DNA of 64,000 nt from an uncultured Ignavibacteria bacterium (GTDB lineage: Bacteria; Zixibacteria; MSB-5A5; CAIYYT01), in NCBI GenBank assembly GCA_964520555.1, contig CAZFNN010000001.1:393761-457760 (forward strand). Direction: 5' to 3'. This document shows, piece by piece, positions 1 through 64,000 of this stretch. The first letter of the stretch is position 1. Each line of letters starts with the position of its first letter. Under the pieces are notes generated by a model, which was not told the origin of the DNA, made no database searches, and was given only the letters and a program-made list of their open reading frames with translations. The translations under genes and the position numbers were made by a program.

Positions 1-1310
1 GTCACACCCAGCCGCAACGCCAGGTCCTGCAGCTTCTCATCCGCCTTCTTGCCGTCCGAATACAGCTGAATCTCCGGATAGTACGTTTCATTACCCGCCC
101 CCAGCTGGGACTGACCCGAGTTGTTGGCAATAATCGAAAACTCGCGCAAATGACTCGTCGAGAAGTCTACAACCAGCGCCTCAATCAAGATCTGCGCCGG
201 CGGGAAGTCCACCGACTTGGTAAACTGCTCCAACTCCTTGATCGTGCCATATGCCCCCGTTGCCAGAAATCCGTTCTGACCCGGCATGACGGAAATCGCA
301 AGTTGGGCTGATATCACCGTCGGCACGAGCTTGAGCAAATCGTCGGCGACCAGATGCTGCAGGGCAATGAACTTGCTGGTGCGCATCTCCTCCATTTTCG
401 CTGAGCCAAACTGATAGACTCCATCCTCCTCTTTGAAAGTGTACTCGGTTCCCCTGAGAATAAGTGTCAGCAGATCATCCGTCGCGACGCCAACGCCTTT
501 TACCGTCACTGTCCCGGCGAGCGTTCCGTAGAGTACCGTCGGCAGATTGCACTTCTGCGCGATATCCTCAACGAGTCGCTGCAAGTCGGCCTGGCGGACT
601 TCAAGCGTAACCAGTCCGCTGTCGCAACGCACGTCGTAACTGGCTGCCCGGCGTACTGAATTTGTCTCTTGCGGTCGGTCGACATAGTAGATGCCGTCCC
701 GTTCTGTCAGCAGATATCCGTTGGCGGACATCAGCGCCTCCAGACCTTGCTCCAACGGCACGTTTTTGAGTTTGCCGGTCAGCCACCCCGTCACACCCTG
801 CTCGAGGACCATGTTGCAGCCGGTCGAGTCGATTATCGCCCTAACCGCCAGCGTGAGCGGCAACGAGTCAAATTCGACTGATAGCTGGCTGTCCTGAAAT
901 TGGATTTCGTAAGGAAAACGCTCGGTTTCGCTCGGCGGGTAGATCTTCAGAATATTGTCCTCGATCGTCCAGCGCAGTTGCTTTTCCTTAAAGATAAACT
1001 GAATCGCGTCGCTCACAGCGACATCCGCGAGGAAGACTGTGATCGTGCCCGACACCTCAGGGCTCACCCATACGTTCACTCCATGCGGTCGGCACAACGC
1101 CGCGAGCGCGTCGCGAATGGCAACCTCCTTGAAGTCGAGCTCCGGAATTGCACGATTGGGAAGCAGACTTTGAAACAGGTCCGTAGTTGTCAGAGAATCT
1201 CCGGTCGGATGACTGGAGTCTGCAACTTCCTGAGTCTGTGGGAGAAGCTCGGACTGAATCAGAAAATAGAGGATTCCAAGAAAACAAGTGCGGCGCAGGA
1301 GCCTAGCCAT
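1..1310 (-). CDS. Type II/IV secretion system secretin (GspD/PilQ family), N-terminal part; C-terminus runs off the window
   Basis: I hand-translated the minus strand from ATG at 1310 (MARLLRRTCFLGILYFLIQS...) with no stop before position 1. The sequence shows a signal peptide, then secretin N-domain-like repeats (…DFKEVAIRDALAALCRPHGVNVWVSPEVSGTITVFLADV…), then the start of the secretin core (FPPAQILIEALVVDFSTSHLREFSI). The ORF track omits it because no stop codon lies inside the window. Confidence 0.6.
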   Translation of the reverse strand, partial: MARLLRRTCFLGILYFLIQSELLPQTQEVADSSHPTGDSLTTTDLFQSLLPNRAIPELDFKEVAIRDALAALCRPHGVNVWVSPEVSGTITVFLADVAVSDAIQFIFKEKQLRWTIEDNILKIYPPSETERFPYEIQFQDSQLSVEFDSLPLTLAVRAIIDSTGCNMVLEQGVTGWLTGKLKNVPLEQGLEALMSANGYLLTERDGIYYVDRPQETNSVRRAASYDVRCDSGLVTLEVRQADLQRLVEDIAQKCNLPTVLYGTLAGTVTVKGVGVATDDLLTLILRGTEYTFKEEDGVYQFGSAKMEEMRTSKFIALQHLVADDLLKLVPTVISAQLAISVMPGQNGFLATGAYGTIKELEQFTKSVDFPPAQILIEALVVDFSTSHLREFSIIANNSGQSQLGAGNETYYPEIQLYSDGKKADEKLQDLALRLGV

Positions 1311-1564
1311 AGAACACCTTTTGTTCGAATTGTCTCGCCCCGTAATTAACTCACGGAACGTCGATAGGTCAAGGGATTTTCACATGCGAGCCAAAATCGG
1401 CAATCTCGGCAAAGATGGATTGGTTAGCACGCGCAACGCAGGACTGCGGCCAAGTCGCCCGTGAAACCAGTGGCTCTCGCAACGACACAGGAGGCGTCAC
1501 CCAAACCCGGTACCATATCCAATGATAATTGGCCATCACCCCTTCTTCAGCTTATCGCAAATTG

Positions 1565-1597
1565 AATACTGACTGACAGAGATTGTCAGTCAGTATT
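1565..1597. promoter_or_regulatory. Perfect 14-bp inverted repeat (AATACTGACTGACA-gagat-TGTCAGTCAGTATT), with a further AGTATT-cac-AATACT half-site pair immediately after
   Basis: I read it directly in the 340-bp intergenic region between the OPT gene stop (1652) and the secretin start (1310). No U-tract follows on either strand, so an operator is more likely than an intrinsic terminator. Confidence 0.4.
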
Positions 1598-1651
1598 CAC
1601 AATACTCTTGCATGAACGAGGCTGCAAGAAATCCAAGCCAGCCCAAATCGA

Positions 1652-3946
1652 TTACGAAACTGCCTCGCCTGAACCATTACGTTTCCGCGTCGCGATGACG
1701 TACAGAAACACCCCCATCGCCGTAAACGGCACCAGCGTCCACAGATTGCTGCCGGCCCAAGCACCCAGCCAATGCGACTTGTCGAAAATCGTCTCCCAAC
1801 CGAGGATATAAAAGATCGCTTGCGTCAACCCCGCGATCGCGCCGCCGGCAATCAACCCGCTCGCCAGCAGCACGCCAGGCGAAAACTCCGCCTCCGAGCC
1901 GCTCGCATTCTTGTTCCGGCGATCCACCAGCCAGCGAATCATGCCGCCGATGAAAATCGGTGTCGATGTCGAAATCGGCAGATACAGCCCCACCGCAAAC
2001 GGCAGCGACGACACTCCGACCAGCTCCATAATCAACGCCAAAGCAATCCCGATCAACACCAGCGCCCACGGTAGCTTGTGCGTCAGGATGCCGTCGATGA
2101 TCAGGCTGAACAACCGCGCCTTGGGTGCATCATACTTTGTGATCGGCATCAGCCGGTGCGACAGCGCGCCGGTCGAATCGACCAGGTATCTCCCCGCCGC
2201 AACGCCGCCTTGATCGTTCTCCAGCGTCAGAATCTTCTGCGGTCCGTCCGCAGTCAAAAACGTCGGCATCGTGTCGGGCAACACTCCCGCCTGGAAGCTG
2301 CGATACTGAGGATCCGTCAAGCGCACGGCACGATGTAGGTCGGTGCCGCACACGCCCGGGTCAATCAGATACACGATCTTCCCTGCATCATTAACCAGAT
2401 AGCGCCCCGTCGGCACACCGTCGGTGAGTTCCGGAAGTGAAATCTGCCGGTACATCCTGCCATCGTACTCGACCTGCTTGGCGTCAGCCGGCACCTGTGC
2501 CGTAAAATTCGGATAATTGCGCGCCGAGTAGGTCGTCATCGCCTGATTCAGCGAGAGCAGCGTCCACCCGATCACCATCGCGCTGGTCGCAACGCCGACA
2601 ATAATACCGATCTGCTGTCGTGAGGGCGTCGCACCGACCAGAAAGCCCGTCTTCAAATCCTGCGAAATCGTTCCGCCGTTCGAGGCCGCCACGCACACCA
2701 GTGCCGCCGTCGTCAAGGCCATCACCCGGAAATCTACCCCCGTCCAGTTCACCAGCAGGAACAGCAAACAGGTAATCAGCAGCGTCGCCACCGTCATCCC
2801 TGAAATCGGGTTGGACGACGAACCGATCTCGCCCGTGATCCGACTCGATACCGTCACGAAGAAAAACCCGAACAGCACGATCAGCGCCGAGGAGACGAAA
2901 TTGATGTTCAGAATCGGCGCCAGCCAAATCGCCAGCACGAGAATCACGCAGCCACCGAGGACATACGGCAGCGGAATATCGCGCTCAGTGCGCAGGATCA
3001 CCGGCTGTCCGCCCCGCTGCGACGTAGCCAGCGAACCCAGGCCGCGCTTGAAGGCACCCACGATCGATGGAATCGAACGAATCAGGCTGATAATCCCGCC
3101 CGTCGCTACCGCGCCCGCCCCGATGTAAAGTACATAGGCGTTGCGAATCGCGCCCGGACTCATGTCCTTGATCAACGCCGAGGACTCAGGAAACACTGCA
3201 CCCGTCAGCCCCTCGCCAAACGCCTTGATCAGTGGAATGATCACGATAAACGCCAGCGCACCGCCCGCCATCATGTTACATGCGGTCTTGATACCAATGA
3301 TATACCCCACCCCCAGCATCGTCGGCGCCACCTCAGCCGAAATCGACGCGCCCTTGAAGAAGCCGAGCGTCCAGTCGGAGGTCTCTTTCCACCACCGTAC
3401 AATCAAATTGAGGAACCCAAACACGAACCCGACACCACCCCCCAGAAACACGGTCTTGGCCGATGTCCCACCCTTGTCGCCGGCAATCAACACCTCCGCG
3501 CATGCCGTCCCTTCCGGATAGGTGATCTTGCCATGTTCCTGTACGATCAGCCCGTGCCGCAGTGGAATCATCATCAACACACCCAGCGTCCCGCCCAACA
3601 GCGCCACCAACAAGATCCGCATCAGCTCCAAGTCCTGCCCCATCAAGAGCAGCGACGGCAACGTAAACGCCACCCCGGCCGCGATCGACTCGCCCGCCGA
3701 CCCCACCGTCTGCACCATGTTGTTCTCGAGAATCGTCGCCTTCCCGAAGGCGCGGAAGATCGTCACCGACAACACGGCAATCGGAATCGAGGCCGACACC
3801 GTTAATCCGACCTTCAAACCCAGGTACACCGAGGACGCGGCGAATGCAATTCCCAGCACCGATCCGAGGATCAGCCCGCGAATCGTCATCTCTCTGATCG
3901 ATTGCTCCGGGGCAATGTACGGCGTGTACGTTGGTGATTCCTTCAT
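1652..3946 (-). CDS. Oligopeptide transporter, OPT family (polytopic membrane protein) with a roughly 150-aa hydrophilic beta-rich insertion
   Basis: 777-aa ORF. The N-terminus (MKESPTYTPYIAPEQSIREMTIRGLILGSVLGIAFAASSVYLGLKVGLT) is typical of bacterial OPT proteins, with many TM segments. A GAGGAG Shine-Dalgarno lies 8 nt upstream of the ATG at 3946. The insert is YDGRMYRQISLPELTDGVPTGRYLVNDAGKIVYLIDPGV…. Confidence 0.7.
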   Translation of the reverse strand: MKESPTYTPYIAPEQSIREMTIRGLILGSVLGIAFAASSVYLGLKVGLTVSASIPIAVLSVTIFRAFGKATILENNMVQTVGSAGESIAAGVAFTLPSLLLMGQDLELMRILLVALLGGTLGVLMMIPLRHGLIVQEHGKITYPEGTACAEVLIAGDKGGTSAKTVFLGGGVGFVFGFLNLIVRWWKETSDWTLGFFKGASISAEVAPTMLGVGYIIGIKTACNMMAGGALAFIVIIPLIKAFGEGLTGAVFPESSALIKDMSPGAIRNAYVLYIGAGAVATGGIISLIRSIPSIVGAFKRGLGSLATSQRGGQPVILRTERDIPLPYVLGGCVILVLAIWLAPILNINFVSSALIVLFGFFFVTVSSRITGEIGSSSNPISGMTVATLLITCLLFLLVNWTGVDFRVMALTTAALVCVAASNGGTISQDLKTGFLVGATPSRQQIGIIVGVATSAMVIGWTLLSLNQAMTTYSARNYPNFTAQVPADAKQVEYDGRMYRQISLPELTDGVPTGRYLVNDAGKIVYLIDPGVCGTDLHRAVRLTDPQYRSFQAGVLPDTMPTFLTADGPQKILTLENDQGGVAAGRYLVDSTGALSHRLMPITKYDAPKARLFSLIIDGILTHKLPWALVLIGIALALIMELVGVSSLPFAVGLYLPISTSTPIFIGGMIRWLVDRRNKNASGSEAEFSPGVLLASGLIAGGAIAGLTQAIFYILGWETIFDKSHWLGAWAGSNLWTLVPFTAMGVFLYVIATRKRNGSGEAVS

Positions 3947-4169
3947 AAGGTCGACTCCTCTACAATGGCCAAAGTGCGTCGTCAATCCGTTCTGGATTTG
4001 GGGTGTAGAAAGGTAGTATACGCTCCTTGCCGGAGCAACGTTTTTTCCGTTTCCGCAGTGCAGCGTTTCACGGGCAAGCGCAAATCTGATTGCCCAACTG
4101 CTCGAGGCATTGTAGTTTGCTTGATGTCGGGACTGAACACCGGCACCATCCGTCTGGGCAGGGTACTAC

Positions 4170-5003
4170 ATGACGAGACTCTTCATTTTGACTGTACTCT
4201 TTGTTTGTCTCCGGCTCGTTTCCGGGCTGGCTGCGTCGAGTGATTCGCTCTGGACTCAAGTCGATACCGGTCTTCACTACGCACAATTCCCCGCATTGCC
4301 GGCATCGACGATCGGGGATTCCCGCATCGACGTCCTTCGCATCGATCCGCACCTTTATTCCCTCGAAATCCTGATGATCTCAGAAACCGGCTCCTACAGC
4401 CTCACCGCTGAGGAATGGTGCCGCCAATACGAGCTCTTGGCCGCCACCAACGCCGGCATGTTCCAGCAGGACTTTCGGACCCACGTCGGCTACCTTCGCC
4501 ATCATGACCACGTCAATAGCTCCCGACGTGTCTCGAAGTATCTCTCCGCCGCCGCCGCCGATCCCGTCAACTCGACCCTTCCGCCCTTTCGTATCTTTGA
4601 TCTCGATGTGATCTCGCTCGACTCCGTCAAAGCAATGTACCGAACAGTGATTCAGAACCTGCGGCTTGTCAAACGACCGGGACGCAATACCTGGTCGCAG
4701 CAGGATGACCTGTGGAGCGAAGCCGCCCTGGGCGAAGACCAGGACGGCAACATCCTGTTCATCTTCTCGCGCTCACCCTACTCGATGTATGATCTCAACC
4801 ACATCCTCCTCAGTCTGCCCATCAACCTCGTCGCGGCTCAGCACCTCGAGGGCGGTCCCGAAGCTTCGCTGTTCTTATCTCACAATGGCCATGTGATTCG
4901 ACGCGTTGGAAGCTTCGAAACCAGGTTCCTCCCATCGGACTCCAATGACCGCTTCTGGCCGCTGCCGAACGTACTCGGGATCATGAAGCTCGCTCCCCAA
5001 TAA
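4170..5003 (+). CDS. Secreted phosphodiester-glycosidase-like protein (DUF2233/NAGPA-like), tentative
   Basis: 277 aa with an N-terminal signal peptide (MTRLFILTVLFVCLRLVSGLAASS). I recall a weak resemblance to the DUF2233 family (…AATNAGMFQQD…). It is the only plus-strand gene in a divergent promoter region. Confidence 0.4.
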   Translation: MTRLFILTVLFVCLRLVSGLAASSDSLWTQVDTGLHYAQFPALPASTIGDSRIDVLRIDPHLYSLEILMISETGSYSLTAEEWCRQYELLAATNAGMFQQDFRTHVGYLRHHDHVNSSRRVSKYLSAAAADPVNSTLPPFRIFDLDVISLDSVKAMYRTVIQNLRLVKRPGRNTWSQQDDLWSEAALGEDQDGNILFIFSRSPYSMYDLNHILLSLPINLVAAQHLEGGPEASLFLSHNGHVIRRVGSFETRFLPSDSNDRFWPLPNVLGIMKLAPQ

Positions 5004-5539
5004 CCCGGCCGATCCTTTATCACTTCTGCGCATCCCGAGTGAGAGGCTGCAAATTCCTTGCTGCGACAGAAATCTTATTGAGAAGTATAAGTTTAGATAA
5101 TTCCTGCAATTAATTGAATAGCAATTGTTTACAATGTCTCAGGTGGCTGTTTATGTGAGATTGATCGACAGGAATCAATCGCATGAAGATCGCGAAGCCA
5201 TCTGGCTTCTTGCAGCCTACTCGGCGGTAGAGCGCTGTCCTCTTGCTCAACCACAAGATTATTAGGCAAGTACTTGCAGGCAACAGCAATCGCTGTTTCA
5301 ACTCGAAAGCCTTCTCCGCCATCGACTCTCAAGCCACTCCGCAAAACTTCCGACAATCTATAGAAAGCGAGTAATCTTGCTGGTTTGCCGGATGCCTGGC
5401 GGCCGAAGCAATTTGGGCCCCGGCGTTTCGGAACGGGTGAGTTTAGGCAATGCCGTCACGGCAAAACGCCCTGGCCTCGCTTAAGGCAAGCAGGCAGCGG
5501 AGCCAAGCCATGACCGCTGATACTGGACGGGGAATTTAG

Positions 5540-6337
5540 GTGGTCGAACACAGACATCACGGAAATGCTGCGCACATTCTGGTCTATTCCGATCGCGCGG
5601 ATCACAACTACGCCATGAAAGTGCGCTTGCGCCAGGAGGGGTTTCGCTTGACCACCTCGCCGACGCTCGACTCCTTCATCGCGCTCTACAAGCAGCAAAC
5701 CCCCGACATCCTCATCATCCGCTCTTTCGCGTTGCCGCGCGATGTCGTCAAGATTCTCAAGCGGCTCTCCAGCCAGGGCATCAACTTCGGGCACGCGCCC
5801 ACCTTCTTGCTGGTGCGCGGCTGTGTCGCCCATTTCCTGATTCCCCTCCTGGAAATCGGCCTGCAAGATATCATCGACGTCGACGACGGCATCGATGCCC
5901 TCGTCCCAAAACTGAAGGAAGTGCGCAGTCGCCTGACTCTGAACGCGCCCCTCGACAGCGAAGTCTCGCGCCCCCAGTCCGGATCGCGCGGAAACCTCTC
6001 CGACATGAGCATCATCGATCTGATCCAGGCTCTCGGCCCCAGCCAGCGCACGGCGCGCATCACCGTCCGACCGGATGCCGGCAACGGCGCGCTGATCATC
6101 TACCTCAACCGCGGCAATATCGCCTTCGCCCAGTACGGTGAATTGCTGGCCGAACAGGCAATCTACAAGGCGCTCGCGTGGGAACGCGGTACCTGGCTGC
6201 TGGAACCGGTTACCGAAGCCGACCTGCCGCCCGCCAACAACGCGCTGCCCAACGAGTTCATCCTGATGGAGGGCTGCCGCCTGATCGACGAAAGCTCGCG
6301 CGAAGCGCAGGCCGCCGATTCGGCCTCGCCGCAATGA
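5540..6337 (+). CDS. Pseudo-receiver (REC-like, acceptor Asp apparently replaced) + DUF4388 domain protein
   Basis: The C-terminal half (MSIIDLIQALGPSQRTARITVRPDAGNGALIIYLNRGNIAFAQYGELLAEQAIYKALAWERGTW) matches the DUF4388 signature. The N-terminal half looks like a CheY-like receiver but has …PDILIIRSF… where the phospho-acceptor (LLD) is expected. GTG start. The overlapping minus-strand ORF 5456..6382 is Arg/Gly/Ala-rich antisense noise. Confidence 0.55.
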   Translation: MVEHRHHGNAAHILVYSDRADHNYAMKVRLRQEGFRLTTSPTLDSFIALYKQQTPDILIIRSFALPRDVVKILKRLSSQGINFGHAPTFLLVRGCVAHFLIPLLEIGLQDIIDVDDGIDALVPKLKEVRSRLTLNAPLDSEVSRPQSGSRGNLSDMSIIDLIQALGPSQRTARITVRPDAGNGALIIYLNRGNIAFAQYGELLAEQAIYKALAWERGTWLLEPVTEADLPPANNALPNEFILMEGCRLIDESSREAQAADSASPQ

Positions 6338-6378
6338 CAGCGGGCGAAACCGTGTGCGCGATTCCGCCCGTGTAGCTC

Positions 6379-7662
6379 TCAAAAGTCCCGCGCATATCCC
6401 AACCGCACCATCACCACATCCAGCTTCGGGAACAAATCGAAGGTGAGTCGTGATCCGAATTCCGGCGGCGGACTGCTGTCGCCGCGCTGAAAATAGTATT
6501 CCGCAGTAATATTGACGTACGAACGCTCACTGACCGGCACGCTCCAGGTGATCCCGCCGGTGATCGCATAAAACTGCGACAGCCGGCCGTCGGCCGAAGC
6601 GTGCTCCGGCAGCGGCCGCCCGTCGATGAGGAAGGGCGTGTAGAAATTCGCTTGCGATTGCCGATACCACCGAAGTCGCGGCTGCAACGCTCCGCGTTCC
6701 CCGACGCCGAACCGCGTGGCCAGATCGATCGAATACGAATTGATGCCCCAATCATCCCAGAAGTAGCGGCTCGCTATGCTCGTTGCACAGCCGGCAATCT
6801 GCCGCCGGACCTCGAGATAGATGGCGTATTTGCTCCGCGCGTCCGGCCGCTGCTCGTAAAGATCCTGAATCGGCTCGCCCGCATCGGTCGAGTCCGGCGG
6901 CTGGACCACGCTGATGATCTTGTAAGGATCAGTTTGATAACCCGACGCGTGGCTCCGCGAAAAATTCGCCCGCACCACCGTCACCCGATCGAGCACCTGC
7001 GTCAGGCTGAATACCAGATCGGTAACCCGCTTCGATTTTCCCGTGAATCGTGCCAGCCGTTCTTCGCGGTCCTCGTCGAGTTCCTCGCCAAACACCGAAT
7101 ACGGCTCGTAGAAGCCTCCTACCGGCGTCACAACGTCGCGCATGTAAGCCGCGGCCAACCCGAGCGTCGTATTGTTGCGGTTGAACTCGCGCGTCAGGCT
7201 GCCGTTGATTCCGATCGACTTATAGTCGTGCTCGCTGGAAGCCGCGGCTCCCACTGAGCCCGTCGTCTTCCGGCCGAGTGGCCGCGCCAAGGACGCCTCG
7301 GCGGCAAAGCGCGTATCCTTGAAGTATTCGTCGACCGGAAATTCCCCCGCCGGTACGGTGATCGTCTTTCCGCCCGACGCGCGCGTCAACGTCTGCGGAT
7401 ACTTGGAGGGCGACCGTCCCGTCGGTGTCGCGCCGGTCAGACCGTCAAAGGTCAACCTCAGACTCAACGTATAGTCTGACTTCATCGGCTTCGTCAGGCT
7501 GAAGTTGCCTTCTGTCGCCCGCACGCGATCCCGTTCCGAGTAGATCAGCAGCGATGTCTCGGAGTGGCCGCCGGCGGCATGGGCCGCCGTCGAACCTACC
7601 AGCGTCGCGGTCATCGCCGCCAGCGTCTTGCGAATCGAAGCTCGCTTCAATTGCACCCACAA
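6379..7662 (-). CDS. DUF3570 family outer-membrane beta-barrel-like protein
   Basis: 427 aa, signal peptide, beta-rich, C-terminal …LGYARDF. It lies directly downstream of, and overlaps by 16 nt, a DUF4266 lipoprotein gene. This is the canonical DUF4266-DUF3570 gene pair. Confidence 0.6.
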   Translation of the reverse strand: MWVQLKRASIRKTLAAMTATLVGSTAAHAAGGHSETSLLIYSERDRVRATEGNFSLTKPMKSDYTLSLRLTFDGLTGATPTGRSPSKYPQTLTRASGGKTITVPAGEFPVDEYFKDTRFAAEASLARPLGRKTTGSVGAAASSEHDYKSIGINGSLTREFNRNNTTLGLAAAYMRDVVTPVGGFYEPYSVFGEELDEDREERLARFTGKSKRVTDLVFSLTQVLDRVTVVRANFSRSHASGYQTDPYKIISVVQPPDSTDAGEPIQDLYEQRPDARSKYAIYLEVRRQIAGCATSIASRYFWDDWGINSYSIDLATRFGVGERGALQPRLRWYRQSQANFYTPFLIDGRPLPEHASADGRLSQFYAITGGITWSVPVSERSYVNITAEYYFQRGDSSPPPEFGSRLTFDLFPKLDVVMVRLGYARDF

Positions 7663-7877
7663 CCGCCGCCGCCAAAGCCGCGGCCTCCGCTGGCAGCCTC
7701 TTTGCTGAAGTAGATGTGGTCGTCTATCGTCAAATCATGCGCCCGGTGGTCGAACTGCATTTCCGGCTTCGCCAACACCCCTCGTTCCCACACCTCAACC
7801 CCGGCTTGACTGCAACCCGCCAACAGCCCTGCTGCCAGCGCTGCCAGCGCAAGTTCAACGATTCTCTTCCGCTTCAT
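7647..7877 (-). CDS. DUF4266 lipoprotein
   Basis: MKRKRIVELALAALAAGLLAGCSQ… is a lipoprotein signal. …HIYFSKEAASGGRGFGGGGCGCN at the C-terminus matches the DUF4266 family signature (HIYFSKE … GGGGCGCN). An AAGGAGG RBS lies 6 nt upstream of the ATG at 7877. Confidence 0.7.
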   Translation of the reverse strand: MKRKRIVELALAALAAGLLAGCSQAGVEVWERGVLAKPEMQFDHRAHDLTIDDHIYFSKEAASGGRGFGGGGCGCN

Positions 7878-7899
7878 CTGCACCTCCTTGACGAACCGC

Positions 7900-8598
7900 T
7901 TAGAAGCGGTATGCGACACCCAACATGAAGCGCGAGTTCAAGTCCGGCTGGTTGATCGTCGCATCGGCATCTCGATAAGTGAAGTCCTCCTTGGCGTTCA
8001 AATCATCTCCGTTGGGCCGGTAGTACGTGTCGTGCCCCGACATCGTGGCCCGGAAGTAATAATCCAGGCCGGCCGTGAGCAACAGATCGACCTTCGGACT
8101 GACGGCAAACGCTGTTTCCAGCCCGCCACCCGCACCCCACTGGTTGCAGATCACATCGAAGGTCTCGTTCCCGCCGATGTACTCAAAGTAAGCCGTGTAG
8201 TTATTGCGCCGCAGACCGCCAAACAGTCGCGAGCGCTCCAGTCCGAGCAGCTTTACCGGGTAGAGCAAATCCACTCGTGCGTCCCACATCTTGCCGCGCG
8301 AGCGCGGGCTGCCGTTCCTCGCCTGGTCGATAAAGACGCGGCGCGCGCGCACGGCATCACCGGTCGGCACCCAGGCATAGCCCAGCCCGAGGCGAACCTC
8401 AAGCGGCAGACCCTGTGCGAAATTGGCGATGGTGCCGCAGGCGTGGATCCCCACGCCACCGTAATAACCGGCGTAAACCTCTCCCGTGAAAAACCGGTTG
8501 GAAATGGAGCCGGAAGCCGCGGGCGGCGGCGCCACCTGTGCCCGGGCCGCGCCTCCCCACAGCACCAGCATCGTCATGACTGCGATTGCCCTGTTCAT
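7900..8598 (-). CDS. Small outer-membrane beta-barrel protein (porin-like)
   Basis: Signal peptide MNRAIAVMTMLVLWGGAARAQ, alternating hydrophobic beta-strand pattern, C-terminal …GVAYRF (aromatic terminal residue typical of OMPs). A GGAAGGAG RBS precedes the ATG at 8598. Confidence 0.5.
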   Translation of the reverse strand: MNRAIAVMTMLVLWGGAARAQVAPPPAASGSISNRFFTGEVYAGYYGGVGIHACGTIANFAQGLPLEVRLGLGYAWVPTGDAVRARRVFIDQARNGSPRSRGKMWDARVDLLYPVKLLGLERSRLFGGLRRNNYTAYFEYIGGNETFDVICNQWGAGGGLETAFAVSPKVDLLLTAGLDYYFRATMSGHDTYYRPNGDDLNAKEDFTYRDADATINQPDLNSRFMLGVAYRF

Positions 8599-8825
8599 GA
8601 TACTCTCCTTCCGACTTCTGGAAGCTCCCATTGAGCTTCGCTGCATGGATCTGTAGGGCGTAGACTCGTTACTGTTTTGTCTGCTTCCAGTGTCGTCGCG
8701 GCTTTTGCGAATCTTGAGGAAAATGGATCGAACAAGCCTAACTCTGAAAACTTTCAGCGGCGCCTGTGCAGAATTCGGCCAGAGTCGTTCAGCATTCGGA
8801 CGCCCTTGTTACGGCCTGAAGCGCA

Positions 8826-8857
8826 GACGGCCGGAACTCCGCGGAGTTCCGGCCGTC
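8826..8857. terminator. Perfect 32-nt GC-rich palindrome GACGGCCGGAACTCCGCGGAGTTCCGGCCGTC, a candidate terminator or operator between pilZ-like and OMP genes
   Basis: Seen directly in the sequence. It is followed on the plus strand by …GATTTTGG. It sits 36 nt downstream of the PilZ gene stop on the minus strand. Confidence 0.4.
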
Positions 8858-8892
8858 CATGCTGAGTGATTTTGGCAGGTGTTCTGAGGACT

Positions 8893-9279
8893 CTACTTCT
8901 TCGCTGCGGTCCGCTGGCTCGCAGTCTGGCGAGGTGGCTCGGACTCCTCCCACGGCACCGTCAGCATCTTGATGATCATCTGTTCCTTATCGCTCAGTCC
9001 GCGAAATTGCAGACCGATCTCGAATGTGCCCGCCTGGTCTCCCGCCGTGCACCATCGGGTCTCGGCCATGATATTCAGTTCGCTGCATCCGAGCACAGCT
9101 TCCGGCAATGCCAGACGGCAATGCACCGCTTGCCCAAGCTTGACGGGTGCCGAACCGCTCAGCTTGCAGCCGTCGACAGTCAGGTCGCGAATGACCCCCA
9201 ACGGCTGATCGCTCTGCAGATCGATCAGGTACAGATCGGACTCCGGAAGGCGTCGCATGTTCTTGCGGCGTTCCTGCAT
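8893..9279 (-). CDS. PilZ domain (c-di-GMP-binding) protein
   Basis: 128 aa. The N-terminal RRKNMRR is the RxxxR motif, followed by DLTVDG (the [D/N]x[S/T]xxG motif). A GAGAGGGG RBS lies upstream of the ATG at 9279. Confidence 0.55.
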   Translation of the reverse strand: MQERRKNMRRLPESDLYLIDLQSDQPLGVIRDLTVDGCKLSGSAPVKLGQAVHCRLALPEAVLGCSELNIMAETRWCTAGDQAGTFEIGLQFRGLSDKEQMIIKMLTVPWEESEPPRQTASQRTAAKK

Positions 9280-9450
9280 AAAGTACCCCTCTCTTCAAGC
9301 CTCGCGGCTCGTTAGGATTAGTCTTATAATCATGATCGGCAGATGCTGCCGGCAAAATTAGATGCGCCCTACCCCGCTTTTTCCTGCCTCCCGGGCTCGA
9401 AGATCATGCCTCACCACCCCGTGGTTCATTTTGAACCGCGGCTGCTCGGC

Positions 9451-10152
9451 CTAATAACAGTCGTCACACGGGGCCGGACCGCCGGAGAAGATATAGTTGA
9501 TCAGGTACACGACGTCGCTGATATTGGTGTACCCGTTGCATCCCACGTCACCCACCAGCGGATCGGGATTCGGCGTCGGCCCGTTCGCAAAAATCCAGTT
9601 GATCAGATACACGCAATCCGAGATGTTGATGCGGTTGTCCGCGTTGACGTCGCCGACAAATTGGCACACCTTGACCCAGGCGTTCCCGGCCACGTAACTC
9701 AACGGCTGATTCAGTCCGTCGCGGGCCCGAATCGACTGCACCTGCAAATCACTCTCGCCGAAACCGATCGTGTAGAACACGATTTGCGCCAACTCGCCCC
9801 CACCGCTGACCGTGATGCCGTCGCCCAGGATCGCCCCATCGATGTAAAGCGTCGCCGAATCCGCAGCAAACGCCGTCCAGAAAAACGTCGGTTGTGACGC
9901 CGATGCCAGCAACCCCCCTTCCGCCACACTGATCGAGTCCGTCCGCACCACTGCCCGGTTGAATACGATCTCCACCGAAAAGGCCTTCAAATTCGTCGAG
10001 GTCGCGTCAACCTGCAAATCCACCGCGAACAACGAATCGCGAAAAATGGTGGTTGAATCCGGAACTAATTCCATGATCGGCGTCGCACTCGCCGCGGCCG
10101 CCGATATTATTAGCGTCAATATCAGAACGATTAGCTTCGTAGTCATGCTCAC
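9451..10152 (-). CDS. Secreted cohesin-like domain + double dockerin-repeat protein (paralog 1)
   Basis: Signal peptide MSMTTKLIVLILTLIISAAAASA. The C-terminus has two dockerin type-I-like Ca-binding repeats (GDVNADNRINISDCVYLINWIF…; GDVGCNGYTNISDVVYLINYIFSGGPAPCDDCY). The N-terminal beta domain is cohesin-like. RBS GGAGAAGGG. Confidence 0.55.
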   Translation of the reverse strand: MSMTTKLIVLILTLIISAAAASATPIMELVPDSTTIFRDSLFAVDLQVDATSTNLKAFSVEIVFNRAVVRTDSISVAEGGLLASASQPTFFWTAFAADSATLYIDGAILGDGITVSGGGELAQIVFYTIGFGESDLQVQSIRARDGLNQPLSYVAGNAWVKVCQFVGDVNADNRINISDCVYLINWIFANGPTPNPDPLVGDVGCNGYTNISDVVYLINYIFSGGPAPCDDCY

Positions 10153-10166
10153 TTGCCCTTCTCCTG

Positions 10167-10904
10167 CTAATCGCAGGGATTACACGGCGGTGGTCCACCG
10201 CCAAAGATGTAACTGATAATGTAGACCACGTCGGAAATACTGATCACATCGTTACAATCGGCGTCGCCGATCAGCTTGATCGGGTACGGCGGCGGACCGC
10301 CGCCGAAAATGTACGTGATCAGATAAACGCAGTCGGAGATGTTGACGATCCCGTTGAAGTCGGCATCACCAAAGAAGTAGTCCGTCGGACAGACAATCAC
10401 CATCCCGTTCAGCGAATCCGCTGCGACAATCGGCGCGTTGGCAACATCCAGCAACTGCACCCGCCGGTAAATCACGAAGCTGACGCCGTGCGCGCGCGCC
10501 ACGAAATTCATCTTCACCAGGTTGCCCGGTCCGTCGACGTTGGCCGTCGGCCCGAACAGCGACGCCAGCAGCTCATAAACGTACACCGAATCCGGCGGCG
10601 CAAACGACTGCACGGTGTCCTTCCAGAAGAAGAACGCGCCCGACGGGCCGCTGAAAAAACTCTCGCGCGTCGCCGACACCAACTGAATCACCGTCGTATC
10701 GACTTCCACGTCGAGCAGAAACGATTTGAGATCGCGAATCGTATCGACGTAGACGTACAAACTGAACGTGTCGTTGAGATTGACGATCTTCTCTTCCGGG
10801 AAGACATAGATGTGGCCGCTGCTGTCGTTCTGGCAAAAACAGGTCGCCCCCGCCGCCAGTAGAATTGCCAGTAGAATCAGAAGTCGCTTCGCGTCAATGG
10901 TCAT
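10167..10904 (-). CDS. Secreted cohesin-like domain + double dockerin-repeat protein (paralog 2)
   Basis: Signal peptide MTIDAKRLLILLAILLAAGATCFC. The C-terminus reads GDADFNGIVNISDCVYLITYIFGGGPPPY…GDADCNDVISISDVVYIISYIFGGGPPPCNPCD. Same architecture as the downstream gene, 14 nt apart. Confidence 0.55.
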   Translation of the reverse strand: MTIDAKRLLILLAILLAAGATCFCQNDSSGHIYVFPEEKIVNLNDTFSLYVYVDTIRDLKSFLLDVEVDTTVIQLVSATRESFFSGPSGAFFFWKDTVQSFAPPDSVYVYELLASLFGPTANVDGPGNLVKMNFVARAHGVSFVIYRRVQLLDVANAPIVAADSLNGMVIVCPTDYFFGDADFNGIVNISDCVYLITYIFGGGPPPYPIKLIGDADCNDVISISDVVYIISYIFGGGPPPCNPCD

Positions 10905-10961
10905 AATCGTGCTCCGCAGACGAACGGCCGGGCTGGCAACAGCCCGGCCGTGTCGATGGTT

Positions 10962-13900
10962 TTACTTCATCAGTGTCATCTTGACGGTCTTGGCAAAGCC
11001 GTCCGTCTCGAACCGATAGAAGTACACACCGGACGCGACGAGATTCCCGCTCTCATCGCGGCCGTTCCAAATCACTTCATGGTATCCCGCGGTCTGCGCG
11101 CCGTCAACCAGCGTCCGCACCGCCTGGCCCATCACGTTGTAAATCCGCACCGAAACCGCGCTCGCCTTTGGCAGCGAGTACGCAATCTTCGTGTCCGGAT
11201 TGAATGGGTTCGGTGAGTTCTGGTAGACGACACAGGTGCCTGCCGCCGCCTCTTCCGTGATGCTCACCGACTCGTCGTTCGGAAGCACCGCCGGCAACAG
11301 CGAACGGTTCTCGTTGTCGCGGATTTCCTGCCGCGTCATCGTTACCTTGGCCGTCTGCGCCGTGCGCTGCTGGAACTGCAGCGTCGCGATCACACCCGAG
11401 CCCCGGAAGGTCACACCGTTGCCCAGCGCCGCCACGGAAACCGAAACACCGCCCTCAATATCCACCGTCTTGAAAAACACCGGCTGGCCGGCTGCGGCAA
11501 TAGCACCGGCCGGCTGTACACCCACCAATGCCAGATTAACCCGATCGAAGTCGATTTCCGCTAACAGCGACTTGGCGTCGTTGTTGCCGTTGGCCAGGAC
11601 GAGGTCAACCCAGTAGCCGTCCGCGGTAACCCGCGATTCCAGTGTCAGCCCTGTGTATGGCAGCGGCGCCACACCGGTCAACTGCGGCGATGACTTCGCC
11701 GCCATCGGCAGTACGTCGTCAAAGTTGATCGCGAAGATCGCCAGGTCTTCAAATTCCACCTTGTCATCTGGCAACGGGATCCCCTTCGGGCTGTTGTTGT
11801 GCGTCGGGCCAAAGTCGGCGTGGTTGATGTAGCCGCCTTCACCTTCGTCCAAGCCGTACGTCGATGAGAAGTGTACCAAATCGCCGAAATACACCAGTCC
11901 ATCGAATGCACCCAACGTCACTGCCTCGTTGGCCAGATCACCCAGCCAGTACGAGGTCGAGCGCGCTTGTGCTGACGGCGCCGCCACCGAGTAATTGCCC
12001 GCGGCATCATAGGCGAACGCCCCGAAGTAATAGATGTCGCGCGTCGCATTGCTCAGACCCATGACATCCGTATGGCTGCCCGGCGTGCTCGGAGTCGCGC
12101 CCACGCTCAGAATCGTCGTGCCGGTCAATTGATCGGCCGGGTAGGCCGGTGCCGCCGTCGGCGTCGGCATACTGCCGTAGTCCGGATAATCCGTCCACGG
12201 TACCCGCTGAATCTGTACGCCAATCGCATCCGGTGAACTCGAATTGATCCAGGTCAACTGTACCTTGTTGTGACCCGGCTGTGCCACCAGGTTGATGGGC
12301 GGCGTCGGCGCCGTCACGTCCTTGGTGAAACACCAAGTATAGCTGCACGAATCGGCATTGGCGCGGCCGAAATCGTCGGTCACTTTGAAGCGAATGCAGT
12401 GATTCGCCTCCGTCAGCGCCGCAAATTCCGCGCCCGACAGCGACCAGGTCGGATTGTTGTAGACCGTGCCGCTCACACCGGTGGCAATTGCCAGCCAGCC
12501 GCCCGGCGTGCAACCGTCCACCTGATAGTACAGCGCATCCAGGTCGCAGTCGTCGGTGGCCGTCAGACTCAGCACCGGCGCGGTATTATAGAACCCGCCC
12601 GCTGCCGGTGAATTGACTACAACGTCCGGATCGGCACAGTTCGACTGGAAGTCAATTGCCGTCGCCGGCGGCACAATAATCTGCGAGTTCGTGCTGTCGC
12701 GTAGATCGCGATAGATCATTGTGATGTCGCCCGCCAGACACGAGACACTCCCGTTCATCGCCACCGTGAAAAGTGTCGCCGGGCCGTCTTCCACTCCTGT
12801 GAGAACGCCCAGATTCACCTGCAGCGTATCTCGCGTGTTCAACACGTTCGTCGACTGCATGTGCGCGACGAAATAGTTGCCGCTCGCCCCGGTCACGTTC
12901 GTTACCGTCAGCTCCGCCGGGTACTCCAGCCAGATATTGGCGGCATCCAACGCCGTCACGGCACTGCCGATACCGACGTCAAACGTGAAATCGCCCGAGC
13001 AATCGTACACGATGCTGTTCGGCGTCATGTCCAGACCGCAGTCCGCTACCGGATTGGCATCAGTGTTGCCACCGCCGCCGCCGATCGCATACGGCCCGAC
13101 TCCCGACCAGTCGTGCCAGCAATTCTGATTGTAGGTATTGCCCGCCAGATCGTCCGTGGCATTCGTCGTGTTCTGGAACGTGTTGAACTGAACATCGACA
13201 GTACCGCCGTAGTTCTCGAAGCCCACATTGTTGTACAGGAATTCGCTGTTCGTGAACACGGCCGTCACCGGCGATGGACCAGCGTATACGCCGGCGCCCC
13301 ACTCGAAGTCTGTCAGGCGGTTGTTGTCCGCCGAAAACTGCAGATCTCCCGCCGTGTACGAGTACGCCACGATTCCTTGCGACGACGTACCGCCGCCGCC
13401 ATCCATGATGTTGTCGTCAGCCGTGATCACCAGCGCGTTCGGTGCCAGCACCTGTCGCTCCAGATCCGTCTTGATCCCCGCGATCAAGTCCGCGTCAAAC
13501 GGCTCTGCCTGGCGTTGCCGCCCCTTCGCCGCGACCTGCGACAGCGCATAGAGACCGTAATAGTCTTCCTGACCGGTGCCCGCCGGCGTAGCAGTATACG
13601 TATTGCCGGAGAAGCTGCCAGCGGCGTCGATGAAGTAGGCGCCGACTTGACACTCGACAAAATCGTTATTATCAACCGTCACCGTTCCTGGACCATACAG
13701 CAACAACCCTGCCGCGATCCAGGCGTCCGGAACATACGAGATGTTGCTGATCGTATTCCCGGTGGCCGAACCGCCGGCAAGTGCGCTGAACTGGAACCCG
13801 TTCTGTGCCGGCCAACCCAGTTGCATCGGACCACCGCCGGTAACGGTGCATCCCGTCGCCGATGCCGTCAGATCAGCCCCGATGAATACGATTCCCAGCT

Positions 13901-16580
13901 TCTGGAATCCGCTCACGATGCAGTCGACAAGATTGAGGGTTCGAGCCACGGCATCATTGATGTACGCGTACACGCCCAGGCCATGCTGACCGCCGTCCAG
14001 CGGCGTGTTGCGGCAGTCCTTGATTTCGACATCAGTTAGACTGCCGCCGGCGTTGAAGTAGGCTGCACCCATAAATCGATTGTTGGTGTTGCCGAGTCCA
14101 AGACCGTCGATCGTCATATCGGAAATGTCAACGCCGGTCGAACTCTCAACCGACACCACTGCGAAGTTGCTGTTGGCTCCGGTGACGAACGAATGCGGCA
14201 TCGACGCCGTCGCCTGAATCGTGCTCACGCCGATCCCCGCGCCGATCAGATCAAGATCGGTGAAACCGGAGATCACGACTTGCCCCGGGTAGGTCCCCGG
14301 CGCCAGGTTGATCGTGCTCCCCGACACCAGATTGACGGCTTCCTGTACCCGATTCACCGAACCGGTCTGCGGCGAATCGTCGTCAGCCCACAGCGTCGAG
14401 AAGTCGCCGGTGAATCCCGGCGCGGTCGCCGTGCCGCCACCCAGCCACGGCGTGTAATCGGCCACCGCGTAGATCGGTGTCGCGACCGCCGTCGGATCGG
14501 TCACCCCCCACCAGTTGCCGGAGAAATTCAAACTGAACGTCCCCGCGCCCATGGTGCCCGTCGCAGCATAGACACTGGAATTCGGATTGTTCCGGATTTC
14601 ATTGTCGAAAACCGTCAGATCGTTCGTGAAGCCCGCCTCGGCCACGACGTAGAACGCATCCGTATTATTCGTGATCGAGTTATTCTGCATCAGCACGGTA
14701 ACGTTGCCGGACGTGTAACCCCAGATTTCGGTCGTTATATACACGCCGGTGCTGTTGGTCTTGTTCTGACCGTCAACCGTGTTGTTTAGAAACTGCGGTG
14801 TTACGGCCGAGTACGAACCGGCTGCCGTCAAGCCCACGTCCACATTGGTGATCGTGTTGTTCTGAACGACCGGCACGATGTACGGCACGAACGTAAAGAT
14901 GCCATAGCCGTAGAGCGCGCTGTTGGAGATCTGGTTGCCGTCGATTAAGTCGGCCACACCGCCGCCACTGCCGGCATTGTCGGTATGAACACCGCTGCCG
15001 CACGCCGTGACAATGTTGTTCAGGAATTGGCAGCCCTTCGAATGATTGGACGAGACTGCATCGTTGCAGTTCGACACGGTGTTATTAGCGAAAATCCCTG
15101 ATCCCCCGAAATTGAACATGCCGATCGACCCGTATTCGCCATAGACGTTGTCCACCGTGTTGTGATGGAAATTGAACGTTCCGCCCGACGAGGCATAGAT
15201 CCCGCGCAGGTAGATGTTCTTCACCGTGCAATTGTGAATCAGGAGCCCATTATAAACGCCACTGGGATGATCGGTGATAATTCCGTTTCGCGCATCCAGA
15301 TCGGCGCCGCCGACTACCAGTCCGCTGGTCAAGGCCGGATTATCGCCGTCCAGCGTCATTCCCGAGAGTTCGACATCGTCTGCCGCGATCAGCATCATGT
15401 TGCTCGATCCCGGCGGCATCGATCCAGCACCACCCGGATTCGGTGCCGATAATGCCGGATACACCGTCACCATTGCTTCCCCGGCACCACTGACGTGCAC
15501 CGAGTTGCCGACAACGATATTCTCGACATAACTGCCGGCAAGAACATTAACCACACCGCCGGCTACACTGCCGTTGACACCCTGTTGGAGATTGTCGAAG
15601 GCATCCTCACCATAGATGTGCCCGCCGACGATATCGCCATTGTCCGAACCGGCCCAGTCGTCATCCACCCAAACCGGGCTGGCTCCCACCAGGTTGAGAT
15701 CCGGCGTGTCGAGGTAACTCGCGTCAATCTCCGTGCCGCCCGTGATACCCGCTGTCGAGTAGGTATATCCTCGCCCGCTCGTCAGTGGGCTCACCAGCGT
15801 GGCGCCCTGGTACACCCGCACCTGGCGCGTCAACCGGAACTTGTCTCCGATTACCGTCGTGAGATCGTCATTGTTCAACGCCAGATTGTACTCGCCCGAC
15901 CCGATCACCATCGTGTAGCCACCAAGACCATCCGCTTCGAAGTAGATCAGCCAGTTGTTGATCGTTGCGGTCGAGTTGTGCGTGTAGGGATTAATCAGCA
16001 CCCAGTATGGCGCTTGATCCCAATACGAATAATATCCGGTACCATCGTCATAGAAGTAGTCGTTGTCGACATACACGATGTCACCCGCCTGGAGACCGGT
16101 GACTACGGTCTGGATGTAGATACATCCACCGCGGTCGGTAACATAGGTCGAGTGATTGTCAAACGATATGATACAAGCCTCGAGGCCCTTGTATTCGGTA
16201 TCCGATGTGTAGCCCCCCGCCGCGATCGATGCCGCCTCGGCTTTGAAAGCCGTTACTGCCGCCGCATCGACCTTGGCATACGGCGCCCCGCCAAACTCGC
16301 CATGATTGATGACGGTTGCTGCCGCCGTCGCCGGTCGTAGCTGCTTCGTCGGCATCGTCGGAACGTTGGCCGGGATTCCCGGTCCATCATCGGCCACTCC
16401 GGCCGCGGCCGCCTGCAACTTCAGTGTTGCCGTGGAAATCACCGCCTTGCCGGAAAGTTGACCGGCTGGCTCCGTCTGGTTCACTGGCGGCTTCACCGGC
16501 GCCGCTGCCATGACCACCGTCAACGACAGAAGCAGCACGACAGCCACCAAAAACGTTTTTGCGATAGTGCTTTGTAACAT
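10962..16580 (-). CDS. Giant (1872 aa) secreted right-handed beta-helix / adhesin-like protein with Fn3-like domain and T9SS C-terminal sorting domain
   Basis: Signal peptide. Many NNT-I-T-N / NNS-I-T-N beta-helix rungs and an Fn3-like segment (PTPPINLVAQPGHNKVQLTWIN…). The C-terminus (YQNSPNPFNPDTKIAYSLPKASAVSVRIYNVMGQAVRTLVDG…GVYFYRFETDGFAKTVKMTLMK) matches the T9SS CTD (Por_Secre_tail). A GGAGGG RBS precedes the ATG at 16580. Confidence 0.7.
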   Translation of the reverse strand: MLQSTIAKTFLVAVVLLLSLTVVMAAAPVKPPVNQTEPAGQLSGKAVISTATLKLQAAAAGVADDGPGIPANVPTMPTKQLRPATAAATVINHGEFGGAPYAKVDAAAVTAFKAEAASIAAGGYTSDTEYKGLEACIISFDNHSTYVTDRGGCIYIQTVVTGLQAGDIVYVDNDYFYDDGTGYYSYWDQAPYWVLINPYTHNSTATINNWLIYFEADGLGGYTMVIGSGEYNLALNNDDLTTVIGDKFRLTRQVRVYQGATLVSPLTSGRGYTYSTAGITGGTEIDASYLDTPDLNLVGASPVWVDDDWAGSDNGDIVGGHIYGEDAFDNLQQGVNGSVAGGVVNVLAGSYVENIVVGNSVHVSGAGEAMVTVYPALSAPNPGGAGSMPPGSSNMMLIAADDVELSGMTLDGDNPALTSGLVVGGADLDARNGIITDHPSGVYNGLLIHNCTVKNIYLRGIYASSGGTFNFHHNTVDNVYGEYGSIGMFNFGGSGIFANNTVSNCNDAVSSNHSKGCQFLNNIVTACGSGVHTDNAGSGGGVADLIDGNQISNSALYGYGIFTFVPYIVPVVQNNTITNVDVGLTAAGSYSAVTPQFLNNTVDGQNKTNSTGVYITTEIWGYTSGNVTVLMQNNSITNNTDAFYVVAEAGFTNDLTVFDNEIRNNPNSSVYAATGTMGAGTFSLNFSGNWWGVTDPTAVATPIYAVADYTPWLGGGTATAPGFTGDFSTLWADDDSPQTGSVNRVQEAVNLVSGSTINLAPGTYPGQVVISGFTDLDLIGAGIGVSTIQATASMPHSFVTGANSNFAVVSVESSTGVDISDMTIDGLGLGNTNNRFMGAAYFNAGGSLTDVEIKDCRNTPLDGGQHGLGVYAYINDAVARTLNLVDCIVSGFQKLGIVFIGADLTASATGCTVTGGGPMQLGWPAQNGFQFSALAGGSATGNTISNISYVPDAWIAAGLLLYGPGTVTVDNNDFVECQVGAYFIDAAGSFSGNTYTATPAGTGQEDYYGLYALSQVAAKGRQRQAEPFDADLIAGIKTDLERQVLAPNALVITADDNIMDGGGGTSSQGIVAYSYTAGDLQFSADNNRLTDFEWGAGVYAGPSPVTAVFTNSEFLYNNVGFENYGGTVDVQFNTFQNTTNATDDLAGNTYNQNCWHDWSGVGPYAIGGGGGNTDANPVADCGLDMTPNSIVYDCSGDFTFDVGIGSAVTALDAANIWLEYPAELTVTNVTGASGNYFVAHMQSTNVLNTRDTLQVNLGVLTGVEDGPATLFTVAMNGSVSCLAGDITMIYRDLRDSTNSQIIVPPATAIDFQSNCADPDVVVNSPAAGGFYNTAPVLSLTATDDCDLDALYYQVDGCTPGGWLAIATGVSGTVYNNPTWSLSGAEFAALTEANHCIRFKVTDDFGRANADSCSYTWCFTKDVTAPTPPINLVAQPGHNKVQLTWINSSSPDAIGVQIQRVPWTDYPDYGSMPTPTAAPAYPADQLTGTTILSVGATPSTPGSHTDVMGLSNATRDIYYFGAFAYDAAGNYSVAAPSAQARSTSYWLGDLANEAVTLGAFDGLVYFGDLVHFSSTYGLDEGEGGYINHADFGPTHNNSPKGIPLPDDKVEFEDLAIFAINFDDVLPMAAKSSPQLTGVAPLPYTGLTLESRVTADGYWVDLVLANGNNDAKSLLAEIDFDRVNLALVGVQPAGAIAAAGQPVFFKTVDIEGGVSVSVAALGNGVTFRGSGVIATLQFQQRTAQTAKVTMTRQEIRDNENRSLLPAVLPNDESVSITEEAAAGTCVVYQNSPNPFNPDTKIAYSLPKASAVSVRIYNVMGQAVRTLVDGAQTAGYHEVIWNGRDESGNLVASGVYFYRFETDGFAKTVKMTLMK

Positions 16581-17191
16581 TGATTAACCCTCCCTGAATC
16601 TTGCGCTTGGCCCGATTACTTGCTGTTCGTCCGGAAGTCGCCCGCCGAAGCGAACTGCCTCAGGCAACCACGTGGTCTTCGGTCAACTCATCACGGCACC
16701 CTCGTGCCGCGAATAGCTGCGCGCGAAGTCGGAAAAGTTCTTGCTGACTCCGCCCGCCCTTCTCTGTGCCCGCGATCACCTCCCGTCTGAATTCTGCAAA
16801 AGCCTAATTCGGCTCGCGACCTGAACTTCACAAGTTGTGCAAATGTCAGCGTCTAACGTCCTAATGTCTCTTCGGAAGCTGGAGATTCACGAAAGGATTC
16901 GCCCCGGTACCTTCGCTGCAATGCCTGACCTTCCGCTATTTGAATACCTGTAGACAATCGAACATCGCCAAAATGATCGATTACGTCAACCCTTGAAACT
17001 GCGAGTAAATTGCGAACATAATGCGTATGGGAACGTCGCAGTCAGCCGGACATCACTATCTATCTATTTGGCAACTACTTGCCCGCCAATCTGCCTGTCG
17101 ACCGCCCCTTGACTCGCAGCGCCAAATACGTACTGCCGGCACCTGTCGGCGCGACCGGTTTGCCCCGAGTGCGTTGATTCGCTTACCGAGA

Positions 17192-17908
17192 CTAAATGGA
17201 GAATCCGCCCAACCTTAGTGGATCATCTACTTCGACCAGCTCCCGCTGAACATACCCCTCGGCATATCCGACTCGAATCCGCATCCCCAGCGCCCGATCG
17301 CGCACCCGCACCAGCTCGAAGACATCCGTGCCGGGAGAGAATACCTTGTTCGCTGTGTCGTTCTCTACAAACTGCGACTTGTAGCACCGAATCGACTCCA
17401 GCTTGCGGTCCAACTGCTGCGTTGTTTCCACCGCGAAGGTCGGTTCAGCGAAGCCGTAGTATATCGAATAAAGGATTTTGCGCGGCCGATGTGGCTGCCC
17501 CGTCAACTTGGCCTTCTTGAGCCCGGCGTAGAAACACGCATCGAACCCCAGTTCGGAGGCAACTCGATGATCGGGATGCCGCTGCTGCCAATGCGGTAGA
17601 ATCACCAGTTGCGGTCGCAAATCACGGATTTTCTGCGCCAGCCGTGCCCGAAATTCCAGAGTATTCTGCAGATAAGCGTCCGGCAACTCCAGGTTCTCGC
17701 GCACTGCGACTCCAAGCACTTTGGCTGCCGCCGTCGCCTCTGCCGTCCGCGCCGCCGCATCTCCCTGCGATCCCATCTCGCCCGCCGTAAGATCCAGCAT
17801 CGCCACCGAATGCCCCAAGTCAATCAACTTCGCGATCAGACCACCCGACGTAATTTCCAAATCGTCCCGGTGGGCGGCAATCGCCAGACAGTCAACCGTT
17901 GCGCTCAT
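17192..17908 (-). CDS. bshB: PIG-L/LmbE family N-acetylglucosaminyl deacetylase (BshB1-like)
   Basis: 238 aa with the …AIAAHRDDLEITSGG… LmbE motif. It is immediately followed by bshA and bshC homologues. Confidence 0.7.
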   Translation of the reverse strand: MSATVDCLAIAAHRDDLEITSGGLIAKLIDLGHSVAMLDLTAGEMGSQGDAAARTAEATAAAKVLGVAVRENLELPDAYLQNTLEFRARLAQKIRDLRPQLVILPHWQQRHPDHRVASELGFDACFYAGLKKAKLTGQPHRPRKILYSIYYGFAEPTFAVETTQQLDRKLESIRCYKSQFVENDTANKVFSPGTDVFELVRVRDRALGMRIRVGYAEGYVQRELVEVDDPLRLGGFSI

Positions 17909-19034
17909 TTCCCGTTCCCGCTATCACTCGTAAGTAGTAGTCTTCGTACTTCGGCACCAACAACTCCGACGAAAACCGCTCAATCGCCGTCGCGCGCGCC
18001 GCCTGCTTCATCTTGCGCAACTTGCCCTCGTCGGTCAACAAAGCGATTGTCGCCTCGACCAGACGATGTACATTGCCGACCGGGGTCAGATAGCCGTCCC
18101 GCCCGTCGGTCACCAATTCCGGCAAGCCGCCGGTGTCGCTGGCAATCACCGGCACACCGCACGACATCGCTTCCAGCGCCGCCAATCCGAACGACTCGGT
18201 CTGCGACGGCAGCAAAAACACATCCGCCACCGGCAGAATCGTCGCGATCGAATCCTGATTCCCCAGCAGCATCACGTCATCCGTCAGGCCATACTGCGAA
18301 ATCAAATGCTCCGCCAGACTCATCTCCGGACCGTCCCCGACCAGAATCAATTTGCACTTCATCTGCGCCCGCGTCAGCCGAAACGTCTCGATCACATCGG
18401 GAATCCGCTTGACCGGACGAAAATTCGAGGCGTGCATGATGATCTTCTCGTCATCGGCCGCGAACGTCCGTCGCGAACAATGGCGAATCTCCGGCTTGAA
18501 TAGCTCCGTATCGACGAAATTCGGTATCACTTCGATATGACTCTTGAGGCCGAACATCTCCAGCGTCTGCGTGCGAATTGCCTGCGAGACGGCAGTAATG
18601 CCGTCCGATACCTGCACCGAGAATTTGGTGATCTCGAAGAACGAGCGCTCGCTGCCCACCAAAGTCACATCCGTGCCGTGCAGCGTCGTCACCACCTTGA
18701 TCTTGCAGTCCCCCGCAATCTGCTTGGCCAAAAACGCCGCCGTTGCATGCGGGATGGCATAATGAACGTGCAACAAATCGAGCTTCCAGCGGCAGACCAC
18801 GTCCGCCATCTTCGCCGCCAACGACAACGTGTACGGCGGATACTTGAAGAGCGGATAGCTCGAAACATCAACTTGGTGGAAATAGACGTTCTCGCGGAAC
18901 TGATCCAGCCGGAACGGCAACTGGTACGATATGAAATGTACCTGGTGCCCCTTCGCCGCCAGCGACATCCCCAGTTCAGTCGCGACAATGCCCGAACCGC
19001 CGACTACCGGATAACACGTAATGCCGATCTTCAC
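17892..19034 (-). CDS. bshA: N-acetyl-alpha-D-glucosaminyl L-malate synthase BshA (GT4 glycosyltransferase)
   Basis: N-terminus MKIGITCYPVVGGSGIVATELGMSLAAKGHQVHFIS is characteristic of BshA. 380 aa. Confidence 0.75.
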   Translation of the reverse strand: MKIGITCYPVVGGSGIVATELGMSLAAKGHQVHFISYQLPFRLDQFRENVYFHQVDVSSYPLFKYPPYTLSLAAKMADVVCRWKLDLLHVHYAIPHATAAFLAKQIAGDCKIKVVTTLHGTDVTLVGSERSFFEITKFSVQVSDGITAVSQAIRTQTLEMFGLKSHIEVIPNFVDTELFKPEIRHCSRRTFAADDEKIIMHASNFRPVKRIPDVIETFRLTRAQMKCKLILVGDGPEMSLAEHLISQYGLTDDVMLLGNQDSIATILPVADVFLLPSQTESFGLAALEAMSCGVPVIASDTGGLPELVTDGRDGYLTPVGNVHRLVEATIALLTDEGKLRKMKQAARATAIERFSSELLVPKYEDYYLRVIAGTGNERNG

Positions 19035-19043
19035 GTCCGCTCG

Positions 19044-20633
19044 CTACTCCAGAAAAACGAGATGATGGACCTTGCTGTTGCAGTCCACCGCCTGCAGTAG
19101 TCGGTCGATGATGCCGTGCCCATACTTCGCCATGTAATAGATGAGCGGGAAACAGCGCTCCTGCAGCTTGCCGTGGGGGTAAAGGTTGAACCCCACGCGC
19201 TCGATTTGCGCCCGCAGCGTCTGGTTCCTCTTGCGGTGCGCTTGAAACACTTTCTCTTCGAGATTCTTGATCTCCAAATCCAGCTTGCCGGCAATGCGAT
19301 TGGCGTTGGTGATCAGCCCATGATCCGACTGGTCGAGCCGCGCCGCAATTTCGTCCATCCGGCGGCGCACCTCCTCCCGCAACGACACAAAACCTTGCTC
19401 AAAGTCCCCCGGGAAAGTCCGCAGCAGGATTTCGTTGATCAGTTGATTAACGTCGCCGAATGTCTGCTCCACACCGATCTCCAACTTCTCCAGCAGCCGC
19501 GCGATCGCCGGCTCGATGATCGTCGCCGAAAAGCGGGGATAGATGATTGGCGGCTCCTCGCCATACAGCTCGAACAGATCGCGAATCTGGCTGAAGTACG
19601 CGGCTTCCGCCGGACCGGCAAAATATACCAGTGTCGGGAAGATGTGGCTTTGCACGATCGCGCGCAAAAACACATTCGGCGAAAACAACGCCGGCGCCCG
19701 TTCCAGTATCGTCGCCAGTTCGGCACGCCTGTACGCCTTGCCGTCGATCGTGAATCCGCCCGGCGCCAGATCGATGCGCGTTCGTTTGCCGTTATAATAA
19801 AACAGATTCGAGTAGCCGCCGGGACGCGCCACCTGCAAATGATAGCCCTGCGCTTCCAACCGGCGATTCCGTCCCTCGATCAGTTGCGCCGCCTGCTCGC
19901 CCAACTCCAGTTCGCGTCGAAACACCGGCAGCGCCATCTCGCGAAATTCCGGATCACTCGGATCGACAAAGATCAGGCCGCTGTCGTGAAACACCCGGCT
20001 CATCAGCCGGCCGAACGCGGTCACAATTGAAGTGCCCGGCTGGTAACATCGGCGCAATTGCTCCATGAGCTCCGCCCGAAATTCCGACTGTGGCAGCGCT
20101 TGCTCGAGTTCGTCCAACAACGTGTTGATCCCGGCATCCAGATCGATCGCGCCCATCGGCTGCCCGGACACATCACCCAGCGGCCGGTAAATCAGCTCGC
20201 GTAGCGTATTCTCCGGAGTCGGCATCTGCAGTCGCGCAACTTCATCAAAATCGGCATCATCGGCCGCCATCCAGAAAATCGGCACTACCCGGCCGTCCAG
20301 CTTGCGGCAATTACTCGCCGCCAGCTTGACCGCCAACGCCGCCTTGTAAAACACAAACAGCGGCCCGCCGCACAGCGTCACTTGCTGCCCGGTAAAGACC
20401 GCCGAAGTGCTTCGATCCAACAGGCTGTGGATATTCTCGATCGTCCGCGGTCCGGCGCCGTACGCCTGATTCTGCCGCAACAGCACCGGGACGATGCGCT
20501 CGCGCTGGTAGGAACGCCGAACAACGCGCTCCTGCACCTGCCGGAGCGCGTCGTCGGAATTGAAATCGTAATGGAAATATTCCGCAGTCTTGCCGGCCAG
20601 GTAGTCCAGGAACAACTTCCGACTACCCGGCAT
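19044..20633 (-). CDS. bshC: Bacillithiol biosynthesis cysteine-adding enzyme BshC
   Basis: About 530-560 aa with BshC-family length and composition. I placed the start at the internal Met (MPGSRKLFLDYLAG…) so it does not overlap the RND gene stop at 20644. The track ORF extends to 20732. Confidence 0.6.
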   Translation of the reverse strand: MPGSRKLFLDYLAGKTAEYFHYDFNSDDALRQVQERVVRRSYQRERIVPVLLRQNQAYGAGPRTIENIHSLLDRSTSAVFTGQQVTLCGGPLFVFYKAALAVKLAASNCRKLDGRVVPIFWMAADDADFDEVARLQMPTPENTLRELIYRPLGDVSGQPMGAIDLDAGINTLLDELEQALPQSEFRAELMEQLRRCYQPGTSIVTAFGRLMSRVFHDSGLIFVDPSDPEFREMALPVFRRELELGEQAAQLIEGRNRRLEAQGYHLQVARPGGYSNLFYYNGKRTRIDLAPGGFTIDGKAYRRAELATILERAPALFSPNVFLRAIVQSHIFPTLVYFAGPAEAAYFSQIRDLFELYGEEPPIIYPRFSATIIEPAIARLLEKLEIGVEQTFGDVNQLINEILLRTFPGDFEQGFVSLREEVRRRMDEIAARLDQSDHGLITNANRIAGKLDLEIKNLEEKVFQAHRKRNQTLRAQIERVGFNLYPHGKLQERCFPLIYYMAKYGHGIIDRLLQAVDCNSKVHHLVFLE

Positions 20634-20643
20634 TTGCTCGAAT

Positions 20644-23600
20644 CTAATTATGGACGTCGACTGCAACTTGGCTCTTACCGCGAACTTTTCGGACCAGATC
20701 ATCCAGCAAAGTATATACGACTGGTACGACAACCAGCGTTAATCCGGTTGAAGTTATCAGGCCGCCGATCACCGCCCGCGCGATGCCGGCGCGCAGCTCC
20801 GCACCCGGCCCGATTCCCAGCGCCAGCGGCAACATACCAAAGATCATCGCCGCCGTCGTCATAATGATCGGTCGCAGTCGCACCGAACTGGCCTTTACGA
20901 ACGCCTCGGTCCGCGGCGTCCCCCGCCGCAGATCCTGCTTGGCGAAATCCACCAACAGGATCGCATTCTTGGTCACCAGTCCCATCAACATCACAATTCC
21001 GATCAGCGACATGATCGAAATCGAACTCCCCAGCAAAAGCAGCCCGAGAAACGCTCCCAGCAGCGACATCGGCAACGACAACATGATCGCAAACGGGTCG
21101 GTCAAACTTTCAAACTGCGAGGCCAGTACGAAATAGATCAGGATAACCGCCAGGAACAGGGCCTCGATGATATAGCCGAACGACTCCGCCTGAATCTCCG
21201 CCTCTCCGGTGGCATAGATGCGATATCCCGGCGGCGTCGGAATTTGCTCGGCCTTCGCCATCGCGTCGGCGCGCACGTCACCGGCAAACCGTCCGGAGTT
21301 GTTTGCGGAGATGGTAATCGTCTTCATCCGGTCATAGCGCGATAACTCCGCCACGGCGCTCGCCTCCGCGAAGTTCGCCACATGGCTCAGTGGGAACTGC
21401 CGTCCTTTCTCGCCGTCGACCTCCTTCGAGGACGGGATCAGGATGCGCGACAGATCGGATAAGTCATTGCGGTCCTCCGGGCGCAGCCGCAGCCGCACAT
21501 CGGCCTGCCGGTCGCCCTCCTGGAACTTCAGTGGCACCACACCGTTGACCAGGTACCGCGAGGCTAACGCAATCTGCGACACATTTAAACCCAGATCGGC
21601 GATCTTTTCCCGATCCAGCGATACCTGCAGTTCCGGTTTGCCCTCACCCAACGAGTTATCCACCTCCACTGCCCCGGGCGTGGCTCGCACCGAGTCCTCG
21701 ACCATCGCCGCCAGCGCGGTCAACTGCTCCATCCGCTCGCCGGCCACCGAGATCTCCACCGGCGCGCCACCGCCACCGCCGCCCGAGTTCTCGCTCGAAA
21801 AACTCAACCGCAATCCGGGATACGCAGCCAATTCTTTCCGTAGCGCATCGATCACCTCGAATGATGAGCGTTCGCGCTTGTCCAGTTCCACCATCCGCAC
21901 CGTAATTGTGCCTTCGTTGTCCGGACTGATACCGGAACCGATTGTCGTATAGACATCCTGAATCTCCGGATAGGTACGGATGACCTGCTCCACGCCCGCC
22001 GTCAGCGTCGCCGTGCCGTCCAGACTCGTGCCGGGCGCCGACTTCACGGCCACGAAGAACTCGCCGCGATCGTACTCCGGGATAAACTCCGTGCCGATCA
22101 GCGGCACCAGCATCAAGCTGCCGACGAAGGTCAACAGCGCCGCCGCCACCACCACTCCGCGATGCGTCAGTGCGTAACGTACGGCAATTTGCAGATAGTC
22201 GTTCAGTCGCTCAAACAAGTTGTTCCACCAGTTGGTGAACCGGTAAATCGGATTCTTCGTCGCCTTGTGAAACTCATGCTCGCCCTTCAGCCAGCGCGAC
22301 GACAGCATCGGCGTCAGCGTGAAGGCGACAAACAGCGAGACCGCCACCGACACCGCCACTGTGATGCCAAACGCATAGAAGAATCGCCCGACGATCCCCT
22401 TCATGAACGCCACCGGCACGAACACCACGATAATCGTGAACGTCGTCGCCAGCACCGCCAGCGCAATCTCACTCGTGGCGTCGTAAGCCGCTTCTCTCGG
22501 TTGCTTGCCGTACGCGGAATGCCGGTAGATATTTTCGATAACGACAATGGCATCGTCAATCAACAGTCCCACCGCCAGCGACAACGCCAGCAGCGTCATG
22601 AAATTCAATGTGAAGTTCAGCGCCCCCATGAACAGGAACGTCGCGATGATGGAAGTCGGAATCGCGATCGCCGAAATGATCGTCGCGCGCGTGTCCGCCA
22701 GGAAGAAGAAGATCACGATGACCGCGAGAATGCCGCCGTAGATGATGTTGACCACGACGTCATGCACCGCCTCTTCCGTGAACTTCGAATTGTCGGTCGC
22801 AATCACGATTTCGACGTCCTTCGGCAATTGCTGCCGCAACTCTGCCAGCCGCGCCTTCACCTCTGCCGCCACGTCGACGACATTGGCGCCCGATTGCTTG
22901 ACCAGCGCCAGTCCAACGGCGCGCCGCCCGTTTAACCGCGAAATCGACTCGATCTCCTTGGTGGTGTCCTTGACGGTCGCGATATCGCGCAACAACACCT
23001 GTACCCCGCGCTCGGTCTTGACGACCGTATTGGCGATCTGGTCAACCGTGACATACTTGCCCAGCGTGCGGATCGAGAAGTCGCGGTCCCCGCGCTCCAG
23101 CTTGCCGGCCGGCAGCTCCAGACTCGCGGCCTGCACTCGGCCCTGCACTTCGAAGATTGACAAATTGTAGGCTTCCAACGCCGTCAGATCCAGCTCGACC
23201 AGAATTTCCCGCTCCTCGCCGCCGATCAACTCGACGTTGCCGACACCGCGAATATTCTCCAGCGCCTTCTTGATATCCTCCCGCGCAATCAGCGTCAACT
23301 CGCGCGCCGACCGGTCGCCGGAGACCGCCAGTGAGATGATCGGGATCGACATCGGGTCAAACTTCTGAATTACCGGCTCTTCCATGTCGTCGGGCAAATC
23401 ACGGCGGATCCCGGCAATCTTCTCGCGCACATCCTGTGCCGCGACGTCGTCATTCACCTCCAGCTCAAACTCGGCGAACGTAAACGCATACCCCTCGTAC
23501 GATTTGGAGGTAATATGCCGGACGCCCGACACCGTGTTCATCGCGTCCTCGATCTTGGTCACGATCTCCGTCTCCATCGTCTCCGGCGATGCGCCCGGAT

Positions 23601-23751
23601 ACGACACGGTCACAACCACGAACGGAAAATCGATATCAGGAAACATCTCGACGCTCAAATCGCGGTAGGCAAACAGCCCGAGCACGACTAGGGCCAGCGT
23701 GACCATGACCGTAAACACGGGACGGTTGATGGCTATCTTCGAGAGTATCAT
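20644..23751 (-). CDS. RND efflux transporter permease (AcrB/HAE1 family)
   Basis: 1035 aa. The N-terminus MILSKIAINRPVFTVMVTLALVVLGLFAYRDL…FPDIDFPFVVVTVSYPGASPETMETEI is canonical AcrB-like, with 12 TM segments and two large periplasmic loops. Confidence 0.85.
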   Translation of the reverse strand: MILSKIAINRPVFTVMVTLALVVLGLFAYRDLSVEMFPDIDFPFVVVTVSYPGASPETMETEIVTKIEDAMNTVSGVRHITSKSYEGYAFTFAEFELEVNDDVAAQDVREKIAGIRRDLPDDMEEPVIQKFDPMSIPIISLAVSGDRSARELTLIAREDIKKALENIRGVGNVELIGGEEREILVELDLTALEAYNLSIFEVQGRVQAASLELPAGKLERGDRDFSIRTLGKYVTVDQIANTVVKTERGVQVLLRDIATVKDTTKEIESISRLNGRRAVGLALVKQSGANVVDVAAEVKARLAELRQQLPKDVEIVIATDNSKFTEEAVHDVVVNIIYGGILAVIVIFFFLADTRATIISAIAIPTSIIATFLFMGALNFTLNFMTLLALSLAVGLLIDDAIVVIENIYRHSAYGKQPREAAYDATSEIALAVLATTFTIIVVFVPVAFMKGIVGRFFYAFGITVAVSVAVSLFVAFTLTPMLSSRWLKGEHEFHKATKNPIYRFTNWWNNLFERLNDYLQIAVRYALTHRGVVVAAALLTFVGSLMLVPLIGTEFIPEYDRGEFFVAVKSAPGTSLDGTATLTAGVEQVIRTYPEIQDVYTTIGSGISPDNEGTITVRMVELDKRERSSFEVIDALRKELAAYPGLRLSFSSENSGGGGGGAPVEISVAGERMEQLTALAAMVEDSVRATPGAVEVDNSLGEGKPELQVSLDREKIADLGLNVSQIALASRYLVNGVVPLKFQEGDRQADVRLRLRPEDRNDLSDLSRILIPSSKEVDGEKGRQFPLSHVANFAEASAVAELSRYDRMKTITISANNSGRFAGDVRADAMAKAEQIPTPPGYRIYATGEAEIQAESFGYIIEALFLAVILIYFVLASQFESLTDPFAIMLSLPMSLLGAFLGLLLLGSSISIMSLIGIVMLMGLVTKNAILLVDFAKQDLRRGTPRTEAFVKASSVRLRPIIMTTAAMIFGMLPLALGIGPGAELRAGIARAVIGGLITSTGLTLVVVPVVYTLLDDLVRKVRGKSQVAVDVHN

Positions 23752-23752
23752 A

Positions 23753-24772
23753 CTAATTCTTGTCCCTTACAATCGGGTACCCATCCGCCAAAAATCCCTG
23801 CCCCAAATAGACCACCTCGTCCCCCGCCTCGATACCGGAGAGAATCTGCACCGTCGTCTCGTTGTAGATCCCGACGCTCACCGTCCGCGCGTAGGCCGTG
23901 TCGTTCCTGACGATGTACAGCGACTGAACGCCCTCCTCCGAAATCAACGCCGCCTGCGGCACGCGCAAGGCGTTGTCGGAACTCGCAATCGCAAACCGGG
24001 CCTTGGCAAAGGTCCCCGGCATCAACCGGCCGCTCGAATTCGGAACTGCTACCTCGATCGTAAACGACCGGGTCTGAGGATCCGCCGCCGAGGAAATCCG
24101 CGTCACTTTGCAGCTGTCGATACTCTCCGCGCCGGCAATGCGTACGCTCCCGCTCATGCCGCTTTGGAATTGCCCCGCCAGGTTGGCCGGTACACCGAAC
24201 GACATCCGCAGCGTCTCGATGTTTGCCACCCGCGCGGCGATCGTCCCGACCCGCGGCACGTCGCCCACCTTCGGATTCAGTTCCACCAGCACGCCGTTGA
24301 TCGGCGAGGTCAGCTCCACCAGCTCTCGCGCCGCCCGAAAATTGGCCCGCGCCACTTCAAACTGGCTCTCGGCCGCGTCGAACGCCGATTCGCTGATCGC
24401 CTTCTCGTCGTACAAATACTTCATCTTGCGGTGATTCTTTTCCGCGTTGTCAAACGTCGCCTTGGCCTGGAAATACTGCGACGACGCCCCGCCCTTGTCG
24501 AGAAAGACAATCACGTCGCCCGCCTTCACGCGATCGCCGATCCGAAACGGCAGCTCGACCACCGCCTCTGACAGTCGCACTATGATATCCGCCTGCTTGA
24601 TCCCCTCCAGCCCCCCGGCGAATTCGCGCTCGGCTCTGATCGGACCGACCTCGGCCATGACCGTCTTGACCGGAATTGTCGGCAACGACGTCGCCGTCTC
24701 GCCGGAGTTCTTGCCGCACGATGTCAGAATCGCCGTCGCCGCGATTACCGGAAATATCAACCGCAGTCTCAT
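23753..24772 (-). CDS. RND efflux periplasmic adaptor (membrane fusion protein, HlyD/AcrA family), lipoprotein
   Basis: 339 aa, lipobox LTSCGK, lipoyl/beta-barrel MFP architecture. It lies between the TolC-like and RND genes, with a 1-nt gap to the RND gene. Confidence 0.75.
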   Translation of the reverse strand: MRLRLIFPVIAATAILTSCGKNSGETATSLPTIPVKTVMAEVGPIRAEREFAGGLEGIKQADIIVRLSEAVVELPFRIGDRVKAGDVIVFLDKGGASSQYFQAKATFDNAEKNHRKMKYLYDEKAISESAFDAAESQFEVARANFRAARELVELTSPINGVLVELNPKVGDVPRVGTIAARVANIETLRMSFGVPANLAGQFQSGMSGSVRIAGAESIDSCKVTRISSAADPQTRSFTIEVAVPNSSGRLMPGTFAKARFAIASSDNALRVPQAALISEEGVQSLYIVRNDTAYARTVSVGIYNETTVQILSGIEAGDEVVYLGQGFLADGYPIVRDKN

Positions 24773-26101
24773 CTATTGCTCCTTTAGCTCGTTGATCTGG
24801 TTGGCACCCGTGACGCGCAACAGTCGATACACTGCGAGCGCCGCGTCGTGGGTGGCTTGGACGTAGTTGGTGCGAGCCTGCGTCAGCGCTGTTTCCGAGG
24901 AGAGAATCTCCAGTTGCGTCCCGACGCCGTTCTGATAGCGAATGCGCGCGATGCGCAGCCCCTCTTCCGCTTGCTCGATCGTCTTGAGTTGCGTCTGCAG
25001 GCGTTCCGTCGCCTCGTTGTAGCTCAGAAACGCATCGCGCACCTGCAGCTCCACCTGATCGCGCAGCTTCTCGTAACTCAATTCGGCCTGAAGATTGTCC
25101 ACCTTGGCCTTCCGAACGCTTGCCTTGGTGGAGAAGCCGTTGAATATCGGAAACGAGAGATTGATCGTCGCTGTCCAGTTGGGCGACCACTTGTAGCCCT
25201 CCAAACCCAGGTCGTCCGACTGATAGCTCCAGCCATAATGACTGACGAAATCGAACTTCGGTGAGCGCTCCGCTTTGGCGATGCCGATGGCGCGCTGCGT
25301 GATCTCCGCCAGACGCTCCTGCCGCTGCAGCGCCGCGCGTCGCGTCAACGCCACTTCCAGCAACTGGTCGAACCGGTAACTCTGCTGCGCCAGGGTCGAA
25401 TCAAAGTCATAGCGCAGCGTCACCGCTTCGCGGCGGTCGGCCGCAATCAGATTTTCCAGAGCGTTCAGCGCCAGCGTCGTTTGATTCTGCGCCTGCAGAA
25501 GCTGCGGCTTCAGATTGGCCACCTCGACCTCGGCCCGCAACTTCTCGTACTCCGACACCACCCCCTGCGCCTGCATCTTGGCAATCATCTCCCGGTTCAG
25601 TTCCGCCGTCGCCAACGCGTCGCGATACACCGCCACCACATCCTGCGCCAAAATCGCATTCAAGAACGACTGCCGGACCGCGAACTTGATCTCCGCCTCG
25701 GCCTCCTGCACCGCTGCTTCGGTGTACTTACGGTACAGCCGCGCGATCTTGATCGCGCCCGCCACCTTGCCCCCCTGCCAGATCGGCTGCTTCAACGTCA
25801 GGCCGGCGCTGATGCTGTTGTCCGTGCCCAGCTTGAAACTCATCCCGCCGAATACCACTTCCGGTATCTCCAGGTTGCGCGTGTAGCTCGAACTGAAGCT
25901 CAAATCCGGTAGCGCCTCCGCCGTGGCGCGCTGAATCTCCGCCTGGGCTCGCTCCAGCTCTGCCCGCGCCATCAGATAGTCCTGGTTGTTCGCCAACGCC
26001 TCGTTGACCGCCTGCTCCAGCGTCAACTCCCGCCCCTGTCCGCTGGCCGCCAGACACGCCAGCATCAGGATCAGCGCGACTGCATAGGGTGTCTTCCTCA
26101 C
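24773..26101 (-). CDS. TolC-family outer-membrane efflux protein
   Basis: 442 aa. Signal peptide, then …LTLEQAVNEALANNQDYLMARAELERAQAEI… TolC repeat signature. It overlaps the TetR gene by 4 nt. Confidence 0.75.
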   Translation of the reverse strand: MRKTPYAVALILMLACLAASGQGRELTLEQAVNEALANNQDYLMARAELERAQAEIQRATAEALPDLSFSSSYTRNLEIPEVVFGGMSFKLGTDNSISAGLTLKQPIWQGGKVAGAIKIARLYRKYTEAAVQEAEAEIKFAVRQSFLNAILAQDVVAVYRDALATAELNREMIAKMQAQGVVSEYEKLRAEVEVANLKPQLLQAQNQTTLALNALENLIAADRREAVTLRYDFDSTLAQQSYRFDQLLEVALTRRAALQRQERLAEITQRAIGIAKAERSPKFDFVSHYGWSYQSDDLGLEGYKWSPNWTATINLSFPIFNGFSTKASVRKAKVDNLQAELSYEKLRDQVELQVRDAFLSYNEATERLQTQLKTIEQAEEGLRIARIRYQNGVGTQLEILSSETALTQARTNYVQATHDAALAVYRLLRVTGANQINELKEQ

Positions 26102-26709
26102 TTGTGGATTCCTTTCAAAATATCAGCCGCGGCACGGGTATCGGCATCAAGGGAATGCCCTCGTCCGTAAATCTGCCGCTCAATAATCACCTTGGCTATC
26201 GCCAGAAAACTCAGCGCCACAAAATGCGGATCGACCGCCCGGAATTCGCCGCATTCGATCCCGTGCGCAATATGCCGCGCAATCTCCTGCGCCAGATGCT
26301 CTTCGCCGTGCGGAACCACCCGGTTGAGCTTGAGCCGCCGATCCGGCCGCTCGACGAAAATAACCCGGTAATACTTGGGATTCGCGACGAAAAAGTCCAC
26401 AAATTCCTTGATCCCCCGCTGCGTTTTTTCATCGAATCCGCAGTCGCAGTGGGCAATTTGACCCATCTTCTCATGGAGCATGTCATGGCCGCGTTTCACC
26501 ACCGCCGCGTACAAATCGAGCTTCGACGGATACTGCCGGTAGATCGTCCCCTTGCCTATGCCCGCCTTCTCCGCGATCGCGTCGACATTGCACTCGTCGT
26601 ACCCAAACCGGGCAAACTCCTCCAGCGCTGCGTCGAGAATCATCTGTTGCCGGGCCGGCGCCGGCAGCACTTGGCGTTTCTTGCTCTTGCCTGGTGTCAT
26701 CTTACCCAT
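26098..26709 (-). CDS. TetR/AcrR-family transcriptional regulator
   Basis: N-terminal HTH …QMILDAALEEFARFGYDECNVDAIAEKAGIGKGTIYRQYPSKLDLY… It is the first gene of the efflux operon. Confidence 0.75.
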   Translation of the reverse strand: MGKMTPGKSKKRQVLPAPARQQMILDAALEEFARFGYDECNVDAIAEKAGIGKGTIYRQYPSKLDLYAAVVKRGHDMLHEKMGQIAHCDCGFDEKTQRGIKEFVDFFVANPKYYRVIFVERPDRRLKLNRVVPHGEEHLAQEIARHIAHGIECGEFRAVDPHFVALSFLAIAKVIIERQIYGRGHSLDADTRAAADILKGIHK

Positions 26710-26712
26710 TAG

Positions 26713-26730
26713 ACGGACTGGTCAGTCCGT
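26713..26730. promoter_or_regulatory. Candidate TetR operator: perfect 8-bp inverted repeat ACGGACTG-gt-CAGTCCGT
   Basis: It sits 4 to 21 nt upstream of the tetR start codon, in the 41-bp gap between corA and tetR. It is flanked by an A8/T8 tract. Confidence 0.4.
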
Positions 26731-26750
26731 TGGTTGCAAAAAAAAGAGCG

Positions 26751-27719
26751 TTAAATCCAGTTTTTTTTCTTGAAGAAGATCAACAGCCCCCCGATGACCG
26801 CCACAATCAACAGCACCGCAAAGGGATAGCCGAATTCCCATCGGAACTCCGGGATGCTCTCAAAATTCATTCCGTAGAACCCCACGATGAACGTCGCCGG
26901 TAGAAATAACGCTGACAAGATCGTGAGGAACTTGATCACATCGTTCGTTTTGGTCGAAACCATCGAAAAATACAGGTCCATCGCCGAATTGATCGAATCC
27001 CGTTGATTGTCCGCCGTCGAAATCATCACGTGCAGATGGTCGTTGATGTCGGAGAAATAAATCGCCGCCTTGGAGCTGATCACGTCGAACTTCTCCCGCG
27101 TAAACTGCGACATCACCTCCGACTGCGGCACAATCACCCGCCGGATGATTGACAAGTCGCGCCGAATCCGGAACATCCGCCGCAGCACCTTCTCGTCCGG
27201 ATCTTCAAACACCTGCGCCTCCACCAAATCGACTTCCTTTTCCAGTGTATTCAGCGCGCTGAAATAGGTGTCGACGATGTAGTCGACAATGGTGTGAAAC
27301 AGGAAATCCGCCCCTCGCGAAATCAATCGGCTGTCGCGCTGAATCCGCTGCAGCACCGTCTCCAACGAATTCACCGGGTGAAAGTGCACCGTCACCACCG
27401 CACTCTTCGTCAGGAACAACCCGATTCCCCGCGCTTCGATCTCGGTCTCCTGAATCGGCGGCCCCAGCACCTGCACGATGGTGAACAGGTAATTGTCGTA
27501 GTCGTCCACCTTGGGGTGCGACATTTCCGAAAGCACGTCTTCGATCGCCAGGGGATGGAACCGAAAATCAGAGGTCAGAACATACGACTCTTCGTCGCTC
27601 GGCGCGAACAAATCGACCCACAGCACCGCGTCCGGCCGCGCCATCAGCTTGCGGAAATCCTGCACCCCCTCGGAGTAGCTCAACCCGTCATCGGGCGTGT
27701 AATAAAACGACCTGATCAT
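26751..27719 (-). CDS. corA: Magnesium/cobalt transporter CorA
   Basis: 322 aa. C-terminal two TM helices with …FYGMNFESIPE… (GMN motif). Acidic N-terminal domain. Confidence 0.8.
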   Translation of the reverse strand: MIRSFYYTPDDGLSYSEGVQDFRKLMARPDAVLWVDLFAPSDEESYVLTSDFRFHPLAIEDVLSEMSHPKVDDYDNYLFTIVQVLGPPIQETEIEARGIGLFLTKSAVVTVHFHPVNSLETVLQRIQRDSRLISRGADFLFHTIVDYIVDTYFSALNTLEKEVDLVEAQVFEDPDEKVLRRMFRIRRDLSIIRRVIVPQSEVMSQFTREKFDVISSKAAIYFSDINDHLHVMISTADNQRDSINSAMDLYFSMVSTKTNDVIKFLTILSALFLPATFIVGFYGMNFESIPEFRWEFGYPFAVLLIVAVIGGLLIFFKKKNWI

Positions 27720-27846
27720 TGACCTACTCTCCTGCCGCCGGCAAATCCGCCCAAGCAGGTGCCGCCTGCGCCGTTGTGGTGCGCGCGACGCCCGTCTCGT
27801 GAAACCCCGTAATTAGACGGTTTCAACAGTGAAGTCAAGTTTGATT

Positions 27847-28863
27847 TCAGGGTACGTAGTGCGGTTCCTGCGCCTCCACCTCCACCTCTTTGCGCAGCGC
27901 GCGAAAGGTGACGTGATGGGTGAACAGGAAGTAGATCCCGATCGCAAAGACCGGCACGATATCCATGAAATGCAGCACCAGGCTGAAGGCTCCCGCCTCG
28001 GCCTTGGGCACGCCAAAGAACTCATGCAGCACGTTGATCACGATGAACTGGAACGACCCGATGTTCCCCGGCGAAATCGGAATTAACAGCAGGAACGAGT
28101 TGACGATCACCACGACCACCCCCGCCCACGCCGGCACCTCCAATTTGAACGCCATAATCAGCATCACGGCAATCATGACATGAAACAGCCACACCAGCGC
28201 CGAGTACCACGATACCTCGAGAATGCGCTTGACACTCTTGAGCGAGGCCATCCCGTTGATCATCGAGGTCGCCCACTGCTCCAGCTTCACGTACAGCTTG
28301 GGAAAACGCTTCCGAATTTTCGTCTTGCCGAAATACACCAACGCCCGCTGATTGCGCCAAATCAGGAAGACGATGATCAACAACAGCCCCACCGCCAGCG
28401 CGGCGTAAATCTCGGCCTGCCGAATCCACAACGGAAACTTGAAGATGAACGACGCCGCGTAGACCAGCACGATCAACGAAATCCCGTCAAACAAGACCTC
28501 CATCGCCACCGTCGTGAAGCAGAATGTCTTCGACAATCCCTCCTGTTTCGACAGCATCACGATCCGGCCCGCTTGTCCGGTCAGCGCCGGCAGCGACAAG
28601 TTGATCATCTGCCCGACGTGAAACAGCGCAAACACCCGCGTCCGCGTGATCGGCCGATAGTCGCGGATCAGCGCCCGCCATCGCATCCCCTTGGCCCAGT
28701 TCATCGCAATTGCGCACAGGAACGATGCCGCCAGATAGAGAAAATTGACTCCGGCCAGCGTCTGCCAGAGTTCATGCAAATTGATCTTGTAGAAGCTGAG
28801 GAATAACAGGCCGATGGCGATCACCACGCCGGCGGCTTTCTTCCAGTCGAAGTTAGCTTTCAA
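27847..28863 (-). CDS. Lysylphosphatidylglycerol-synthase-TM-like / flippase-like (UPF0104) membrane protein
   Basis: 338 aa, about 8 TM segments, no enzymatic C-terminal domain. The topology and motifs resemble LPG_synthase_TM family proteins. Confidence 0.5.
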   Translation of the reverse strand: MKANFDWKKAAGVVIAIGLLFLSFYKINLHELWQTLAGVNFLYLAASFLCAIAMNWAKGMRWRALIRDYRPITRTRVFALFHVGQMINLSLPALTGQAGRIVMLSKQEGLSKTFCFTTVAMEVLFDGISLIVLVYAASFIFKFPLWIRQAEIYAALAVGLLLIIVFLIWRNQRALVYFGKTKIRKRFPKLYVKLEQWATSMINGMASLKSVKRILEVSWYSALVWLFHVMIAVMLIMAFKLEVPAWAGVVVVIVNSFLLLIPISPGNIGSFQFIVINVLHEFFGVPKAEAGAFSLVLHFMDIVPVFAIGIYFLFTHHVTFRALRKEVEVEAQEPHYVP

Positions 28864-28950
28864 TACTCCCGCCTGATTGCGACGCGCTTGGAAGTGAGAA
28901 GATACCCCCTTCGCCGGCAGGTGTCAATAAAATCGGTGATCACCCGGCGC

Positions 28951-29694
28951 TTAGATCGTCAGCACGTCGCTGCGCCGCACCCATCCCTTAAGCTGATTGG
29001 CGAACAGTCCCAGATAGTAGTCCGCGCGGCTGTCCAGAATCTGAAATAACAGCCCCTCATGCGCCTCAAATTGCACCTCAAAGTCGGTCCCCGGCCCCGA
29101 CAGCACATCCGTTTGCTCGACGACCACAACCCCCTCCTCCACCAGATAGTTGCTCTTCAAGGTCCAGATCATCGCCCCGACGCAGATCGCCGTCACCACC
29201 CCCAGCGTGATCATCCAACCCGTCGGCGTCCGCTGCAATTTGCCCGTTCGCTTCAGCGTCAGCAGCAGAAACAGCCCGCCAAAGGCCAGCAGGCTGATGA
29301 GAAAGTACTGGTTCGGCGACAGCGTATTCAGCACCGAGCCGATCTGCGACTGGAACAACGCCTTGTCCGAGGCCTCGATCTTGTCCACGGTAAACAACTG
29401 CGCGAACTGAAGATTGGCCTTGATGTCCTCATCTTCCGGCGCCAATCGCTGCGCCCGGCGGAAATTTGCGATCGCATGCCCGAGCCGCCCCGACTTGTAG
29501 TACGCGCAGCCGGCATTGTAATAAAGCTGCGGCGATGCGTAGCCGCGATCGATGATCTGCTGCAGCGACTGTGCCGATTCGGAAAACTTTCCCTGGTCGT
29601 AAAGGCTGATCGCAGCGCGAAAATCGTCCTCCACGCTGGCGCGCGCCGCGCCGACACCGAGAATCAGCAGAAGGACAATCACGATACGCTTCAA
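28951..29694 (-). CDS. batE: BatE-like protein (TPR + TM + SH3-like)
   Basis: TPR repeats (…AISLYDQGKFSESAQSLQQII…YYNAGCAYYKSGRLGHAIANFRRAQRL…), a TM segment, then a C-terminal SH3-like region. The probable TTG start at 29694 overlaps the batD stop by 4 nt. The track ORF extends to 29796. Confidence 0.55.
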   Translation of the reverse strand: MKRIVIVLLLILGVGAARASVEDDFRAAISLYDQGKFSESAQSLQQIIDRGYASPQLYYNAGCAYYKSGRLGHAIANFRRAQRLAPEDEDIKANLQFAQLFTVDKIEASDKALFQSQIGSVLNTLSPNQYFLISLLAFGGLFLLLTLKRTGKLQRTPTGWMITLGVVTAICVGAMIWTLKSNYLVEEGVVVVEQTDVLSGPGTDFEVQFEAHEGLLFQILDSRADYYLGLFANQLKGWVRRSDVLTI

Positions 29695-31525
29695 CGCGTT
29701 TTCTCCAGATCGATGATCAACTGCCGCGCCTCCTCCCACATCCGCTGCATCTGCGCCGCTCGCGCTCCGCCCGGCGCAAAACGGCCGAAGTCGCACTGCT
29801 CCAACAGCCTCAACATCTTCTCGATGAGCGTGTCATTCTCCTTGCCGGCGGCAAACGCCTTGATCTGGTCGGCCGTCAGTCCGAATCCCGGCAAATTATA
29901 ACGATCGGCAAAATAATCAATCAGAGATCGGCTGATTTCGGTATAAAACGCGTCCGCCGCGTTCCCGTTAAGATGCTCCTTGGCCCTGGCCAGCCGACCC
30001 TCGGCCATCTTGCGCGCCTGCTTCAGGCGCCGGAATCCCTGATCCGACTCCAGCTTCTCCCGCCGGCGTTGCTGCTGTGCAATCACCACATACGCCGCAA
30101 TCGGCAACGCATACAATAAGGCGAACAGCGGGTTCATCACCAGCGGCTTGCTCCGCTGCGAATTCAAGTTACCCACTTCCGACTTGAGATAGCGGATATC
30201 CTTTGCTCCCGCCGTCGGATCGATTCGGTTGCTCTGCAAGTTCTGCATTTGCGACGTGAACCGGTCCGTCGACGGCGCCACCTCCAGCCGCACCGGGTCG
30301 GTACTGATGATCTTGTACGCACGCGCCGCCGGATCGAAGTACGAAAGACTCACCGATGGCAGCACATACGTCCCCGCCCGCTTCGGAATGAATACCTGCT
30401 CGTAGGTCTTGGTCCCGCCAATCCGGTAATTCACGCGCTCGACGTTTTCCGAATCACCCGCCTGATAGGAACGAAAATCAGCCAATTGCGGCGGCTCCGG
30501 CAGCGTCACCGTCTTGATGTTGCCAGTGCCGGAAATCTTGATCGTCATCGTCACCGGCTCGTTCGCTTCAACCTTGGTCTTGTCTACCGTGGCACTGATC
30601 CGGTACTGCCCGACTGCCCCGGAAAAATCGGCCGGCTTGCCGGCCTCCGGCAGCGGCAGCACCACGACCCTGATCGGCTCGGAAGACAGCTTGACCGACT
30701 TGGTTTGACCGAACACTCCGAAATCGTCGAAGATCGAAAAGGGATCGCGATTGCGCCGGCGCTCCTGCACCAGACAGGTGATTTCCGCCGCGCCAATCGT
30801 CTGCACTCCCGGTCCGGTTGGAAACAAGGCTGTCTTGAGTTCCTGGACGCGATAATCGCGGCCATTGACCGTCTGAAAATCGGTCTTCTGCTGTCCCAGG
30901 TCCTCCACCCAGAATCCCGTCTTGTCGGGCGGCTTGTAATCGGGATTCTGCAACAGCTCGATCGCATTGTAAAACCGCAGGGTCAGCGTGGTTTGCTCGT
31001 TGACGTAAACCGTATCGCGATCCAGACTGGTGCGGACAAACAGATCATCGCGCGAAATCCCCGTCTGCTGCTGTTGCTGCTGTTGCTGTTGCCGCCGCTG
31101 CGCGTTTGGATCGCTTGTCCGCGCTTGTTGCGTCGCCCGCGCCGGAAACACCTGCACGACCTGCGTCTCTGTCGTATAGCGCACGCCGTCAATATCGAGC
31201 GCAAACGCCGGGATCACCAGTCGGCCGCTCTTGTTCGGCGCCAGCCGGAATACATACCTTTTCGATTGCTGCGATTGCCCGTTCACCCAGGTGAAACTCT
31301 GGCTCGTACCGGAGGAGTAAACATTGAAGTCCTGCAGATCGGCCAACTGGATGTTCGGATAGCGGCTCACCTCGCCCGAAAGCTCGATCGTATACTCGAC
31401 CGTCTCATCCTGCGTCATCTGGCTCTTGTCGACCCGAGATGCGACATTCGCCTTCCCGGCCCATATCGGTCCCGCCGCCAGGACAACAACGGCAAAAACG
31501 ACGCCAACTACCCGCTTCATCTCGC

Positions 31526-31532
<7 letters not shown>
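29691..31532 (-). CDS. batD: BatD-like protein
   Basis: 613 aa. Signal peptide, extracytoplasmic beta-domains, one TM, and a C-terminal cytoplasmic helical domain ending …LLEQCDFGRFAPGG…. Contains a poly-Q tract (RRQQQQQQQQQT). Confidence 0.6.
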
Positions 31533-32378
<846 letters not shown>

Positions 32379-32395
<17 letters not shown>

Positions 32396-33413
32396 TCGTT
32401 CCTCCGTTGTTCTTGCGCCGGCGCCGCTCCGACAAGAGCGCTTCCGCCGCCAACAGCACGATCGCCCCGGGCAGCAGGTACTGGAACCGATCCTCGTACT
32501 GCGTCATCAGAATATCGTGCAATTCCTTCTTCTGCATGCTTTCAATCTCCTGGTAGATTTCATCCAGCGCAATTTCGCCCTGCGCCGCATGATAGTACCG
32601 CCCGTCGGTCTCGGCCGCGACACTCTGTAGGGTCGCCTCATCCAGCCGCGTCAGCACCAGCTCCCCCGCTTCATCCTTCTTGTAGCCGACCATCTCTCCG
32701 CGCGCATTGCGAATCGGTATCGGCTCACCCTCCGGCCGCCCGATCCCGATCGAGTAAATCCGCACCCCGGCCAGCTTGGCGTCTTGCACCGCACCCTCCA
32801 GCCCCTCGCCGAAATCCTCGCCGTCCGTGATTACGATCATCACCTTGTTCTTCCGCTCTTTGCTGACAAACCCACCCGTCGCCGTCGTGATCGCCTCGGC
32901 CAGATTCGTCCCCGGATACGGAATCAAATCTGTGCTCAGCACGTCGACGAACAACTCCGCCGCCGAATAGTCCAACGTCAACGGGCACTGAATAAACGCC
33001 CCGCCCGCGAACGCCGTTAACCCCACCCGGTCCCCCTGCAAACGCGAAATCAACCCCCGCACTTCCTGCTTGGCGCGATCCAGCCGGTTCGGCTTCATGT
33101 CCTCCGCCAGCATCGAGGCCGAGCAGTCTACGACGATCATGACGTCCTGCCCTTCGCGCTTCAAGACCTCCATGTGCGTCCCGAACTGCGGCCGCGCCAG
33201 GCACAGCACCAGCAGGATCATCCCCAAAAAGAGAAACGCCATCTTGTAATGCCGGCGACGCGGCGAATAATTCTGAATCAAGTTCCCCAGCAGCCCGCGA
33301 TCGGCAAACGACTCCAGCAGCCGCTTTTTCTTACGCGCGCTCCACCAGAAAAACAACGCCAGCGCGGCGATGATCAGCAGTCCCCAGAAATATTCCGGCG
33401 CGGCAAATCGCAT
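32379..33413 (-). CDS. batB: BatB-like von Willebrand factor A (VWA) domain protein
   Basis: N-terminal TM helices and a VWA MIDAS motif (…VMIVVDCSASM…), then C-terminal TM. 344 aa. It follows batA. Confidence 0.7.
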
Positions 33414-33459
33414 CTCGTCCTCGATCTAATCCATTATACGAATCATACCGCCGCGCGCC

Positions 33460-34446
33460 CTACGGCAGTCTCCGAAACACCGTCTCGCGCAACAACAACT
33501 CCAAACCCAGTAGAACGCCCGCGATCAGTAGGACATACGGGAAAAACTGGTCGAACTGCAGATACTCCTTCACCTTGAACTTCGTCTTCTCCAATTCGGA
33601 AATCTGCTGATAGATGTTCTTAAGCATGTCCTCCGAGCGCGCCTGAAAATACTTGCCGCCGGTGGACTCCGCGACCTTCGTCAACTGCTTCTCGTCCAGC
33701 TCGTGGTCGATCTGTACGTACCGCTTCCCGAAGATCGGATCTTCAATCGGCACCAGCGCCTTCCCTGGCCGCCCGGCGCCGATCGTATAAATGCGAATCC
33801 CCAACGACTTGGCGATATCAGCCGCGGTCAATGGATCGATCTCCCCGGCATTGTTGACGCCGTCGGTCAACGCGATGATGATCCGCGACTTCGCCTTGGA
33901 ATCGCGCAGCCGGTTGACCGCGTTGGCGATTCCCATCCCGATCGCCGTGCCGTCCTCGACCATCCCAAAATCAACCTGATCGACGAAGTTCACCAGCACC
34001 CCGTAGTCCAGCGTCAGCGGACATTGCGTGAACGACTGCCGCGCGAACACCACCAGCCCGACCCGGTCGTTCTGCCGCCCGCGGATGAAATCCTTGATCA
34101 CTTCCTTGGCCACTGTCAAGCGGTTCTGCGGCTTGAAATCCTCCGCCTTCATCGACCCCGACACGTCGAGTGCCAGCATGATGTCGATCCCCTCGGCAGT
34201 AATCTCGGTGGTCTTTTTCCCCGACTGTGGCCGCGCCAGCGCAATCACCAGTGCCGCCAGCACCAGCAACCGCAGCACTTGCAGGATTCGCCGGTTGCGC
34301 GCCTTGTTCGACTTGCGGATACTCCGCAGCAGCGTGATATCTGAGAACTTGATCGCTGCCTCCCGCCGCCGGCGAAACATGAAGTAGGCGACCAGCGGCA
34401 AAAGCAGCAGCAGCCACAGAAATTGCGGATGCGCAAACTGGAACAT
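33460..34446 (-). CDS. batA: BatA-like VWA domain protein
   Basis: 328 aa. N-terminal TM pair, then a VWA domain (…IDIMLALDVSGSMKAEDF…ALTDGVNNAG…), then C-terminal TM. Confidence 0.7.
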   Translation of the reverse strand: MFQFAHPQFLWLLLLLPLVAYFMFRRRREAAIKFSDITLLRSIRKSNKARNRRILQVLRLLVLAALVIALARPQSGKKTTEITAEGIDIMLALDVSGSMKAEDFKPQNRLTVAKEVIKDFIRGRQNDRVGLVVFARQSFTQCPLTLDYGVLVNFVDQVDFGMVEDGTAIGMGIANAVNRLRDSKAKSRIIIALTDGVNNAGEIDPLTAADIAKSLGIRIYTIGAGRPGKALVPIEDPIFGKRYVQIDHELDEKQLTKVAESTGGKYFQARSEDMLKNIYQQISELEKTKFKVKEYLQFDQFFPYVLLIAGVLLGLELLLRETVFRRLP

Positions 34447-35438
34447 CAGCCGGCGGCCTCCGCCTGCGGCGCCGAACTGTACGGCAACGACCGCGTCTGC
34501 ACCACAAAATCGTACGCCATCTGATAGTGCCGCTCAATATCCGCCTGCGTCGGATCGTACTTGGCGAACTTCACCAAATCGCATTCCTCGAGCAACTTGT
34601 GGATCGCCTCTTCTTCCACTTTGTCCAGCGCCAGCCCTCGGAATTCCCCGATGATCTCGTGCGTCGTTCGCTCCAGTGCCGAAATTCCATAGCGCCGCTC
34701 GAGGTACTTGCGAAACACTTCCGACAGCCGCAGATAGTACGGCTTGTACATCCCCGTCGCGATCAAATCGGAATTCCGCAGCGCCTGCAACTCCTCCAAC
34801 GCAATTTCCCACGGCAACCGGTTGTCGATCGCCTCCCGTCCCAAATCAATCGGCTTGCCGGCGCGGCGATAGAAGTATAGGAATAGCATCACCCCCAACG
34901 CCACCGCCGCCGCCGTTATCAACAACCACAACGGTATCCGGGTCTCAAATTCCTTCGGACCGCGCAGCGGCTTGATATCCTCGCCTTCTTCCCCCTTCAG
35001 GAGGGAATTGACCCTGATCGCAATCGGGTCGGTCGCAATCGTCTTGCTCTCGCCCGCCCGGTTCTGATACCGAATCGTAATCGGCGGAATCTGATAGTCG
35101 CCGGTCGTGAAGGTCGTGATTTCGTACGACTCGGTGCTCACCCGCATCCCACCGCTAACTTCACTCTTCCGGGGCGTGTAGTCCTTGATTTCAAACATCC
35201 CCAGGTTCGTTCCGACCGCCAACGAGTCCACGAGCAATGATGTATCGGCGCTGATCTTCACCGTGTAGCGCACGTGATCGCCGATCGTAATTGACTGCTT
35301 GTCGATCGTCGATTCGACCGAAATCCGATCCTGCCCGCGCACCGGCGCCGACAGCATCAGCCCGGCAAGGATGATGAGACTATAAACTCGCCGCATTTCT
35401 CTTATAGATGTAAGTGCGCTCGCTGCTGTCGGCGGCAT
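34446..35438 (-). CDS. DUF4381/BatD-like protein (signal peptide, beta-domain, TM, cytoplasmic helical domain)
   Basis: The C-terminal …KLLEECDLVKFAKYDP… motif parallels BatD …LLEQCDFGRFAPG…. It sits in the position of the conserved hypothetical gene that precedes batA in Bat operons. Confidence 0.5.
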   Translation of the reverse strand: MPPTAASALTSIREMRRVYSLIILAGLMLSAPVRGQDRISVESTIDKQSITIGDHVRYTVKISADTSLLVDSLAVGTNLGMFEIKDYTPRKSEVSGGMRVSTESYEITTFTTGDYQIPPITIRYQNRAGESKTIATDPIAIRVNSLLKGEEGEDIKPLRGPKEFETRIPLWLLITAAAVALGVMLFLYFYRRAGKPIDLGREAIDNRLPWEIALEELQALRNSDLIATGMYKPYYLRLSEVFRKYLERRYGISALERTTHEIIGEFRGLALDKVEEEAIHKLLEECDLVKFAKYDPTQADIERHYQMAYDFVVQTRSLPYSSAPQAEAAG

Positions 35439-36846
35439 GGTAGTTCGCCGCCAGCGCTTCCCGCCATTCCGGATAAACCTGATAGTCCACGATAATCAGC
35501 TCCGGCCGGCGCGCCGCCAAAACGGAATTGATCGCGGCCGTCGTCAGCAAGTGCATCTGTTCAAATTCCGACGCGGAGATCTTCAGGGGAAAATGAAACC
35601 CGACATGCTCCGATCCCGGCAACTGCGGCCGCATCGCCAGCGCTGCATAGCCTGCCCACTCCGACAGCACCGTGTCATTCGGTTGCGACTGCGACTCAAT
35701 CTTGCCGACCACCGTTTTCAACTGCGTCCATTCAAATCGCTGGTCCTGCTCGCGCGGCGAAAGAATGAACAGCACCACAAACGGCAATAATCCGACCAGA
35801 TACAACATCCCCGCCGACCGCAAGATCAGCCGCAGTTTGCCCTCCCGCAGCACGAACGCCGCGCACGGGACCGCCAGGAGCGCCAAATAGGGGATCGTCT
35901 GCTGAAAATATTGCAGGTGTACCGGCGTCGGCACAAGATAGACCAGCATCAGTACGAGCGCCACCACTCCCGCCGGTTTCAGCCAGTCCGGCGCCCGCTC
36001 CAATTTCTGCCGAATCAGCAGCCACGAGGCCAACGCCGCTCCCAGAAGCAGAATCGTCTGCGGCAAAGCCAGGAACTTCCCGAGCACGGTGAGCTTGTGC
36101 AACACCAGCGCCGAAAACGGCTCGATCGGCTCCCGCTGCAGGTGAAACCCCAGATTGTTGAAGAAGAACTGCGTCGGCGCGCTGATGGCGATCCACAGCG
36201 CCGGAAGCGTCGGCAGCGCTATTCCGGCAATTGCCGCCACTGTCAACTTCCCCGTCGATGCACCCTGCTTTCGCCCGCGCGTGACCAGGTAGTAAAGGAA
36301 CACCGGCAAGAGCACCAGCATCACTGACCGCAGATTCGCCGCCAGCGCCGTCAGCGCCATAATCCAAAACACTCGCCCGGATCCAGGTTTCTCATCGCCC
36401 CGAACGAACGTCAGATAAAACGCCGCAAAGATCAGCACGTCGATAAACGCGTACGGCTTGAACACACTATGCCAAGTCAGCGCCAACCCGTTGATCGCCA
36501 CCAGCGCCGCCGTCACAACGGCCACTTCGCGATTTCCGCTCGTCTTCGTCACGAAACGATAGCATAATGTCGTCAAACCCAGGCTCGCCAAAACAGCCAG
36601 CACGCGCAGCAACTGCAACGACTCCATTCCCCAGCCGCCCAGCGGCGCAAAGATCATCGGAAACAGCGGCGACTGCGGATAGAAGAAATCAACGTGCGGC
36701 ACCAAACCGTCGCTGACGCGCTGCGCCGCCGCCAAATAGAACCCTTCGTCGGCATCCACCACCCGCGTGAACGCAAACACCAGTGCCGCCAACGCCTGTG
36801 CCGCCAGCACCCACACCAGCCCCCGGTGTTCTCGCGCCCAACCCAT
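35380..36846 (-). CDS. GT-C fold membrane glycosyltransferase (ArnT/PMT-like, GT83/GT39 family)
   Basis: 488 aa, at least 10 TM segments. The N-terminal …DADEGFYLAAAQRVSDG… resembles the DE-motif first loop of ArnT/PMT-type lipid-linked sugar transferases. It is embedded between DUF58 and the DUF4381-like gene. Confidence 0.5.
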   Translation of the reverse strand: MGWAREHRGLVWVLAAQALAALVFAFTRVVDADEGFYLAAAQRVSDGLVPHVDFFYPQSPLFPMIFAPLGGWGMESLQLLRVLAVLASLGLTTLCYRFVTKTSGNREVAVVTAALVAINGLALTWHSVFKPYAFIDVLIFAAFYLTFVRGDEKPGSGRVFWIMALTALAANLRSVMLVLLPVFLYYLVTRGRKQGASTGKLTVAAIAGIALPTLPALWIAISAPTQFFFNNLGFHLQREPIEPFSALVLHKLTVLGKFLALPQTILLLGAALASWLLIRQKLERAPDWLKPAGVVALVLMLVYLVPTPVHLQYFQQTIPYLALLAVPCAAFVLREGKLRLILRSAGMLYLVGLLPFVVLFILSPREQDQRFEWTQLKTVVGKIESQSQPNDTVLSEWAGYAALAMRPQLPGSEHVGFHFPLKISASEFEQMHLLTTAAINSVLAARRPELIIVDYQVYPEWREALAANYHAADSSERTYIYKRNAASL

Positions 36847-37725
36847 CTACCGGAACCTCCGCTCGCGCATCTTGAAGAACTTCGTCAGCGGAATGAAATA
36901 GTCGTGACCGGTCGTCAGCTGCACGAAATCGATATTCATCCGCCGAAACGCCTTCTCCAACTCCGTCGACAACTCCGTCGCCTGCAATCCAAACTGGCGG
37001 CGAAAATCGGAATCGGACGTGTCGATCGCTATGATCTCGCCCGTCTCGGCGTCCTCGAAGTCGATCAGCCCGAAATTCTCCATCTGCGCCTCGCGTTCGT
37101 CGCCGATCTTGATCGCCACAACGTCGTGCTTGCGGTTGGCGATGATTAGGTCGCTGGCGTAACCGGAGCTCAAAAAATCGCTCACCAAAAACACCACCGA
37201 CTTGCGCTTGATCACCCGGTTGAGATACTCCAGCGCGTTGCCGATATTCGTCGACCGCCCCACCGGCTTGAAATACAGGATTTCCCGAATCAGCCGCAGC
37301 ACATGCCCCCGTCCCTTGCGCGGTGCGATGTACATCTCCACTTCATCCGTGAAGATGATCATCCCGACTTTGTCGTTGTTTCGGATCGCCGAGAACGCCA
37401 ACAGCCCGCAAATCTCCGCCGCCATTTCGTCCTTGCGCTGCGTGCGCGTCCCGAATTGCCCCGAGGACGACGCGTCCACCAGCAGCATCACCGACAGCTC
37501 CCGCTCCTCGCGGTACTTCTTGATGAACGGCACCCCGGTGCGCGCCGTGACGTTCCAGTCGATCAGACGCACGTCGTCGCCCGGCTGGTACTCGCGCACC
37601 TCCTCGAATTCCATCCCCTGGCCGCGGAACGTCGAATGGTATTCCCCCGCAAACACGTCGTTGACGGCCCGGCGCGTGGTGATCTCGATGCGGCGAATCT
37701 TCTTGAGAATCTCGGACGGCAGCAC
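36847..37725 (-). CDS. DUF58 family protein (VWA-like partner of MoxR ATPases)
   Basis: 292 aa. It lies immediately downstream of the MoxR-like ATPase with a 3-nt gap, and contains …LIDWNVTARTG…VMLLVDASSSG…, typical of DUF58. Confidence 0.7.
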   Translation of the reverse strand: MLPSEILKKIRRIEITTRRAVNDVFAGEYHSTFRGQGMEFEEVREYQPGDDVRLIDWNVTARTGVPFIKKYREERELSVMLLVDASSSGQFGTRTQRKDEMAAEICGLLAFSAIRNNDKVGMIIFTDEVEMYIAPRKGRGHVLRLIREILYFKPVGRSTNIGNALEYLNRVIKRKSVVFLVSDFLSSGYASDLIIANRKHDVVAIKIGDEREAQMENFGLIDFEDAETGEIIAIDTSDSDFRRQFGLQATELSTELEKAFRRMNIDFVQLTTGHDYFIPLTKFFKMRERRFR

Positions 37726-37727
37726 GC

Positions 37728-38729
37728 CTACGGTACCTCAACCTCGTTGAAGATCTTGGTCACGATCGCCTCGGAATCCACCTCCTCGGCCTCGGCCTCA
37801 TAGGTCAGGATTACCCGGTGCCGCAGTACATCCATCCCGATCGTTTTGACGTCGTCCGGCGTGATATAGCCGCGGCCGCGCATGAAAGCGTGCGCCTTCG
37901 AAGCCAGCGTCAGATTGATCGTCGCGCGCGGCGAGGCGCCGTAATCGATCAGCCCCTTGATATTGAGATTGTACGCTTCCGGATTGCGCGTCGCGAACAC
38001 CACGTTGACGATGTATTCCTTCACCTTGTCGTCGACGTAAATCTTGTTCATCACCGACCGCGCCGAAATCAGATCTTGGGGACTGATTACGGGATTGACC
38101 TCGAAAGTCGCGCCCACCGTCATGCGGTTGAGAATCTCCAGCTCTTCGGCTTTGGACGGATAGGTCACCTTGAGCTTGAACATGAACCGGTCGACCTGCG
38201 CCTCCGGCAGCGGATAGGTACCCTCCTGCTCGATCGGGTTCTGAGTCGCCATGACCAAAAACGGTTTCGGCAGCGGATGCGTGGTGTCGGCGATCGTCAC
38301 CTGCCGCTCCTGCATCGCCTCCAACAGCGCCGACTGCACCTTTGCCGGTGCGCGGTTGATTTCGTCCGCCAGAATCATGTTGGCGAAGATCGGTCCCTTC
38401 TTGACCGAGAACTTGCCGTCGGCCTGCGAATAGATCATCGTCCCGATTAGATCGGCCGGCAGTAGGTCGGGCGTAAACTGCAGCCGCTGGAAATCAGCCT
38501 TGATCGCCTGGCACAGCGTCTTAATTGCCAGCGTCTTCGCCAACCCCGGCACGCCCTCGACCAGGATATGCCCGTCCGCCAGCAGCGCCATGATCATCCG
38601 ATCGATTAGATACTCCTGACCGACAATGACCCGTCCGACCTCGCTCTTGAGCCGAAGCACGAACTCGTAATTGCGCTCGACTTCGGCCTGAATTTGTCTG
38701 ATGTCTTGATCCACCTCTTTATCTCCCAA
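37728..38729 (-). CDS. MoxR-like AAA+ ATPase
   Basis: 333 aa. Walker A GVPGLAKT, Walker B ILADEINRA, and the MoxR signature …LLEAMQERQVTI…. Confidence 0.85.
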   Translation of the reverse strand: MGDKEVDQDIRQIQAEVERNYEFVLRLKSEVGRVIVGQEYLIDRMIMALLADGHILVEGVPGLAKTLAIKTLCQAIKADFQRLQFTPDLLPADLIGTMIYSQADGKFSVKKGPIFANMILADEINRAPAKVQSALLEAMQERQVTIADTTHPLPKPFLVMATQNPIEQEGTYPLPEAQVDRFMFKLKVTYPSKAEELEILNRMTVGATFEVNPVISPQDLISARSVMNKIYVDDKVKEYIVNVVFATRNPEAYNLNIKGLIDYGASPRATINLTLASKAHAFMRGRGYITPDDVKTIGMDVLRHRVILTYEAEAEEVDSEAIVTKIFNEVEVP

Positions 38730-38762
38730 ACTGGCTGTTTATTTCGAACAATTTGTACGACT

Positions 38763-39662
38763 TCATTTTACAAGCAGTTCCACGATTTTTTGCGCGCGCG
38801 CCGCCGCCGTCCGTCCCTTCTGTACATCAACCTTGCCCGTCCCGAACTTCACTTCCTCGCAGAAGGCAAACAGTTCCTTCACCGTCCCGCGCAACTCACC
38901 GTCAAGCCCCCGCTCCTCCATCCAGCGTTGTACGTCCGCAAAGGTGTACCCGCTCAACTTTGCCTCATGCTTGTTCTCCAGAAGCGTGATCACAAACTTG
39001 CTCACCTGGCTGGAAAATTGGCGAAAATCCTCTCGATCGGCCAATTTCATGATCCCTGCGAACTCACCCTCAGCAGCGTCCCTCCAGTCAGACGTAACCT
39101 CCGGACTCTCCGATTTACATCGCCGCGAATAGACGAAACCTACCCCTGCGATCACCAAAACTACGCCGATCCCAATATATAGAAACAGAAGGCTACTCCC
39201 TCCACTTCTGGATAGCCGTGGCTGTGCTATAGTGACACTGATAGGCTCAGAATTGAGCGTATCCGTCCCCTCCTCTGTCGCGAATTCAACCTGAAAGGCT
39301 GGAATTGTCACTTCCCCACTTCTCGCAGGAATAAGTGTATACGTATAGCGCCGAAGCACTTGCTTGCCTTGCCGCTCAACACTGCTTCCCGATCCACCCA
39401 TCCGAAAACTCACCATCTCTGGCGGCGGCAACGGCTTGGTCTTGACTCCCGGACTATCAACACTCACCTCGAGCGTCAGCTCGATCACATCCTCGAACGC
39501 CAGCTGCACCTTGTCAACCCGCGCCTTGAATCCCATCTCCCCGGATGCGACTCCTGCCGTCAGAACCATCACTACAACTAAGGAGATTAGTGTTCTTCCC
39601 ATCATACTTGGTCTACTACACTTCAACCTGATACTGTTTCCCAACTTAACACTATTTAACAC
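38763..39662 (-). CDS. Small BatD/DUF4381-like membrane protein (third paralog in this array)
   Basis: Signal peptide, then a beta-domain of about 150 aa, one TM (LLFLYIGIGVVLVIAGVGFVY), and a cytoplasmic domain with …LFAFCEEVKFGTG… (compare the CDxxKFA/RFA motifs in the other two). The probable start is at the internal MMGRTLISLVVV. Confidence 0.45.
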   Translation of the reverse strand: MLNSVKLGNSIRLKCSRPSMMGRTLISLVVVMVLTAGVASGEMGFKARVDKVQLAFEDVIELTLEVSVDSPGVKTKPLPPPEMVSFRMGGSGSSVERQGKQVLRRYTYTLIPARSGEVTIPAFQVEFATEEGTDTLNSEPISVTIAQPRLSRSGGSSLLFLYIGIGVVLVIAGVGFVYSRRCKSESPEVTSDWRDAAEGEFAGIMKLADREDFRQFSSQVSKFVITLLENKHEAKLSGYTFADVQRWMEERGLDGELRGTVKELFAFCEEVKFGTGKVDVQKGRTAAARAQKIVELLVK

Positions 39663-40497
39663 CGGCCGCCGCTAATGCGACCAATGCCGGCACCATCAAC
39701 ACCTTCAGAACCACCGAAACTCGCCCTGCAAAAACAACTGGGTCTCGACGCAAATACAGGATAAATAATATCGCTAACGGCGCGTCCACGCCAACGATCA
39801 CAATCGCCAGATATGTTACCGACCGATTCAAAGCGCCATAGGCTGCAACACTCGTCAGTACCACCAGCAATCCGATCACAGATGCAATCAAACGCGCCCG
39901 GCCGGCTCCAAATTTGATCGGCACCGTCGTCCGGCCCAGGACCCGATCGCCGGCGACATCCTCAATATCCTTCACAATCTCCCGCATCAGATTAAACAAG
40001 AATGTCAGCGTGATCGCCGCCAGGACTGCCGACCAGTCAACCAAACCGGCGTTCTTCTGCCACGCCGGCAATAGGAAGACCGATGCACAGAGCGCGGCCA
40101 CAACGATGTTGCTCACCAACAATCGCGATGATAGAACCTTGGCATAAAGCATCAGTACCACCGCTACGGCAACATAATAGCTGAATAGTTTGGTGCCGCC
40201 GGCCAACGCTACTCCGAGCCCCACAACGAGCATCCCCTGCGCGATCATCCACGCTTCCTTCACCGTCACCGCCCCCGACGGCAATGCGCGTTGCGGCCGA
40301 TTCATGCGATCGGCCCCTTGGTCGAAGATATCATTGATCACGTACCCGAACGATACCAGGAAGAACACCGCGGCCGCTTCGAAGCGCGGCAACTCCAGCC
40401 GACCGTGCGCTACGGCCGCGGCGGCCACTAACGACAATGCAGCGACCAGACCGTTGAGTGGTCGGATGAGCTTGATTCCGGCAATAATCTTGTTCAC
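39652..40497 (-). CDS. UbiA-family prenyltransferase (polyprenyl or geranylgeranyl transferase)
   Basis: 281 aa, 8-9 TM segments. The first Asp-rich motif YVINDIFDQGADRMNRPQRALPSG (NDxxDxxxD) is diagnostic of the UbiA superfamily. Confidence 0.7.
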   Translation of the reverse strand: MNKIIAGIKLIRPLNGLVAALSLVAAAAVAHGRLELPRFEAAAVFFLVSFGYVINDIFDQGADRMNRPQRALPSGAVTVKEAWMIAQGMLVVGLGVALAGGTKLFSYYVAVAVVLMLYAKVLSSRLLVSNIVVAALCASVFLLPAWQKNAGLVDWSAVLAAITLTFLFNLMREIVKDIEDVAGDRVLGRTTVPIKFGAGRARLIASVIGLLVVLTSVAAYGALNRSVTYLAIVIVGVDAPLAILFILYLRRDPVVFAGRVSVVLKVLMVPALVALAAAGVK

Positions 40498-42104
40498 AAC
40501 GCTGTATCGAATCCGAAGTGAACCATTAGTTTATCAAATTGTTTTGATTCCCCCAACGTGAAATCGAGTCGGAACCACCCCAGCGATGTCCGCAGCGAAG
40601 TCCCCGCGCCGAATCCGGTGAGACGCAACTCATCCGAGGCCATCCGCAGCCAGCCGTTGTCGCAAAACACGCGCAGGATCGCGTCATCGCCCGCGAGATA
40701 CTGCAGTTCGGTCGCCCCAACCGCGCCTTCCCGCGCCAGGAACGCCTTCTCGCGATACCCCCGTAGCGTCGCCACGCCGCCAATCTCCAAAAACTGCTCG
40801 AGTGGAATCGGCGCGAAGTCGGACTTGACCTGAAACAACAAACCGTGTTGGTACAGCATGAACCCGCCGCCCACCGCCAGCCAGCCCGACCCGTCAATCA
40901 CCAGCCGCGTCGAATAACCGGTCCTTACGCCGTCGCCTTCTGCAAACGACTTGCGATACGCGGTTGCGAATTCGGTGCTGACGCGCACCGCACTCGCGCG
41001 CACGGCAGCCGGATCGCGGCCGTCATAGGCCGTCGTCAGGGCCGCCTCCACAATTCGCGCCGACGGCGCCGCCCGCCCCACATCCGGCGTGATCTTGTGC
41101 CAGCTCAAGCGGGCGCCGAGCAGCCAGTCGAGATCGAGATGATAGTCGATCAGAAGCGCCGCCCGCGTGCTCACGAAGTTCGAGTCGCGATCGACCTGCG
41201 CCGCGGCGATACCAACGTCAAACTCCGTTCCACCGACATACGGCAGCCCCGCCGTTAGCGCCAGCTCGCGCGACGCGGCATTGCGGCGCGACCACTTCCA
41301 GCCGACCCGCTCGCCATACCCCAGCACATTGAGGAGTTCCAGGTTAGCTTGCCCCGCCGGCTTGTTTTCCGGATCGAGCGTCAAAACACCTTCCAACGCG
41401 AAATTCCGCCGCTCCCGCACCGGAAAGGCGATATCAGCGTGATTTCCATGCAGATCATGCGCGACCTGCGGCTCGCCTGCGCTCGCTATGAAGTCAAGCT
41501 TGCCCAGCGCCCTAACATCCGCCCGGACATTGCGCTCGCGGTACGGCGTTTCTGACTCCAAATCGACGCGGCGCAGCAACGTGTTCGGGCGGCTCGCGAC
41601 TGCACCCGGAAAACTGATCTTGCCGACCGGCAGCCGCGGACCGGCTATCGCCGAAAACCGCAACTGCGCCCGTCCCTGCGCAATCGCAATCTCGACCAGT
41701 TGAATGCTGGCAAATGGATAGCCCGAATCCGCATACGCCGCGGCCGCCCGCAAGCCAATTCTCTCAATCAGCGCTGCCGATAGCGGCTGGTTCTTGCCGA
41801 ATCCGTCCAATCGCAGATATGCCGAATCGATTCCGTTGATGATCGCGTCGCTCAGACGATAGCGCCTGCCTTCGTCAATCACGACGACGCTATCCTCTGC
41901 GCCGCTCAACTCGACTTCTGCTTCGAAAAAGCCTGCCTCGGTGTAGTTCGCCGCAATTGCGCCCAGCAGTGCTTCTGCATTCGCCGCACGCGCCGCCAAT
42001 TCCCCGAGCGCCCGCGCATCCAAGTGGTGATTCCCCGTGAACCGCAGCCCGCTCGCGGTCGCGGTCAGCACCAGGACCAGTGAGATGGTTCCAAGCGTCC
42101 TCAT
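40494..42104 (-). CDS. POTRA-domain Omp85-superfamily outer-membrane protein (BamA/TamA/TpsB-like)
   Basis: After the signal peptide come POTRA-like repeats (…LRFTGNHHLDARALGELAA…, …ISFPGAVASRPNTLLRRVD…), then a C-terminal beta-barrel region of about 300 aa. I placed the start at ATG 42104, which overlaps the upstream gene's stop in an ATGA arrangement. The track ORF extends to 42170. Confidence 0.55.
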   Translation of the reverse strand: MRTLGTISLVLVLTATASGLRFTGNHHLDARALGELAARAANAEALLGAIAANYTEAGFFEAEVELSGAEDSVVVIDEGRRYRLSDAIINGIDSAYLRLDGFGKNQPLSAALIERIGLRAAAAYADSGYPFASIQLVEIAIAQGRAQLRFSAIAGPRLPVGKISFPGAVASRPNTLLRRVDLESETPYRERNVRADVRALGKLDFIASAGEPQVAHDLHGNHADIAFPVRERRNFALEGVLTLDPENKPAGQANLELLNVLGYGERVGWKWSRRNAASRELALTAGLPYVGGTEFDVGIAAAQVDRDSNFVSTRAALLIDYHLDLDWLLGARLSWHKITPDVGRAAPSARIVEAALTTAYDGRDPAAVRASAVRVSTEFATAYRKSFAEGDGVRTGYSTRLVIDGSGWLAVGGGFMLYQHGLLFQVKSDFAPIPLEQFLEIGGVATLRGYREKAFLAREGAVGATELQYLAGDDAILRVFCDNGWLRMASDELRLTGFGAGTSLRTSLGWFRLDFTLGESKQFDKLMVHFGFDTAL

Positions 42105-45100
42105 TCGAACCTCGACACCAGTTCGCTGCGCAGGAAGTACCGATTCGGCTCGCCCTCGCGCAGCTCGCAATTCCCCAACACCTTGAACACGAACGTCTCC
42201 GACAGCTTGATGTCAACCTTGATCCGCCCGCCGTAATGCATACCCGTTGGGAAACCCTCCGCCATCTGCAGCAAGACACGTCGATCTTCCTTTTCGCTCA
42301 CTTGCAGGCCGAAGATTGCCGCTTCGATCCTCCCTTTAGTCCCCAGGTTGCAGTTTAACCCGGGCGCGATGCGCCAGCTCACCGACTCCAGTTCCAGCGA
42401 GTCGGCGCGCTCCCGGGCCAACGCCACGTTGAGCACATACTCGAACCTGCCGGCGTAGCGGGTTCCGCCGAACTCGATGCGGCGTTCGCGCAGAAACAAA
42501 TTCAGTCGTCCGCTCTCGCGCCAGGTGCGGTTGCGCCCGATCATCGCGGCTGTGGCCACACCTTGCTCCGCGACGGCCTTGTTCAGTCCCGCCCTTAGCT
42601 CCTCGCTGTCGCGCCGCCCCGGGTGCGCCAGATCGAGCCGGTTCACGTCGCGATTGCGCGTATATGACACCTCCGTCCGCAAACCGATCCCGCGATCATA
42701 CCGCTGCAAGCGGTAGTTGTCGCTGCGCTGCGAGTACTTCTCGGCGTTGTCGAAGAACTGCTTCGGCGGCAGAAGCCATTCCCAGGCGAAATCGGCGTCC
42801 GCATCGCCGATCTCGCGATCATTGATCTCATAGCGCGCACTGACGCCGCTGGTCACGACGCTGCGGAAGAACTTGTCGAGCCTCACCTCCAGAGCCAATC
42901 GCTTCTCCGCGTCGACGCTGGGCGCCGTCGTTCCCACCGCTTCGGCCACCAGGATATAATCACCACGCGCCTGCGGAACGTAGACCGAGTCGATCAGGAC
43001 ATAATCGCCTTCCCCCGCATCAACCTTCAAATACGTCTGATTCGATTGCGACACGCCGCGGCGGTTCAGCCGGTAGTTGGCGGTCAGGTCAATCCCGCCC
43101 GCGACTCCCGGCGCCAGCACATCGACCATGCCGGTCTGATAATCCTGGCGTGCGGCCCCGCTGTGATAGCGATTGGCGCTGGCCGTGGCGTTGATCCGGC
43201 GCTGGCCTCCCAGTACGCGCGCCGCCTGCATCATGACGCTCTGCTTCGAATCGAGCAGGTGCCAGCGCCCCCTGTTCTCCCAGTTCTCGCGCAGTCGTCC
43301 CGTCAGCGTCACGCCGCCATACTCTCCGCCCGCTTCAATCTCGCGTTTGCTCAAGGTCATTGCCGCCGAGCCGTCGGTCTGACTCCGGCGCTGATCATAC
43401 TCACCGCGCGCCAACAGCATGACCGGCAACCTGACGGTGCGCACATCCGGCTTGATCCGAATCAGCTTGCGTTCGAGCCCATCTTCTTCCGCAGCCGCTG
43501 CGTCGATCGCCACATTCGTTGCCAGGTTCAGCCGTCCGCTGCTGCTGAAGCGCAGCCCGGCGCGCTCCGACCGAAACTCCGCGCCTTCCCGGGTGATCCC
43601 GCCGAGTAGTTCGCCGGTGAGAGTCGAATCCGGGCGCAGGGTCACCGTGGCGTCGTAGCGATTGCGATCGCGTTGACGGCTCGACGAGCGCTGCCACACG
43701 TAGTCGTCATCAACCTGATCCATCCGGCTGAAACGGTAGAACTGCGCCGGAAGATACTCACCTGCAACTTTCGCCGTCACGACCCGATTCCGCTGCCGAT
43801 ACTCCAACTGCCCGAATCCGGCCGCTTGCGCATTATCATGATCATCCCGCGCCGAAAACCGATTGCGATCATAGTTCGAATACGCCAACTCCCCCGTCAG
43901 CGACAAGGAGGAGTTCAGCGCAATCGAGCCCGCGCCTGCCACCACCTGCGCCGCCTCCGCCAGCGGCAGACGTCGAATCGGCGCATATTGTCCCAGCCCG
44001 GCACCAACAAACTGATATCGGCCGCTGCCCAGATACAAGTAGTCGCCTCCATCGGTCTCGCTGAATGTCACGCGATAATCACCGTTGCCCTCGCCGACAT
44101 ATTCGTAGCGGACAACGCCCACCGAGTCCGTCTCGACACGATAATCACCGGCACCCGCCCCAACTAAGACCGCGCCGGACACCACGGCGGCGGCGGGATC
44201 ATCGCCGGCCGCGGTCAGAGCGGCGATGTCGCCCTCGGTCAGATCAAAATCCAACGGATCGTTGCGAGCGCCAATGACACCGGCGTAGCCGAATGCCAGC
44301 ATGTTTGCACTGTCGCTGCCGGTCAACTGGGCGCCGCTGGTGAACATCGTCTTGCGATATTCGAGCCGCTGAAATTCCAATTCCACCCGCACCCGATCAC
44401 CGGTATCAAGCACTCGCCGTCCGGTGAAAAACAACTCGCCGCGCAGATAGTCGATGTAATAATCCTGGTCGCGCCCGCGCTGCAGCTTGACGCCGTTGAG
44501 CCACACGACGTCCGAGTTTTCCACGACGGCGATACCCGCGTTGCCGCTGCGGTCGCGCAATCGATACGGCCCGTAGTTGCCGTCCTCCGTCGTGAACTGG
44601 TTGTCGAGGAAATTCCCTTGCGGTACCGACACCGAGGCTTCAGTCTTGACACGCTGTTGGCGGTACTCCCATTCCAGACCCTGAACCCGGCGCTCCAACG
44701 TCAGAAACCGAAACCGGTCACGGCGCAGCGCAAAGCTGCCGAACACCGAGTGTAGCCGCGGCGATTCCATCTCCAGGAAGACATTCTCCAACTCCGAAAA
44801 TCGCCGCGTCACCAGCCGGTTATCGCGTAGGCCGCGGTCGGAAAAACTCCCGCGCACCAACACCCCCGGCGCGATCTCGCCCGTTACGCTCATGGTCAAT
44901 CCTTGTGAAAGATTCGAGTGCCCGCGATCGGAGACGTCGGCATAGAAGCTCTTGCTGCCCGATACCTTGAGTTTGCTCTGCGACCGCGGCGGCGCCCCCG
45001 TGTTCGGCGTCTGCGGCGTCGGCACCTGCGCTCGAGCACTGGTGGTGCCGTATTCACGCAAGGCAAACGTGCGTCCGATCAGGCTGTAGTCGCGGCCGAG

Positions 45101-45394
45101 TAAGGCCGTCACCGAATCGCACCCAACCCTACCCTTCAGCAAACACACACGATCTTCGTTTACCACATAATCAGTCCCGGCGCGCAACGTATCGCCGCAG
45201 GCAATGATTGACCGCAGCGTCTCGCCGGCGCCGACTGGCAGACAATCGCCGGCGCTGAGCGCGATTTTGCGCTCGCTGATTAATCCGGAACGGTCTTGAG
45301 CAATGAGGGAAAAAGCGCAGATGAAGATGAGGCTGATTACCGGCCCGATCCGCGCGGCTCGGCAATGATCACGGCAGGGCTGCCGCGATTTCAT
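42101..45394 (-). CDS. Large (1097 aa) beta-rich hypothetical outer-membrane-associated protein, translationally coupled to the Omp85-like gene
   Basis: Hydrophobic N-terminal signal/anchor (VISLIFICAFSLIAQ). It is dominated by alternating aromatic/charged beta-strand patterns (…YRV…YLYL…YQF…), with Gly/Asp-rich segments. I recognise no family. Confidence 0.45.
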   Translation of the reverse strand: MKSRQPCRDHCRAARIGPVISLIFICAFSLIAQDRSGLISERKIALSAGDCLPVGAGETLRSIIACGDTLRAGTDYVVNEDRVCLLKGRVGCDSVTALLGRDYSLIGRTFALREYGTTSARAQVPTPQTPNTGAPPRSQSKLKVSGSKSFYADVSDRGHSNLSQGLTMSVTGEIAPGVLVRGSFSDRGLRDNRLVTRRFSELENVFLEMESPRLHSVFGSFALRRDRFRFLTLERRVQGLEWEYRQQRVKTEASVSVPQGNFLDNQFTTEDGNYGPYRLRDRSGNAGIAVVENSDVVWLNGVKLQRGRDQDYYIDYLRGELFFTGRRVLDTGDRVRVELEFQRLEYRKTMFTSGAQLTGSDSANMLAFGYAGVIGARNDPLDFDLTEGDIAALTAAGDDPAAAVVSGAVLVGAGAGDYRVETDSVGVVRYEYVGEGNGDYRVTFSETDGGDYLYLGSGRYQFVGAGLGQYAPIRRLPLAEAAQVVAGAGSIALNSSLSLTGELAYSNYDRNRFSARDDHDNAQAAGFGQLEYRQRNRVVTAKVAGEYLPAQFYRFSRMDQVDDDYVWQRSSSRQRDRNRYDATVTLRPDSTLTGELLGGITREGAEFRSERAGLRFSSSGRLNLATNVAIDAAAAEEDGLERKLIRIKPDVRTVRLPVMLLARGEYDQRRSQTDGSAAMTLSKREIEAGGEYGGVTLTGRLRENWENRGRWHLLDSKQSVMMQAARVLGGQRRINATASANRYHSGAARQDYQTGMVDVLAPGVAGGIDLTANYRLNRRGVSQSNQTYLKVDAGEGDYVLIDSVYVPQARGDYILVAEAVGTTAPSVDAEKRLALEVRLDKFFRSVVTSGVSARYEINDREIGDADADFAWEWLLPPKQFFDNAEKYSQRSDNYRLQRYDRGIGLRTEVSYTRNRDVNRLDLAHPGRRDSEELRAGLNKAVAEQGVATAAMIGRNRTWRESGRLNLFLRERRIEFGGTRYAGRFEYVLNVALARERADSLELESVSWRIAPGLNCNLGTKGRIEAAIFGLQVSEKEDRRVLLQMAEGFPTGMHYGGRIKVDIKLSETFVFKVLGNCELREGEPNRYFLRSELVSRFE

Positions 45395-46310
45395 AAATCA
45401 CGATGCGATTGTTGCCGGTGTCGCATACGAAAATCTTCCCGTCGGCCCGCACTGCCAGTCCCGTCGGACTGGAGAAATTCAGCCCGCCGCTGCCGGCGCT
45501 GCCTGTCGCCGCGATCACGCTCCCGTCGCGCCCCAGCACCACCAGTTCGTTGCGCTCCTTGTCGGTGGCGATCAATTGCTCCGCCTGCGGCTCGAAGTCG
45601 CCCAACTCGCCGACCCCGGACAGCTCGATCTTGCCGTCCGGATTGCCGAAACCGTCGAAGATGTAAATCGTGTTGCGGTCGCGGTCGTAGACGTAAACGT
45701 CGCCCGCGGCCGCCAGTCGGATCAGCGCGCAGTGGGCAAACCCGCCCGCCGGAAACAACTCCTGTTGGCGCGCATAATCCTTGTCGAGGACAATCACCTT
45801 GAGATTGTCCGGATCAACCAGGTACATATTGCCGAACCGCGAGTACGCCAGCGCGGCGATCTTACCGAGCAGTTGCAGGTCGGGATTGTAATTGAAGCGC
45901 AATTCGTCCGAGAAGATCAGATTGTAGTCGGATCGCACGATGCGGCTGTTGCCCTGATCGAGGATGAAGAAATTGACCCCGCCGTCGGACGCCAGTGCCA
46001 CCGGATTGTTCAATCCGGTCAAGCCGAGTCCGTAACCGCCGTTTTCCTGAATGAACCCGTAGTCGGAACCGAGTTTGACGACGCGGTTATTGCCACGATC
46101 GAGGATGTACAAATTGTTGCTGATGTCGAAGACGATGGCGTTCGGAGCGGAAAATTCGCTGCTGCCGAAGCGGCCCTTGATCTCGCCAAGATAGTTCAAC
46201 CGCATCGCTGGCGGTGGCGCGATCGTCTCAACCGTCTGGCGCGCGGCGCAGGAACACAGCACGACGGCGACGGCCATCATCGTCCCCGCTGTCCACGCTG
46301 TGCGCCACAC
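45369..46310 (-). CDS. NHL-repeat beta-propeller lipoprotein
   Basis: Lipobox VVLCSCAA. Repeated NHL motifs (YILDRGNNRVVKL, FFILDQGNSRIVR, YLVDPDNLKVIVL, YVYDRDRNTIYIF, FVCDTGNNRIVIY). Confidence 0.7.
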   Translation of the reverse strand: MWRTAWTAGTMMAVAVVLCSCAARQTVETIAPPPAMRLNYLGEIKGRFGSSEFSAPNAIVFDISNNLYILDRGNNRVVKLGSDYGFIQENGGYGLGLTGLNNPVALASDGGVNFFILDQGNSRIVRSDYNLIFSDELRFNYNPDLQLLGKIAALAYSRFGNMYLVDPDNLKVIVLDKDYARQQELFPAGGFAHCALIRLAAAGDVYVYDRDRNTIYIFDGFGNPDGKIELSGVGELGDFEPQAEQLIATDKERNELVVLGRDGSVIAATGSAGSGGLNFSSPTGLAVRADGKIFVCDTGNNRIVIYEIAAALP

Positions 46311-46314
46311 GCAA

Positions 46315-47055
46315 TCAGAACCTCGCGCTTAAAGTCACCAACCAGCCGTCTGCCGTCGGCTGCAGTTCGATGCCCGAAAAGCCGGACTCAATCCCGCGAT
46401 TATGGCGGGTCGTGCTCCAGTAGGCATCCACCGCCGAAAGAAAGTGATTCGCGATCAGAAACCCAAGCGCAAAATCGGCGTTGCGGTAAAACGACTTGCT
46501 GTCATTCTTGAGGTCGCGGTACCGGCTGCGCGCGCTGTCCGAACTCCAACGCCAGAAATAAGCCTCGGTATCGGGATAATACTCGCGCTGCGGATCGAAG
46601 GCGCCGCCGACCTTGTTGTATTCCTCGCGTGAAGTGTAGAAACCGACCACGTCGAAAAAACGTTCGTCCTTGCCATCTACATCCGCGCCCGCCTCGCGCG
46701 CCGCCAGCAGCCGATAGTCGTCCTCGCGCCACTTGCCAAGATGCTTGAACGAGATCAGACTCGCCCAGCCGCCCAACTCGGCCGCCATAAAGATCCGCGA
46801 CTTGGTCGTCGAACCGACATACAACTCACCGGCCCCGGGCAGGACCAGCGACATCAAAAACGCCTGCCACGGCTTCTTGCGCATTTTGCCGGCATCCGGC
46901 TTGACTTCGCTGAATCCCTCGCCTTGCTCCACCTGGTATTGGATCGTCGGCTCGGGATCGATCGCTAACGGCGAGCGTTCCAGCGCGATCTGGGCTATTG
47001 CCGCCGGCGCCAACAATAGCGCCAACGCGAATATCAGAATCGTCGGCCGCATCAT
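46315..47055 (-). CDS. Small secreted/outer-membrane protein, paralog B (DUF5683-like PGAGxLY motif)
   Basis: 246 aa. Signal peptide, …FLMSLVLPGAGELYVGSTTKSRIFMAAELGGWA…, C-terminal …LVTLSARF. Clearly paralogous to the next gene upstream. Confidence 0.45.
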   Translation of the reverse strand: MMRPTILIFALALLLAPAAIAQIALERSPLAIDPEPTIQYQVEQGEGFSEVKPDAGKMRKKPWQAFLMSLVLPGAGELYVGSTTKSRIFMAAELGGWASLISFKHLGKWREDDYRLLAAREAGADVDGKDERFFDVVGFYTSREEYNKVGGAFDPQREYYPDTEAYFWRWSSDSARSRYRDLKNDSKSFYRNADFALGFLIANHFLSAVDAYWSTTRHNRGIESGFSGIELQPTADGWLVTLSARF

Positions 47056-47918
47056 CAGAACTTGTAGGTAAACACCAGTTTCGGAATCTGCTGCCCCTCG
47101 TAACGCGCCAGCCGCGCTTTCAGCGAAAACTCGCTGAAACTATCCTGCTGGCGATTGTAGCGCCGCGCCGACAAGGCCGCGTCGAATGCCGAGAGCAGAT
47201 GGTTGGCGATCGCGACGATCGCCCCCAGCTTGGCCCGGTCAAAATTCGTATTCGCTTTGTCGCGGTCGACCAGGTACTTGCCGCGAAACGTCGAAGTCGA
47301 GTCCTTGGTGCGGTAATCGGTGTCGACCCAGCCGTAGTTGAACTGGTCGTACTTGCCGATCATCTCGTAATATTGCTGCGTCTTGGTTTCGGGCAGATGG
47401 TGCGTGAATGTCGCCTCGTCGCGCACCGACTCCATCGTGTCCGAGGTGATCCCGTGCTCTTCGATCAGCCAGTTCGCGTAGCGCTCCGGGTCCCAGTAAC
47501 GGTCGGCATAACTCTTGTTGTCGTCTTCCTGATTGACACCCTTGCTGTGATAAACGTAGTAGCCGGTCCAGGCCAGCGCTTCGACCCCCATAAACATGAA
47601 CGCCTTGGTCCGCGAGCCGGTATAAAGCTGCCCGGCGCCGGGAATCGATAACGAATACAGGAAGCCCTTGCCCGGCGACTTGTAGTTCACGTCGAAGATG
47701 TCCGACGTCATCGGAAAGTCCTCGAAGCCCGATGCGGCAACGCCAAATGTGGTCAGCTGCTGCATGCGCTGATAGCTTTTCAGGTCACGTTCCGCCTGCG
47801 CCTGACTCAATGCACCGACCGTTAGCTTCGTCGGCGTTTCCGCCAGCGCCGCTACCGCCAGCAGTAGAATCAACGCGGCCGAGAAGTACTTCATCATCAG
47901 TCTATCCTCCAAATCCAC
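47055..47918 (-). CDS. Small secreted/outer-membrane protein, paralog A (DUF5683-like PGAGxLY motif)
   Basis: 287 aa. Signal peptide, …FLYSLSIPGAGQLYTGSRTKAFMFMGVEALAWTG…, C-terminal …LVFTYKF. It shares its stop/start nucleotide with paralog B. Confidence 0.45.
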   Translation of the reverse strand: MDLEDRLMMKYFSAALILLLAVAALAETPTKLTVGALSQAQAERDLKSYQRMQQLTTFGVAASGFEDFPMTSDIFDVNYKSPGKGFLYSLSIPGAGQLYTGSRTKAFMFMGVEALAWTGYYVYHSKGVNQEDDNKSYADRYWDPERYANWLIEEHGITSDTMESVRDEATFTHHLPETKTQQYYEMIGKYDQFNYGWVDTDYRTKDSTSTFRGKYLVDRDKANTNFDRAKLGAIVAIANHLLSAFDAALSARRYNRQQDSFSEFSLKARLARYEGQQIPKLVFTYKF

Positions 47919-47921
47919 ATA

Positions 47922-50900
47922 TTATTTCACTATCGCTACCGAGCAGTGCTTGCGCTCGCCGCCGCTCGTTTCTAATTGGCAGAAGTATACTCCCGAAGCC
48001 AGCCGGGAGGTGTCCAGATCGAGTTCGTTGTCAACGCCGGCCGTGCCGGATATCGATGACTCCAACACCAGATCGCCGGCGGTGTTGTATAGCCGCAGCG
48101 ATACCGGCCCCGTCTCACGCAACGTAAACCGGATCGTTGTCGACTCGCGCGCTGGGTTCGGATAGTTGTACACGTAGCCGATCGCGTCGCTCGGATGCTG
48201 CACCGCCGGCAGGCTGCGAATATAGCTGCCGCCATTGGCCCCGCCGCCGTATAACGCGTTCCAGTCGGTGTCGCGTGGCCGCGCCAGCGTAAAGGCCGCA
48301 ATCTCGCCCTCGCGCGTCAACGCCATCACGGCGCCGCTATTCGCGTTCTTCGCAATCGCCAGGGGCAACTCAATATTGCCGCCCGCCGCCCGGGGGAAGT
48401 TCGTCAGACGATGCCCAACGTGGTCAAATCCGGCCACTTCCCCATTCTTGGTACCGACAAACAACTCCATCACCCCGTCGCCGTCCAAATCGACCAGCGC
48501 CGGCGCCGACCGCACCGGCCCGACCGGGTAGGCGCCATTGACGATCAGCGGGAAATTGTCCACCGCCGTTCCGTTCCAGTTGTAAGCATAGATCCGGTTG
48601 TCGCCCCCGAACACGATGTCGACATAGCCGTCATTGTCGATGTCCCCCAGCGCGATCTCGGAAAACACCGACCCGCCAACCTCCACGGTAAACGGTTGAC
48701 CGGCGTAATTGATGCGCAACGTCCCATTCAAGTAAACTTCGACGGTCTCGAACGTGCCGTTGCGGTCGAAGTCCGCCGCTGCTGCGCCGCGCAAGTCGGC
48801 CGCGTTGGCGCCGGCGCGCATCCCGCCCACCGGCGACACCAGCTCAAACCGGTGCAGCGAGTCAGTCATCACCCGGAACGGCCAGACCGCTTCTTCATTC
48901 GTCAGAATCAGCCCGTCCCCGGCTAACACGATCCGTCGGTTGGTCATCGTATAGACCAGAATTTCCTTGCCCGCATTGTTCGGATCGACGTCGGCGATGA
49001 TCGGCGCGATTGCCAGCGGCTCGTCGATAAAGGTCTCAAACCGCTTGACCGCTTCGCCGCTGTACGTCAACGTTCGCGAGTTGAACGCGGCGACCGTAAA
49101 CCGGCTGGTGCCGGAGATGACTTCGGCAAAACCGTCACCGTCCAAATCGCCGATCGCCAGCGGCATGACGAACTCGCGATCGGACGCCACCCGCCCGAAC
49201 ACGCCCAGCGTATCCTGCGCCATCCGGGCGCCGTCGTACGTCTGCCGGTCGACAACCACCTCCGTGCCGGGAATCGGCTGGAACAGCGATCCGCCGCTCA
49301 ACCGGTACGCCAGAATGTAGTTGTCGACACTGGTTAGAATCTCTTCTTCACCATCATTGTTCAGGTCATATACGCGCAGTGCCGATGCCCCGCGCCCGAT
49401 AAAATTCGGCCAGTTCGCCGCCTTGCCCTCAGTACGGATATCGCAGTTCATCGTCGCCACCGCCGCCGAAATATCGCCGATGGTGATCCCCGTGTACGCG
49501 CCGCTCGCCGCCGCCGAATTCGGATTCGTGAACGGCCCCAGCTCGCGGTTGTTGTTGATGTCGAAATAATCCTTGGCGCTGCCGTAGCCGGCAAAATACT
49601 CGCGCCCGAATTGCACCAGCCCATCCGCCTCCATCAGCGTTAAGAACTGATGCCGATTGTCCCACTGCCGCGGATCGGACCGGAAGTTGAACCATTGCAG
49701 ATCGTTGTCATCGAAATTGTTGAATCCGTCACCGTCGTAGTCCAGCCGCGCCACCAATTCATCGACCCGCCAGATCACCATCCCGGTTCCCGGCGTCAGA
49801 TAATCGTACTCCCGCGTGTTCGGCCCGTTCTTCTCGCGCACCGGCCGCAGAAACACGCCGGTGTTCTCATCCTGCTGGATGCCGGTCAATCCGTCGCCGT
49901 CCAAGTCCGTGCGGCGATACTCGATCAGAAAGTACTCGTCGGCATTGATCGGCACGCGAATGATCTGTTGCTCGTCCGTCAGCTTCTCCGCCGGCGCAAT
50001 CTGCACGTTGGCGCCGCTGCTGACCGTCACCACGTCGACGAATCCCAGATACGCGCGCGACCAGGCATCGGGAAATATCGGCATCACCCCCTGCACCAGC
50101 ACCAGCACCTCTTCGCCGAAATCGATATTGACCCCGAATCCGTTGTTGTCCATCAGCGAGAAATCACCCACTGCCGTATTGAATGTTCGCGAGTCGTAAA
50201 GATCGACCAAACCCAGTTGGTGCCCGAACTCGTGCGCCATTACCGCATTCAACGCCGTCACCCGGCCGTCCTGGCACACTGTTTCCGGCATCACCATCCC
50301 GTCCACGATCACCGCCGAGTCGTTCTGCACGAAAATCGGCGCTCCCAACTTGAGATAACCGGTAAACAGATCCCCCGGCGTCGGCTGCCCGAAGTTCGGA
50401 AGGTTGTTCTGCTGATCCGAGCCCGGATGAAACACCACGAAGGCGTCATACAACGGCGCGCCGGTCACCGCATCAGTGAAGCGCAACTCCAGATCGCGAT
50501 CCGCCGCCGCAAAAGCATCGGCGTAGAATTCCGTCAATCCGAACTCCGGCGGCTGCAGCCCGTAATACGCCATCGTCGAATCTAAATCGTACGCCGCCTC
50601 TTCTTCCCGCGGATAGATGTCGAACGTCAGCGTCAGCCGGCCGTTCGAAACCACCTCGTAATATTCCTTCAGCGCCTGCAGGTGCGCGAGAAAATACGCG
50701 TTGTTGTGCGGCGCCGGATCGATCGTGTGCCCTTCCTGCGCCGCAAAATCTTCGCGCGTCCGCAGGTCAAAGGTGCCGTTGCCGGTAGTACGCGAATCGT
50801 CCGGCACTTCCTTGCGAAACTGCGCTTTGATCGCCAGAATCCGAATCACCCGCTGCTCGGTCGCCGCCAGCGCCTGGCGCGGCAACGCATATTTGCTCTC

Positions 50901-51062
50901 GCGCTCCAGACCGAGCAAGTTGCGCTCGGAGGCCCCGTGACTCATCCCGCCGCGTGGCGCAATTTCCGCCGGCTTCTTGCCCTTGATCGGCAGGTAATTC
51001 GCCCTGGCGCCACTCAGCGCCGTCGCTACTATCAGGAAAGTGTACAGCAGTATCCGCGTCAT
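47922..51062 (-). CDS. M6-family (immune inhibitor A-like) zinc metalloprotease with FG-GAP/VCBS-like repeats and T9SS C-terminal sorting domain
   Basis: HEFGHQLGLVDLYD zinc-binding motif. Repeated DxDxDG Ca-binding beta-propeller loops (DLDGDGFAEV, DIDNDGYVDIV, DLDGDGVMELFVG). The C-terminus …YVYNYPNPARESTTIRFTL…VSLRLYNTAGDLV…GVYFCQLETSGGERKHCSVAIVK is a T9SS CTD. Signal peptide present. Confidence 0.7.
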   Translation of the reverse strand: MTRILLYTFLIVATALSGARANYLPIKGKKPAEIAPRGGMSHGASERNLLGLERESKYALPRQALAATEQRVIRILAIKAQFRKEVPDDSRTTGNGTFDLRTREDFAAQEGHTIDPAPHNNAYFLAHLQALKEYYEVVSNGRLTLTFDIYPREEEAAYDLDSTMAYYGLQPPEFGLTEFYADAFAAADRDLELRFTDAVTGAPLYDAFVVFHPGSDQQNNLPNFGQPTPGDLFTGYLKLGAPIFVQNDSAVIVDGMVMPETVCQDGRVTALNAVMAHEFGHQLGLVDLYDSRTFNTAVGDFSLMDNNGFGVNIDFGEEVLVLVQGVMPIFPDAWSRAYLGFVDVVTVSSGANVQIAPAEKLTDEQQIIRVPINADEYFLIEYRRTDLDGDGLTGIQQDENTGVFLRPVREKNGPNTREYDYLTPGTGMVIWRVDELVARLDYDGDGFNNFDDNDLQWFNFRSDPRQWDNRHQFLTLMEADGLVQFGREYFAGYGSAKDYFDINNNRELGPFTNPNSAAASGAYTGITIGDISAAVATMNCDIRTEGKAANWPNFIGRGASALRVYDLNNDGEEEILTSVDNYILAYRLSGGSLFQPIPGTEVVVDRQTYDGARMAQDTLGVFGRVASDREFVMPLAIGDLDGDGFAEVISGTSRFTVAAFNSRTLTYSGEAVKRFETFIDEPLAIAPIIADVDPNNAGKEILVYTMTNRRIVLAGDGLILTNEEAVWPFRVMTDSLHRFELVSPVGGMRAGANAADLRGAAAADFDRNGTFETVEVYLNGTLRINYAGQPFTVEVGGSVFSEIALGDIDNDGYVDIVFGGDNRIYAYNWNGTAVDNFPLIVNGAYPVGPVRSAPALVDLDGDGVMELFVGTKNGEVAGFDHVGHRLTNFPRAAGGNIELPLAIAKNANSGAVMALTREGEIAAFTLARPRDTDWNALYGGGANGGSYIRSLPAVQHPSDAIGYVYNYPNPARESTTIRFTLRETGPVSLRLYNTAGDLVLESSISGTAGVDNELDLDTSRLASGVYFCQLETSGGERKHCSVAIVK

Positions 51063-51075
51063 CAGCCTTGCCCGT

Positions 51076-54000
51076 TTATAGTTTTACCGTCAGTGAGGTG
51101 CGCAGCGTGTTGGCTAGCGGCAGATTCTCGGAGGACGGAATATACGCAAAGTCCAGCCGGTACCGGCCCTTGTACTGCAATCCGACGCCGACCGTCGGCG
51201 TCTTCACTTCACCTTCCTGGTCATAGATGTATCCCGCCCGCAGCGCCAGCAGCGAACCGTACCAGTACTCGATACCGACATTCTCGATCGCTTCCTTGAA
51301 TTCCGTCGAAAAATCGTCATTCACTGTCGCCAGCAGCTTGTTGATCTCGCCGACCACCGTCAAACGGTTGTAGGGCGAATCGAGCAGCTTGTACGAAAAG
51401 CCGACCGCCAGGTTGCGCGGCAGCGCGTCCGACTGCGCTGCGTCGATGTAGCTCATGTTCGGACCCAGGTTGGTCAGCACCGCGCCGAAGCGCAGCTTCT
51501 TGGTGGCCGCGTACAGCAACCCACCTTCCACGGCAAACGAGGTGCCCGATCCCTCGCCGACTTCGCGGCCGGCACCTTGCACCGACAACCGGCTGTAGAT
51601 GATCTTCGCCGACAAGCCGACCGCCAGCGACTTCGAGGCGCGCGTGCCGTACGACAGCGTCACCGCCACGTCGAACGGATTGATCTCGCCCGTGATCTCG
51701 GATGAGGTCTCGCCCGTCACCGGGATCGTACCGTACGAGAGGAACGTCACGTTGCCGCCGATCGTGCCGAGTGTGCCGATCGGTTGCACGTAGCTGAGAA
51801 ATTCGTAATACAGGTCGTTCGCCAATTCCGGCAGCCAGTTGGCGTGCGTAAACGTCAACTCGGTCTTGCCCTGCGCGAATACCACCACGCGATCAGCCGT
51901 GGCAAACCACATCTCGCCGCTCTGGCCGACAATGTCGCGCGTGTTGCTCTGGTGCAGATCTTCGTGATAGTAGCGCTCCCATTGCCCGTCGTCGTGCGTG
52001 AAGGTGCCGTAGATCGAACCGACGTAGAGCTTCCCGCCCTGCGAGTAGAGCGCATTGATCGTGCTGCCGGCGGGATTCGCGTAGACATAAACCACGCGGC
52101 CGATCTGCAGGTTGCCGGTCTGCAGCGTGTTCTTCTGCTTGAGAATCTGCACGAAGCTGCTGATCTTGTCCTGGTCGGTCGTCTTCAGGTACTCCTGCGC
52201 CAGCTCCTCGATCGTCATCGGCCGCTCGACCTTGATCGCTTTGTAGCCGAAACTCGTCCAGGCCTTGCCGTCAAACTTCTTCAATCCCAACTCGGTGCCG
52301 ACCCACAAGTCGTTGCCGTGCATCTCCAGCGCCGTGATCTGGCCTTCAAAAACCGGCTTGTACGGCAGCCGCAGCGCAACTCCCGCCTTCGGCGTATTGA
52401 AAAACTCCGGATTCCCCGCCTGGATCTGCGCAATCTGCAGCTCCAGCCGCACGGCGTCGATCGTTCCGTAGAACTTCGTTAGCACCGTCAGCGCCGAGTC
52501 GTTGACGGACGTCGTATAGTTCACCTGATTCGACCAGGTCGTCCCGTCCCAACCGAACAGATCATCCTCGCTGGCCGCCCACGCCAGTCGGTCGCTCTTC
52601 ACAAAAATGTTCTTGATCGGTCCGGCGGTCAGCCCTTCAGCCGCTCCATATACCGTCCACTTACCGTCGCGCAGGACGCGCACGCCGGTATCGGTGCCAA
52701 CCCAGATCTGCCCGCGCCTGAACACCTCGATGCACCACACCGCCGTCGAGTCGCCGCCGGTCGAGTACTTCTCCCAACTGCGCCCGTTGTAACGGTACAG
52801 CCCGGTGGTGGTGCCGACGTACAACATCTTGTGGTCGACGCCGATGTCGAGAATCTCCCCCTCAAACACCGCGTTGAACGGAAACTGCAGATCATTGGGC
52901 AGCCGATCGCGATACGATTTCTCCAGCGCAAACATCAGGCGGTCAGCTTCCGCCTCGCTGACGGTCGAATCGGCCAACGCCTTGTTGGCCGTCTCGACGA
53001 ACGCCGCCATCCGCAAATCATCGAGACGGCAGCCGGTCCAGTTCTCTTCGAGCTTGCCCAAACTCTTGACAAATTCTTCGCGGCTGTCGAATTGCTCCGG
53101 CAGTCCGGCCTCGATCCGCGTCCGCAGCTCCACCAGCCGTTCCAGCGGGAAGCGGTTGTTCGTCCGCGCCACCTGATCGAGACGCGGCAGCACCACTTCG
53201 TCCTTCGCCGTCCCCAGCGCCCGCGCCACGATATCTTTCAAATTGTCACCCCGCCGCGGCTGAATGATATCGCCCGTGATCCAGGTCGCGCCGTTGTACC
53301 GCATCAACCCGCGGTTGGTCAACGCCCAGACGTCATAATGCGTGTAATTGTCGTTGGGAACGCCGTTCTCCATCACGGCAATCTTTTGAATCCGCTGCTC
53401 CCAGGGCACATTCCACCCGCGCCAGACGCTCAGCAGCACCGCATACGGAACCTGAATTTCGCCCGGCCGCGTTTGCGTCTCGCATGCCGTCGCGAGCGAC
53501 TCAATCTCGGTCAGTTCCTCGTCCGCCAACTGCACGTCGGCAGCCACGTCGGCGGCGCGCTGCTTCAAGGTGTTGAACGCTTCAATATTCAGCCGCAAAT
53601 CCTGCCAGTACATCAGCAGATTTTCCGCCAGCGCGTTGATGCGATCGACGCTCGTCTTGCCGCCGATCTTCAGCAGACTGGTGCGGATGCCGTTGATCTC
53701 GTCAAACGATACACCGGTATTGGCGAAACAGATCTTGCGCACCGCCTGCTTGAAGCGTTCCTTGTCGGCGGAGGCCAGCCGCCGCGATAACGTCGCCAGC
53801 AGCGTGCGGTTCGGATCGATGCTGATTGTCTCGTACTCGGACCATTCCTCGCCGTCGAGACGGCTGATCGCGTTCCCCTTCACCTGCCACGCCTGGATCT
53901 TCTCGTAAAACTCCGGCGCCAACTTGCCGTCAAACGCCTGCTGCGCCAGTTCCTTCAGCCGCGAATCGTCGCCCAGACTAAACTGGTACCAGGCATGCGC

Positions 54001-54243
54001 TAACGGATACTCGCCCAGTCCGGCGGGATTCCAATGCGTCGACGACGCGTCGTCGGCAATCGCCACAAACGCCTCACCCATCCCGGCGCTGCGGGCGTTC
54101 GGCGCAATGCGCAGAAACAGCACCGCCGCGTCGCTGATCTGGGCGTACGACGTCCGCGTCCCGAACAGCAACGATGATCCGATCAGCAAGATGATCAGCA
54201 AGAATCTTCTCATTCCACTCTCCTTCATATCGCAAGCAAACAT
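51076..54243 (-). CDS. porV: PorV/PorQ-like T9SS outer-membrane beta-barrel protein carrying a roughly 550-aa inserted beta-propeller (two-component-regulator-propeller/Y_Y_Y-type repeats)
   Basis: After the signal peptide, …AAVLFLRIAPNARSAGMGEAFVAIADDASSTHWNPAGL… matches the conserved PorV/LptO N-terminal strand. The C-terminal roughly 330 aa are beta-barrel-like and end …GRYRLDFAYIPSSENLPLANTLRTSLTVKL. The middle contains repeated …LWVGTELGLKKFDGKAWTSF…, …LYVGTTTGLYRYNGRSWEKYS…, …IWVGTDTGVRVLRDGKWTVYG…. It is adjacent to the PorU-like gene. Confidence 0.5.
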   Translation of the reverse strand: MFACDMKESGMRRFLLIILLIGSSLLFGTRTSYAQISDAAVLFLRIAPNARSAGMGEAFVAIADDASSTHWNPAGLGEYPLAHAWYQFSLGDDSRLKELAQQAFDGKLAPEFYEKIQAWQVKGNAISRLDGEEWSEYETISIDPNRTLLATLSRRLASADKERFKQAVRKICFANTGVSFDEINGIRTSLLKIGGKTSVDRINALAENLLMYWQDLRLNIEAFNTLKQRAADVAADVQLADEELTEIESLATACETQTRPGEIQVPYAVLLSVWRGWNVPWEQRIQKIAVMENGVPNDNYTHYDVWALTNRGLMRYNGATWITGDIIQPRRGDNLKDIVARALGTAKDEVVLPRLDQVARTNNRFPLERLVELRTRIEAGLPEQFDSREEFVKSLGKLEENWTGCRLDDLRMAAFVETANKALADSTVSEAEADRLMFALEKSYRDRLPNDLQFPFNAVFEGEILDIGVDHKMLYVGTTTGLYRYNGRSWEKYSTGGDSTAVWCIEVFRRGQIWVGTDTGVRVLRDGKWTVYGAAEGLTAGPIKNIFVKSDRLAWAASEDDLFGWDGTTWSNQVNYTTSVNDSALTVLTKFYGTIDAVRLELQIAQIQAGNPEFFNTPKAGVALRLPYKPVFEGQITALEMHGNDLWVGTELGLKKFDGKAWTSFGYKAIKVERPMTIEELAQEYLKTTDQDKISSFVQILKQKNTLQTGNLQIGRVVYVYANPAGSTINALYSQGGKLYVGSIYGTFTHDDGQWERYYHEDLHQSNTRDIVGQSGEMWFATADRVVVFAQGKTELTFTHANWLPELANDLYYEFLSYVQPIGTLGTIGGNVTFLSYGTIPVTGETSSEITGEINPFDVAVTLSYGTRASKSLAVGLSAKIIYSRLSVQGAGREVGEGSGTSFAVEGGLLYAATKKLRFGAVLTNLGPNMSYIDAAQSDALPRNLAVGFSYKLLDSPYNRLTVVGEINKLLATVNDDFSTEFKEAIENVGIEYWYGSLLALRAGYIYDQEGEVKTPTVGVGLQYKGRYRLDFAYIPSSENLPLANTLRTSLTVKL

Positions 54244-54247
54244 TCTA

Positions 54248-57200
54248 CTACTTCAGAACCACCAACTTGCCGGTGGCAACCGCTTTACTATTATCGTCAC
54301 CGGAGGCCCCGGCACTTGCTGCTCGAGCCGATAACTGGAACAGATACACCCCGTTAGCCGGCCGGTCACCGTCGTCATCCCGCCCGTCCCAGGCGATCCC
54401 CTGGTGCGCGCCGCGGCTCGCCGGCAACCCCGTTTTCGACCAGATTTCCAGCCCCGACAACGTAAACAGTTTCAAAATGACATGGTCGGCGTCTGCCGAC
54501 AAGACATAGCTGAATTCGCACGCTTCGGCCACCGGATTCGGATAGCACAAAAGTTCGGTTATTTCGATGCCGGCGGCGGCATTAACGTTAAAATCAACCG
54601 TCGCCAGGCTCGAGTTATTCGCCGAATCCCATGCCTTGACCTTCAATTGGTGCGGCCCGTCCTCCAGAACCGGCAAAACTAACGTCGCCTCGCCGCGCTG
54701 GTAGCTGTCGGCGTTGTAAGTGAAACTGTCAGTCACCTCGAAAGCGAATTCGGGCCGCTCGTCGATCGTCAGCTCGATTCCATGCCCGATCTCGCCGGTC
54801 AGATTGATCCCCAGCGAATCGTACAACTCCACGGTCACTTCCGTGTTCTGCTTGAGCGTGGCCCCGTTCGACAACTGCGGATTGCCGGCGAAATAGACGC
54901 TCACCGTCGGGCCGGTCGAATCCACCGTCTCCTTGTTGATACTACCGATCGCAATCGGATAAATCACTCCGGCGGCGCCGCTGGTGGCCGAGGCCGCATA
55001 GCCGCTGATCCGCGCTTCCTGCCCGCCATAGCTGATATCCTTCGGCACGACAAATTTGAGATTGAAGTCGCCGTCCCGCACCGCCACGCGCCCGCGATAG
55101 ATCTCCGGGCCGTACTCCGCGTACGATACCGTAAACGGTGGAATCACAAATGTCCGCGTCCGCTGGTTGTCAAACACGCTGATCGTCGCTTCGCCGTCAA
55201 AGTCGCTCTGCTTGACGCCATCTTTGTCTTGGATCTCGCCCGCCAGATCGGTGACCGTCAACGCCACCAGCGAATCGGGGGCGAACGTAACAAAATCGAT
55301 TTGGTTCGGCGCCAGCGCCAGCCGCGACAGCGGATCACCCATGTAAATATATTTCCGGTCGTTGTCGCCCACTCCGGCCACTCCCTGCCGCAGCAGCTTG
55401 GTCACGTAGACCGCCTCGGCAATCGTGTAGTTCTTGTCGCTCAATAGCTGCGTCATCCCCGCCTTGTTAAACTCGAAATTCGGCCGCGAATACACCAGCC
55501 GCGTCGCCGAGATCGTTCCGACCGCACCACCGTTGGCATACCGCAGCAAATCCTCCGCCATCCCTTCCGACTGCGGATTGTCGAAGAATCCAATCGAGCA
55601 GGAGGCGTTGAAGATCAGCGGCAGCCGCGCCGCATTGTTCAGCCGCGGAATATCCTGCACCCGCCGGAAAATGCGTTCGTCCGCCCAGAGGTTCTGGTTG
55701 CCATGGCCGGTATAATTGACGATCAGCCGTCCGGCGTTGATCGCGCGGATGATCGCCTCCCGCATCTCCGGCTTCTCCGAGGCTGCGCCGAGCGGATAGG
55801 CAATCCCGTAAATCTTGTCCAGAACGAATCCCGGCGGAATTATCGTTCCCGCCAGCACCTCGGTATCCTGCGTGTGAAACACCTCCGGCAAGGTCGACTG
55901 CGGGTGCTTCTCGTCATCAGCGATCAACGTGATAATGTTCCGCCAGTTACCCGCGTCCGCGGCCTCGTCATACGCCTTGATCTTTGCCGCCACCGTCTCA
56001 AACTCCGCTGCCGTCTTGACCGCCCAGCGCGCGATCACCATGTCCACCCCGCGATCGCTCGGATACGAATCGTCGGCATCCAGATCGTACAGCGAATCCA
56101 GGTAGACGAAATTCTCATCCGACACTGTCTCGTCGCCGGCCACGATGTACGGCGGGACATAGTTCACGCCACCGGTGCCCAGATTGTTGCGGAAATCATA
56201 CACGCCATCCCCGGCCAACAGGCAGTATGACGGCCGCGCACCGCTCCAATGCTCGTGCGTGTAGCGCAGAAAATCCCGAATCGCTACCGGATCAACCCGG
56301 CCGCCCGAGAACTGCGCGTAAACATCGGAGATCCGCACCACGCGCACTCGCAAACCGTCGCGTGTCTGCCGGTATGCCGCGTAGTCGACGGCATTTGCAT
56401 AGAAGTTGTCGTGCGTGATGATGATAAAGTCCGCTTGGTTGCTCTCCGCCCGGATATCGTCAACCTGCGTCGCCACGATCGCAAACGGTGTCTTCAGCGC
56501 CGCCAGGTTGCTCACGGCCAGTACCGGCTGCACTTCCGCGCTCGCGTCCTGGTCAATATACAGGTCGTTACCGTCCACCTGCACCGGCGCCACTAAAACC
56601 GGCGCCTGGACATCTGCGACATCAACAACAATCGGTGTGTCGAAACTTCCCGCGATGCGGTACGCATGCGCGTTCCCGTCGCGCCGGCCGAAAAAGTGCA
56701 GTTGCCCCGACGCCGGCAGGTTCAAATCACGCTCTAACTCAACTTCCAGGAAGTCCGTGTAGCCGTCATTGAACGCGTAATCGATACTGAATTGATTCAA
56801 CCCGTTCGTGAGCCGATTACTCGTGTAGTAGTGCACCAACCCGACACTCGAATCGCGCGGGATGTCAAAATTATTCAGCTTCAAATTGAAAGTCTGTCGC
56901 GTCGTCTTAATCCTAAACCGATTCACTGACTGCGGTGCTGGTTGCGGCAAGTTGACAAAAAGCGTCAAGTCGCCCGCCAGCCCCCAATACCAGTTGTAGT
57001 AGTCGAAAACATCATCCCCCGATTGCGAAAATTGCGCCTCTTCTTCGAAATGCAAATAATCGATCGTCCGGCTTACCGTGTCGATTACATCATCGCGATC
57101 CCCGGACACCGTTCCCATTCGCTTCGCCGGTTCGGGGAACGAGCCGCCAATCGCCAGGTAATACACGTTGCGGTCGCTGTACGGATGCCGCACATACGCC

Positions 57201-58108
57201 GGCCCCGCCTGCGACTCCCAGAAATCGCCGCCGTCGCCGTAAAACATCACATAGTCGTCGTTGCCAAAATTGCCGTCCGCCTCGCCCGCCACCACAATCG
57301 CAACCTCCATGATTGAATCGCGCGGCGCCGCGTTCGACACCGGCAGCGGCTTGCCGCCGGCAGAAAACAACCGCAGCGTCCGCGGGTCGACCCCGTTTAT
57401 ACTCGCTCCTGCGTTCGTCAAATCACTGCGCGTGATCTTGTACAAGCCGCTCTCGGTTACGGCGATTCGCACCCACGATCCGCTCAGCGCGAACGGATTA
57501 TATACTGCCGCGCCGGCGCTTCTTAGCAGCGGCTGCGTCCATGCCGCCGCCTGTTCGGCGTTCACGGCCAACTCATCCAACAACCGGTCCAGCGGGCCCG
57601 CCGCGCGCACCTCACGCAGTTCCGGCTCGCTTCCGAATGCCAACTCGATCTCTGCCGCCGTCACTTCGTGGTACGCGCCGCCGCGCTGCGCTTCGACCGG
57701 AACCACAACCTTGCCAACCCAACGCCCACGAATTAATACCGGCGCAACGACGGACACTTCCGCCACACTCTCGGCAACGGTGTTCTCTACCGATCGCAAC
57801 GCCTTGTTGCCAACGGTGACATTGGCTGAGACCAAGCTTGAATTATTGCGATTGGGGGAGTAGAAGCAGATGACGTAGGCCTCCCGCGCGCTGCCGTCGG
57901 CCGCGGCGATCGAAGTCCTTTCTGCGGTCACGACCCGGCTCACCCCTGCTGCGGCCGCGTCCATTTGCCCGTCGGCAGCCAGACGCAGACTCAAGCCCTG
58001 AGCGCTGCTGCGGACGACCGCAACCTTGGCCTCGTAGGCTTCGCTACTGCTGTAAAGGGAAAGAACTGCGCAGAAAATAAGAGCGGTGAAACGACGGGAA
58101 AATGTCAT
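54248..58108 (-). CDS. porU: Peptidase C25 (gingipain-family) cysteine protease with T9SS CTD; PorU-like (T9SS C-terminal signal peptidase) candidate
   Basis: 1286 aa. Signal peptide. The C25 catalytic dyad context is …LIVNYTGHGNQNLW… (His) and …PLIFNASCSIGFFD… (Cys). The C-terminal …CYPNPVAEACEFSYVLS…ILKLFTLSGLEIWS…GVYLFQLSARAA…GKLVVLK is a T9SS CTD. Its position immediately upstream of the PorV-like gene mirrors porU-porV synteny in Bacteroidetes. Confidence 0.55.
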   Translation of the reverse strand: MTFSRRFTALIFCAVLSLYSSSEAYEAKVAVVRSSAQGLSLRLAADGQMDAAAAGVSRVVTAERTSIAAADGSAREAYVICFYSPNRNNSSLVSANVTVGNKALRSVENTVAESVAEVSVVAPVLIRGRWVGKVVVPVEAQRGGAYHEVTAAEIELAFGSEPELREVRAAGPLDRLLDELAVNAEQAAAWTQPLLRSAGAAVYNPFALSGSWVRIAVTESGLYKITRSDLTNAGASINGVDPRTLRLFSAGGKPLPVSNAAPRDSIMEVAIVVAGEADGNFGNDDYVMFYGDGGDFWESQAGPAYVRHPYSDRNVYYLAIGGSFPEPAKRMGTVSGDRDDVIDTVSRTIDYLHFEEEAQFSQSGDDVFDYYNWYWGLAGDLTLFVNLPQPAPQSVNRFRIKTTRQTFNLKLNNFDIPRDSSVGLVHYYTSNRLTNGLNQFSIDYAFNDGYTDFLEVELERDLNLPASGQLHFFGRRDGNAHAYRIAGSFDTPIVVDVADVQAPVLVAPVQVDGNDLYIDQDASAEVQPVLAVSNLAALKTPFAIVATQVDDIRAESNQADFIIITHDNFYANAVDYAAYRQTRDGLRVRVVRISDVYAQFSGGRVDPVAIRDFLRYTHEHWSGARPSYCLLAGDGVYDFRNNLGTGGVNYVPPYIVAGDETVSDENFVYLDSLYDLDADDSYPSDRGVDMVIARWAVKTAAEFETVAAKIKAYDEAADAGNWRNIITLIADDEKHPQSTLPEVFHTQDTEVLAGTIIPPGFVLDKIYGIAYPLGAASEKPEMREAIIRAINAGRLIVNYTGHGNQNLWADERIFRRVQDIPRLNNAARLPLIFNASCSIGFFDNPQSEGMAEDLLRYANGGAVGTISATRLVYSRPNFEFNKAGMTQLLSDKNYTIAEAVYVTKLLRQGVAGVGDNDRKYIYMGDPLSRLALAPNQIDFVTFAPDSLVALTVTDLAGEIQDKDGVKQSDFDGEATISVFDNQRTRTFVIPPFTVSYAEYGPEIYRGRVAVRDGDFNLKFVVPKDISYGGQEARISGYAASATSGAAGVIYPIAIGSINKETVDSTGPTVSVYFAGNPQLSNGATLKQNTEVTVELYDSLGINLTGEIGHGIELTIDERPEFAFEVTDSFTYNADSYQRGEATLVLPVLEDGPHQLKVKAWDSANNSSLATVDFNVNAAAGIEITELLCYPNPVAEACEFSYVLSADADHVILKLFTLSGLEIWSKTGLPASRGAHQGIAWDGRDDDGDRPANGVYLFQLSARAASAGASGDDNSKAVATGKLVVLK

Positions 58109-58726
58109 CGGCTAAATCGACCTATCTCGAACTTTCGAGTATACCGGCCTGCTGCTGCAAAGCAACCGAAAACTTGCTCACAACTAAGCCGGTTTGTGAT
58201 GATCTGATTCCCACTACTTGGGAATCGCTTCATTACCTATCGGTCGATATAACCTCGCAGTTTCCTTTCGCTAACTGAAACGCCTGCAAAGAATAAACAA
58301 AAAACCCACCGCTTTGTCAACGTCCTCGTGCAATTTTCCTGCCGAAGCCAATGTGGAATAGTGGTCACGTTTGCAATTGTGTCAAATATTTTAACCGCTT
58401 CAACTTACCGAAGTTCCCCGTTTCTGGTCTCTCGAGTCGGTACTTCCGCCTTCGACATTTCTTCCTCTACGGGTCTGCAGCCGCCTGCACTTTCTGTGTC
58501 ACCCCGCCTCCGACAGCGGCCATTCAATTGCCTTACAATTCTGTTTGTGCTTTTCCCCGTTCCTTCGCAGATTAACCCGCTGTGAGTCGGGTGATCATCG
58601 TCTTGTTCATCTTGGGGCTTGGGTTCTTCATCGGATTCGTCTTCGGTCGGATGGGACGCCGCAACGATTCCGACCGCTCCTCCTGACGCTGCTTTGCAGA
58701 CTCAATAGCAAGAGGAAGGGTTTAGG

Positions 58727-58966
58727 ATGCTTCGCGACATCATCACAATCCTCCAATTGCTGACATTGGTCGGCGCCTTGCTCTGCTTGTTTGCGTCCCT
58801 CAAATACCGGACCGACAAGGGCGAACAAGCTCCACCCTTCGGAGCCGTCAAAACATCCCGGCTGCGTGCCTTCTATGGCCCGCGTGGCTTCAAGATCGCG
58901 CTGGCGGGAGGAATGTGTCTCGCGGTCCATTTCGCCCTGGCGCTCGCCAAATATCTGCTGCGCTAA
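58727..58966 (+). CDS. Small (79 aa) putative two-TM membrane protein
   Basis: Good RBS (AAGAGGAAGGG, 6 nt upstream of the ATG). Two hydrophobic helices. It lies in the roughly 1-kb divergent intergenic region between the porU-like and LRR genes. A possible 34-aa single-TM peptide (GTG 58582..58686) lies just upstream. Confidence 0.3.
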   Translation: MLRDIITILQLLTLVGALLCLFASLKYRTDKGEQAPPFGAVKTSRLRAFYGPRGFKIALAGGMCLAVHFALALAKYLLR

Positions 58967-59074
58967 CCTCGGCGCTCGCCCCCTTTTTCCGCATCAGCCG
59001 CGAAATCACTGGCGCAGCTCGTAAACGCGGAGTATATTCTCGATGAACCAACTCATTCTTAGGGGAGGTAGAAT

Positions 59075-60052
59075 ATGTCCCTGCGCTCGTGGCTCTATAG
59101 CATCACAATTCTGATTCTTGCCGTTCTGGCCCTCTGGTCCTGCTCGGGCGGCGGCACCGATGACGACGACGATGGCGATGACGGCAATACCCCGTATAAC
59201 ATCCTCGATTTCCGCGTCGCCGGCGTTTCCGACAGCTCAGTAACCCTTGCCTGGACCGCCACCGGCGATGACTCCAACTCCGGCACCGCCGCCAGGTATG
59301 ATCTGCGTGCTTACGACGAGTGGATTACCGTTGACCTGTGGGACGAAGCGATCCCGGTTCCGAATGTGCCGAAGCCCAAAGTCGCCGGTACCGCCGAGCT
59401 CTTTGAAGTGGTCGGCCTCGAAGAAAACGCCACTTACTACTTTGCGCTCATGCCCTGTGATGAGGGCAACAACTGCGCGTACTTCTCCTGCGCCGGCCCA
59501 GCGACCTGTTTCGAGGATGTCGTCGTCGACTTCCCCGACACCGCCCTGGAAAACGTGATCCGCACCGCAATCCAACTTCCGGTCGGCGATATCCTTCGCT
59601 CCGACTTGATGAACCTCACTTTCCTCGATGCCAACTGGCGCAATGTCGAGTCGCTCAGCGGCATCGAATACTGCACCTCGCTGTCTGCAGCCTTGATTAA
59701 CGGCAACGAGATCACCGACCTCTCGCCGCTCGCCGAGCTCTACGGCATGCTCCATCTTCAGGTCGGCCACAACAATATCGCCAGCATCGCGCCTCTGGCC
59801 AATTTGCACCACATCACCACCCTTTATCTTCAGAATAATCCGCTCAGCGACCTGACTCCCCTGATCACCACCGACCGGCTCCACATCCTTAATCTTGGCA
59901 ATTGCCCGGTCACCGACCTCGGGCCGCTCCTGACCAATCCCGATTTTGCCGCGAATGACACGCTCGACGTCACCGGCTGCCCGCTCTCGGACAACGCCAT
60001 CAACGTGCAGATTCCCACGCTGCAGACGCGAGGAGTCGAGGTTATCCGCTAA
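59075..60052 (+). CDS. Leucine-rich-repeat (internalin-like) lipoprotein with an N-terminal Fn3-like domain
   Basis: RBS GGGGAGG. Lipobox LALWSCSGG followed by an acidic linker. 22-residue LRRs (…LSGIEYCTSLSAALINGNEITDLSPLAELYGMLHLQVGHNNIASIAPLANLHHITTLYLQNNPLSDLTPL…). Confidence 0.65.
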   Translation: MSLRSWLYSITILILAVLALWSCSGGGTDDDDDGDDGNTPYNILDFRVAGVSDSSVTLAWTATGDDSNSGTAARYDLRAYDEWITVDLWDEAIPVPNVPKPKVAGTAELFEVVGLEENATYYFALMPCDEGNNCAYFSCAGPATCFEDVVVDFPDTALENVIRTAIQLPVGDILRSDLMNLTFLDANWRNVESLSGIEYCTSLSAALINGNEITDLSPLAELYGMLHLQVGHNNIASIAPLANLHHITTLYLQNNPLSDLTPLITTDRLHILNLGNCPVTDLGPLLTNPDFAANDTLDVTGCPLSDNAINVQIPTLQTRGVEVIR

Positions 60053-60085
60053 TTTCCTTCAACCGACAAACGTCAACTTTCATTC

Positions 60086-60122
60086 GCGCCGCCGCGGCCT
60101 CGTCCCGGCGGCGCTTCCTTTG
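60086..60122 (+). terminator. Rho-independent terminator candidate downstream of the LRR gene
   Basis: GC-rich stem GCGCCGCCG / CGGCGGCGC (9 bp) with an 11-nt loop, followed by TTCCTTT. It sits 34 nt after the stop codon at 60052. Confidence 0.45.
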
Positions 60123-60355
60123 ACCCGTGTCATCACCGATTCGATTCCCCGCGTTCCCTGATGTCCCTTTCATGTTTGATCCCTCACATTCGGCACCGTG
60201 ATTATTGCAATACCGGAGGATTCGAATCTTCTTGACAACAACGACCCTTTTGACCATCCTCAGTCCCAGTGACCATAATGGAGGCAACGGTCGCTTAAGC
60301 TTGAGTCATCTGACTGCCGGTGGCCGCCGCCCCTGATCCGCTAAGGAGGCCGCAC

Positions 60356-62305
60356 ATGTCGAAGATTCCCGCCCGGCCCGCGAGTCTGCTCGTCGGTGTC
60401 GCTCTCTGCATCGCTCTGTCTTCAATCCCGCCCGCTCTCTTCGGCGCCGACATCAAGTACGGCCAGATCAGCGCTGCCGAGTGGGCGCTGCAGCCGCCGC
60501 CGGGATCAGCCCCCACACCGGCCATCGTCCTCTACAAAGGCGGCTCGCTGCGCGTTGGCGGCGGTGAAGCCAAGGCGGAACGCCATTTCCGCTTCAAAAT
60601 CCTGAATCGCCTCGCCGTCGACAAACTGGTCAATGTCGAGATCGCCGTCAGCAAGTACGAACACTTCGGCGACTTCCGCGCGCAAACGATTCTTCCCAAC
60701 GGCAAGAAGTTCCCGATCAGCGTCTTCGAGCTCAAGAAGAAGAAACTTGGGGATAGCTACCAGGTTTACTCCTTCGCCTTCCCGCGCGTCGAAGACGGCT
60801 GCATCATAGAGTACCAGTACGACATCTCCGGTCAGAAAGACGCCTGGTTCTTCAATTGGAACTTCCAGAACGACTACTTCACCTGCCGCTCTGATTTCTC
60901 ATTTGCGACCGCCGATTACCTGATCTACAACAGCGTTCTCGTCAGCATTCCCGATTCCTTGCGCAAGCCGGCCGAGGATGACGTCCGCATCGACCGCCGC
61001 GGCAGCAAGAAATTCACCTGGACGCTGACCGATATCCCCCCCCGTGTGGCCGAGCCCTTTGCCGGCGCCCGCCTGAACTACGCCCCCAGTATCTACCTCC
61101 AGTTGGTCGGTTACAAGAGTTTCTGGACCGAACTCGCCATCAACTACGTCAAGGACTGGGCGGACATGAGCAATTACTTGATCGACTACTTCAAATCGGC
61201 CCTCGATTCGCTCGAGGGCGTCAAGCCTCTCGTTGATTCTCTGCTCGCCGGCGTTGGCACTAATGCCCGGCGCCAAATCGGTATCTTGCACGCCTATGTC
61301 TGCGATAGCGTCGCGACCACCACCGAAGCCACCGAACTGGCTATTCCGACCCGAAATGTCGCCGCCTGCCTCCGCGAGCGCATCGGCACCGCCATCGACA
61401 AGAACCTGCTCCTCATCGCCATGTTGCGCGTCGCGCAATTCCAGGCCGATGTCTATATGTGCGCCGGCCGCGATTTTGCCTACTTCAACCCGAATGTACT
61501 CAATGCCGCGCAGTTCAACCATGTCCTCTGCCTCTGTTCGATCGGCCAGACAAATTATCTGCTTGACAGTTCAACCCGCGACTGCCCCTTCCCGTACTTG
61601 CCGGCCAACCTTCGCTCAGTCGGGGGGCTGCGCATCGGCACCGGCGGCTGGGACACCACCGCAGTCGCGCCCCGCGATTGGCCCAGCGGCATCAACTGCA
61701 GCGCCGCGATGACACTCCATGCCGATGGCCGTGCCTCCTGCACGACGCACGTGACGCTTACCGGCTACTACCAGAGGCGCTTCGCCTCCTCAGCGTCCGA
61801 CAACCCGACCACCGATGACATCGTCGCTTTCCTGCCCGCCCTGCGCGGCAAATCCCTCGAACTCTCGCAGGCAACGCGTACAACCGATTCAACTGGTGAC
61901 AGTACCACCTTTGATCTGGTGCTCGAAATCGCCGATTTCGGCATCGCCGGCGACGGCAATCTCGTCTGTACACCCAGCCTGGTCTGGACCGCGGAAACCT
62001 ATTTCCCCGATTCCGCCCGCCAGTTCCCGGTCGATTTCGGCTATCCCACATCGCGCTGCGAGAGCATCGAGATTCATTTTGATGACGGCGCCGCCATTCT
62101 TCAGACCCCGTCCGACGCTAACTCGGCCACACCCGGCCTGCTCTTCTCCCGCAGCTCACTGGTCGCCGCCACCGGCGTCCGCGTCATGAGCACGCTTTAC
62201 GTCAAAGATGATATCTACCCGCCGGAGGAATACCCGCAGGTCAAGCGGTTCTTCGACGGGATCGCCCTCAACGTGCGCGAACCGATAACTCTGAAGGTCG
62301 ACTGA
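60356..62305 (+). CDS. Secreted DUF3857 + transglutaminase-like domain protein lacking the catalytic Cys (pseudo-enzyme paralog)
   Basis: An AAGGAGG RBS lies 6 nt upstream of the ATG at 60356 (MSKIPARPASLLVGVALCIAL…). The transglutaminase-like core has …IGTAIDKNLLLIAMLRVAQF… where the paralog has GDCKDLSTLYAVFYNRIGF. His (…FNHVLCL…) and Asp (…LLDSST…) are retained. The track ORF starts at 60320. Confidence 0.55.
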   Translation: MSKIPARPASLLVGVALCIALSSIPPALFGADIKYGQISAAEWALQPPPGSAPTPAIVLYKGGSLRVGGGEAKAERHFRFKILNRLAVDKLVNVEIAVSKYEHFGDFRAQTILPNGKKFPISVFELKKKKLGDSYQVYSFAFPRVEDGCIIEYQYDISGQKDAWFFNWNFQNDYFTCRSDFSFATADYLIYNSVLVSIPDSLRKPAEDDVRIDRRGSKKFTWTLTDIPPRVAEPFAGARLNYAPSIYLQLVGYKSFWTELAINYVKDWADMSNYLIDYFKSALDSLEGVKPLVDSLLAGVGTNARRQIGILHAYVCDSVATTTEATELAIPTRNVAACLRERIGTAIDKNLLLIAMLRVAQFQADVYMCAGRDFAYFNPNVLNAAQFNHVLCLCSIGQTNYLLDSSTRDCPFPYLPANLRSVGGLRIGTGGWDTTAVAPRDWPSGINCSAAMTLHADGRASCTTHVTLTGYYQRRFASSASDNPTTDDIVAFLPALRGKSLELSQATRTTDSTGDSTTFDLVLEIADFGIAGDGNLVCTPSLVWTAETYFPDSARQFPVDFGYPTSRCESIEIHFDDGAAILQTPSDANSATPGLLFSRSSLVAATGVRVMSTLYVKDDIYPPEEYPQVKRFFDGIALNVREPITLKVD

Positions 62306-64000
62306 ATGCGCTCCTTCGCCGTCGGCCTCACGCTCTTCGTCTTCTCGCTCCTCGTGGCGCCGCTCGCGATTGCCGAATCACTCGGCGATTCGGTCGCAGC
62401 AACCCCCGCCGTCACCGACACCGCCGTCGCCTACATCATCGCCGACAGCGCTTTCTACAGCATTAACGCTCACGGCGCCGGAACCCTGCGCCACCGCTTG
62501 ATCGTTCGGATTAACTCCGCCAAGGCACGGGCGGAGGCCCGAATCGAACTCGAAGACTCCCGGCTCAATAAACTTCTCCGTGCGCGCGGTGCGCTGTATG
62601 ACCGCGATGGTAAGCTCGTCGATTCCCTGACCACGCTCTCCGCCTTCTTCAAAGTCTGCGGCTTCGGCCCGCAGTTCGCCCTCTATACCGATATCTGCGC
62701 TTTCAACGGCGAATTCAAAGACATTGCACCGCCCTTTACCGTCGATTGGGAATCGGAGTTCGAAATCAAAACCCTGGCTTTCTGGACCGGCTGGTGGCCC
62801 CGCCAGGACCTCTACCTCCAAACCGGCTACTGCGAATTCCGGCACGCATTGGACGATCCAATGCGTTACCTCCCGATCGGCAACGTCACCACCCTTGACT
62901 CCAGCCTCACGGCGTCGGCCGTCACCCACCGATGGCTCATTACCAACCAGCCTGCGCCCGACCTCGATCGGGCTACGCCCTGGCCATACCGGTATCTCTC
63001 CCGCGTCTTGATCTCCCCGCGCCGCTGCCGCTTCGGCGGCGAAGAATTCGTCGGCGACTCCTGGCAGTCGCTCGCCGCCGGCTATGCCCGAATCATCAAA
63101 GACGCCTTCAAATCCTCCAACGCACAGAAGTCCTTCATCGAGGGGATTCAAAAATCCGGCGCCAGCGATCTTGCCGACGAAGTCCATCGCACCATCGCCC
63201 GCCGCCTGCGCTACCTCGCCATCTACCCTGAACTCGGCGGCTGGATTCCGCATCCCGCCAGCGAAACCTTCGACAACGGCTACGGCGACTGCAAAGACCT
63301 TTCCACGCTCTATGCCGTGTTCTACAACCGCATCGGCTTTGAGACTCGGCTGGTCGCGCTGGCCACCCGCAATAGCGAAATCGTCCCCGCCGACTTCCCG
63401 ACCCTTGGTCTGTTCAATCACGTGATCCTGCTCCTGATCTCCGGTACCGATTCCGTTTGGGTCGATCCAACCTGCTTCGACTGCGCCGTCGGCGATCTGC
63501 CCTTTACCGATGAAGGCCTTCCCGCCCTCGTCATCGACCCGATCAACGGCGCCCTCGTGACCACGCCGGCCTCAACCAGTGTCGACAACGTCATGCGCCG
63601 CTGGGCCCGTCTGATGATCGCTCCCGATTTGACCGTGACAGCTTCCTTAATTGTCGAGTTCCGCGGCAATCTCGCGCATCACCTCGAGGCCTGGATTGGT
63701 GAATCCGATCCTGCCGTCGCCAAAGCCAAAATCCGCACGATCGCCGGATTGGGACGCGAGAGCGAAATCGATCTCGCCTCCGCCCGCATCGTCTCACACG
63801 ACCTCAGCCGCACCGTTGTCGCCTTCAACTGCCGCCTCCTCAACGCCGCCCGTGCCGTCGGCGCCTCACGCATCCTCGATCTCGGCAGTCTGGCGCTCTT
63901 CAGTCCGCCGGAACTCAGCGACCTGTCACGCCGTCGCTTTCCGATCGAACTCGGCACGCCCCGAACGCTGCAGGACTCGATCTTCGTCGACCTGCCCACC
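62306..64000 (+). CDS. Secreted DUF3857 + transglutaminase-like cysteine protease-fold protein (catalytic Cys present); C-terminus runs off the window
   Basis: I hand-translated from the ATG at 62306, which overlaps the previous stop, and found no stop before the window end. Signal peptide MRSFAVGLTLFVFSLLVAPLAIA. Core motifs are …NGYGDCKDLSTLYAVFYNRIGFETRLV… (Cys), …FNHVILLLISGTDSVWVDPT… (His, Asp). Confidence 0.6.
   Translation, partial: MRSFAVGLTLFVFSLLVAPLAIAESLGDSVAATPAVTDTAVAYIIADSAFYSINAHGAGTLRHRLIVRINSAKARAEARIELEDSRLNKLLRARGALYDRDGKLVDSLTTLSAFFKVCGFGPQFALYTDICAFNGEFKDIAPPFTVDWESEFEIKTLAFWTGWWPRQDLYLQTGYCEFRHALDDPMRYLPIGNVTTLDSSLTASAVTHRWLITNQPAPDLDRATPWPYRYLSRVLISPRRCRFGGEEFVGDSWQSLAAGYARIIKDAFKSSNAQKSFIEGIQKSGASDLADEVHRTIARRLRYLAIYPELGGWIPHPASETFDNGYGDCKDLSTLYAVFYNRIGFETRLVALATRNSEIVPADFPTLGLFNHVILLLISGTDSVWVDPTCFDCAVGDLPFTDEGLPALVIDPINGALVTTPASTSVDNVMRRWARLMIAPDLTVTASLIVEFRGNLAHHLEAWIGESDPAVAKAKIRTIAGLGRESEIDLASARIVSHDLSRTVVAFNCRLLNAARAVGASRILDLGSLALFSPPELSDLSRRRFPIELGTPRTLQDSIFVDLPT

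What the first reader, a model, noticed from the sequence alone, without database searches (positions are those of the whole stretch)
40494..45394. Translationally coupled pair: unknown 1097-aa beta-rich protein + POTRA/Omp85 transporter
The 1097-aa ORF's TGA and the Omp85-like gene's ATG overlap as ATGA (42101-42104), implying stoichiometric co-expression. The arrangement of a large beta-rich exoprotein or barrel followed by an Omp85-family protein is reminiscent of two-partner secretion (TpsA/TpsB) or TamA/TamB, but in reversed order. The large protein lacks recognisable TPS or AsmA-like features. It is a candidate for a new substrate/transporter or barrel-assembly pair.
Basis: inference. 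Interest (0 to 1): 0.6.

Follow-up and report, generated by a model that had tools for sequence, protein, structure and literature searches.

The report
Giant outer-membrane barrel with dedicated Omp85
A 1097-residue protein of unknown family is predicted to form one of the largest outer-membrane beta-barrels known; in at least five bacterial phyla its gene sits between a small propeller protein and a short BamA-like Omp85, and in this genome the trio lies next to surface-protein sorting (type IX secretion) genes.

Summary
Two minus-strand genes, 42101-45394 (1097 aa) and 40494-42104 (536 aa), share an ATGA stop/start overlap.

- **The large protein.** It is not a TpsA, TamB, LptD or TonB-dependent receptor. 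AlphaFold2 (pLDDT 84.9) predicts a signal peptide, a small N-terminal beta domain, a disordered linker and about 38 long antiparallel strands. The chain ends in an OMP-type C-terminal Phe. I read this as one giant barrel.
- **Its family.** It has about 5,800 clusters at 50% identity across the FCB superphylum, is always 'hypothetical', and has no Pfam or NCBIfam model.
- **The partner.** It is an Omp85 with POTRA domains and the L6 'LRGY' motif. Orthologues show 3 POTRA plus a PF01103 barrel, closest to BamA.
- **Synteny.** The Omp85 gene follows the barrel gene in 29 of 32 evaluable loci from Zixibacteria, Eisenbacteria, KSB1, Calditrichota, Fidelibacterota and unnamed MAGs. It does so in 0 of 41 loci from Bacteroidota, Rhodothermota, Ignavibacteriota and Kryptoniota.
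An NHL propeller gene lies immediately upstream. In Zixibacteria and Eisenbacteria so do PorU, PorV, an M6 protease with a T9SS tail, and two DUF5683-like genes.

Most likely this is an outer-membrane pore module with its own assembly Omp85. Function is inferred, not shown.

The parts
42101..45394 (-). BIG: a 1097-aa predicted giant outer-membrane beta-barrel. Signal peptide about aa 1-33; small beta domain 38-101; disordered P/T-rich linker 105-134; about 38 long strands 141-1096. Two soluble inserts: aa 269-345 (most conserved, 'GPY...RG..DYxIDY..FT') and aa 381-480. Phe1096 is nearly invariant.
   Evidence: ORF; translation; AF2 pLDDT 84.9, pTM 0.73; conserved columns; Foldseek hits are all OM barrels; no Pfam, NCBIfam or PDB sequence match
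42101..42104 (-). ATGA stop/start overlap between BIG and the Omp85 gene. A GAGG Shine-Dalgarno-like motif lies inside the BIG 3' end.
40494..42104 (-). 536-aa Omp85-superfamily protein. It has a signal peptide, POTRA domains (best match aa 160-232), a C-terminal barrel and the L6 'LRGY' motif at aa 447-450. It is a short BamA-like paralogue.
   Evidence: Pfam POTRA 3.7e-9 and ShlB 1.6e-4; TIGR03303 BamA 3e-13, below cutoff; orthologues match PF01103 up to 1e-25 with up to 3 POTRA stretches; alignments; next-best relatives are 865-1015-aa BamA proteins
45369..46310 (-). Six-bladed NHL beta-propeller, about 302-313 aa. It has a lipoprotein-type signal (VLCSC) in Zixibacteria. Its 3' end overlaps the BIG start by 26 nt. 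It is the most widely conserved neighbour of BIG.
   Evidence: Pfam NHL 4.9e-14; PDB 'Pizza' NHL propellers 8.7e-42; lipobox survey; adjacency statistics
46315..47055 (-). D2: a 246-aa DUF5683-like protein with a signal peptide, a 'PGAGELY' motif and two hydrophobic segments.
   Evidence: Pfam DUF5683 1.8e-6; sequence; conserved with the cluster
47055..47918 (-). D1: a 287-aa paralogue of D2 (DUF5683-like).
47922..51062 (-). 1046-aa M6-like metalloprotease with an intact HEFGH at aa 277, FG-GAP propeller repeats and a T9SS type-A C-terminal sorting domain.
   Evidence: Pfam; NCBIfam NF052323 305 bits (cutoff 600) and TIGR04183; HEXXH check
51076..54243 (-). 1055-aa PorV-family outer-membrane protein carrying an insertion of about 700 aa.
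   Evidence: Pfam PorV 4.6e-24; NCBIfam PorV_fam 250 bits against cutoff 90, with matches at aa 34-78 and 788-1054
54248..58108 (-). PorU, the T9SS C-terminal signal peptidase/sortase (1286 aa).
   Evidence: Pfam Peptidase_C25 2e-83; NCBIfam NF033707 710 bits against cutoff 420
39652..40497 (-). UbiA-family prenyltransferase (DGGGPS-like). Its start overlaps the Omp85 stop by 4 nt. It follows the Omp85 gene in several lineages.

Best explanation
The 1097-aa gene encodes a very large outer-membrane beta-barrel of about 38 strands, in the size class of the 36-strand T9SS translocon SprA but with almost no cap. It belongs to a large, undescribed FCB-superphylum family.

The barrel works with the periplasmic (in Zixibacteria lipid-anchored) NHL propeller encoded just upstream. 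I infer that the propeller is a plug or adaptor, as LptE is for LptD or Plug is for SprA. The downstream gene is a short, 3-POTRA BamA paralogue. I infer that it is a dedicated insertase or assembly partner for this unusually large barrel, and possibly for the other OM proteins of the cluster.

In Zixibacteria and Eisenbacteria the trio is the distal part of one gene string with PorU, PorV and a CTD-bearing M6 protease. The pore module therefore probably serves the T9SS-type surface-protein sorting pathway there.

Shown: gene structure, family membership or its absence, predicted fold, synteny. Inferred: single-barrel topology, plug role of NHL, insertase role of Omp85, T9SS link.
For: **Fold.** AF2 gives pLDDT 84.9 and pTM 0.73, with about 38-40 strands of 8-26 residues from aa 141 to the C-terminus. 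A near-invariant C-terminal Phe fits an OMP beta-signal. All Foldseek PDB hits are OM barrels at probability 1.0, but none fits well. The best query-normalised TM is 0.25 for SprA. Target-normalised TM is at most about 0.31 for 22-strand barrels, so the model is not a standard-size barrel.

**Family.** There are 5,841 representative clusters at E<=1e-3, all about 1,100-1,200 aa. None has a Pfam or NCBIfam assignment, and every name that a source gives is 'hypothetical'.

**Omp85.** The window protein has a POTRA domain and the LRGY motif. Orthologues match PF01103 up to 1e-25 and carry up to 3 POTRA stretches. The next-nearest relatives are full-length BamA proteins.

**Synteny.**
- Omp85 directly after BIG: Zixibacteria 11/11, Eisenbacteria 5/5, KSB1 2/2, Calditrichota 1/1, Fidelibacterota 1/1, unnamed MAGs 9/12.
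- NHL directly before BIG: additionally 7/8 Rhodothermota and 5/30 Bacteroidota.
- PorU and PorV upstream: 9/9 Zixibacteria, 3/3 Eisenbacteria, and locus L055.
- The junction is overlapping or at most 19 nt everywhere.

**T9SS neighbours.** PorU and PorV pass the NCBIfam cutoffs.
Against: - No experiment exists and no complex model could be built.
- The Omp85 AF2 model failed (pLDDT 40.6), so its architecture rests on HMM matches to orthologues.
- I could not inspect coordinates. One barrel versus two, the exact strand count, and which side the inserts face are therefore not verified.
- In Bacteroidota, Rhodothermota, Ignavibacteriota and Kryptoniota the barrel gene has no adjacent Omp85 (0/41). 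A dedicated insertase is therefore not a general requirement of the family.
- In Bacteroidota the gene sits among housekeeping genes (tpiA, gatB, sucC), with no T9SS neighbours.
- In KSB1, Calditrichota and Fidelibacterota the trio is not next to PorU/PorV, so the T9SS link could be lineage-specific gene order.
- A catalyst does not need 1:1 translational coupling.
Confidence: 0.5

Rival explanations
1. The Omp85 is not a transient assembly catalyst. It is a permanent subunit of a hetero-oligomeric outer-membrane machine (NHL, giant barrel and Omp85). Its POTRA domains receive a periplasmic client that is then passed through or beside the giant barrel.
For: The ATGA or near-zero spacing conserved across phyla fits 1:1 production. 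The fixed NHL-BIG-Omp85 order holds in 29/32 loci. Omp85 proteins are known both as insertases and as translocators (established knowledge of BamA, TamA, TpsB and Toc75).
Against: Many lineages keep NHL and BIG, or BIG alone, without an adjacent Omp85. No interaction data exist. No client is identified.
Confidence: 0.2
2. The giant barrel is the outer-membrane translocon of a reduced T9SS in phyla such as Zixibacteria and Eisenbacteria. It would be a functional analogue, or very distant relative, of SprA/Sov. PorV would dock to it and NHL would act as plug.
For: It is co-linear with PorU, PorV and a CTD-bearing protease in 13 loci of three lineages. Its size class matches SprA, which gives the best query-normalised TM among PDB hits (0.25). 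A 55-aa insert shared with the SprA model TIGR04189 was found in 12 of 40 family members, best E 8.9e-10.
Against: The SprA similarity is confined to one small insert. The whole protein scores 16.8 bits against a cutoff of 200, and there is no PDB sequence match to SprA. The family is also present in Flavobacterium, Myroides and Flammeovirga. Those genera are known from the literature to have canonical SprA, so it is not simply the SprA orthologue. Whether Zixibacteria lack SprA could not be checked.
Confidence: 0.12
3. This is a two-partner secretion or TamA/TamB-type pair. The Omp85 would export or hand over the large protein as a passenger, or the large protein would be a TamB-like periplasm-spanning partner.
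For: There are weak ShlB and POTRA_2 matches in the Omp85 (ShlB; POTRA_2). A gene pair of large protein plus Omp85 is the classic TPS/TAM layout.
Against: There are no TPS (PF05860), DUF490 or AsmA matches. AF2 shows long antiparallel barrel strands ending in a beta-signal, not a beta-helix or a groove. Omp85 orthologues match PF01103 far better than ShlB and carry 3 POTRA domains. The NCBIfam TamA model scores 16 bits against a cutoff of 625.
Confidence: 0.03
4. The adjacency has no functional meaning. The Omp85 is a general housekeeping BamA/TamA-type protein that happens to lie downstream of an unrelated porin-like gene.
For: In half of the surveyed phyla the barrel gene stands alone. Downstream genes (UbiA, the Bat operon) are apparently unrelated yet also tightly packed.
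Against: The order and near-zero spacing are conserved at 21-26% protein identity across at least five phyla, while the flanking genes differ. At 500-600 aa with at most 3 POTRA domains it is not the canonical 5-POTRA BamA.
Confidence: 0.08

Closest known systems
SprA/Sov, the 36-strand T9SS translocon (PDB 6H3I, 8GL6)
   Same: A giant single-chain outer-membrane barrel restricted to the FCB superphylum. It works with PorV and a plug protein. It gives the best query-normalised TM among PDB hits (0.25), and it shares a 55-aa insert motif with part of the family. PorU and PorV are encoded in the same gene string here.
   Different: SprA has about 2,300-2,500 aa, with more than 150 kDa of extracellular cap. 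This protein has 1,097 aa and almost no cap. It fails the TIGR04189 cutoff (16.8 against 200 bits) and has no detectable sequence match to the solved SprA chain. It co-exists with SprA-bearing genera, so it is a separate family.
BamA / TamA (Omp85 insertases)
   Same: The partner has POTRA domains, an Omp85 barrel and the L6 (V/L)RGY motif. Its orthologues have 3 POTRA domains and about 500-600 aa, like TamA. Its nearest relatives outside the subfamily are BamA proteins. TamA is known to help assemble 'difficult' OMPs.
   Different: It fails the equivalog cutoffs for BamA (49 against 297 bits) and TamA (16 against 625 bits). It has no TamB partner and is not next to skp/lpxD. It is coupled to one specific giant barrel gene.
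LptD/LptE
   Same: A large barrel whose lumen is occupied by a separately encoded lipoprotein, and which depends on Omp85 machinery for assembly. This is the model for the proposed NHL-in-barrel arrangement. The NHL is a lipoprotein in Zixibacteria.
   Different: There are no OstA/LptD Pfam matches. TM is 0.12-0.14. The barrel has about 38 rather than 26 strands. NHL is a propeller unrelated to LptE, and the interaction itself is untested.
TpsA/TpsB two-partner secretion
   Same: The gene pair of a large protein plus an Omp85 with POTRA domains, and weak ShlB-type matches.
   Different: The large protein has no TPS domain and no beta-helix; it is a barrel. The Omp85 is closer to BamA than to FhaC/ShlB.
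38- and 40-strand barrel superfamily predicted by Solan et al. 2021 (PMC8346858)
   Same: That paper predicted, from sequence and contact maps, single barrels larger than SprA and assigned them no function. The strand count fits this protein.
   Different: The paper's family lists are in supplements that are not held, so identity with this family could not be checked. That work reports no Omp85, NHL or T9SS gene context in the text I could read.

Membership tests
Omp85 superfamily (partner protein) | At least one POTRA domain N-terminal to the barrel | tested here: met
   PF07244 at 3.7e-9, 37.6 bits against cutoff 21.3. Up to 3 POTRA stretches in orthologues.
Omp85 superfamily (partner protein) | 16-strand Omp85/Bac_surface_Ag barrel (PF01103) with the L6 (V/I/L)RG(Y/F) motif | tested here: met
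   LRGY at aa 447-450, in an invariant block. PF01103 passes its cutoff in 8 of 10 orthologues tested. In the window protein itself only ShlB appears, at 21.7 bits, just under its 22.7 cutoff. The strand count could not be checked because AF2 failed.
BamA (equivalog) | Five POTRA domains, about 800 aa, and passing TIGR03303 | tested here: not met
   536 aa; 49 bits against cutoff 297; room for at most 3 POTRA domains.
TamA/TamB translocation and assembly module | TamA equivalog score and an adjacent TamB (DUF490/AsmA-like) gene | tested here: not met
   NF047950 scores 16 bits against cutoff 625. No DUF490/AsmA match in the 1097-aa protein or its family. The neighbours are NHL and UbiA.
Two-partner secretion (TpsA/TpsB) | An N-terminal TPS domain and a beta-helical passenger in the large protein | tested here: not met
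   No PF05860 or other haemagglutinin-type match. The AF2 model consists of long antiparallel strands up to the C-terminal Phe.
Two-partner secretion (TpsA/TpsB) | A TpsB-type transporter: two POTRA domains, a ShlB barrel and an N-terminal plug helix | tested here: inconclusive
   The ShlB and POTRA_2 matches are weak or below cutoff. PF01103 and three POTRA stretches fit better in orthologues. No usable structure model was obtained.
SprA/Sov T9SS translocon | Passing TIGR04189; about 2,300-2,500 aa with a large extracellular cap | tested here: not met
   16.8 bits against cutoff 200, matching only aa 287-344. Length is 1,097 aa. No sequence match to solved SprA.
SprA/Sov T9SS translocon | A single barrel of about 36 strands with a lateral opening bound by PorV or Plug | tested here: inconclusive
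LptD | An N-terminal OstA beta-jellyroll plus the LptD C-terminal barrel family | tested here: not met
   No Pfam or NCBIfam match. Foldseek TM is 0.12-0.14.
TonB-dependent receptor | A plug domain plus a 22-strand TonB_dep_Rec barrel | tested here: not met
   No Pfam match. BtuB and Cir are the top Foldseek hits by E-value, but target-normalised TM is only about 0.30.
T9SS sorting cluster (context) | PorU sortase and PorV-family shuttle encoded together with CTD-bearing cargo | tested here: met
   PorU NF033707 scores 710 bits against cutoff 420. PorV_fam scores 250 bits against cutoff 90. TIGR04183 CTD is present in the M6 protease. The same order appears in 13 loci. Core T9SS genes (GldKLMN, SprA) lie outside the window and were not tested.

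The most novel reading that the evidence does not exclude
The NHL propeller, the ~38-strand barrel and the short BamA paralogue would together form a previously unrecognised outer-membrane translocon module of the FCB superphylum. The barrel would be a minimal, cap-less counterpart of SprA. In Zixibacteria, Eisenbacteria and relatives it would carry CTD-tagged proteins to PorV and PorU. The propeller would gate it, and its own Omp85 would insert or power it. In Bacteroidota the barrel would survive as a second, uncharacterised giant pore.
Probability: 0.13. Interest if true: 0.85.

Novelty: new variant of a known kind. Interest (0 to 1): 0.6.

Why it matters
Barrels of this size are very rare. 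SprA, with 36 strands, is the only one solved, and how cells fold and seal such pores is an open question in outer-membrane biogenesis.

This case has three features that make it useful:
- **A large unnamed family.** It has thousands of clusters, and its members occur in cultivable Flavobacterium, Myroides, Flammeovirga and Salinibacter.
- **A candidate plug.** The NHL propeller is the barrel's most widely conserved neighbour.
- **A co-encoded BamA paralogue.** It is present in several uncultured phyla.

Together these give a natural 'substrate plus dedicated Omp85' system. They also give a handle on what T9SS-like sorting looks like outside Bacteroidota. Because cultivable homologues exist, the question is directly testable.

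Tried and rejected
- **Family and sequence searches on the 1097-aa protein.** Pfam and NCBIfam on the protein and on 40 family members gave only noise or a 55-aa SprA/phage-tail-like insert.
- **PDB sequence searches.** I searched with the whole-family profile, the insert profile and one insert sequence. SprA was not hit, so I could not obtain an SprA sequence for a profile-profile test.
- **AF2 of the Omp85.** The 7-sequence alignment gave an unusable model, pLDDT 40.6.
- **BamG/BamH idea.** I considered the Bacteroidota BAM accessory subunits BamG and BamH as a match for the big protein. This was rejected on reading the paper: BamG is a 14-strand FadL-type barrel and BamH a lipoprotein.
- **Conserved neighbours in Bacteroidota.** The genes upstream are tpiA, gatB, sucC and aspartokinase, so there is no conserved partner there.
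- **Promoter and terminator scan of the cluster.** Counts were no higher than in shuffled sequence.
- **Literature.** No paper links Zixibacteria to T9SS, none says anything relevant about DUF5683 (its one occurrence is in an unrelated nematode paper), and none describes this family. The supplements of Solan et al. 2021 are not held.
- **Cluster names.** Look-up gave no names or accessions.


Full report
**1. Observation**

The window is read almost entirely on the minus strand. GC skew is negative throughout and GC content is about 0.60. ORF 42101-45394(-) encodes 1097 aa, and ORF 40494-42104(-) encodes 536 aa from its ATG.

The plus-strand bases 42101-42104 are TCAT, which reads ATGA on the coding strand. 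The TGA of the first gene therefore overlaps the ATG of the second. A GAGG lies 5 nt upstream of that ATG. A public contig with the identical protein carries independent gene calls with the same boundaries.

The overlap is conserved. It is ATGA in 10 of 11 other Zixibacteria-type loci (45-56% identity) and a 1-nt overlap in the other. In more distant phyla the spacing is -26 to +19 nt. This proves an operon junction that allows coupling. It does not prove fixed stoichiometry.

**2. The large protein**

*No described family.* Pfam gives only a sub-threshold CBM_X2 hit. NCBIfam gives only 16.8 bits to the SprA model, against a cutoff of 200, over aa 287-344. There is no TPS, DUF490/AsmA, OstA/LptD, or TonB plug or barrel match. 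Scanning 40 family members one by one did not change this.

*A large family.* The word-indexed search found 73 relatives.
- Zixibacteria relatives are 40-84% identical over the full length.
- Relatives from KSB1, Flavobacteriales and Flammeovirga are 22-34% identical over 30-88% of the query.
- None has a Pfam domain, and every name that a source gives is 'hypothetical protein'.

A profile search of 1.84 billion representatives found 5,841 clusters at E<=1e-3 and 2,915 at E<=1e-30. The 150 best were all 1,076-1,231 aa.

*Predicted structure.* AlphaFold2 with a 65-sequence alignment gave mean pLDDT 84.9 and pTM 0.73. The predicted layout is:

| Residues | Feature |
|---|---|
| about 1-33 | signal peptide |
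| 38-101 | small beta domain |
| 105-134 | disordered Pro/Thr-rich linker |
| 141-1096 | about 38-40 antiparallel strands of 8-26 residues |
| 269-345 | soluble insert, the most conserved part of the family (GPY...RG..DYxIDY..FT) |
| 381-480 | second soluble insert |

Phe1096 is nearly invariant, as expected for an OMP beta-signal.

*Structure comparison.* Foldseek against the PDB returns only outer-membrane barrels at probability 1.0, and none fits well:
- BtuB and Cir have target-normalised TM of about 0.30.
- LptD has TM 0.12-0.14.
- SprA has the best query-normalised TM, 0.25.

*Relation to SprA.* The SprA-model similarity is real but tiny. 12 of 40 members hit TIGR04189, best E 8.9e-10, always on the same ~55-aa insert. 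That insert also resembles a phage distal-tail beta-sandwich. Three PDB sequence searches did not reach the solved SprA chain.

**3. The partner**

The window protein has a POTRA domain (3.7e-9), a ShlB match just under its cutoff, and a below-cutoff BamA match covering model positions 200-467. The L6 motif LRGY (aa 447-450) sits in an invariant block.

Orthologues that follow the barrel gene in other phyla are clearer. PF01103 reaches 1e-25, up to three POTRA stretches are found, and lengths are 502-603 aa. In a profile search the next-best proteins after this subfamily are 865-1015-aa BamA proteins (E about 1e-50), and then proteobacterial TamA-type proteins (E about 1e-18).

It is therefore a short, 3-POTRA BamA paralogue. 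It is TamA-like in size but is not TamA (16 bits against a cutoff of 625), and it is not a TpsB. The AF2 model from only seven sequences was unusable (pLDDT 40.6).

**4. Context**

The pair is the end of a tight gene string on the minus strand:

| Coordinates | Gene |
|---|---|
| 54248-58108 | PorU sortase (NF033707, 710 bits against cutoff 420) |
| 51076-54243 | PorV-family protein with an insertion of about 700 aa |
| 47922-51062 | M6-like protease with intact HEFGH, FG-GAP repeats and a T9SS type-A CTD |
| 47055-47918 and 46315-47055 | two DUF5683-like paralogues |
| 45369-46310 | six-bladed NHL propeller (PDB 'Pizza' 8.7e-42), overlapping the barrel start by 26 nt |
| 42101-45394 | the barrel |
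| 40494-42104 | the Omp85 |
| 39652-40497 | UbiA-type prenyltransferase, overlapping the Omp85 stop by 4 nt |
| downstream | a Bat/MoxR operon |

**5. Synteny elsewhere**

Gene calls with Pfam annotation showed NHL-barrel-Omp85 in KSB1 and in a JGI contig. The full M6-x-x-NHL-barrel-Omp85 order appeared on an ENA contig. The complete PorU-to-Bat order appeared in a second Zixibacteria-like genome. Flammeovirga and a Flavobacteriales MAG had the barrel alone.

A scan of one genome per GTDB species returned 80 loci. I called ORFs in them and labelled these with jackhmmer profiles seeded from the window proteins. Counts are over evaluable loci.

| Group | Omp85 directly after barrel | NHL directly before barrel | PorU+PorV upstream |
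|---|---|---|---|
| Zixibacteria-type | 11/11 | 11/11 | 9/9 |
| Eisenbacteria-type | 5/5 | 5/5 | 3/3 |
| KSB1 | 2/2 | 2/2 | 0/1 |
| Calditrichota | 1/1 | 1/1 | 0/1 |
| Fidelibacterota | 1/1 | 1/1 | 0/1 |
| Unnamed MAGs | 9/12 | 13/14 | 1/10 (L055) |
| Bacteroidota | 0/27 | 5/30 | 0/22 |
| Rhodothermota | 0/8 | 7/8 | 0/6 |
| Ignavibacteriota | 0/3 | 0/4 | 0/2 |
| Kryptoniota | 0/3 | 0/2 | 0/1 |

UbiA follows the Omp85 in Zixibacteria, Calditrichota and four other lineages. NHL carries a lipobox in Zixibacteria and an ordinary signal peptide elsewhere.

The core conserved unit is therefore NHL plus barrel. The Omp85 joins it in a phyletically clean set of non-Bacteroidota phyla. The T9SS sorting genes join it in a subset of those.

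**6. Mechanism**

*Shown.* A secreted, beta-signal-bearing, barrel-type protein of exceptional size. A periplasmic or lipid-anchored propeller and a BamA paralogue encoded in fixed order with near-zero spacing. A T9SS sorting context in two named phyla.

*Inferred, favoured reading (about 0.5).*
- The barrel is a pore that must be sealed, and the propeller is its plug or adaptor. The analogy is LptE in LptD and Plug on SprA (SprA mechanism as summarised in PMC10994853).
- The Omp85 is a dedicated insertase or assembly partner for a barrel that general BAM handles poorly.
- Lineages without the adjacent Omp85 may rely on their elaborated BAM. The Bacteroidota BAM has extra subunits that have been proposed to help build complex OMPs such as SprA (PMC12611786).

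*Rivals.*
- A stable three-part transport machine (0.2).
- A cap-less SprA analogue acting as the T9SS pore in these phyla (0.12).
- A meaningless adjacency (0.08).
This is contradicted by fold, domains and Omp85 type.

**7. Comparison with what is known, and novelty**

No membership in BamA, TamA/TamB, TpsA/TpsB, SprA, LptD or the TonB-dependent receptors is supported (see the table of tests). The Omp85 is a new subfamily of a known superfamily.

The barrel family is undescribed in the libraries searched. Solan et al. 2021 (PMC8346858) predicted a superfamily of 38- and 40-strand barrels without function. It may be the same family, but I could not check this because the supplements are not held.

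I found no paper on the NHL-barrel-Omp85 module or on T9SS genes in Zixibacteria. I rate it a new variant of known kinds, with interest 0.6. It would surprise specialists moderately, and it is testable because cultivable Bacteroidota and Rhodothermota carry the barrel.

Noticed in passing
window 51076-54243 (-): The PorV-family protein is 1055 aa instead of about 330-390. The PorV model matches aa 34-78 and 788-1054, so about 700 aa are inserted after the first strand. The long form is present in all Zixibacteria-type loci (1045-1055 aa), while Eisenbacteria keep a normal ~330-aa PorV in the same position.
   Followed up: partly
window 47922-51062 (-): This is an M6-like metalloprotease with FG-GAP propeller repeats and a T9SS type-A CTD. 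It resembles NCBIfam's 'T9SS-dependent M6-like inactivated metalloprotease' (305 bits against cutoff 600) but keeps an intact HEFGH. Its position after PorU and PorV recalls PorZ, a propeller protein with a CTD.
   Followed up: partly
window 46315-47055 and 47055-47918 (-): Two adjacent DUF5683-like paralogues. Each has a signal peptide, a shared 'S(L)xxPGAGxLYxGS' motif and two hydrophobic segments, and each ends in Phe. They always travel with the M6 protease and NHL in Zixibacteria, Eisenbacteria, L055 and L007. No relevant literature on DUF5683 was found.
   Followed up: partly
window 39652-40497 (-); also L008-L019, L022, L024, L043, L058, L060, L089: A UbiA-family prenyltransferase whose best match is archaeal-type geranylgeranylglycerol-phosphate geranylgeranyltransferase (150 bits, below cutoff). 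It follows the Omp85 gene in several lineages, with a 4-nt overlap here. Whether it belongs to the module or reflects FCB ether-lipid genes is unknown.
   Followed up: partly
window 29691-39662 (-): A complete Bat/MoxR 'aerotolerance'-type operon runs directly on from the cluster: BatD-like, MoxR AAA, DUF58, a 488-aa PMT_2-like protein, BatD, two BatA/VWA, TPR, and a large BatD. The same order is found in all Zixibacteria-type loci.
   Followed up: no
window 10962-16580 (-): A 1872-aa ORF whose only Pfam match is a C-terminal FlgD_ig domain. PorU here carries the same kind of C-terminal domain. It is probably another T9SS-type cargo.
   Followed up: no
L016 9920-13238; L019 10001-13305: The barrel gene is split into 2 and 4 ORFs in two long-read MAGs (isolate names starting MFD), while all neighbours are intact. 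This is either frameshift-type assembly error or pseudogenisation.
   Followed up: no
L009-L013, L017, L018 (record titles): Contigs whose whole PorU-to-Bat order and 46-56% barrel identity match the Zixibacteria-named relatives are titled 'uncultured Ignavibacteria bacterium'. Likewise, some 'Cytophagia' and 'Bacteroidota' labelled MAGs carry the non-Bacteroidota NHL-barrel-Omp85 layout. The taxonomic labels of these MAGs look unreliable.
   Followed up: no
L034, L041, L086: In one Ignavibacteria MAG and two Bacteroidetes MAGs, an M6FG-like gene lies 2-4 kb upstream of the barrel on the same strand, with 2-3 unassigned genes between. This may be a diverged remnant of the M6-D1-D2-barrel order, or only a shared CTD or FG-GAP match.
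   Followed up: partly

Follow-up and report, generated by a model that had tools for sequence, protein, structure and literature searches.

The C25 peptidase gene and its downstream neighbour are the PorU sortase and the PorV carrier of a T9SS attachment operon, and the carrier adds ~715 residues between its plug motif and barrel strand 1, where a Reg_prop-type β-propeller forms a folded, predicted periplasmic module. This long PorV is best read as a carrier whose own periplasmic module would serve as a foot that binds glycan or peptidoglycan, or as a coupling handle. Knowledge of the T9SS comes almost wholly from Bacteroidota, in which PorV (LptO; FjPorV in the SprA translocon, 6h3i_F and 8gl6_F) is in contrast a simple barrel whose periplasmic turns are all short. 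The earlier note on this DNA had taken a PorV with a built-in propeller to be uncharacterised, and indeed no description of a PorV form with a periplasmic propeller module was found in the searchable literature. The genes lie in a 64,000-nucleotide stretch of DNA (the window) from a Zixibacteria-like genome, and both open reading frames were confirmed on the minus strand. The genes of the cluster are:

54248..58108, minus strand, porU, T9SS sortase of 1286 aa
51076..54243, minus strand, long porV, 1055-aa carrier barrel of the PorV family with ~715 inserted residues
47922..51062, minus strand, M6-like metalloprotease with FG-GAP propeller and T9SS type-A CTD, HEFGH at aa 277
47055..47918, minus strand, small exported protein of 287 aa, paralogue of its 246-aa neighbour
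46315..47055, minus strand, small exported protein of 246 aa, DUF5683 (PF18935, 28.5 bits)
45369..46310, minus strand, NHL-repeat protein (PF01436, E 5e-14), often next in the cluster

The upstream gene encodes a PorU-type sortase

The C25 protein matches the NCBIfam T9SS sortase PorU model NF033707 over residues 209-1284 with 710.4 bits (cutoff 420), and the solved P. gingivalis PorU structure 6za2 is recovered with an E-value of 1e-66. Its catalytic domain is defined by Pfam Peptidase_C25 (PF01364) with an E-value of 2e-83, and two regions of the chain are of interest:

55322-56428, minus strand, C25 catalytic domain of PorU (aa 561-929) with His802 and Cys837
54320-54517, minus strand, candidate Ig-like CTD of PorU (aa 1198-1263), FlgD_ig-like

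His802 (in NYTGHGN) and Cys837 (in NASCSIG) align with the catalytic dyad of the gingipain RgpB and of PorU, so that the protein has the His/Cys pair expected of family C25 (clan CD). The C25 domain is central, as in PorU, and not N-terminal, as in gingipains. This domain order, together with the NF033707 and 6za2 matches, identifies the protein as PorU and bears out the porU-porV synteny proposed earlier. At the C-terminus the FlgD_ig model scores 26.7 bits (cutoff 27) and TIGR04183 gives no match, while NF033707 is aligned to its last position, residue 1284. A spacing of 5 nt had been given for the two genes; their close adjacency holds, and the gap counted from the first porV ATG measures 4 nt. 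Homologues of the long PorV begin ~10 residues further in, at query M11, which is probably the true start (nt 54213) and would widen the gap to ~34 nt. Promoter and terminator counts between 44 and 60 kb of the window were not above those of shuffled sequence.

The long PorV holds a complete barrel interrupted at one point

Membership of the PorV/PorQ family, for which HMM searches had been suggested, was confirmed by both NF033709 (249.8 bits, cutoff 90, in two stretches) and PF19572 (85.7 bits, cutoff 27). The PorV equivalog model NF033710, whose match is split by the insertion, reaches 187.2 bits against a cutoff of 250, and the PorQ model scores lower still (74.7 bits, cutoff 220). In profile searches the N-terminal part corresponds to residues 1-63 of F. 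johnsoniae PorV (6h3i_F) and the C-terminal part to residues 68-395, which places the extra sequence at a single point of an otherwise complete PorV. The features of the protein, in order along the chain, are:

54010..54213, minus strand, signal peptide (aa 11-34) and N-terminal motif (aa 35-78, ...ARSAGMGEAFVAIADDASSTHWNPAGLG)
51865..54009, minus strand, insertion (aa 79-793), Reg_prop-type β-propeller with nested domains
53428..53994, minus strand, module 1 (aa 84-272), degenerate blade and helical bundle (helices at aa 148-252)
52888..53427, minus strand, module 2 (aa 273-452), first propeller blade (aa 285-327) and six-helix bundle (aa 335-443)
52363..52518, minus strand, LysM-like unit 1 (aa 576-627), nested between blades, with LysM matches in homologues
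52084..52236, minus strand, LysM-like unit 2 (aa 670-720), to which the LysM match of homologue P0059 maps
51079..51864, minus strand, complete PorV/FadL-type barrel (aa 794-1055), 14 strands, all after the insertion

The conserved motif of PorV/FadL type (GARxxGMGxAFxAxxDD...NPAG) occupies residues 49-75, before strand 1, and is invariant or nearly so across 68 homologues. In the predicted model, which has low confidence here (pLDDT 31-68), it is a plug-like segment and not a barrel strand. All 14 predicted strands start beyond residue 794, and turns of 3-4 residues alternate with longer loops. Thus, of the proposal that the N- and C-terminal segments form one barrel, the complete C-terminal barrel stands, while the N-terminal segment, earlier described as a conserved strand, supplies no strand to it. 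The insertion site is marked by the short PorV P0194, which reads NPAGLG-FLKGK-ELVLMHSKWFPQFADDMYYEFLSY and equals query residues 72-77 fused to 794-816.

The insertion is a Reg_prop-type propeller with nested domains

The large insertion described earlier is confirmed, although its length is ~715 residues (79-793) and not ~550. Two-component-regulator-propeller-type repeats were correctly recognised in it: seven [LIVM][WY]xx[TS] blade signatures stand at residues 305, 474, 513, 554, 646, 739 and 778, both the repeat signature and the propeller fold of Reg_prop (PF07494, the HTCS sensor type) are present, and the profile matches BT4663-type sensors with an E-value of 5e-35. The insertion is a Reg_prop-type propeller of the HTCS-sensor/PorZ superfamily. 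The PorZ side of this superfamily is seen in homologue P0081, which exceeds the PorZ_N_b_propeller cutoff (PF21544, 30.2 against 27 bits), in a faint PorZ match of the query itself and in a match to the PorZ structure 5m11 at only E 0.011. The PorZ model NF052228 gives 11.7 bits (cutoff 260) for the long PorV, which has a single propeller and no CTD. In comparison with the Bacteroides HTCS sensors BT4663 (4a2l), BT4673 (3ott/3va6) and BT3049 (3v9f), the query has one propeller rather than two and lacks the Y_Y_Y domain, the transmembrane helix and the kinase; its propeller instead carries nested LysM-like and helical domains and sits inside an outer-membrane barrel protein.

Modules 1 and 2 are tandem duplicates (hhalign probability 99.35%, E 6e-21, 177 columns). 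Since pairwise BLASTP between them gave no significant match (E 13), it was the profile-profile comparison that settled the duplication. Module 1 is confined, by length class, to a clade of ~1050-aa proteins. For the six-helix bundle no known relative was found; the helical bundles, which are the most lineage-specific part of the insertion, give no functional clue, a point against a wall-binding foot.

The two LysM-like units show a βααβ pattern in the predicted model (DSSP, residues 573-627 and 667-721). The columns of unit 1 coincide with Pfam LysM matches in P0056 (45.2 bits), P0063, P0093, P0114, P0040 and P0042, and seven homologues score 21.7-45.2 bits at query-equivalent columns (cutoff 20.9). 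Among the homologues listed, PF01476 is precomputed for 17 of 120. In unit 2, N705 and G715, both of them LysM hallmark residues, are conserved to at least 90% across the family. The query protein itself has no Pfam LysM match at E<0.1 and its units no longer carry the GDT motif (unit 1 has NDS), which suggests that peptidoglycan binding may be gone in this clade. Shorter, barrel-less matches in the representative search were considered as stand-alone inserts and rejected, as they begin with the first profile position or break off abruptly and look like contig-end fragments.

The module is predicted to face the periplasm

A link of 4 residues joins the end of the last propeller strand (residue 790) to the start of barrel strand 1 (residue 795). 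In the alignment, the turn that connects strands 6 and 7 falls on loop 193-199 of F. johnsoniae PorV, treated as periplasmic by Lauber et al. 2024 (PMC10994853), and strand 1 would thus begin on the periplasmic side. Strand parity, combined with the short link to the propeller, predicts that the insertion is periplasmic; this orientation, resting on parity and alignment, is inferred rather than measured. The module most likely hangs into the periplasm from the barrel mouth rather than lying on the cell surface, a strong inference. The extracellular propeller of the earlier note is thus not supported, and a cargo-docking role outside the cell becomes unlikely for a module predicted to be periplasmic.

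The same geometry bears on an extracellular, PorZ-like module that would dock cargo or offer PorU the anchoring glycolipid, and so amount to a PorV(Q)-PorZ fusion. The propeller does belong to the PorZ superfamily (the P0081 domain match, the faint query match and 5m11), no PorZ gene was seen in the operon, and PorZ has been modelled on BT4663-type sensors (PMC5121618). Both Reg_prop-like PorZ (P. gingivalis, 5m11; A-LPS-presenting) and the long PorV are parts of PorU/PorV attachment machinery. However, PorZ has two propellers and a CTD and sits on the cell surface, where a barrel of its own, PorQ, holds it, whereas the insertion is a single propeller without a CTD whose two ends both meet the barrel at the periplasmic mouth, as indicated by strand order, the 4-residue link and the FjPorV loop 193-199. 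The LysM units of outer-membrane proteins such as intimin are periplasmic, which also counts against a PorZ-like module, and this arrangement is most improbable.

A signalling role had also been suggested for the module, and is unsupported because the protein has no output domain. It might still take the regulatory form of a ligand-gated plug, in which the Reg_prop/LysM module would sense a periplasmic glycan (a muropeptide or lipid-linked sugar), move the plug and switch the state of the barrel. Its position directly after the FadL-type NPA plug motif would suit such a switch, and Reg_prop sensors change conformation on ligand binding according to passages of PMC5121618 that cite BT4663. With no output or signalling domain in the protein, and with movement of the PorV plug being structural speculation, this mechanism is very improbable.

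Conservation of the operon

The operon order is porU–porV–M6/FG-GAP cargo–two small proteins, and long PorVs occupy it in 76-79 Zixibacteria loci, as well as in Edwardsbacteria. PorU lies directly upstream of porV here and in 76 of 79 loci, and the M6-like cargo gene lies 3' of porV in 75 of 79, and also in loci L080 and L081. Both small proteins are found in the same order in 56 of 79 loci (tblastn), and the NHL-repeat gene in 38. Insertion-bearing PorV occurs in at least 78 Zixibacteria species genomes, with more diverged long forms in Chitinispirillaceae (Fibrobacterota) and Candidatus Edwardsbacteria. Whether orthologues share the insertion, a check proposed earlier, is thereby answered, as it is common to 78 genome loci. 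An ordinary 323-aa PorV stands in the same operon of a related lineage (GCA_012960585.1; loci L081 and L082), which makes the long protein a positional orthologue of PorV.

The M6/FG-GAP/CTD protein is, judged by its sequence, a T9SS cargo: TIGR04183 scores 36.6 bits (cutoff 23), and the best model is NF052323 with 305 bits, under its cutoff of 600. The gene row resembles the PorU2/PorV2/T9SS-dependent M6-like set (NF052324, NF052325, NF052323), in which a C25 sortase, a PorV-family barrel and an M6-like CTD protein also follow one another. However, all three query scores fall under the curated cutoffs, the query PorU is much closer to classical PorU (710 bits) than to PorU2 (152 bits), and HEFGH is intact in the query M6-like protein whereas the name of NF052323 says 'inactivated'.

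A CTD cargo gene that forms part of the operon (75/79 loci), and a predicted periplasmic module of ligand-binding type, would both accord with a periplasmic cargo receptor, its propeller capturing folded CTD substrates or their glycans and passing them to the translocon-docked barrel. Solved complexes nevertheless show the CTD on the extracellular PorV loops inside the SprA pore and not on the periplasmic face (PMC10994853), and the insertion bears no likeness to known CTD-binding surfaces, so that a receptor of this kind is quite improbable.

Proposed function of the periplasmic module

The seven-bladed propeller of the insertion is of a type that binds oligosaccharides, both in PorZ and in the hybrid two-component sensors of Bacteroides, and LysM is a peptidoglycan/GlcNAc-binding fold. 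Glycan or peptidoglycan binding by the insertion is accordingly put forward with moderate confidence, whereas a tethering or positioning role is suggested more weakly. In the preferred model the barrel would keep the usual PorV job, with its outer loops binding the cargo CTD and PorU anchored to it; binding of type-A CTD cargo, PorU binding and SprA/Sov docking are predicted roles of the long PorV. The module would act as a glycan-binding foot, probably on peptidoglycan, that positions or tethers PorV-PorU relative to the cell wall and to the periplasmic part of the secretion machine. The model as a whole, usual barrel plus tethering foot, is given an even chance of being right.

Bacteroidota supply such a role in trans, for example through PorE on the PorP barrel, SkpA at the base of PorV and the SprF or PorG link to GldK/PorK. 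PorE, a lipoprotein with a periplasmic propeller and a peptidoglycan-binding domain (PMC7192894), forms a complex with PorP, a PorV-like barrel (PMC9143113). SkpA touches PorV at its periplasmic base, and export slows when that PorV loop is deleted (PMC10994853); GldK is disulfide-linked to SprF and PorG (PMC12635249), and the PorKN ring lies below the attachment complexes (PMC12365241). PorE-PorP of P. gingivalis is the closest functional analogy, as it also joins a FadL/PorV-like 14-stranded barrel, a periplasmic β-propeller and a peptidoglycan-binding domain (PMC9143113, PMC7192894). PorE, however, is encoded apart from its barrel, as a lipoprotein made up of TPR, WD40-type propeller, CRD and OmpA_C domains, whereas the query is one polypeptide with a Reg_prop-type propeller and LysM-like units as putative wall-binding elements.

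Two further points sit uneasily with the foot model. Reg_prop propellers are known on the cell surface too, as in PorZ, and a wall-tethered PorV fits poorly with the shuttle model, in which lateral movement takes the carrier from the translocon to the attachment complex.

The module may otherwise be a force-coupling handle, gripped by a hub/track of PorK/N-GldK/N type or by a motor arm, which would drag PorV-cargo from the SprA lateral gate. The Bacteroidota counterpart is believed to depend on PorG or on covalent attachment of the carrier tail to GldK (PMC12635249, PMC12365241). The predicted periplasmic insertion lies exactly at the plug/strand-1 junction, where a pull could also shift the plug, and its helical bundles are conserved and even duplicated, as expected of a protein-protein interface. 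The LysM and Reg_prop folds, on the other hand, suggest glycan rather than protein partners. Cys405, found in 49 of 68 sequences, 18 of which have no other Cys, was considered as a disulfide link of PorV to a periplasmic track, as for SprF and PorG, and rejected; Leu or Met stands there throughout one clade, which makes the site look buried within a helix and not like a disulfide donor. Force coupling is considered unlikely.

A broader proposal, which we hold to be unlikely, is that in Zixibacteria, Edwardsbacteria and some Fibrobacterota PorV itself bears the periplasmic coupling device of the T9SS, replacing the trans-acting PorG/PorE/SkpA contacts. The propeller/LysM/helical-bundle handle between plug and strand 1 would then be held or pulled by the cell wall or a periplasmic hub. 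If true, it would offer a model in which a single polypeptide brings energy to the carrier-ejection step; for Bacteroidota the question is by what route the motor powers ejection of the carrier from the translocon. A large, conserved, predicted periplasmic module of glycan-binding type on a PorV orthologue in at least three non-Bacteroidota lineages points to the periplasmic face of the carrier as a functional surface, and makes the long PorV a natural construct in which to compare wall tethering with force coupling. Proteins of this type are at present annotated only as 'PorV/PorQ family protein', 'ligand-binding sensor domain-containing protein' or hypothetical.

The barrel protein is a complete PorV broken at one point

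The two genes at the head of the operon are:

54248..58108 (-), PorU sortase ORF, 1286 aa, matched by NF033707
51076..54243 (-), long PorV ORF, 1055 aa, matched by NF033709 in two pieces

The 1055-residue protein represents PorV in a PorU-PorV operon and carries a conserved folded insert with domains of the glycan-binding type. The PorV/PorQ family model NF033709 matches it in two separate pieces with 249.8 bits (cutoff 90), and score, motif, synteny and fold all bear out its membership of this family, which the earlier note proposed. Since its match falls into two pieces, the protein reaches only 187 bits with the strict PorV equivalog model, short of the cutoff of 250. In the profile built from 68 homologues, the N-terminus aligns with residues 1–63 of Flavobacterium johnsoniae PorV (FjPorV, 6h3i_F) and the C-terminus with residues 68–395; the protein is therefore a complete PorV broken at one point. 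The short relative P0194 (321 aa) reads ...WNPAGLG-FLKGK-ELVLMHSKWFPQFADDMYYEFLSY across the junction, equivalent to residues 72–77 of the long PorV joined straight to residues 794–816; FLKGK is the 5-residue linker of the short form. Thus, the insert comprises about 715 residues (79–793) and not the roughly 550 first estimated. Homologues start at M11 of the long PorV, so that the gene probably begins at nt 54213.

The NCBIfam PorU model NF033707 matches the upstream ORF with 710 bits over residues 209–1284 (cutoff 420), the Porphyromonas gingivalis PorU structure 6za2 matches it with an E-value of 1e-66, and the catalytic dyad His802 and Cys837 is retained. The Peptidase_C25 domain lies in the middle of the protein (residues 561–929) and not at the N-terminus, which rules out a gingipain-like domain order and upholds the original assignment as PorU-like.

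Distribution and origin of the long form

More than 120 homologues of 730–1057 aa with PF19572, mostly together with PF07494, came up in the protein search, the named ones being from Zixibacteria. Whether orthologues in related MAGs share the insert, a question left by the earlier note, is answered by a scan in which each species was represented by one genome: the long form was found at 78 loci, among them loci in RBG-1, the first genome of Zixibacteria, and on several complete chromosomes. Complete or near-complete genomes with the long form include LS998015.1, CP070839.1, CP070813.1, OY969724.1 and AUYT01000001.1. By tblastn at 79 loci the conserved order is porU (76/79, in agreement with the porU-porV synteny first proposed), long porV (79/79) and a gene for an M6-like/FG-GAP/CTD protein (75/79), followed further downstream by two small paralogous exported proteins (56/79 each) and an NHL-repeat protein (38/79). 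The corresponding downstream genes in the window are:

47922..51062 (-), M6-like/FG-GAP/CTD protein, 1046 aa, T9SS cargo with a type-A CTD
46315..47918 (-), pair of neighbouring small paralogues, 287 aa and 246 aa (DUF5683 match), conserved at 56 of 79 related loci

An exhaustive HMM search recovered more diverged long forms of 690–830 aa combining Reg_prop and PorV, some of them labelled Chitinispirillaceae/Fibrobacterota and Candidatus Edwardsbacteria; at the Edwardsbacteria locus the operon is the same. In most of these diverged forms, including P0184, P0187, P0192, P0199 and P0210, the insert begins with PLxxSW directly after NPAGLG, as in Zixibacteria, and this common start suggests a single ancient insertion event. 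A lineage with an ordinary PorV of 323 aa (GCA_012960585.1) has an identical operon (PorU, PorV, M6/FG-GAP/CTD protein, two small proteins), so the long protein is a positional orthologue of ordinary PorV and not an unrelated paralogue. The long form is a genuine PorV architecture, ancient and widely distributed, with an uncharacterised extra module. Database labels for these proteins are generic only, and the searchable literature yielded no paper on the T9SS in Zixibacteria or on a PorV into which a propeller or LysM is inserted, as the earlier note had supposed for the built-in propeller.

On a metagenome contig (locus L083, 10001..12136) two short PorV-family genes (321 and 323 aa) lie in tandem after PorU and could be a PorV/PorQ-like pair; the barrel of this lineage is very near that of the long form. 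Among the relatives' loci L002–L079, many MAGs with the Zixibacteria-type operon are labelled 'uncultured Ignavibacteria', one 'Terriglobales' and one 'FCB group', and one 90%-identity cluster of short PorV is labelled Zixibacteria, Gemmatimonadota and Latescibacteria at once. For MAGs with this operon, taxonomic labels cannot be relied on.

Anatomy of the barrel and the insert

The long PorV was modelled confidently with AlphaFold2 from a 68-sequence alignment (mean pLDDT 85.2, pTM 0.78). All 14 barrel strands lie C-terminal to the insert, at residues 795–1054, while the conserved N-terminal motif (residues 35–78), previously taken for a barrel strand, forms no strand in the model and is of low confidence.

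The insert is a Reg_prop-type propeller. The family profile matches the sensor domains of the Bacteroides hybrid two-component sensors BT4663, BT4673 and BT3049 with E-values of 5e-35 to 1e-23, and seven blade signatures occur at residues 305, 474, 513, 554, 646, 739 and 778, in keeping with the two-component-regulator-type repeats originally recognised. Extra units of two kinds are nested within the propeller. Two βααβ units occupy residues 576–627 and 670–720, and their columns correspond to above-threshold Pfam LysM matches in seven homologues; the units of the long PorV itself have diverged too far to give a Pfam LysM score, and the LysM-like units of its clade are degenerate. In P0056, a shorter form, LysM is intact. 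A 'blade + bundle' unit is tandemly duplicated in the clade of about 1050 aa, the window protein included; residues 84–272 align with 273–452 at an hhalign probability of 99.35% (E 6e-21). The first copy is absent from shorter members of about 860–950 aa, and members of about 730 aa have neither bundle. The insert includes a helical domain without known relatives.

The long PorV was also considered as a PorZ and rejected: the PorZ model gives only 11.7 bits versus 260, and the protein has a single propeller and no CTD.

Membrane side of the insert

The orientation of the insert was argued from topology, through strand parity and the FjPorV alignment. The connections between strands alternate in the model, six being of 3–4 residues and the other seven mostly longer (4–20), the pattern expected of turns in the periplasm and loops outside the cell. 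Residues 913–916, the turn that connects strands 6 and 7, align with FjPorV residues 192–199, where the loop 193–199 is taken as periplasmic (Lauber et al. 2024, PMC10994853). Counting five strands back from this turn, strand 1 starts on the periplasmic side. As the final propeller strand runs to residue 790 and strand 1 starts at 795, the insert has its C-terminal junction in the periplasm. Its junction on the N-terminal side lies at the same end of the barrel, because the plug motif just before it can exit the barrel only there. A periplasmic position of the module is thus predicted, with both junctions at the periplasmic mouth and the propeller on the same side as the C-terminus and the short turns, and not the extracellular one that the earlier note pictured. 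LysM units in outer-membrane proteins such as intimin are periplasmic, as are Reg_prop sensor domains, and both fit this placement. Propeller type alone does not decide the membrane side because of PorZ, and a PorZ-like role of the module at the surface is the less likely reading given the predicted topology.

Proposed role of the module

From analogy alone we infer that the barrel would keep the carrier and anchor role of PorV, while the module may bind a periplasmic glycan, most plausibly peptidoglycan, and so could tether PorV-PorU or fix its position with respect to the wall and the machinery of the periplasm. PorE, a lipoprotein with a periplasmic propeller and peptidoglycan binding, is complexed with the PorV-like barrel PorP (PMC7192894, PMC9143113); the base of PorV is contacted by SkpA (PMC10994853), GldK is disulfide-linked to SprF and PorG (PMC12635249), and the PorKN ring lies beneath the attachment complexes (PMC12365241). 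These Bacteroidota analogies are all trans-acting. The main rival reading, which is less probable, makes the module a dynamic handle, force through which would eject PorV with its cargo from the translocon; the position of the module between plug and strand 1 gives this reading its mechanical appeal. Roles as a periplasmic cargo receptor or a ligand-gated plug are less likely.

Cys405 of the long PorV, in the helical bundle (window 52888..53427 (-), motif WxxC[RL]LD), is of interest beside the SprF/PorG-GldK disulfides. It is kept in 49 of 68 homologues, in 18 of which it is the sole cysteine of the mature protein; one clade has Leu or Met instead. In the long PorV it is probably buried.

Other genes in the window

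The M6-like protein follows porV in Zixibacteria, Edwardsbacteria and the short-PorV lineage. Its HEFGH motif (residue 277) is intact, although the NCBIfam model that fits it best, with 305 bits against a cutoff of 600, bears the name 'M6-like inactivated metalloprotease'. Being a conserved propeller protein of the surface, encoded in the attachment operon, it could correspond in function to PorZ. Each of the 287-aa and 246-aa proteins combines a signal peptide with a PGAGxLY motif and ends in Phe; the literature searches found no papers on DUF5683. The remaining features are:

1652..3985 (-), OPT-family oligopeptide transporter, ordinary housekeeping transport
10962..16580 (-), 1872-aa protein with a C-terminal T9SS type-A sorting domain (TIGR04183, 30.2 bits versus cutoff 23)
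20644..23751 (-), AcrB-type RND pump, ordinary housekeeping transport (E 1.6e-276)
40494..45394 (-), 1097-aa protein followed by a 558-aa POTRA/ShlB-type (BamA/TamA-like) barrel protein

The 1872-aa protein is likely another cargo of the same T9SS. The 1097-aa protein has no family match, its match to SprA being faint (16.8 bits). Its gene overlaps the end of the NHL gene and is conserved in synteny among the closest relatives as well as in Edwardsbacteria, where the protein has 1126 aa.
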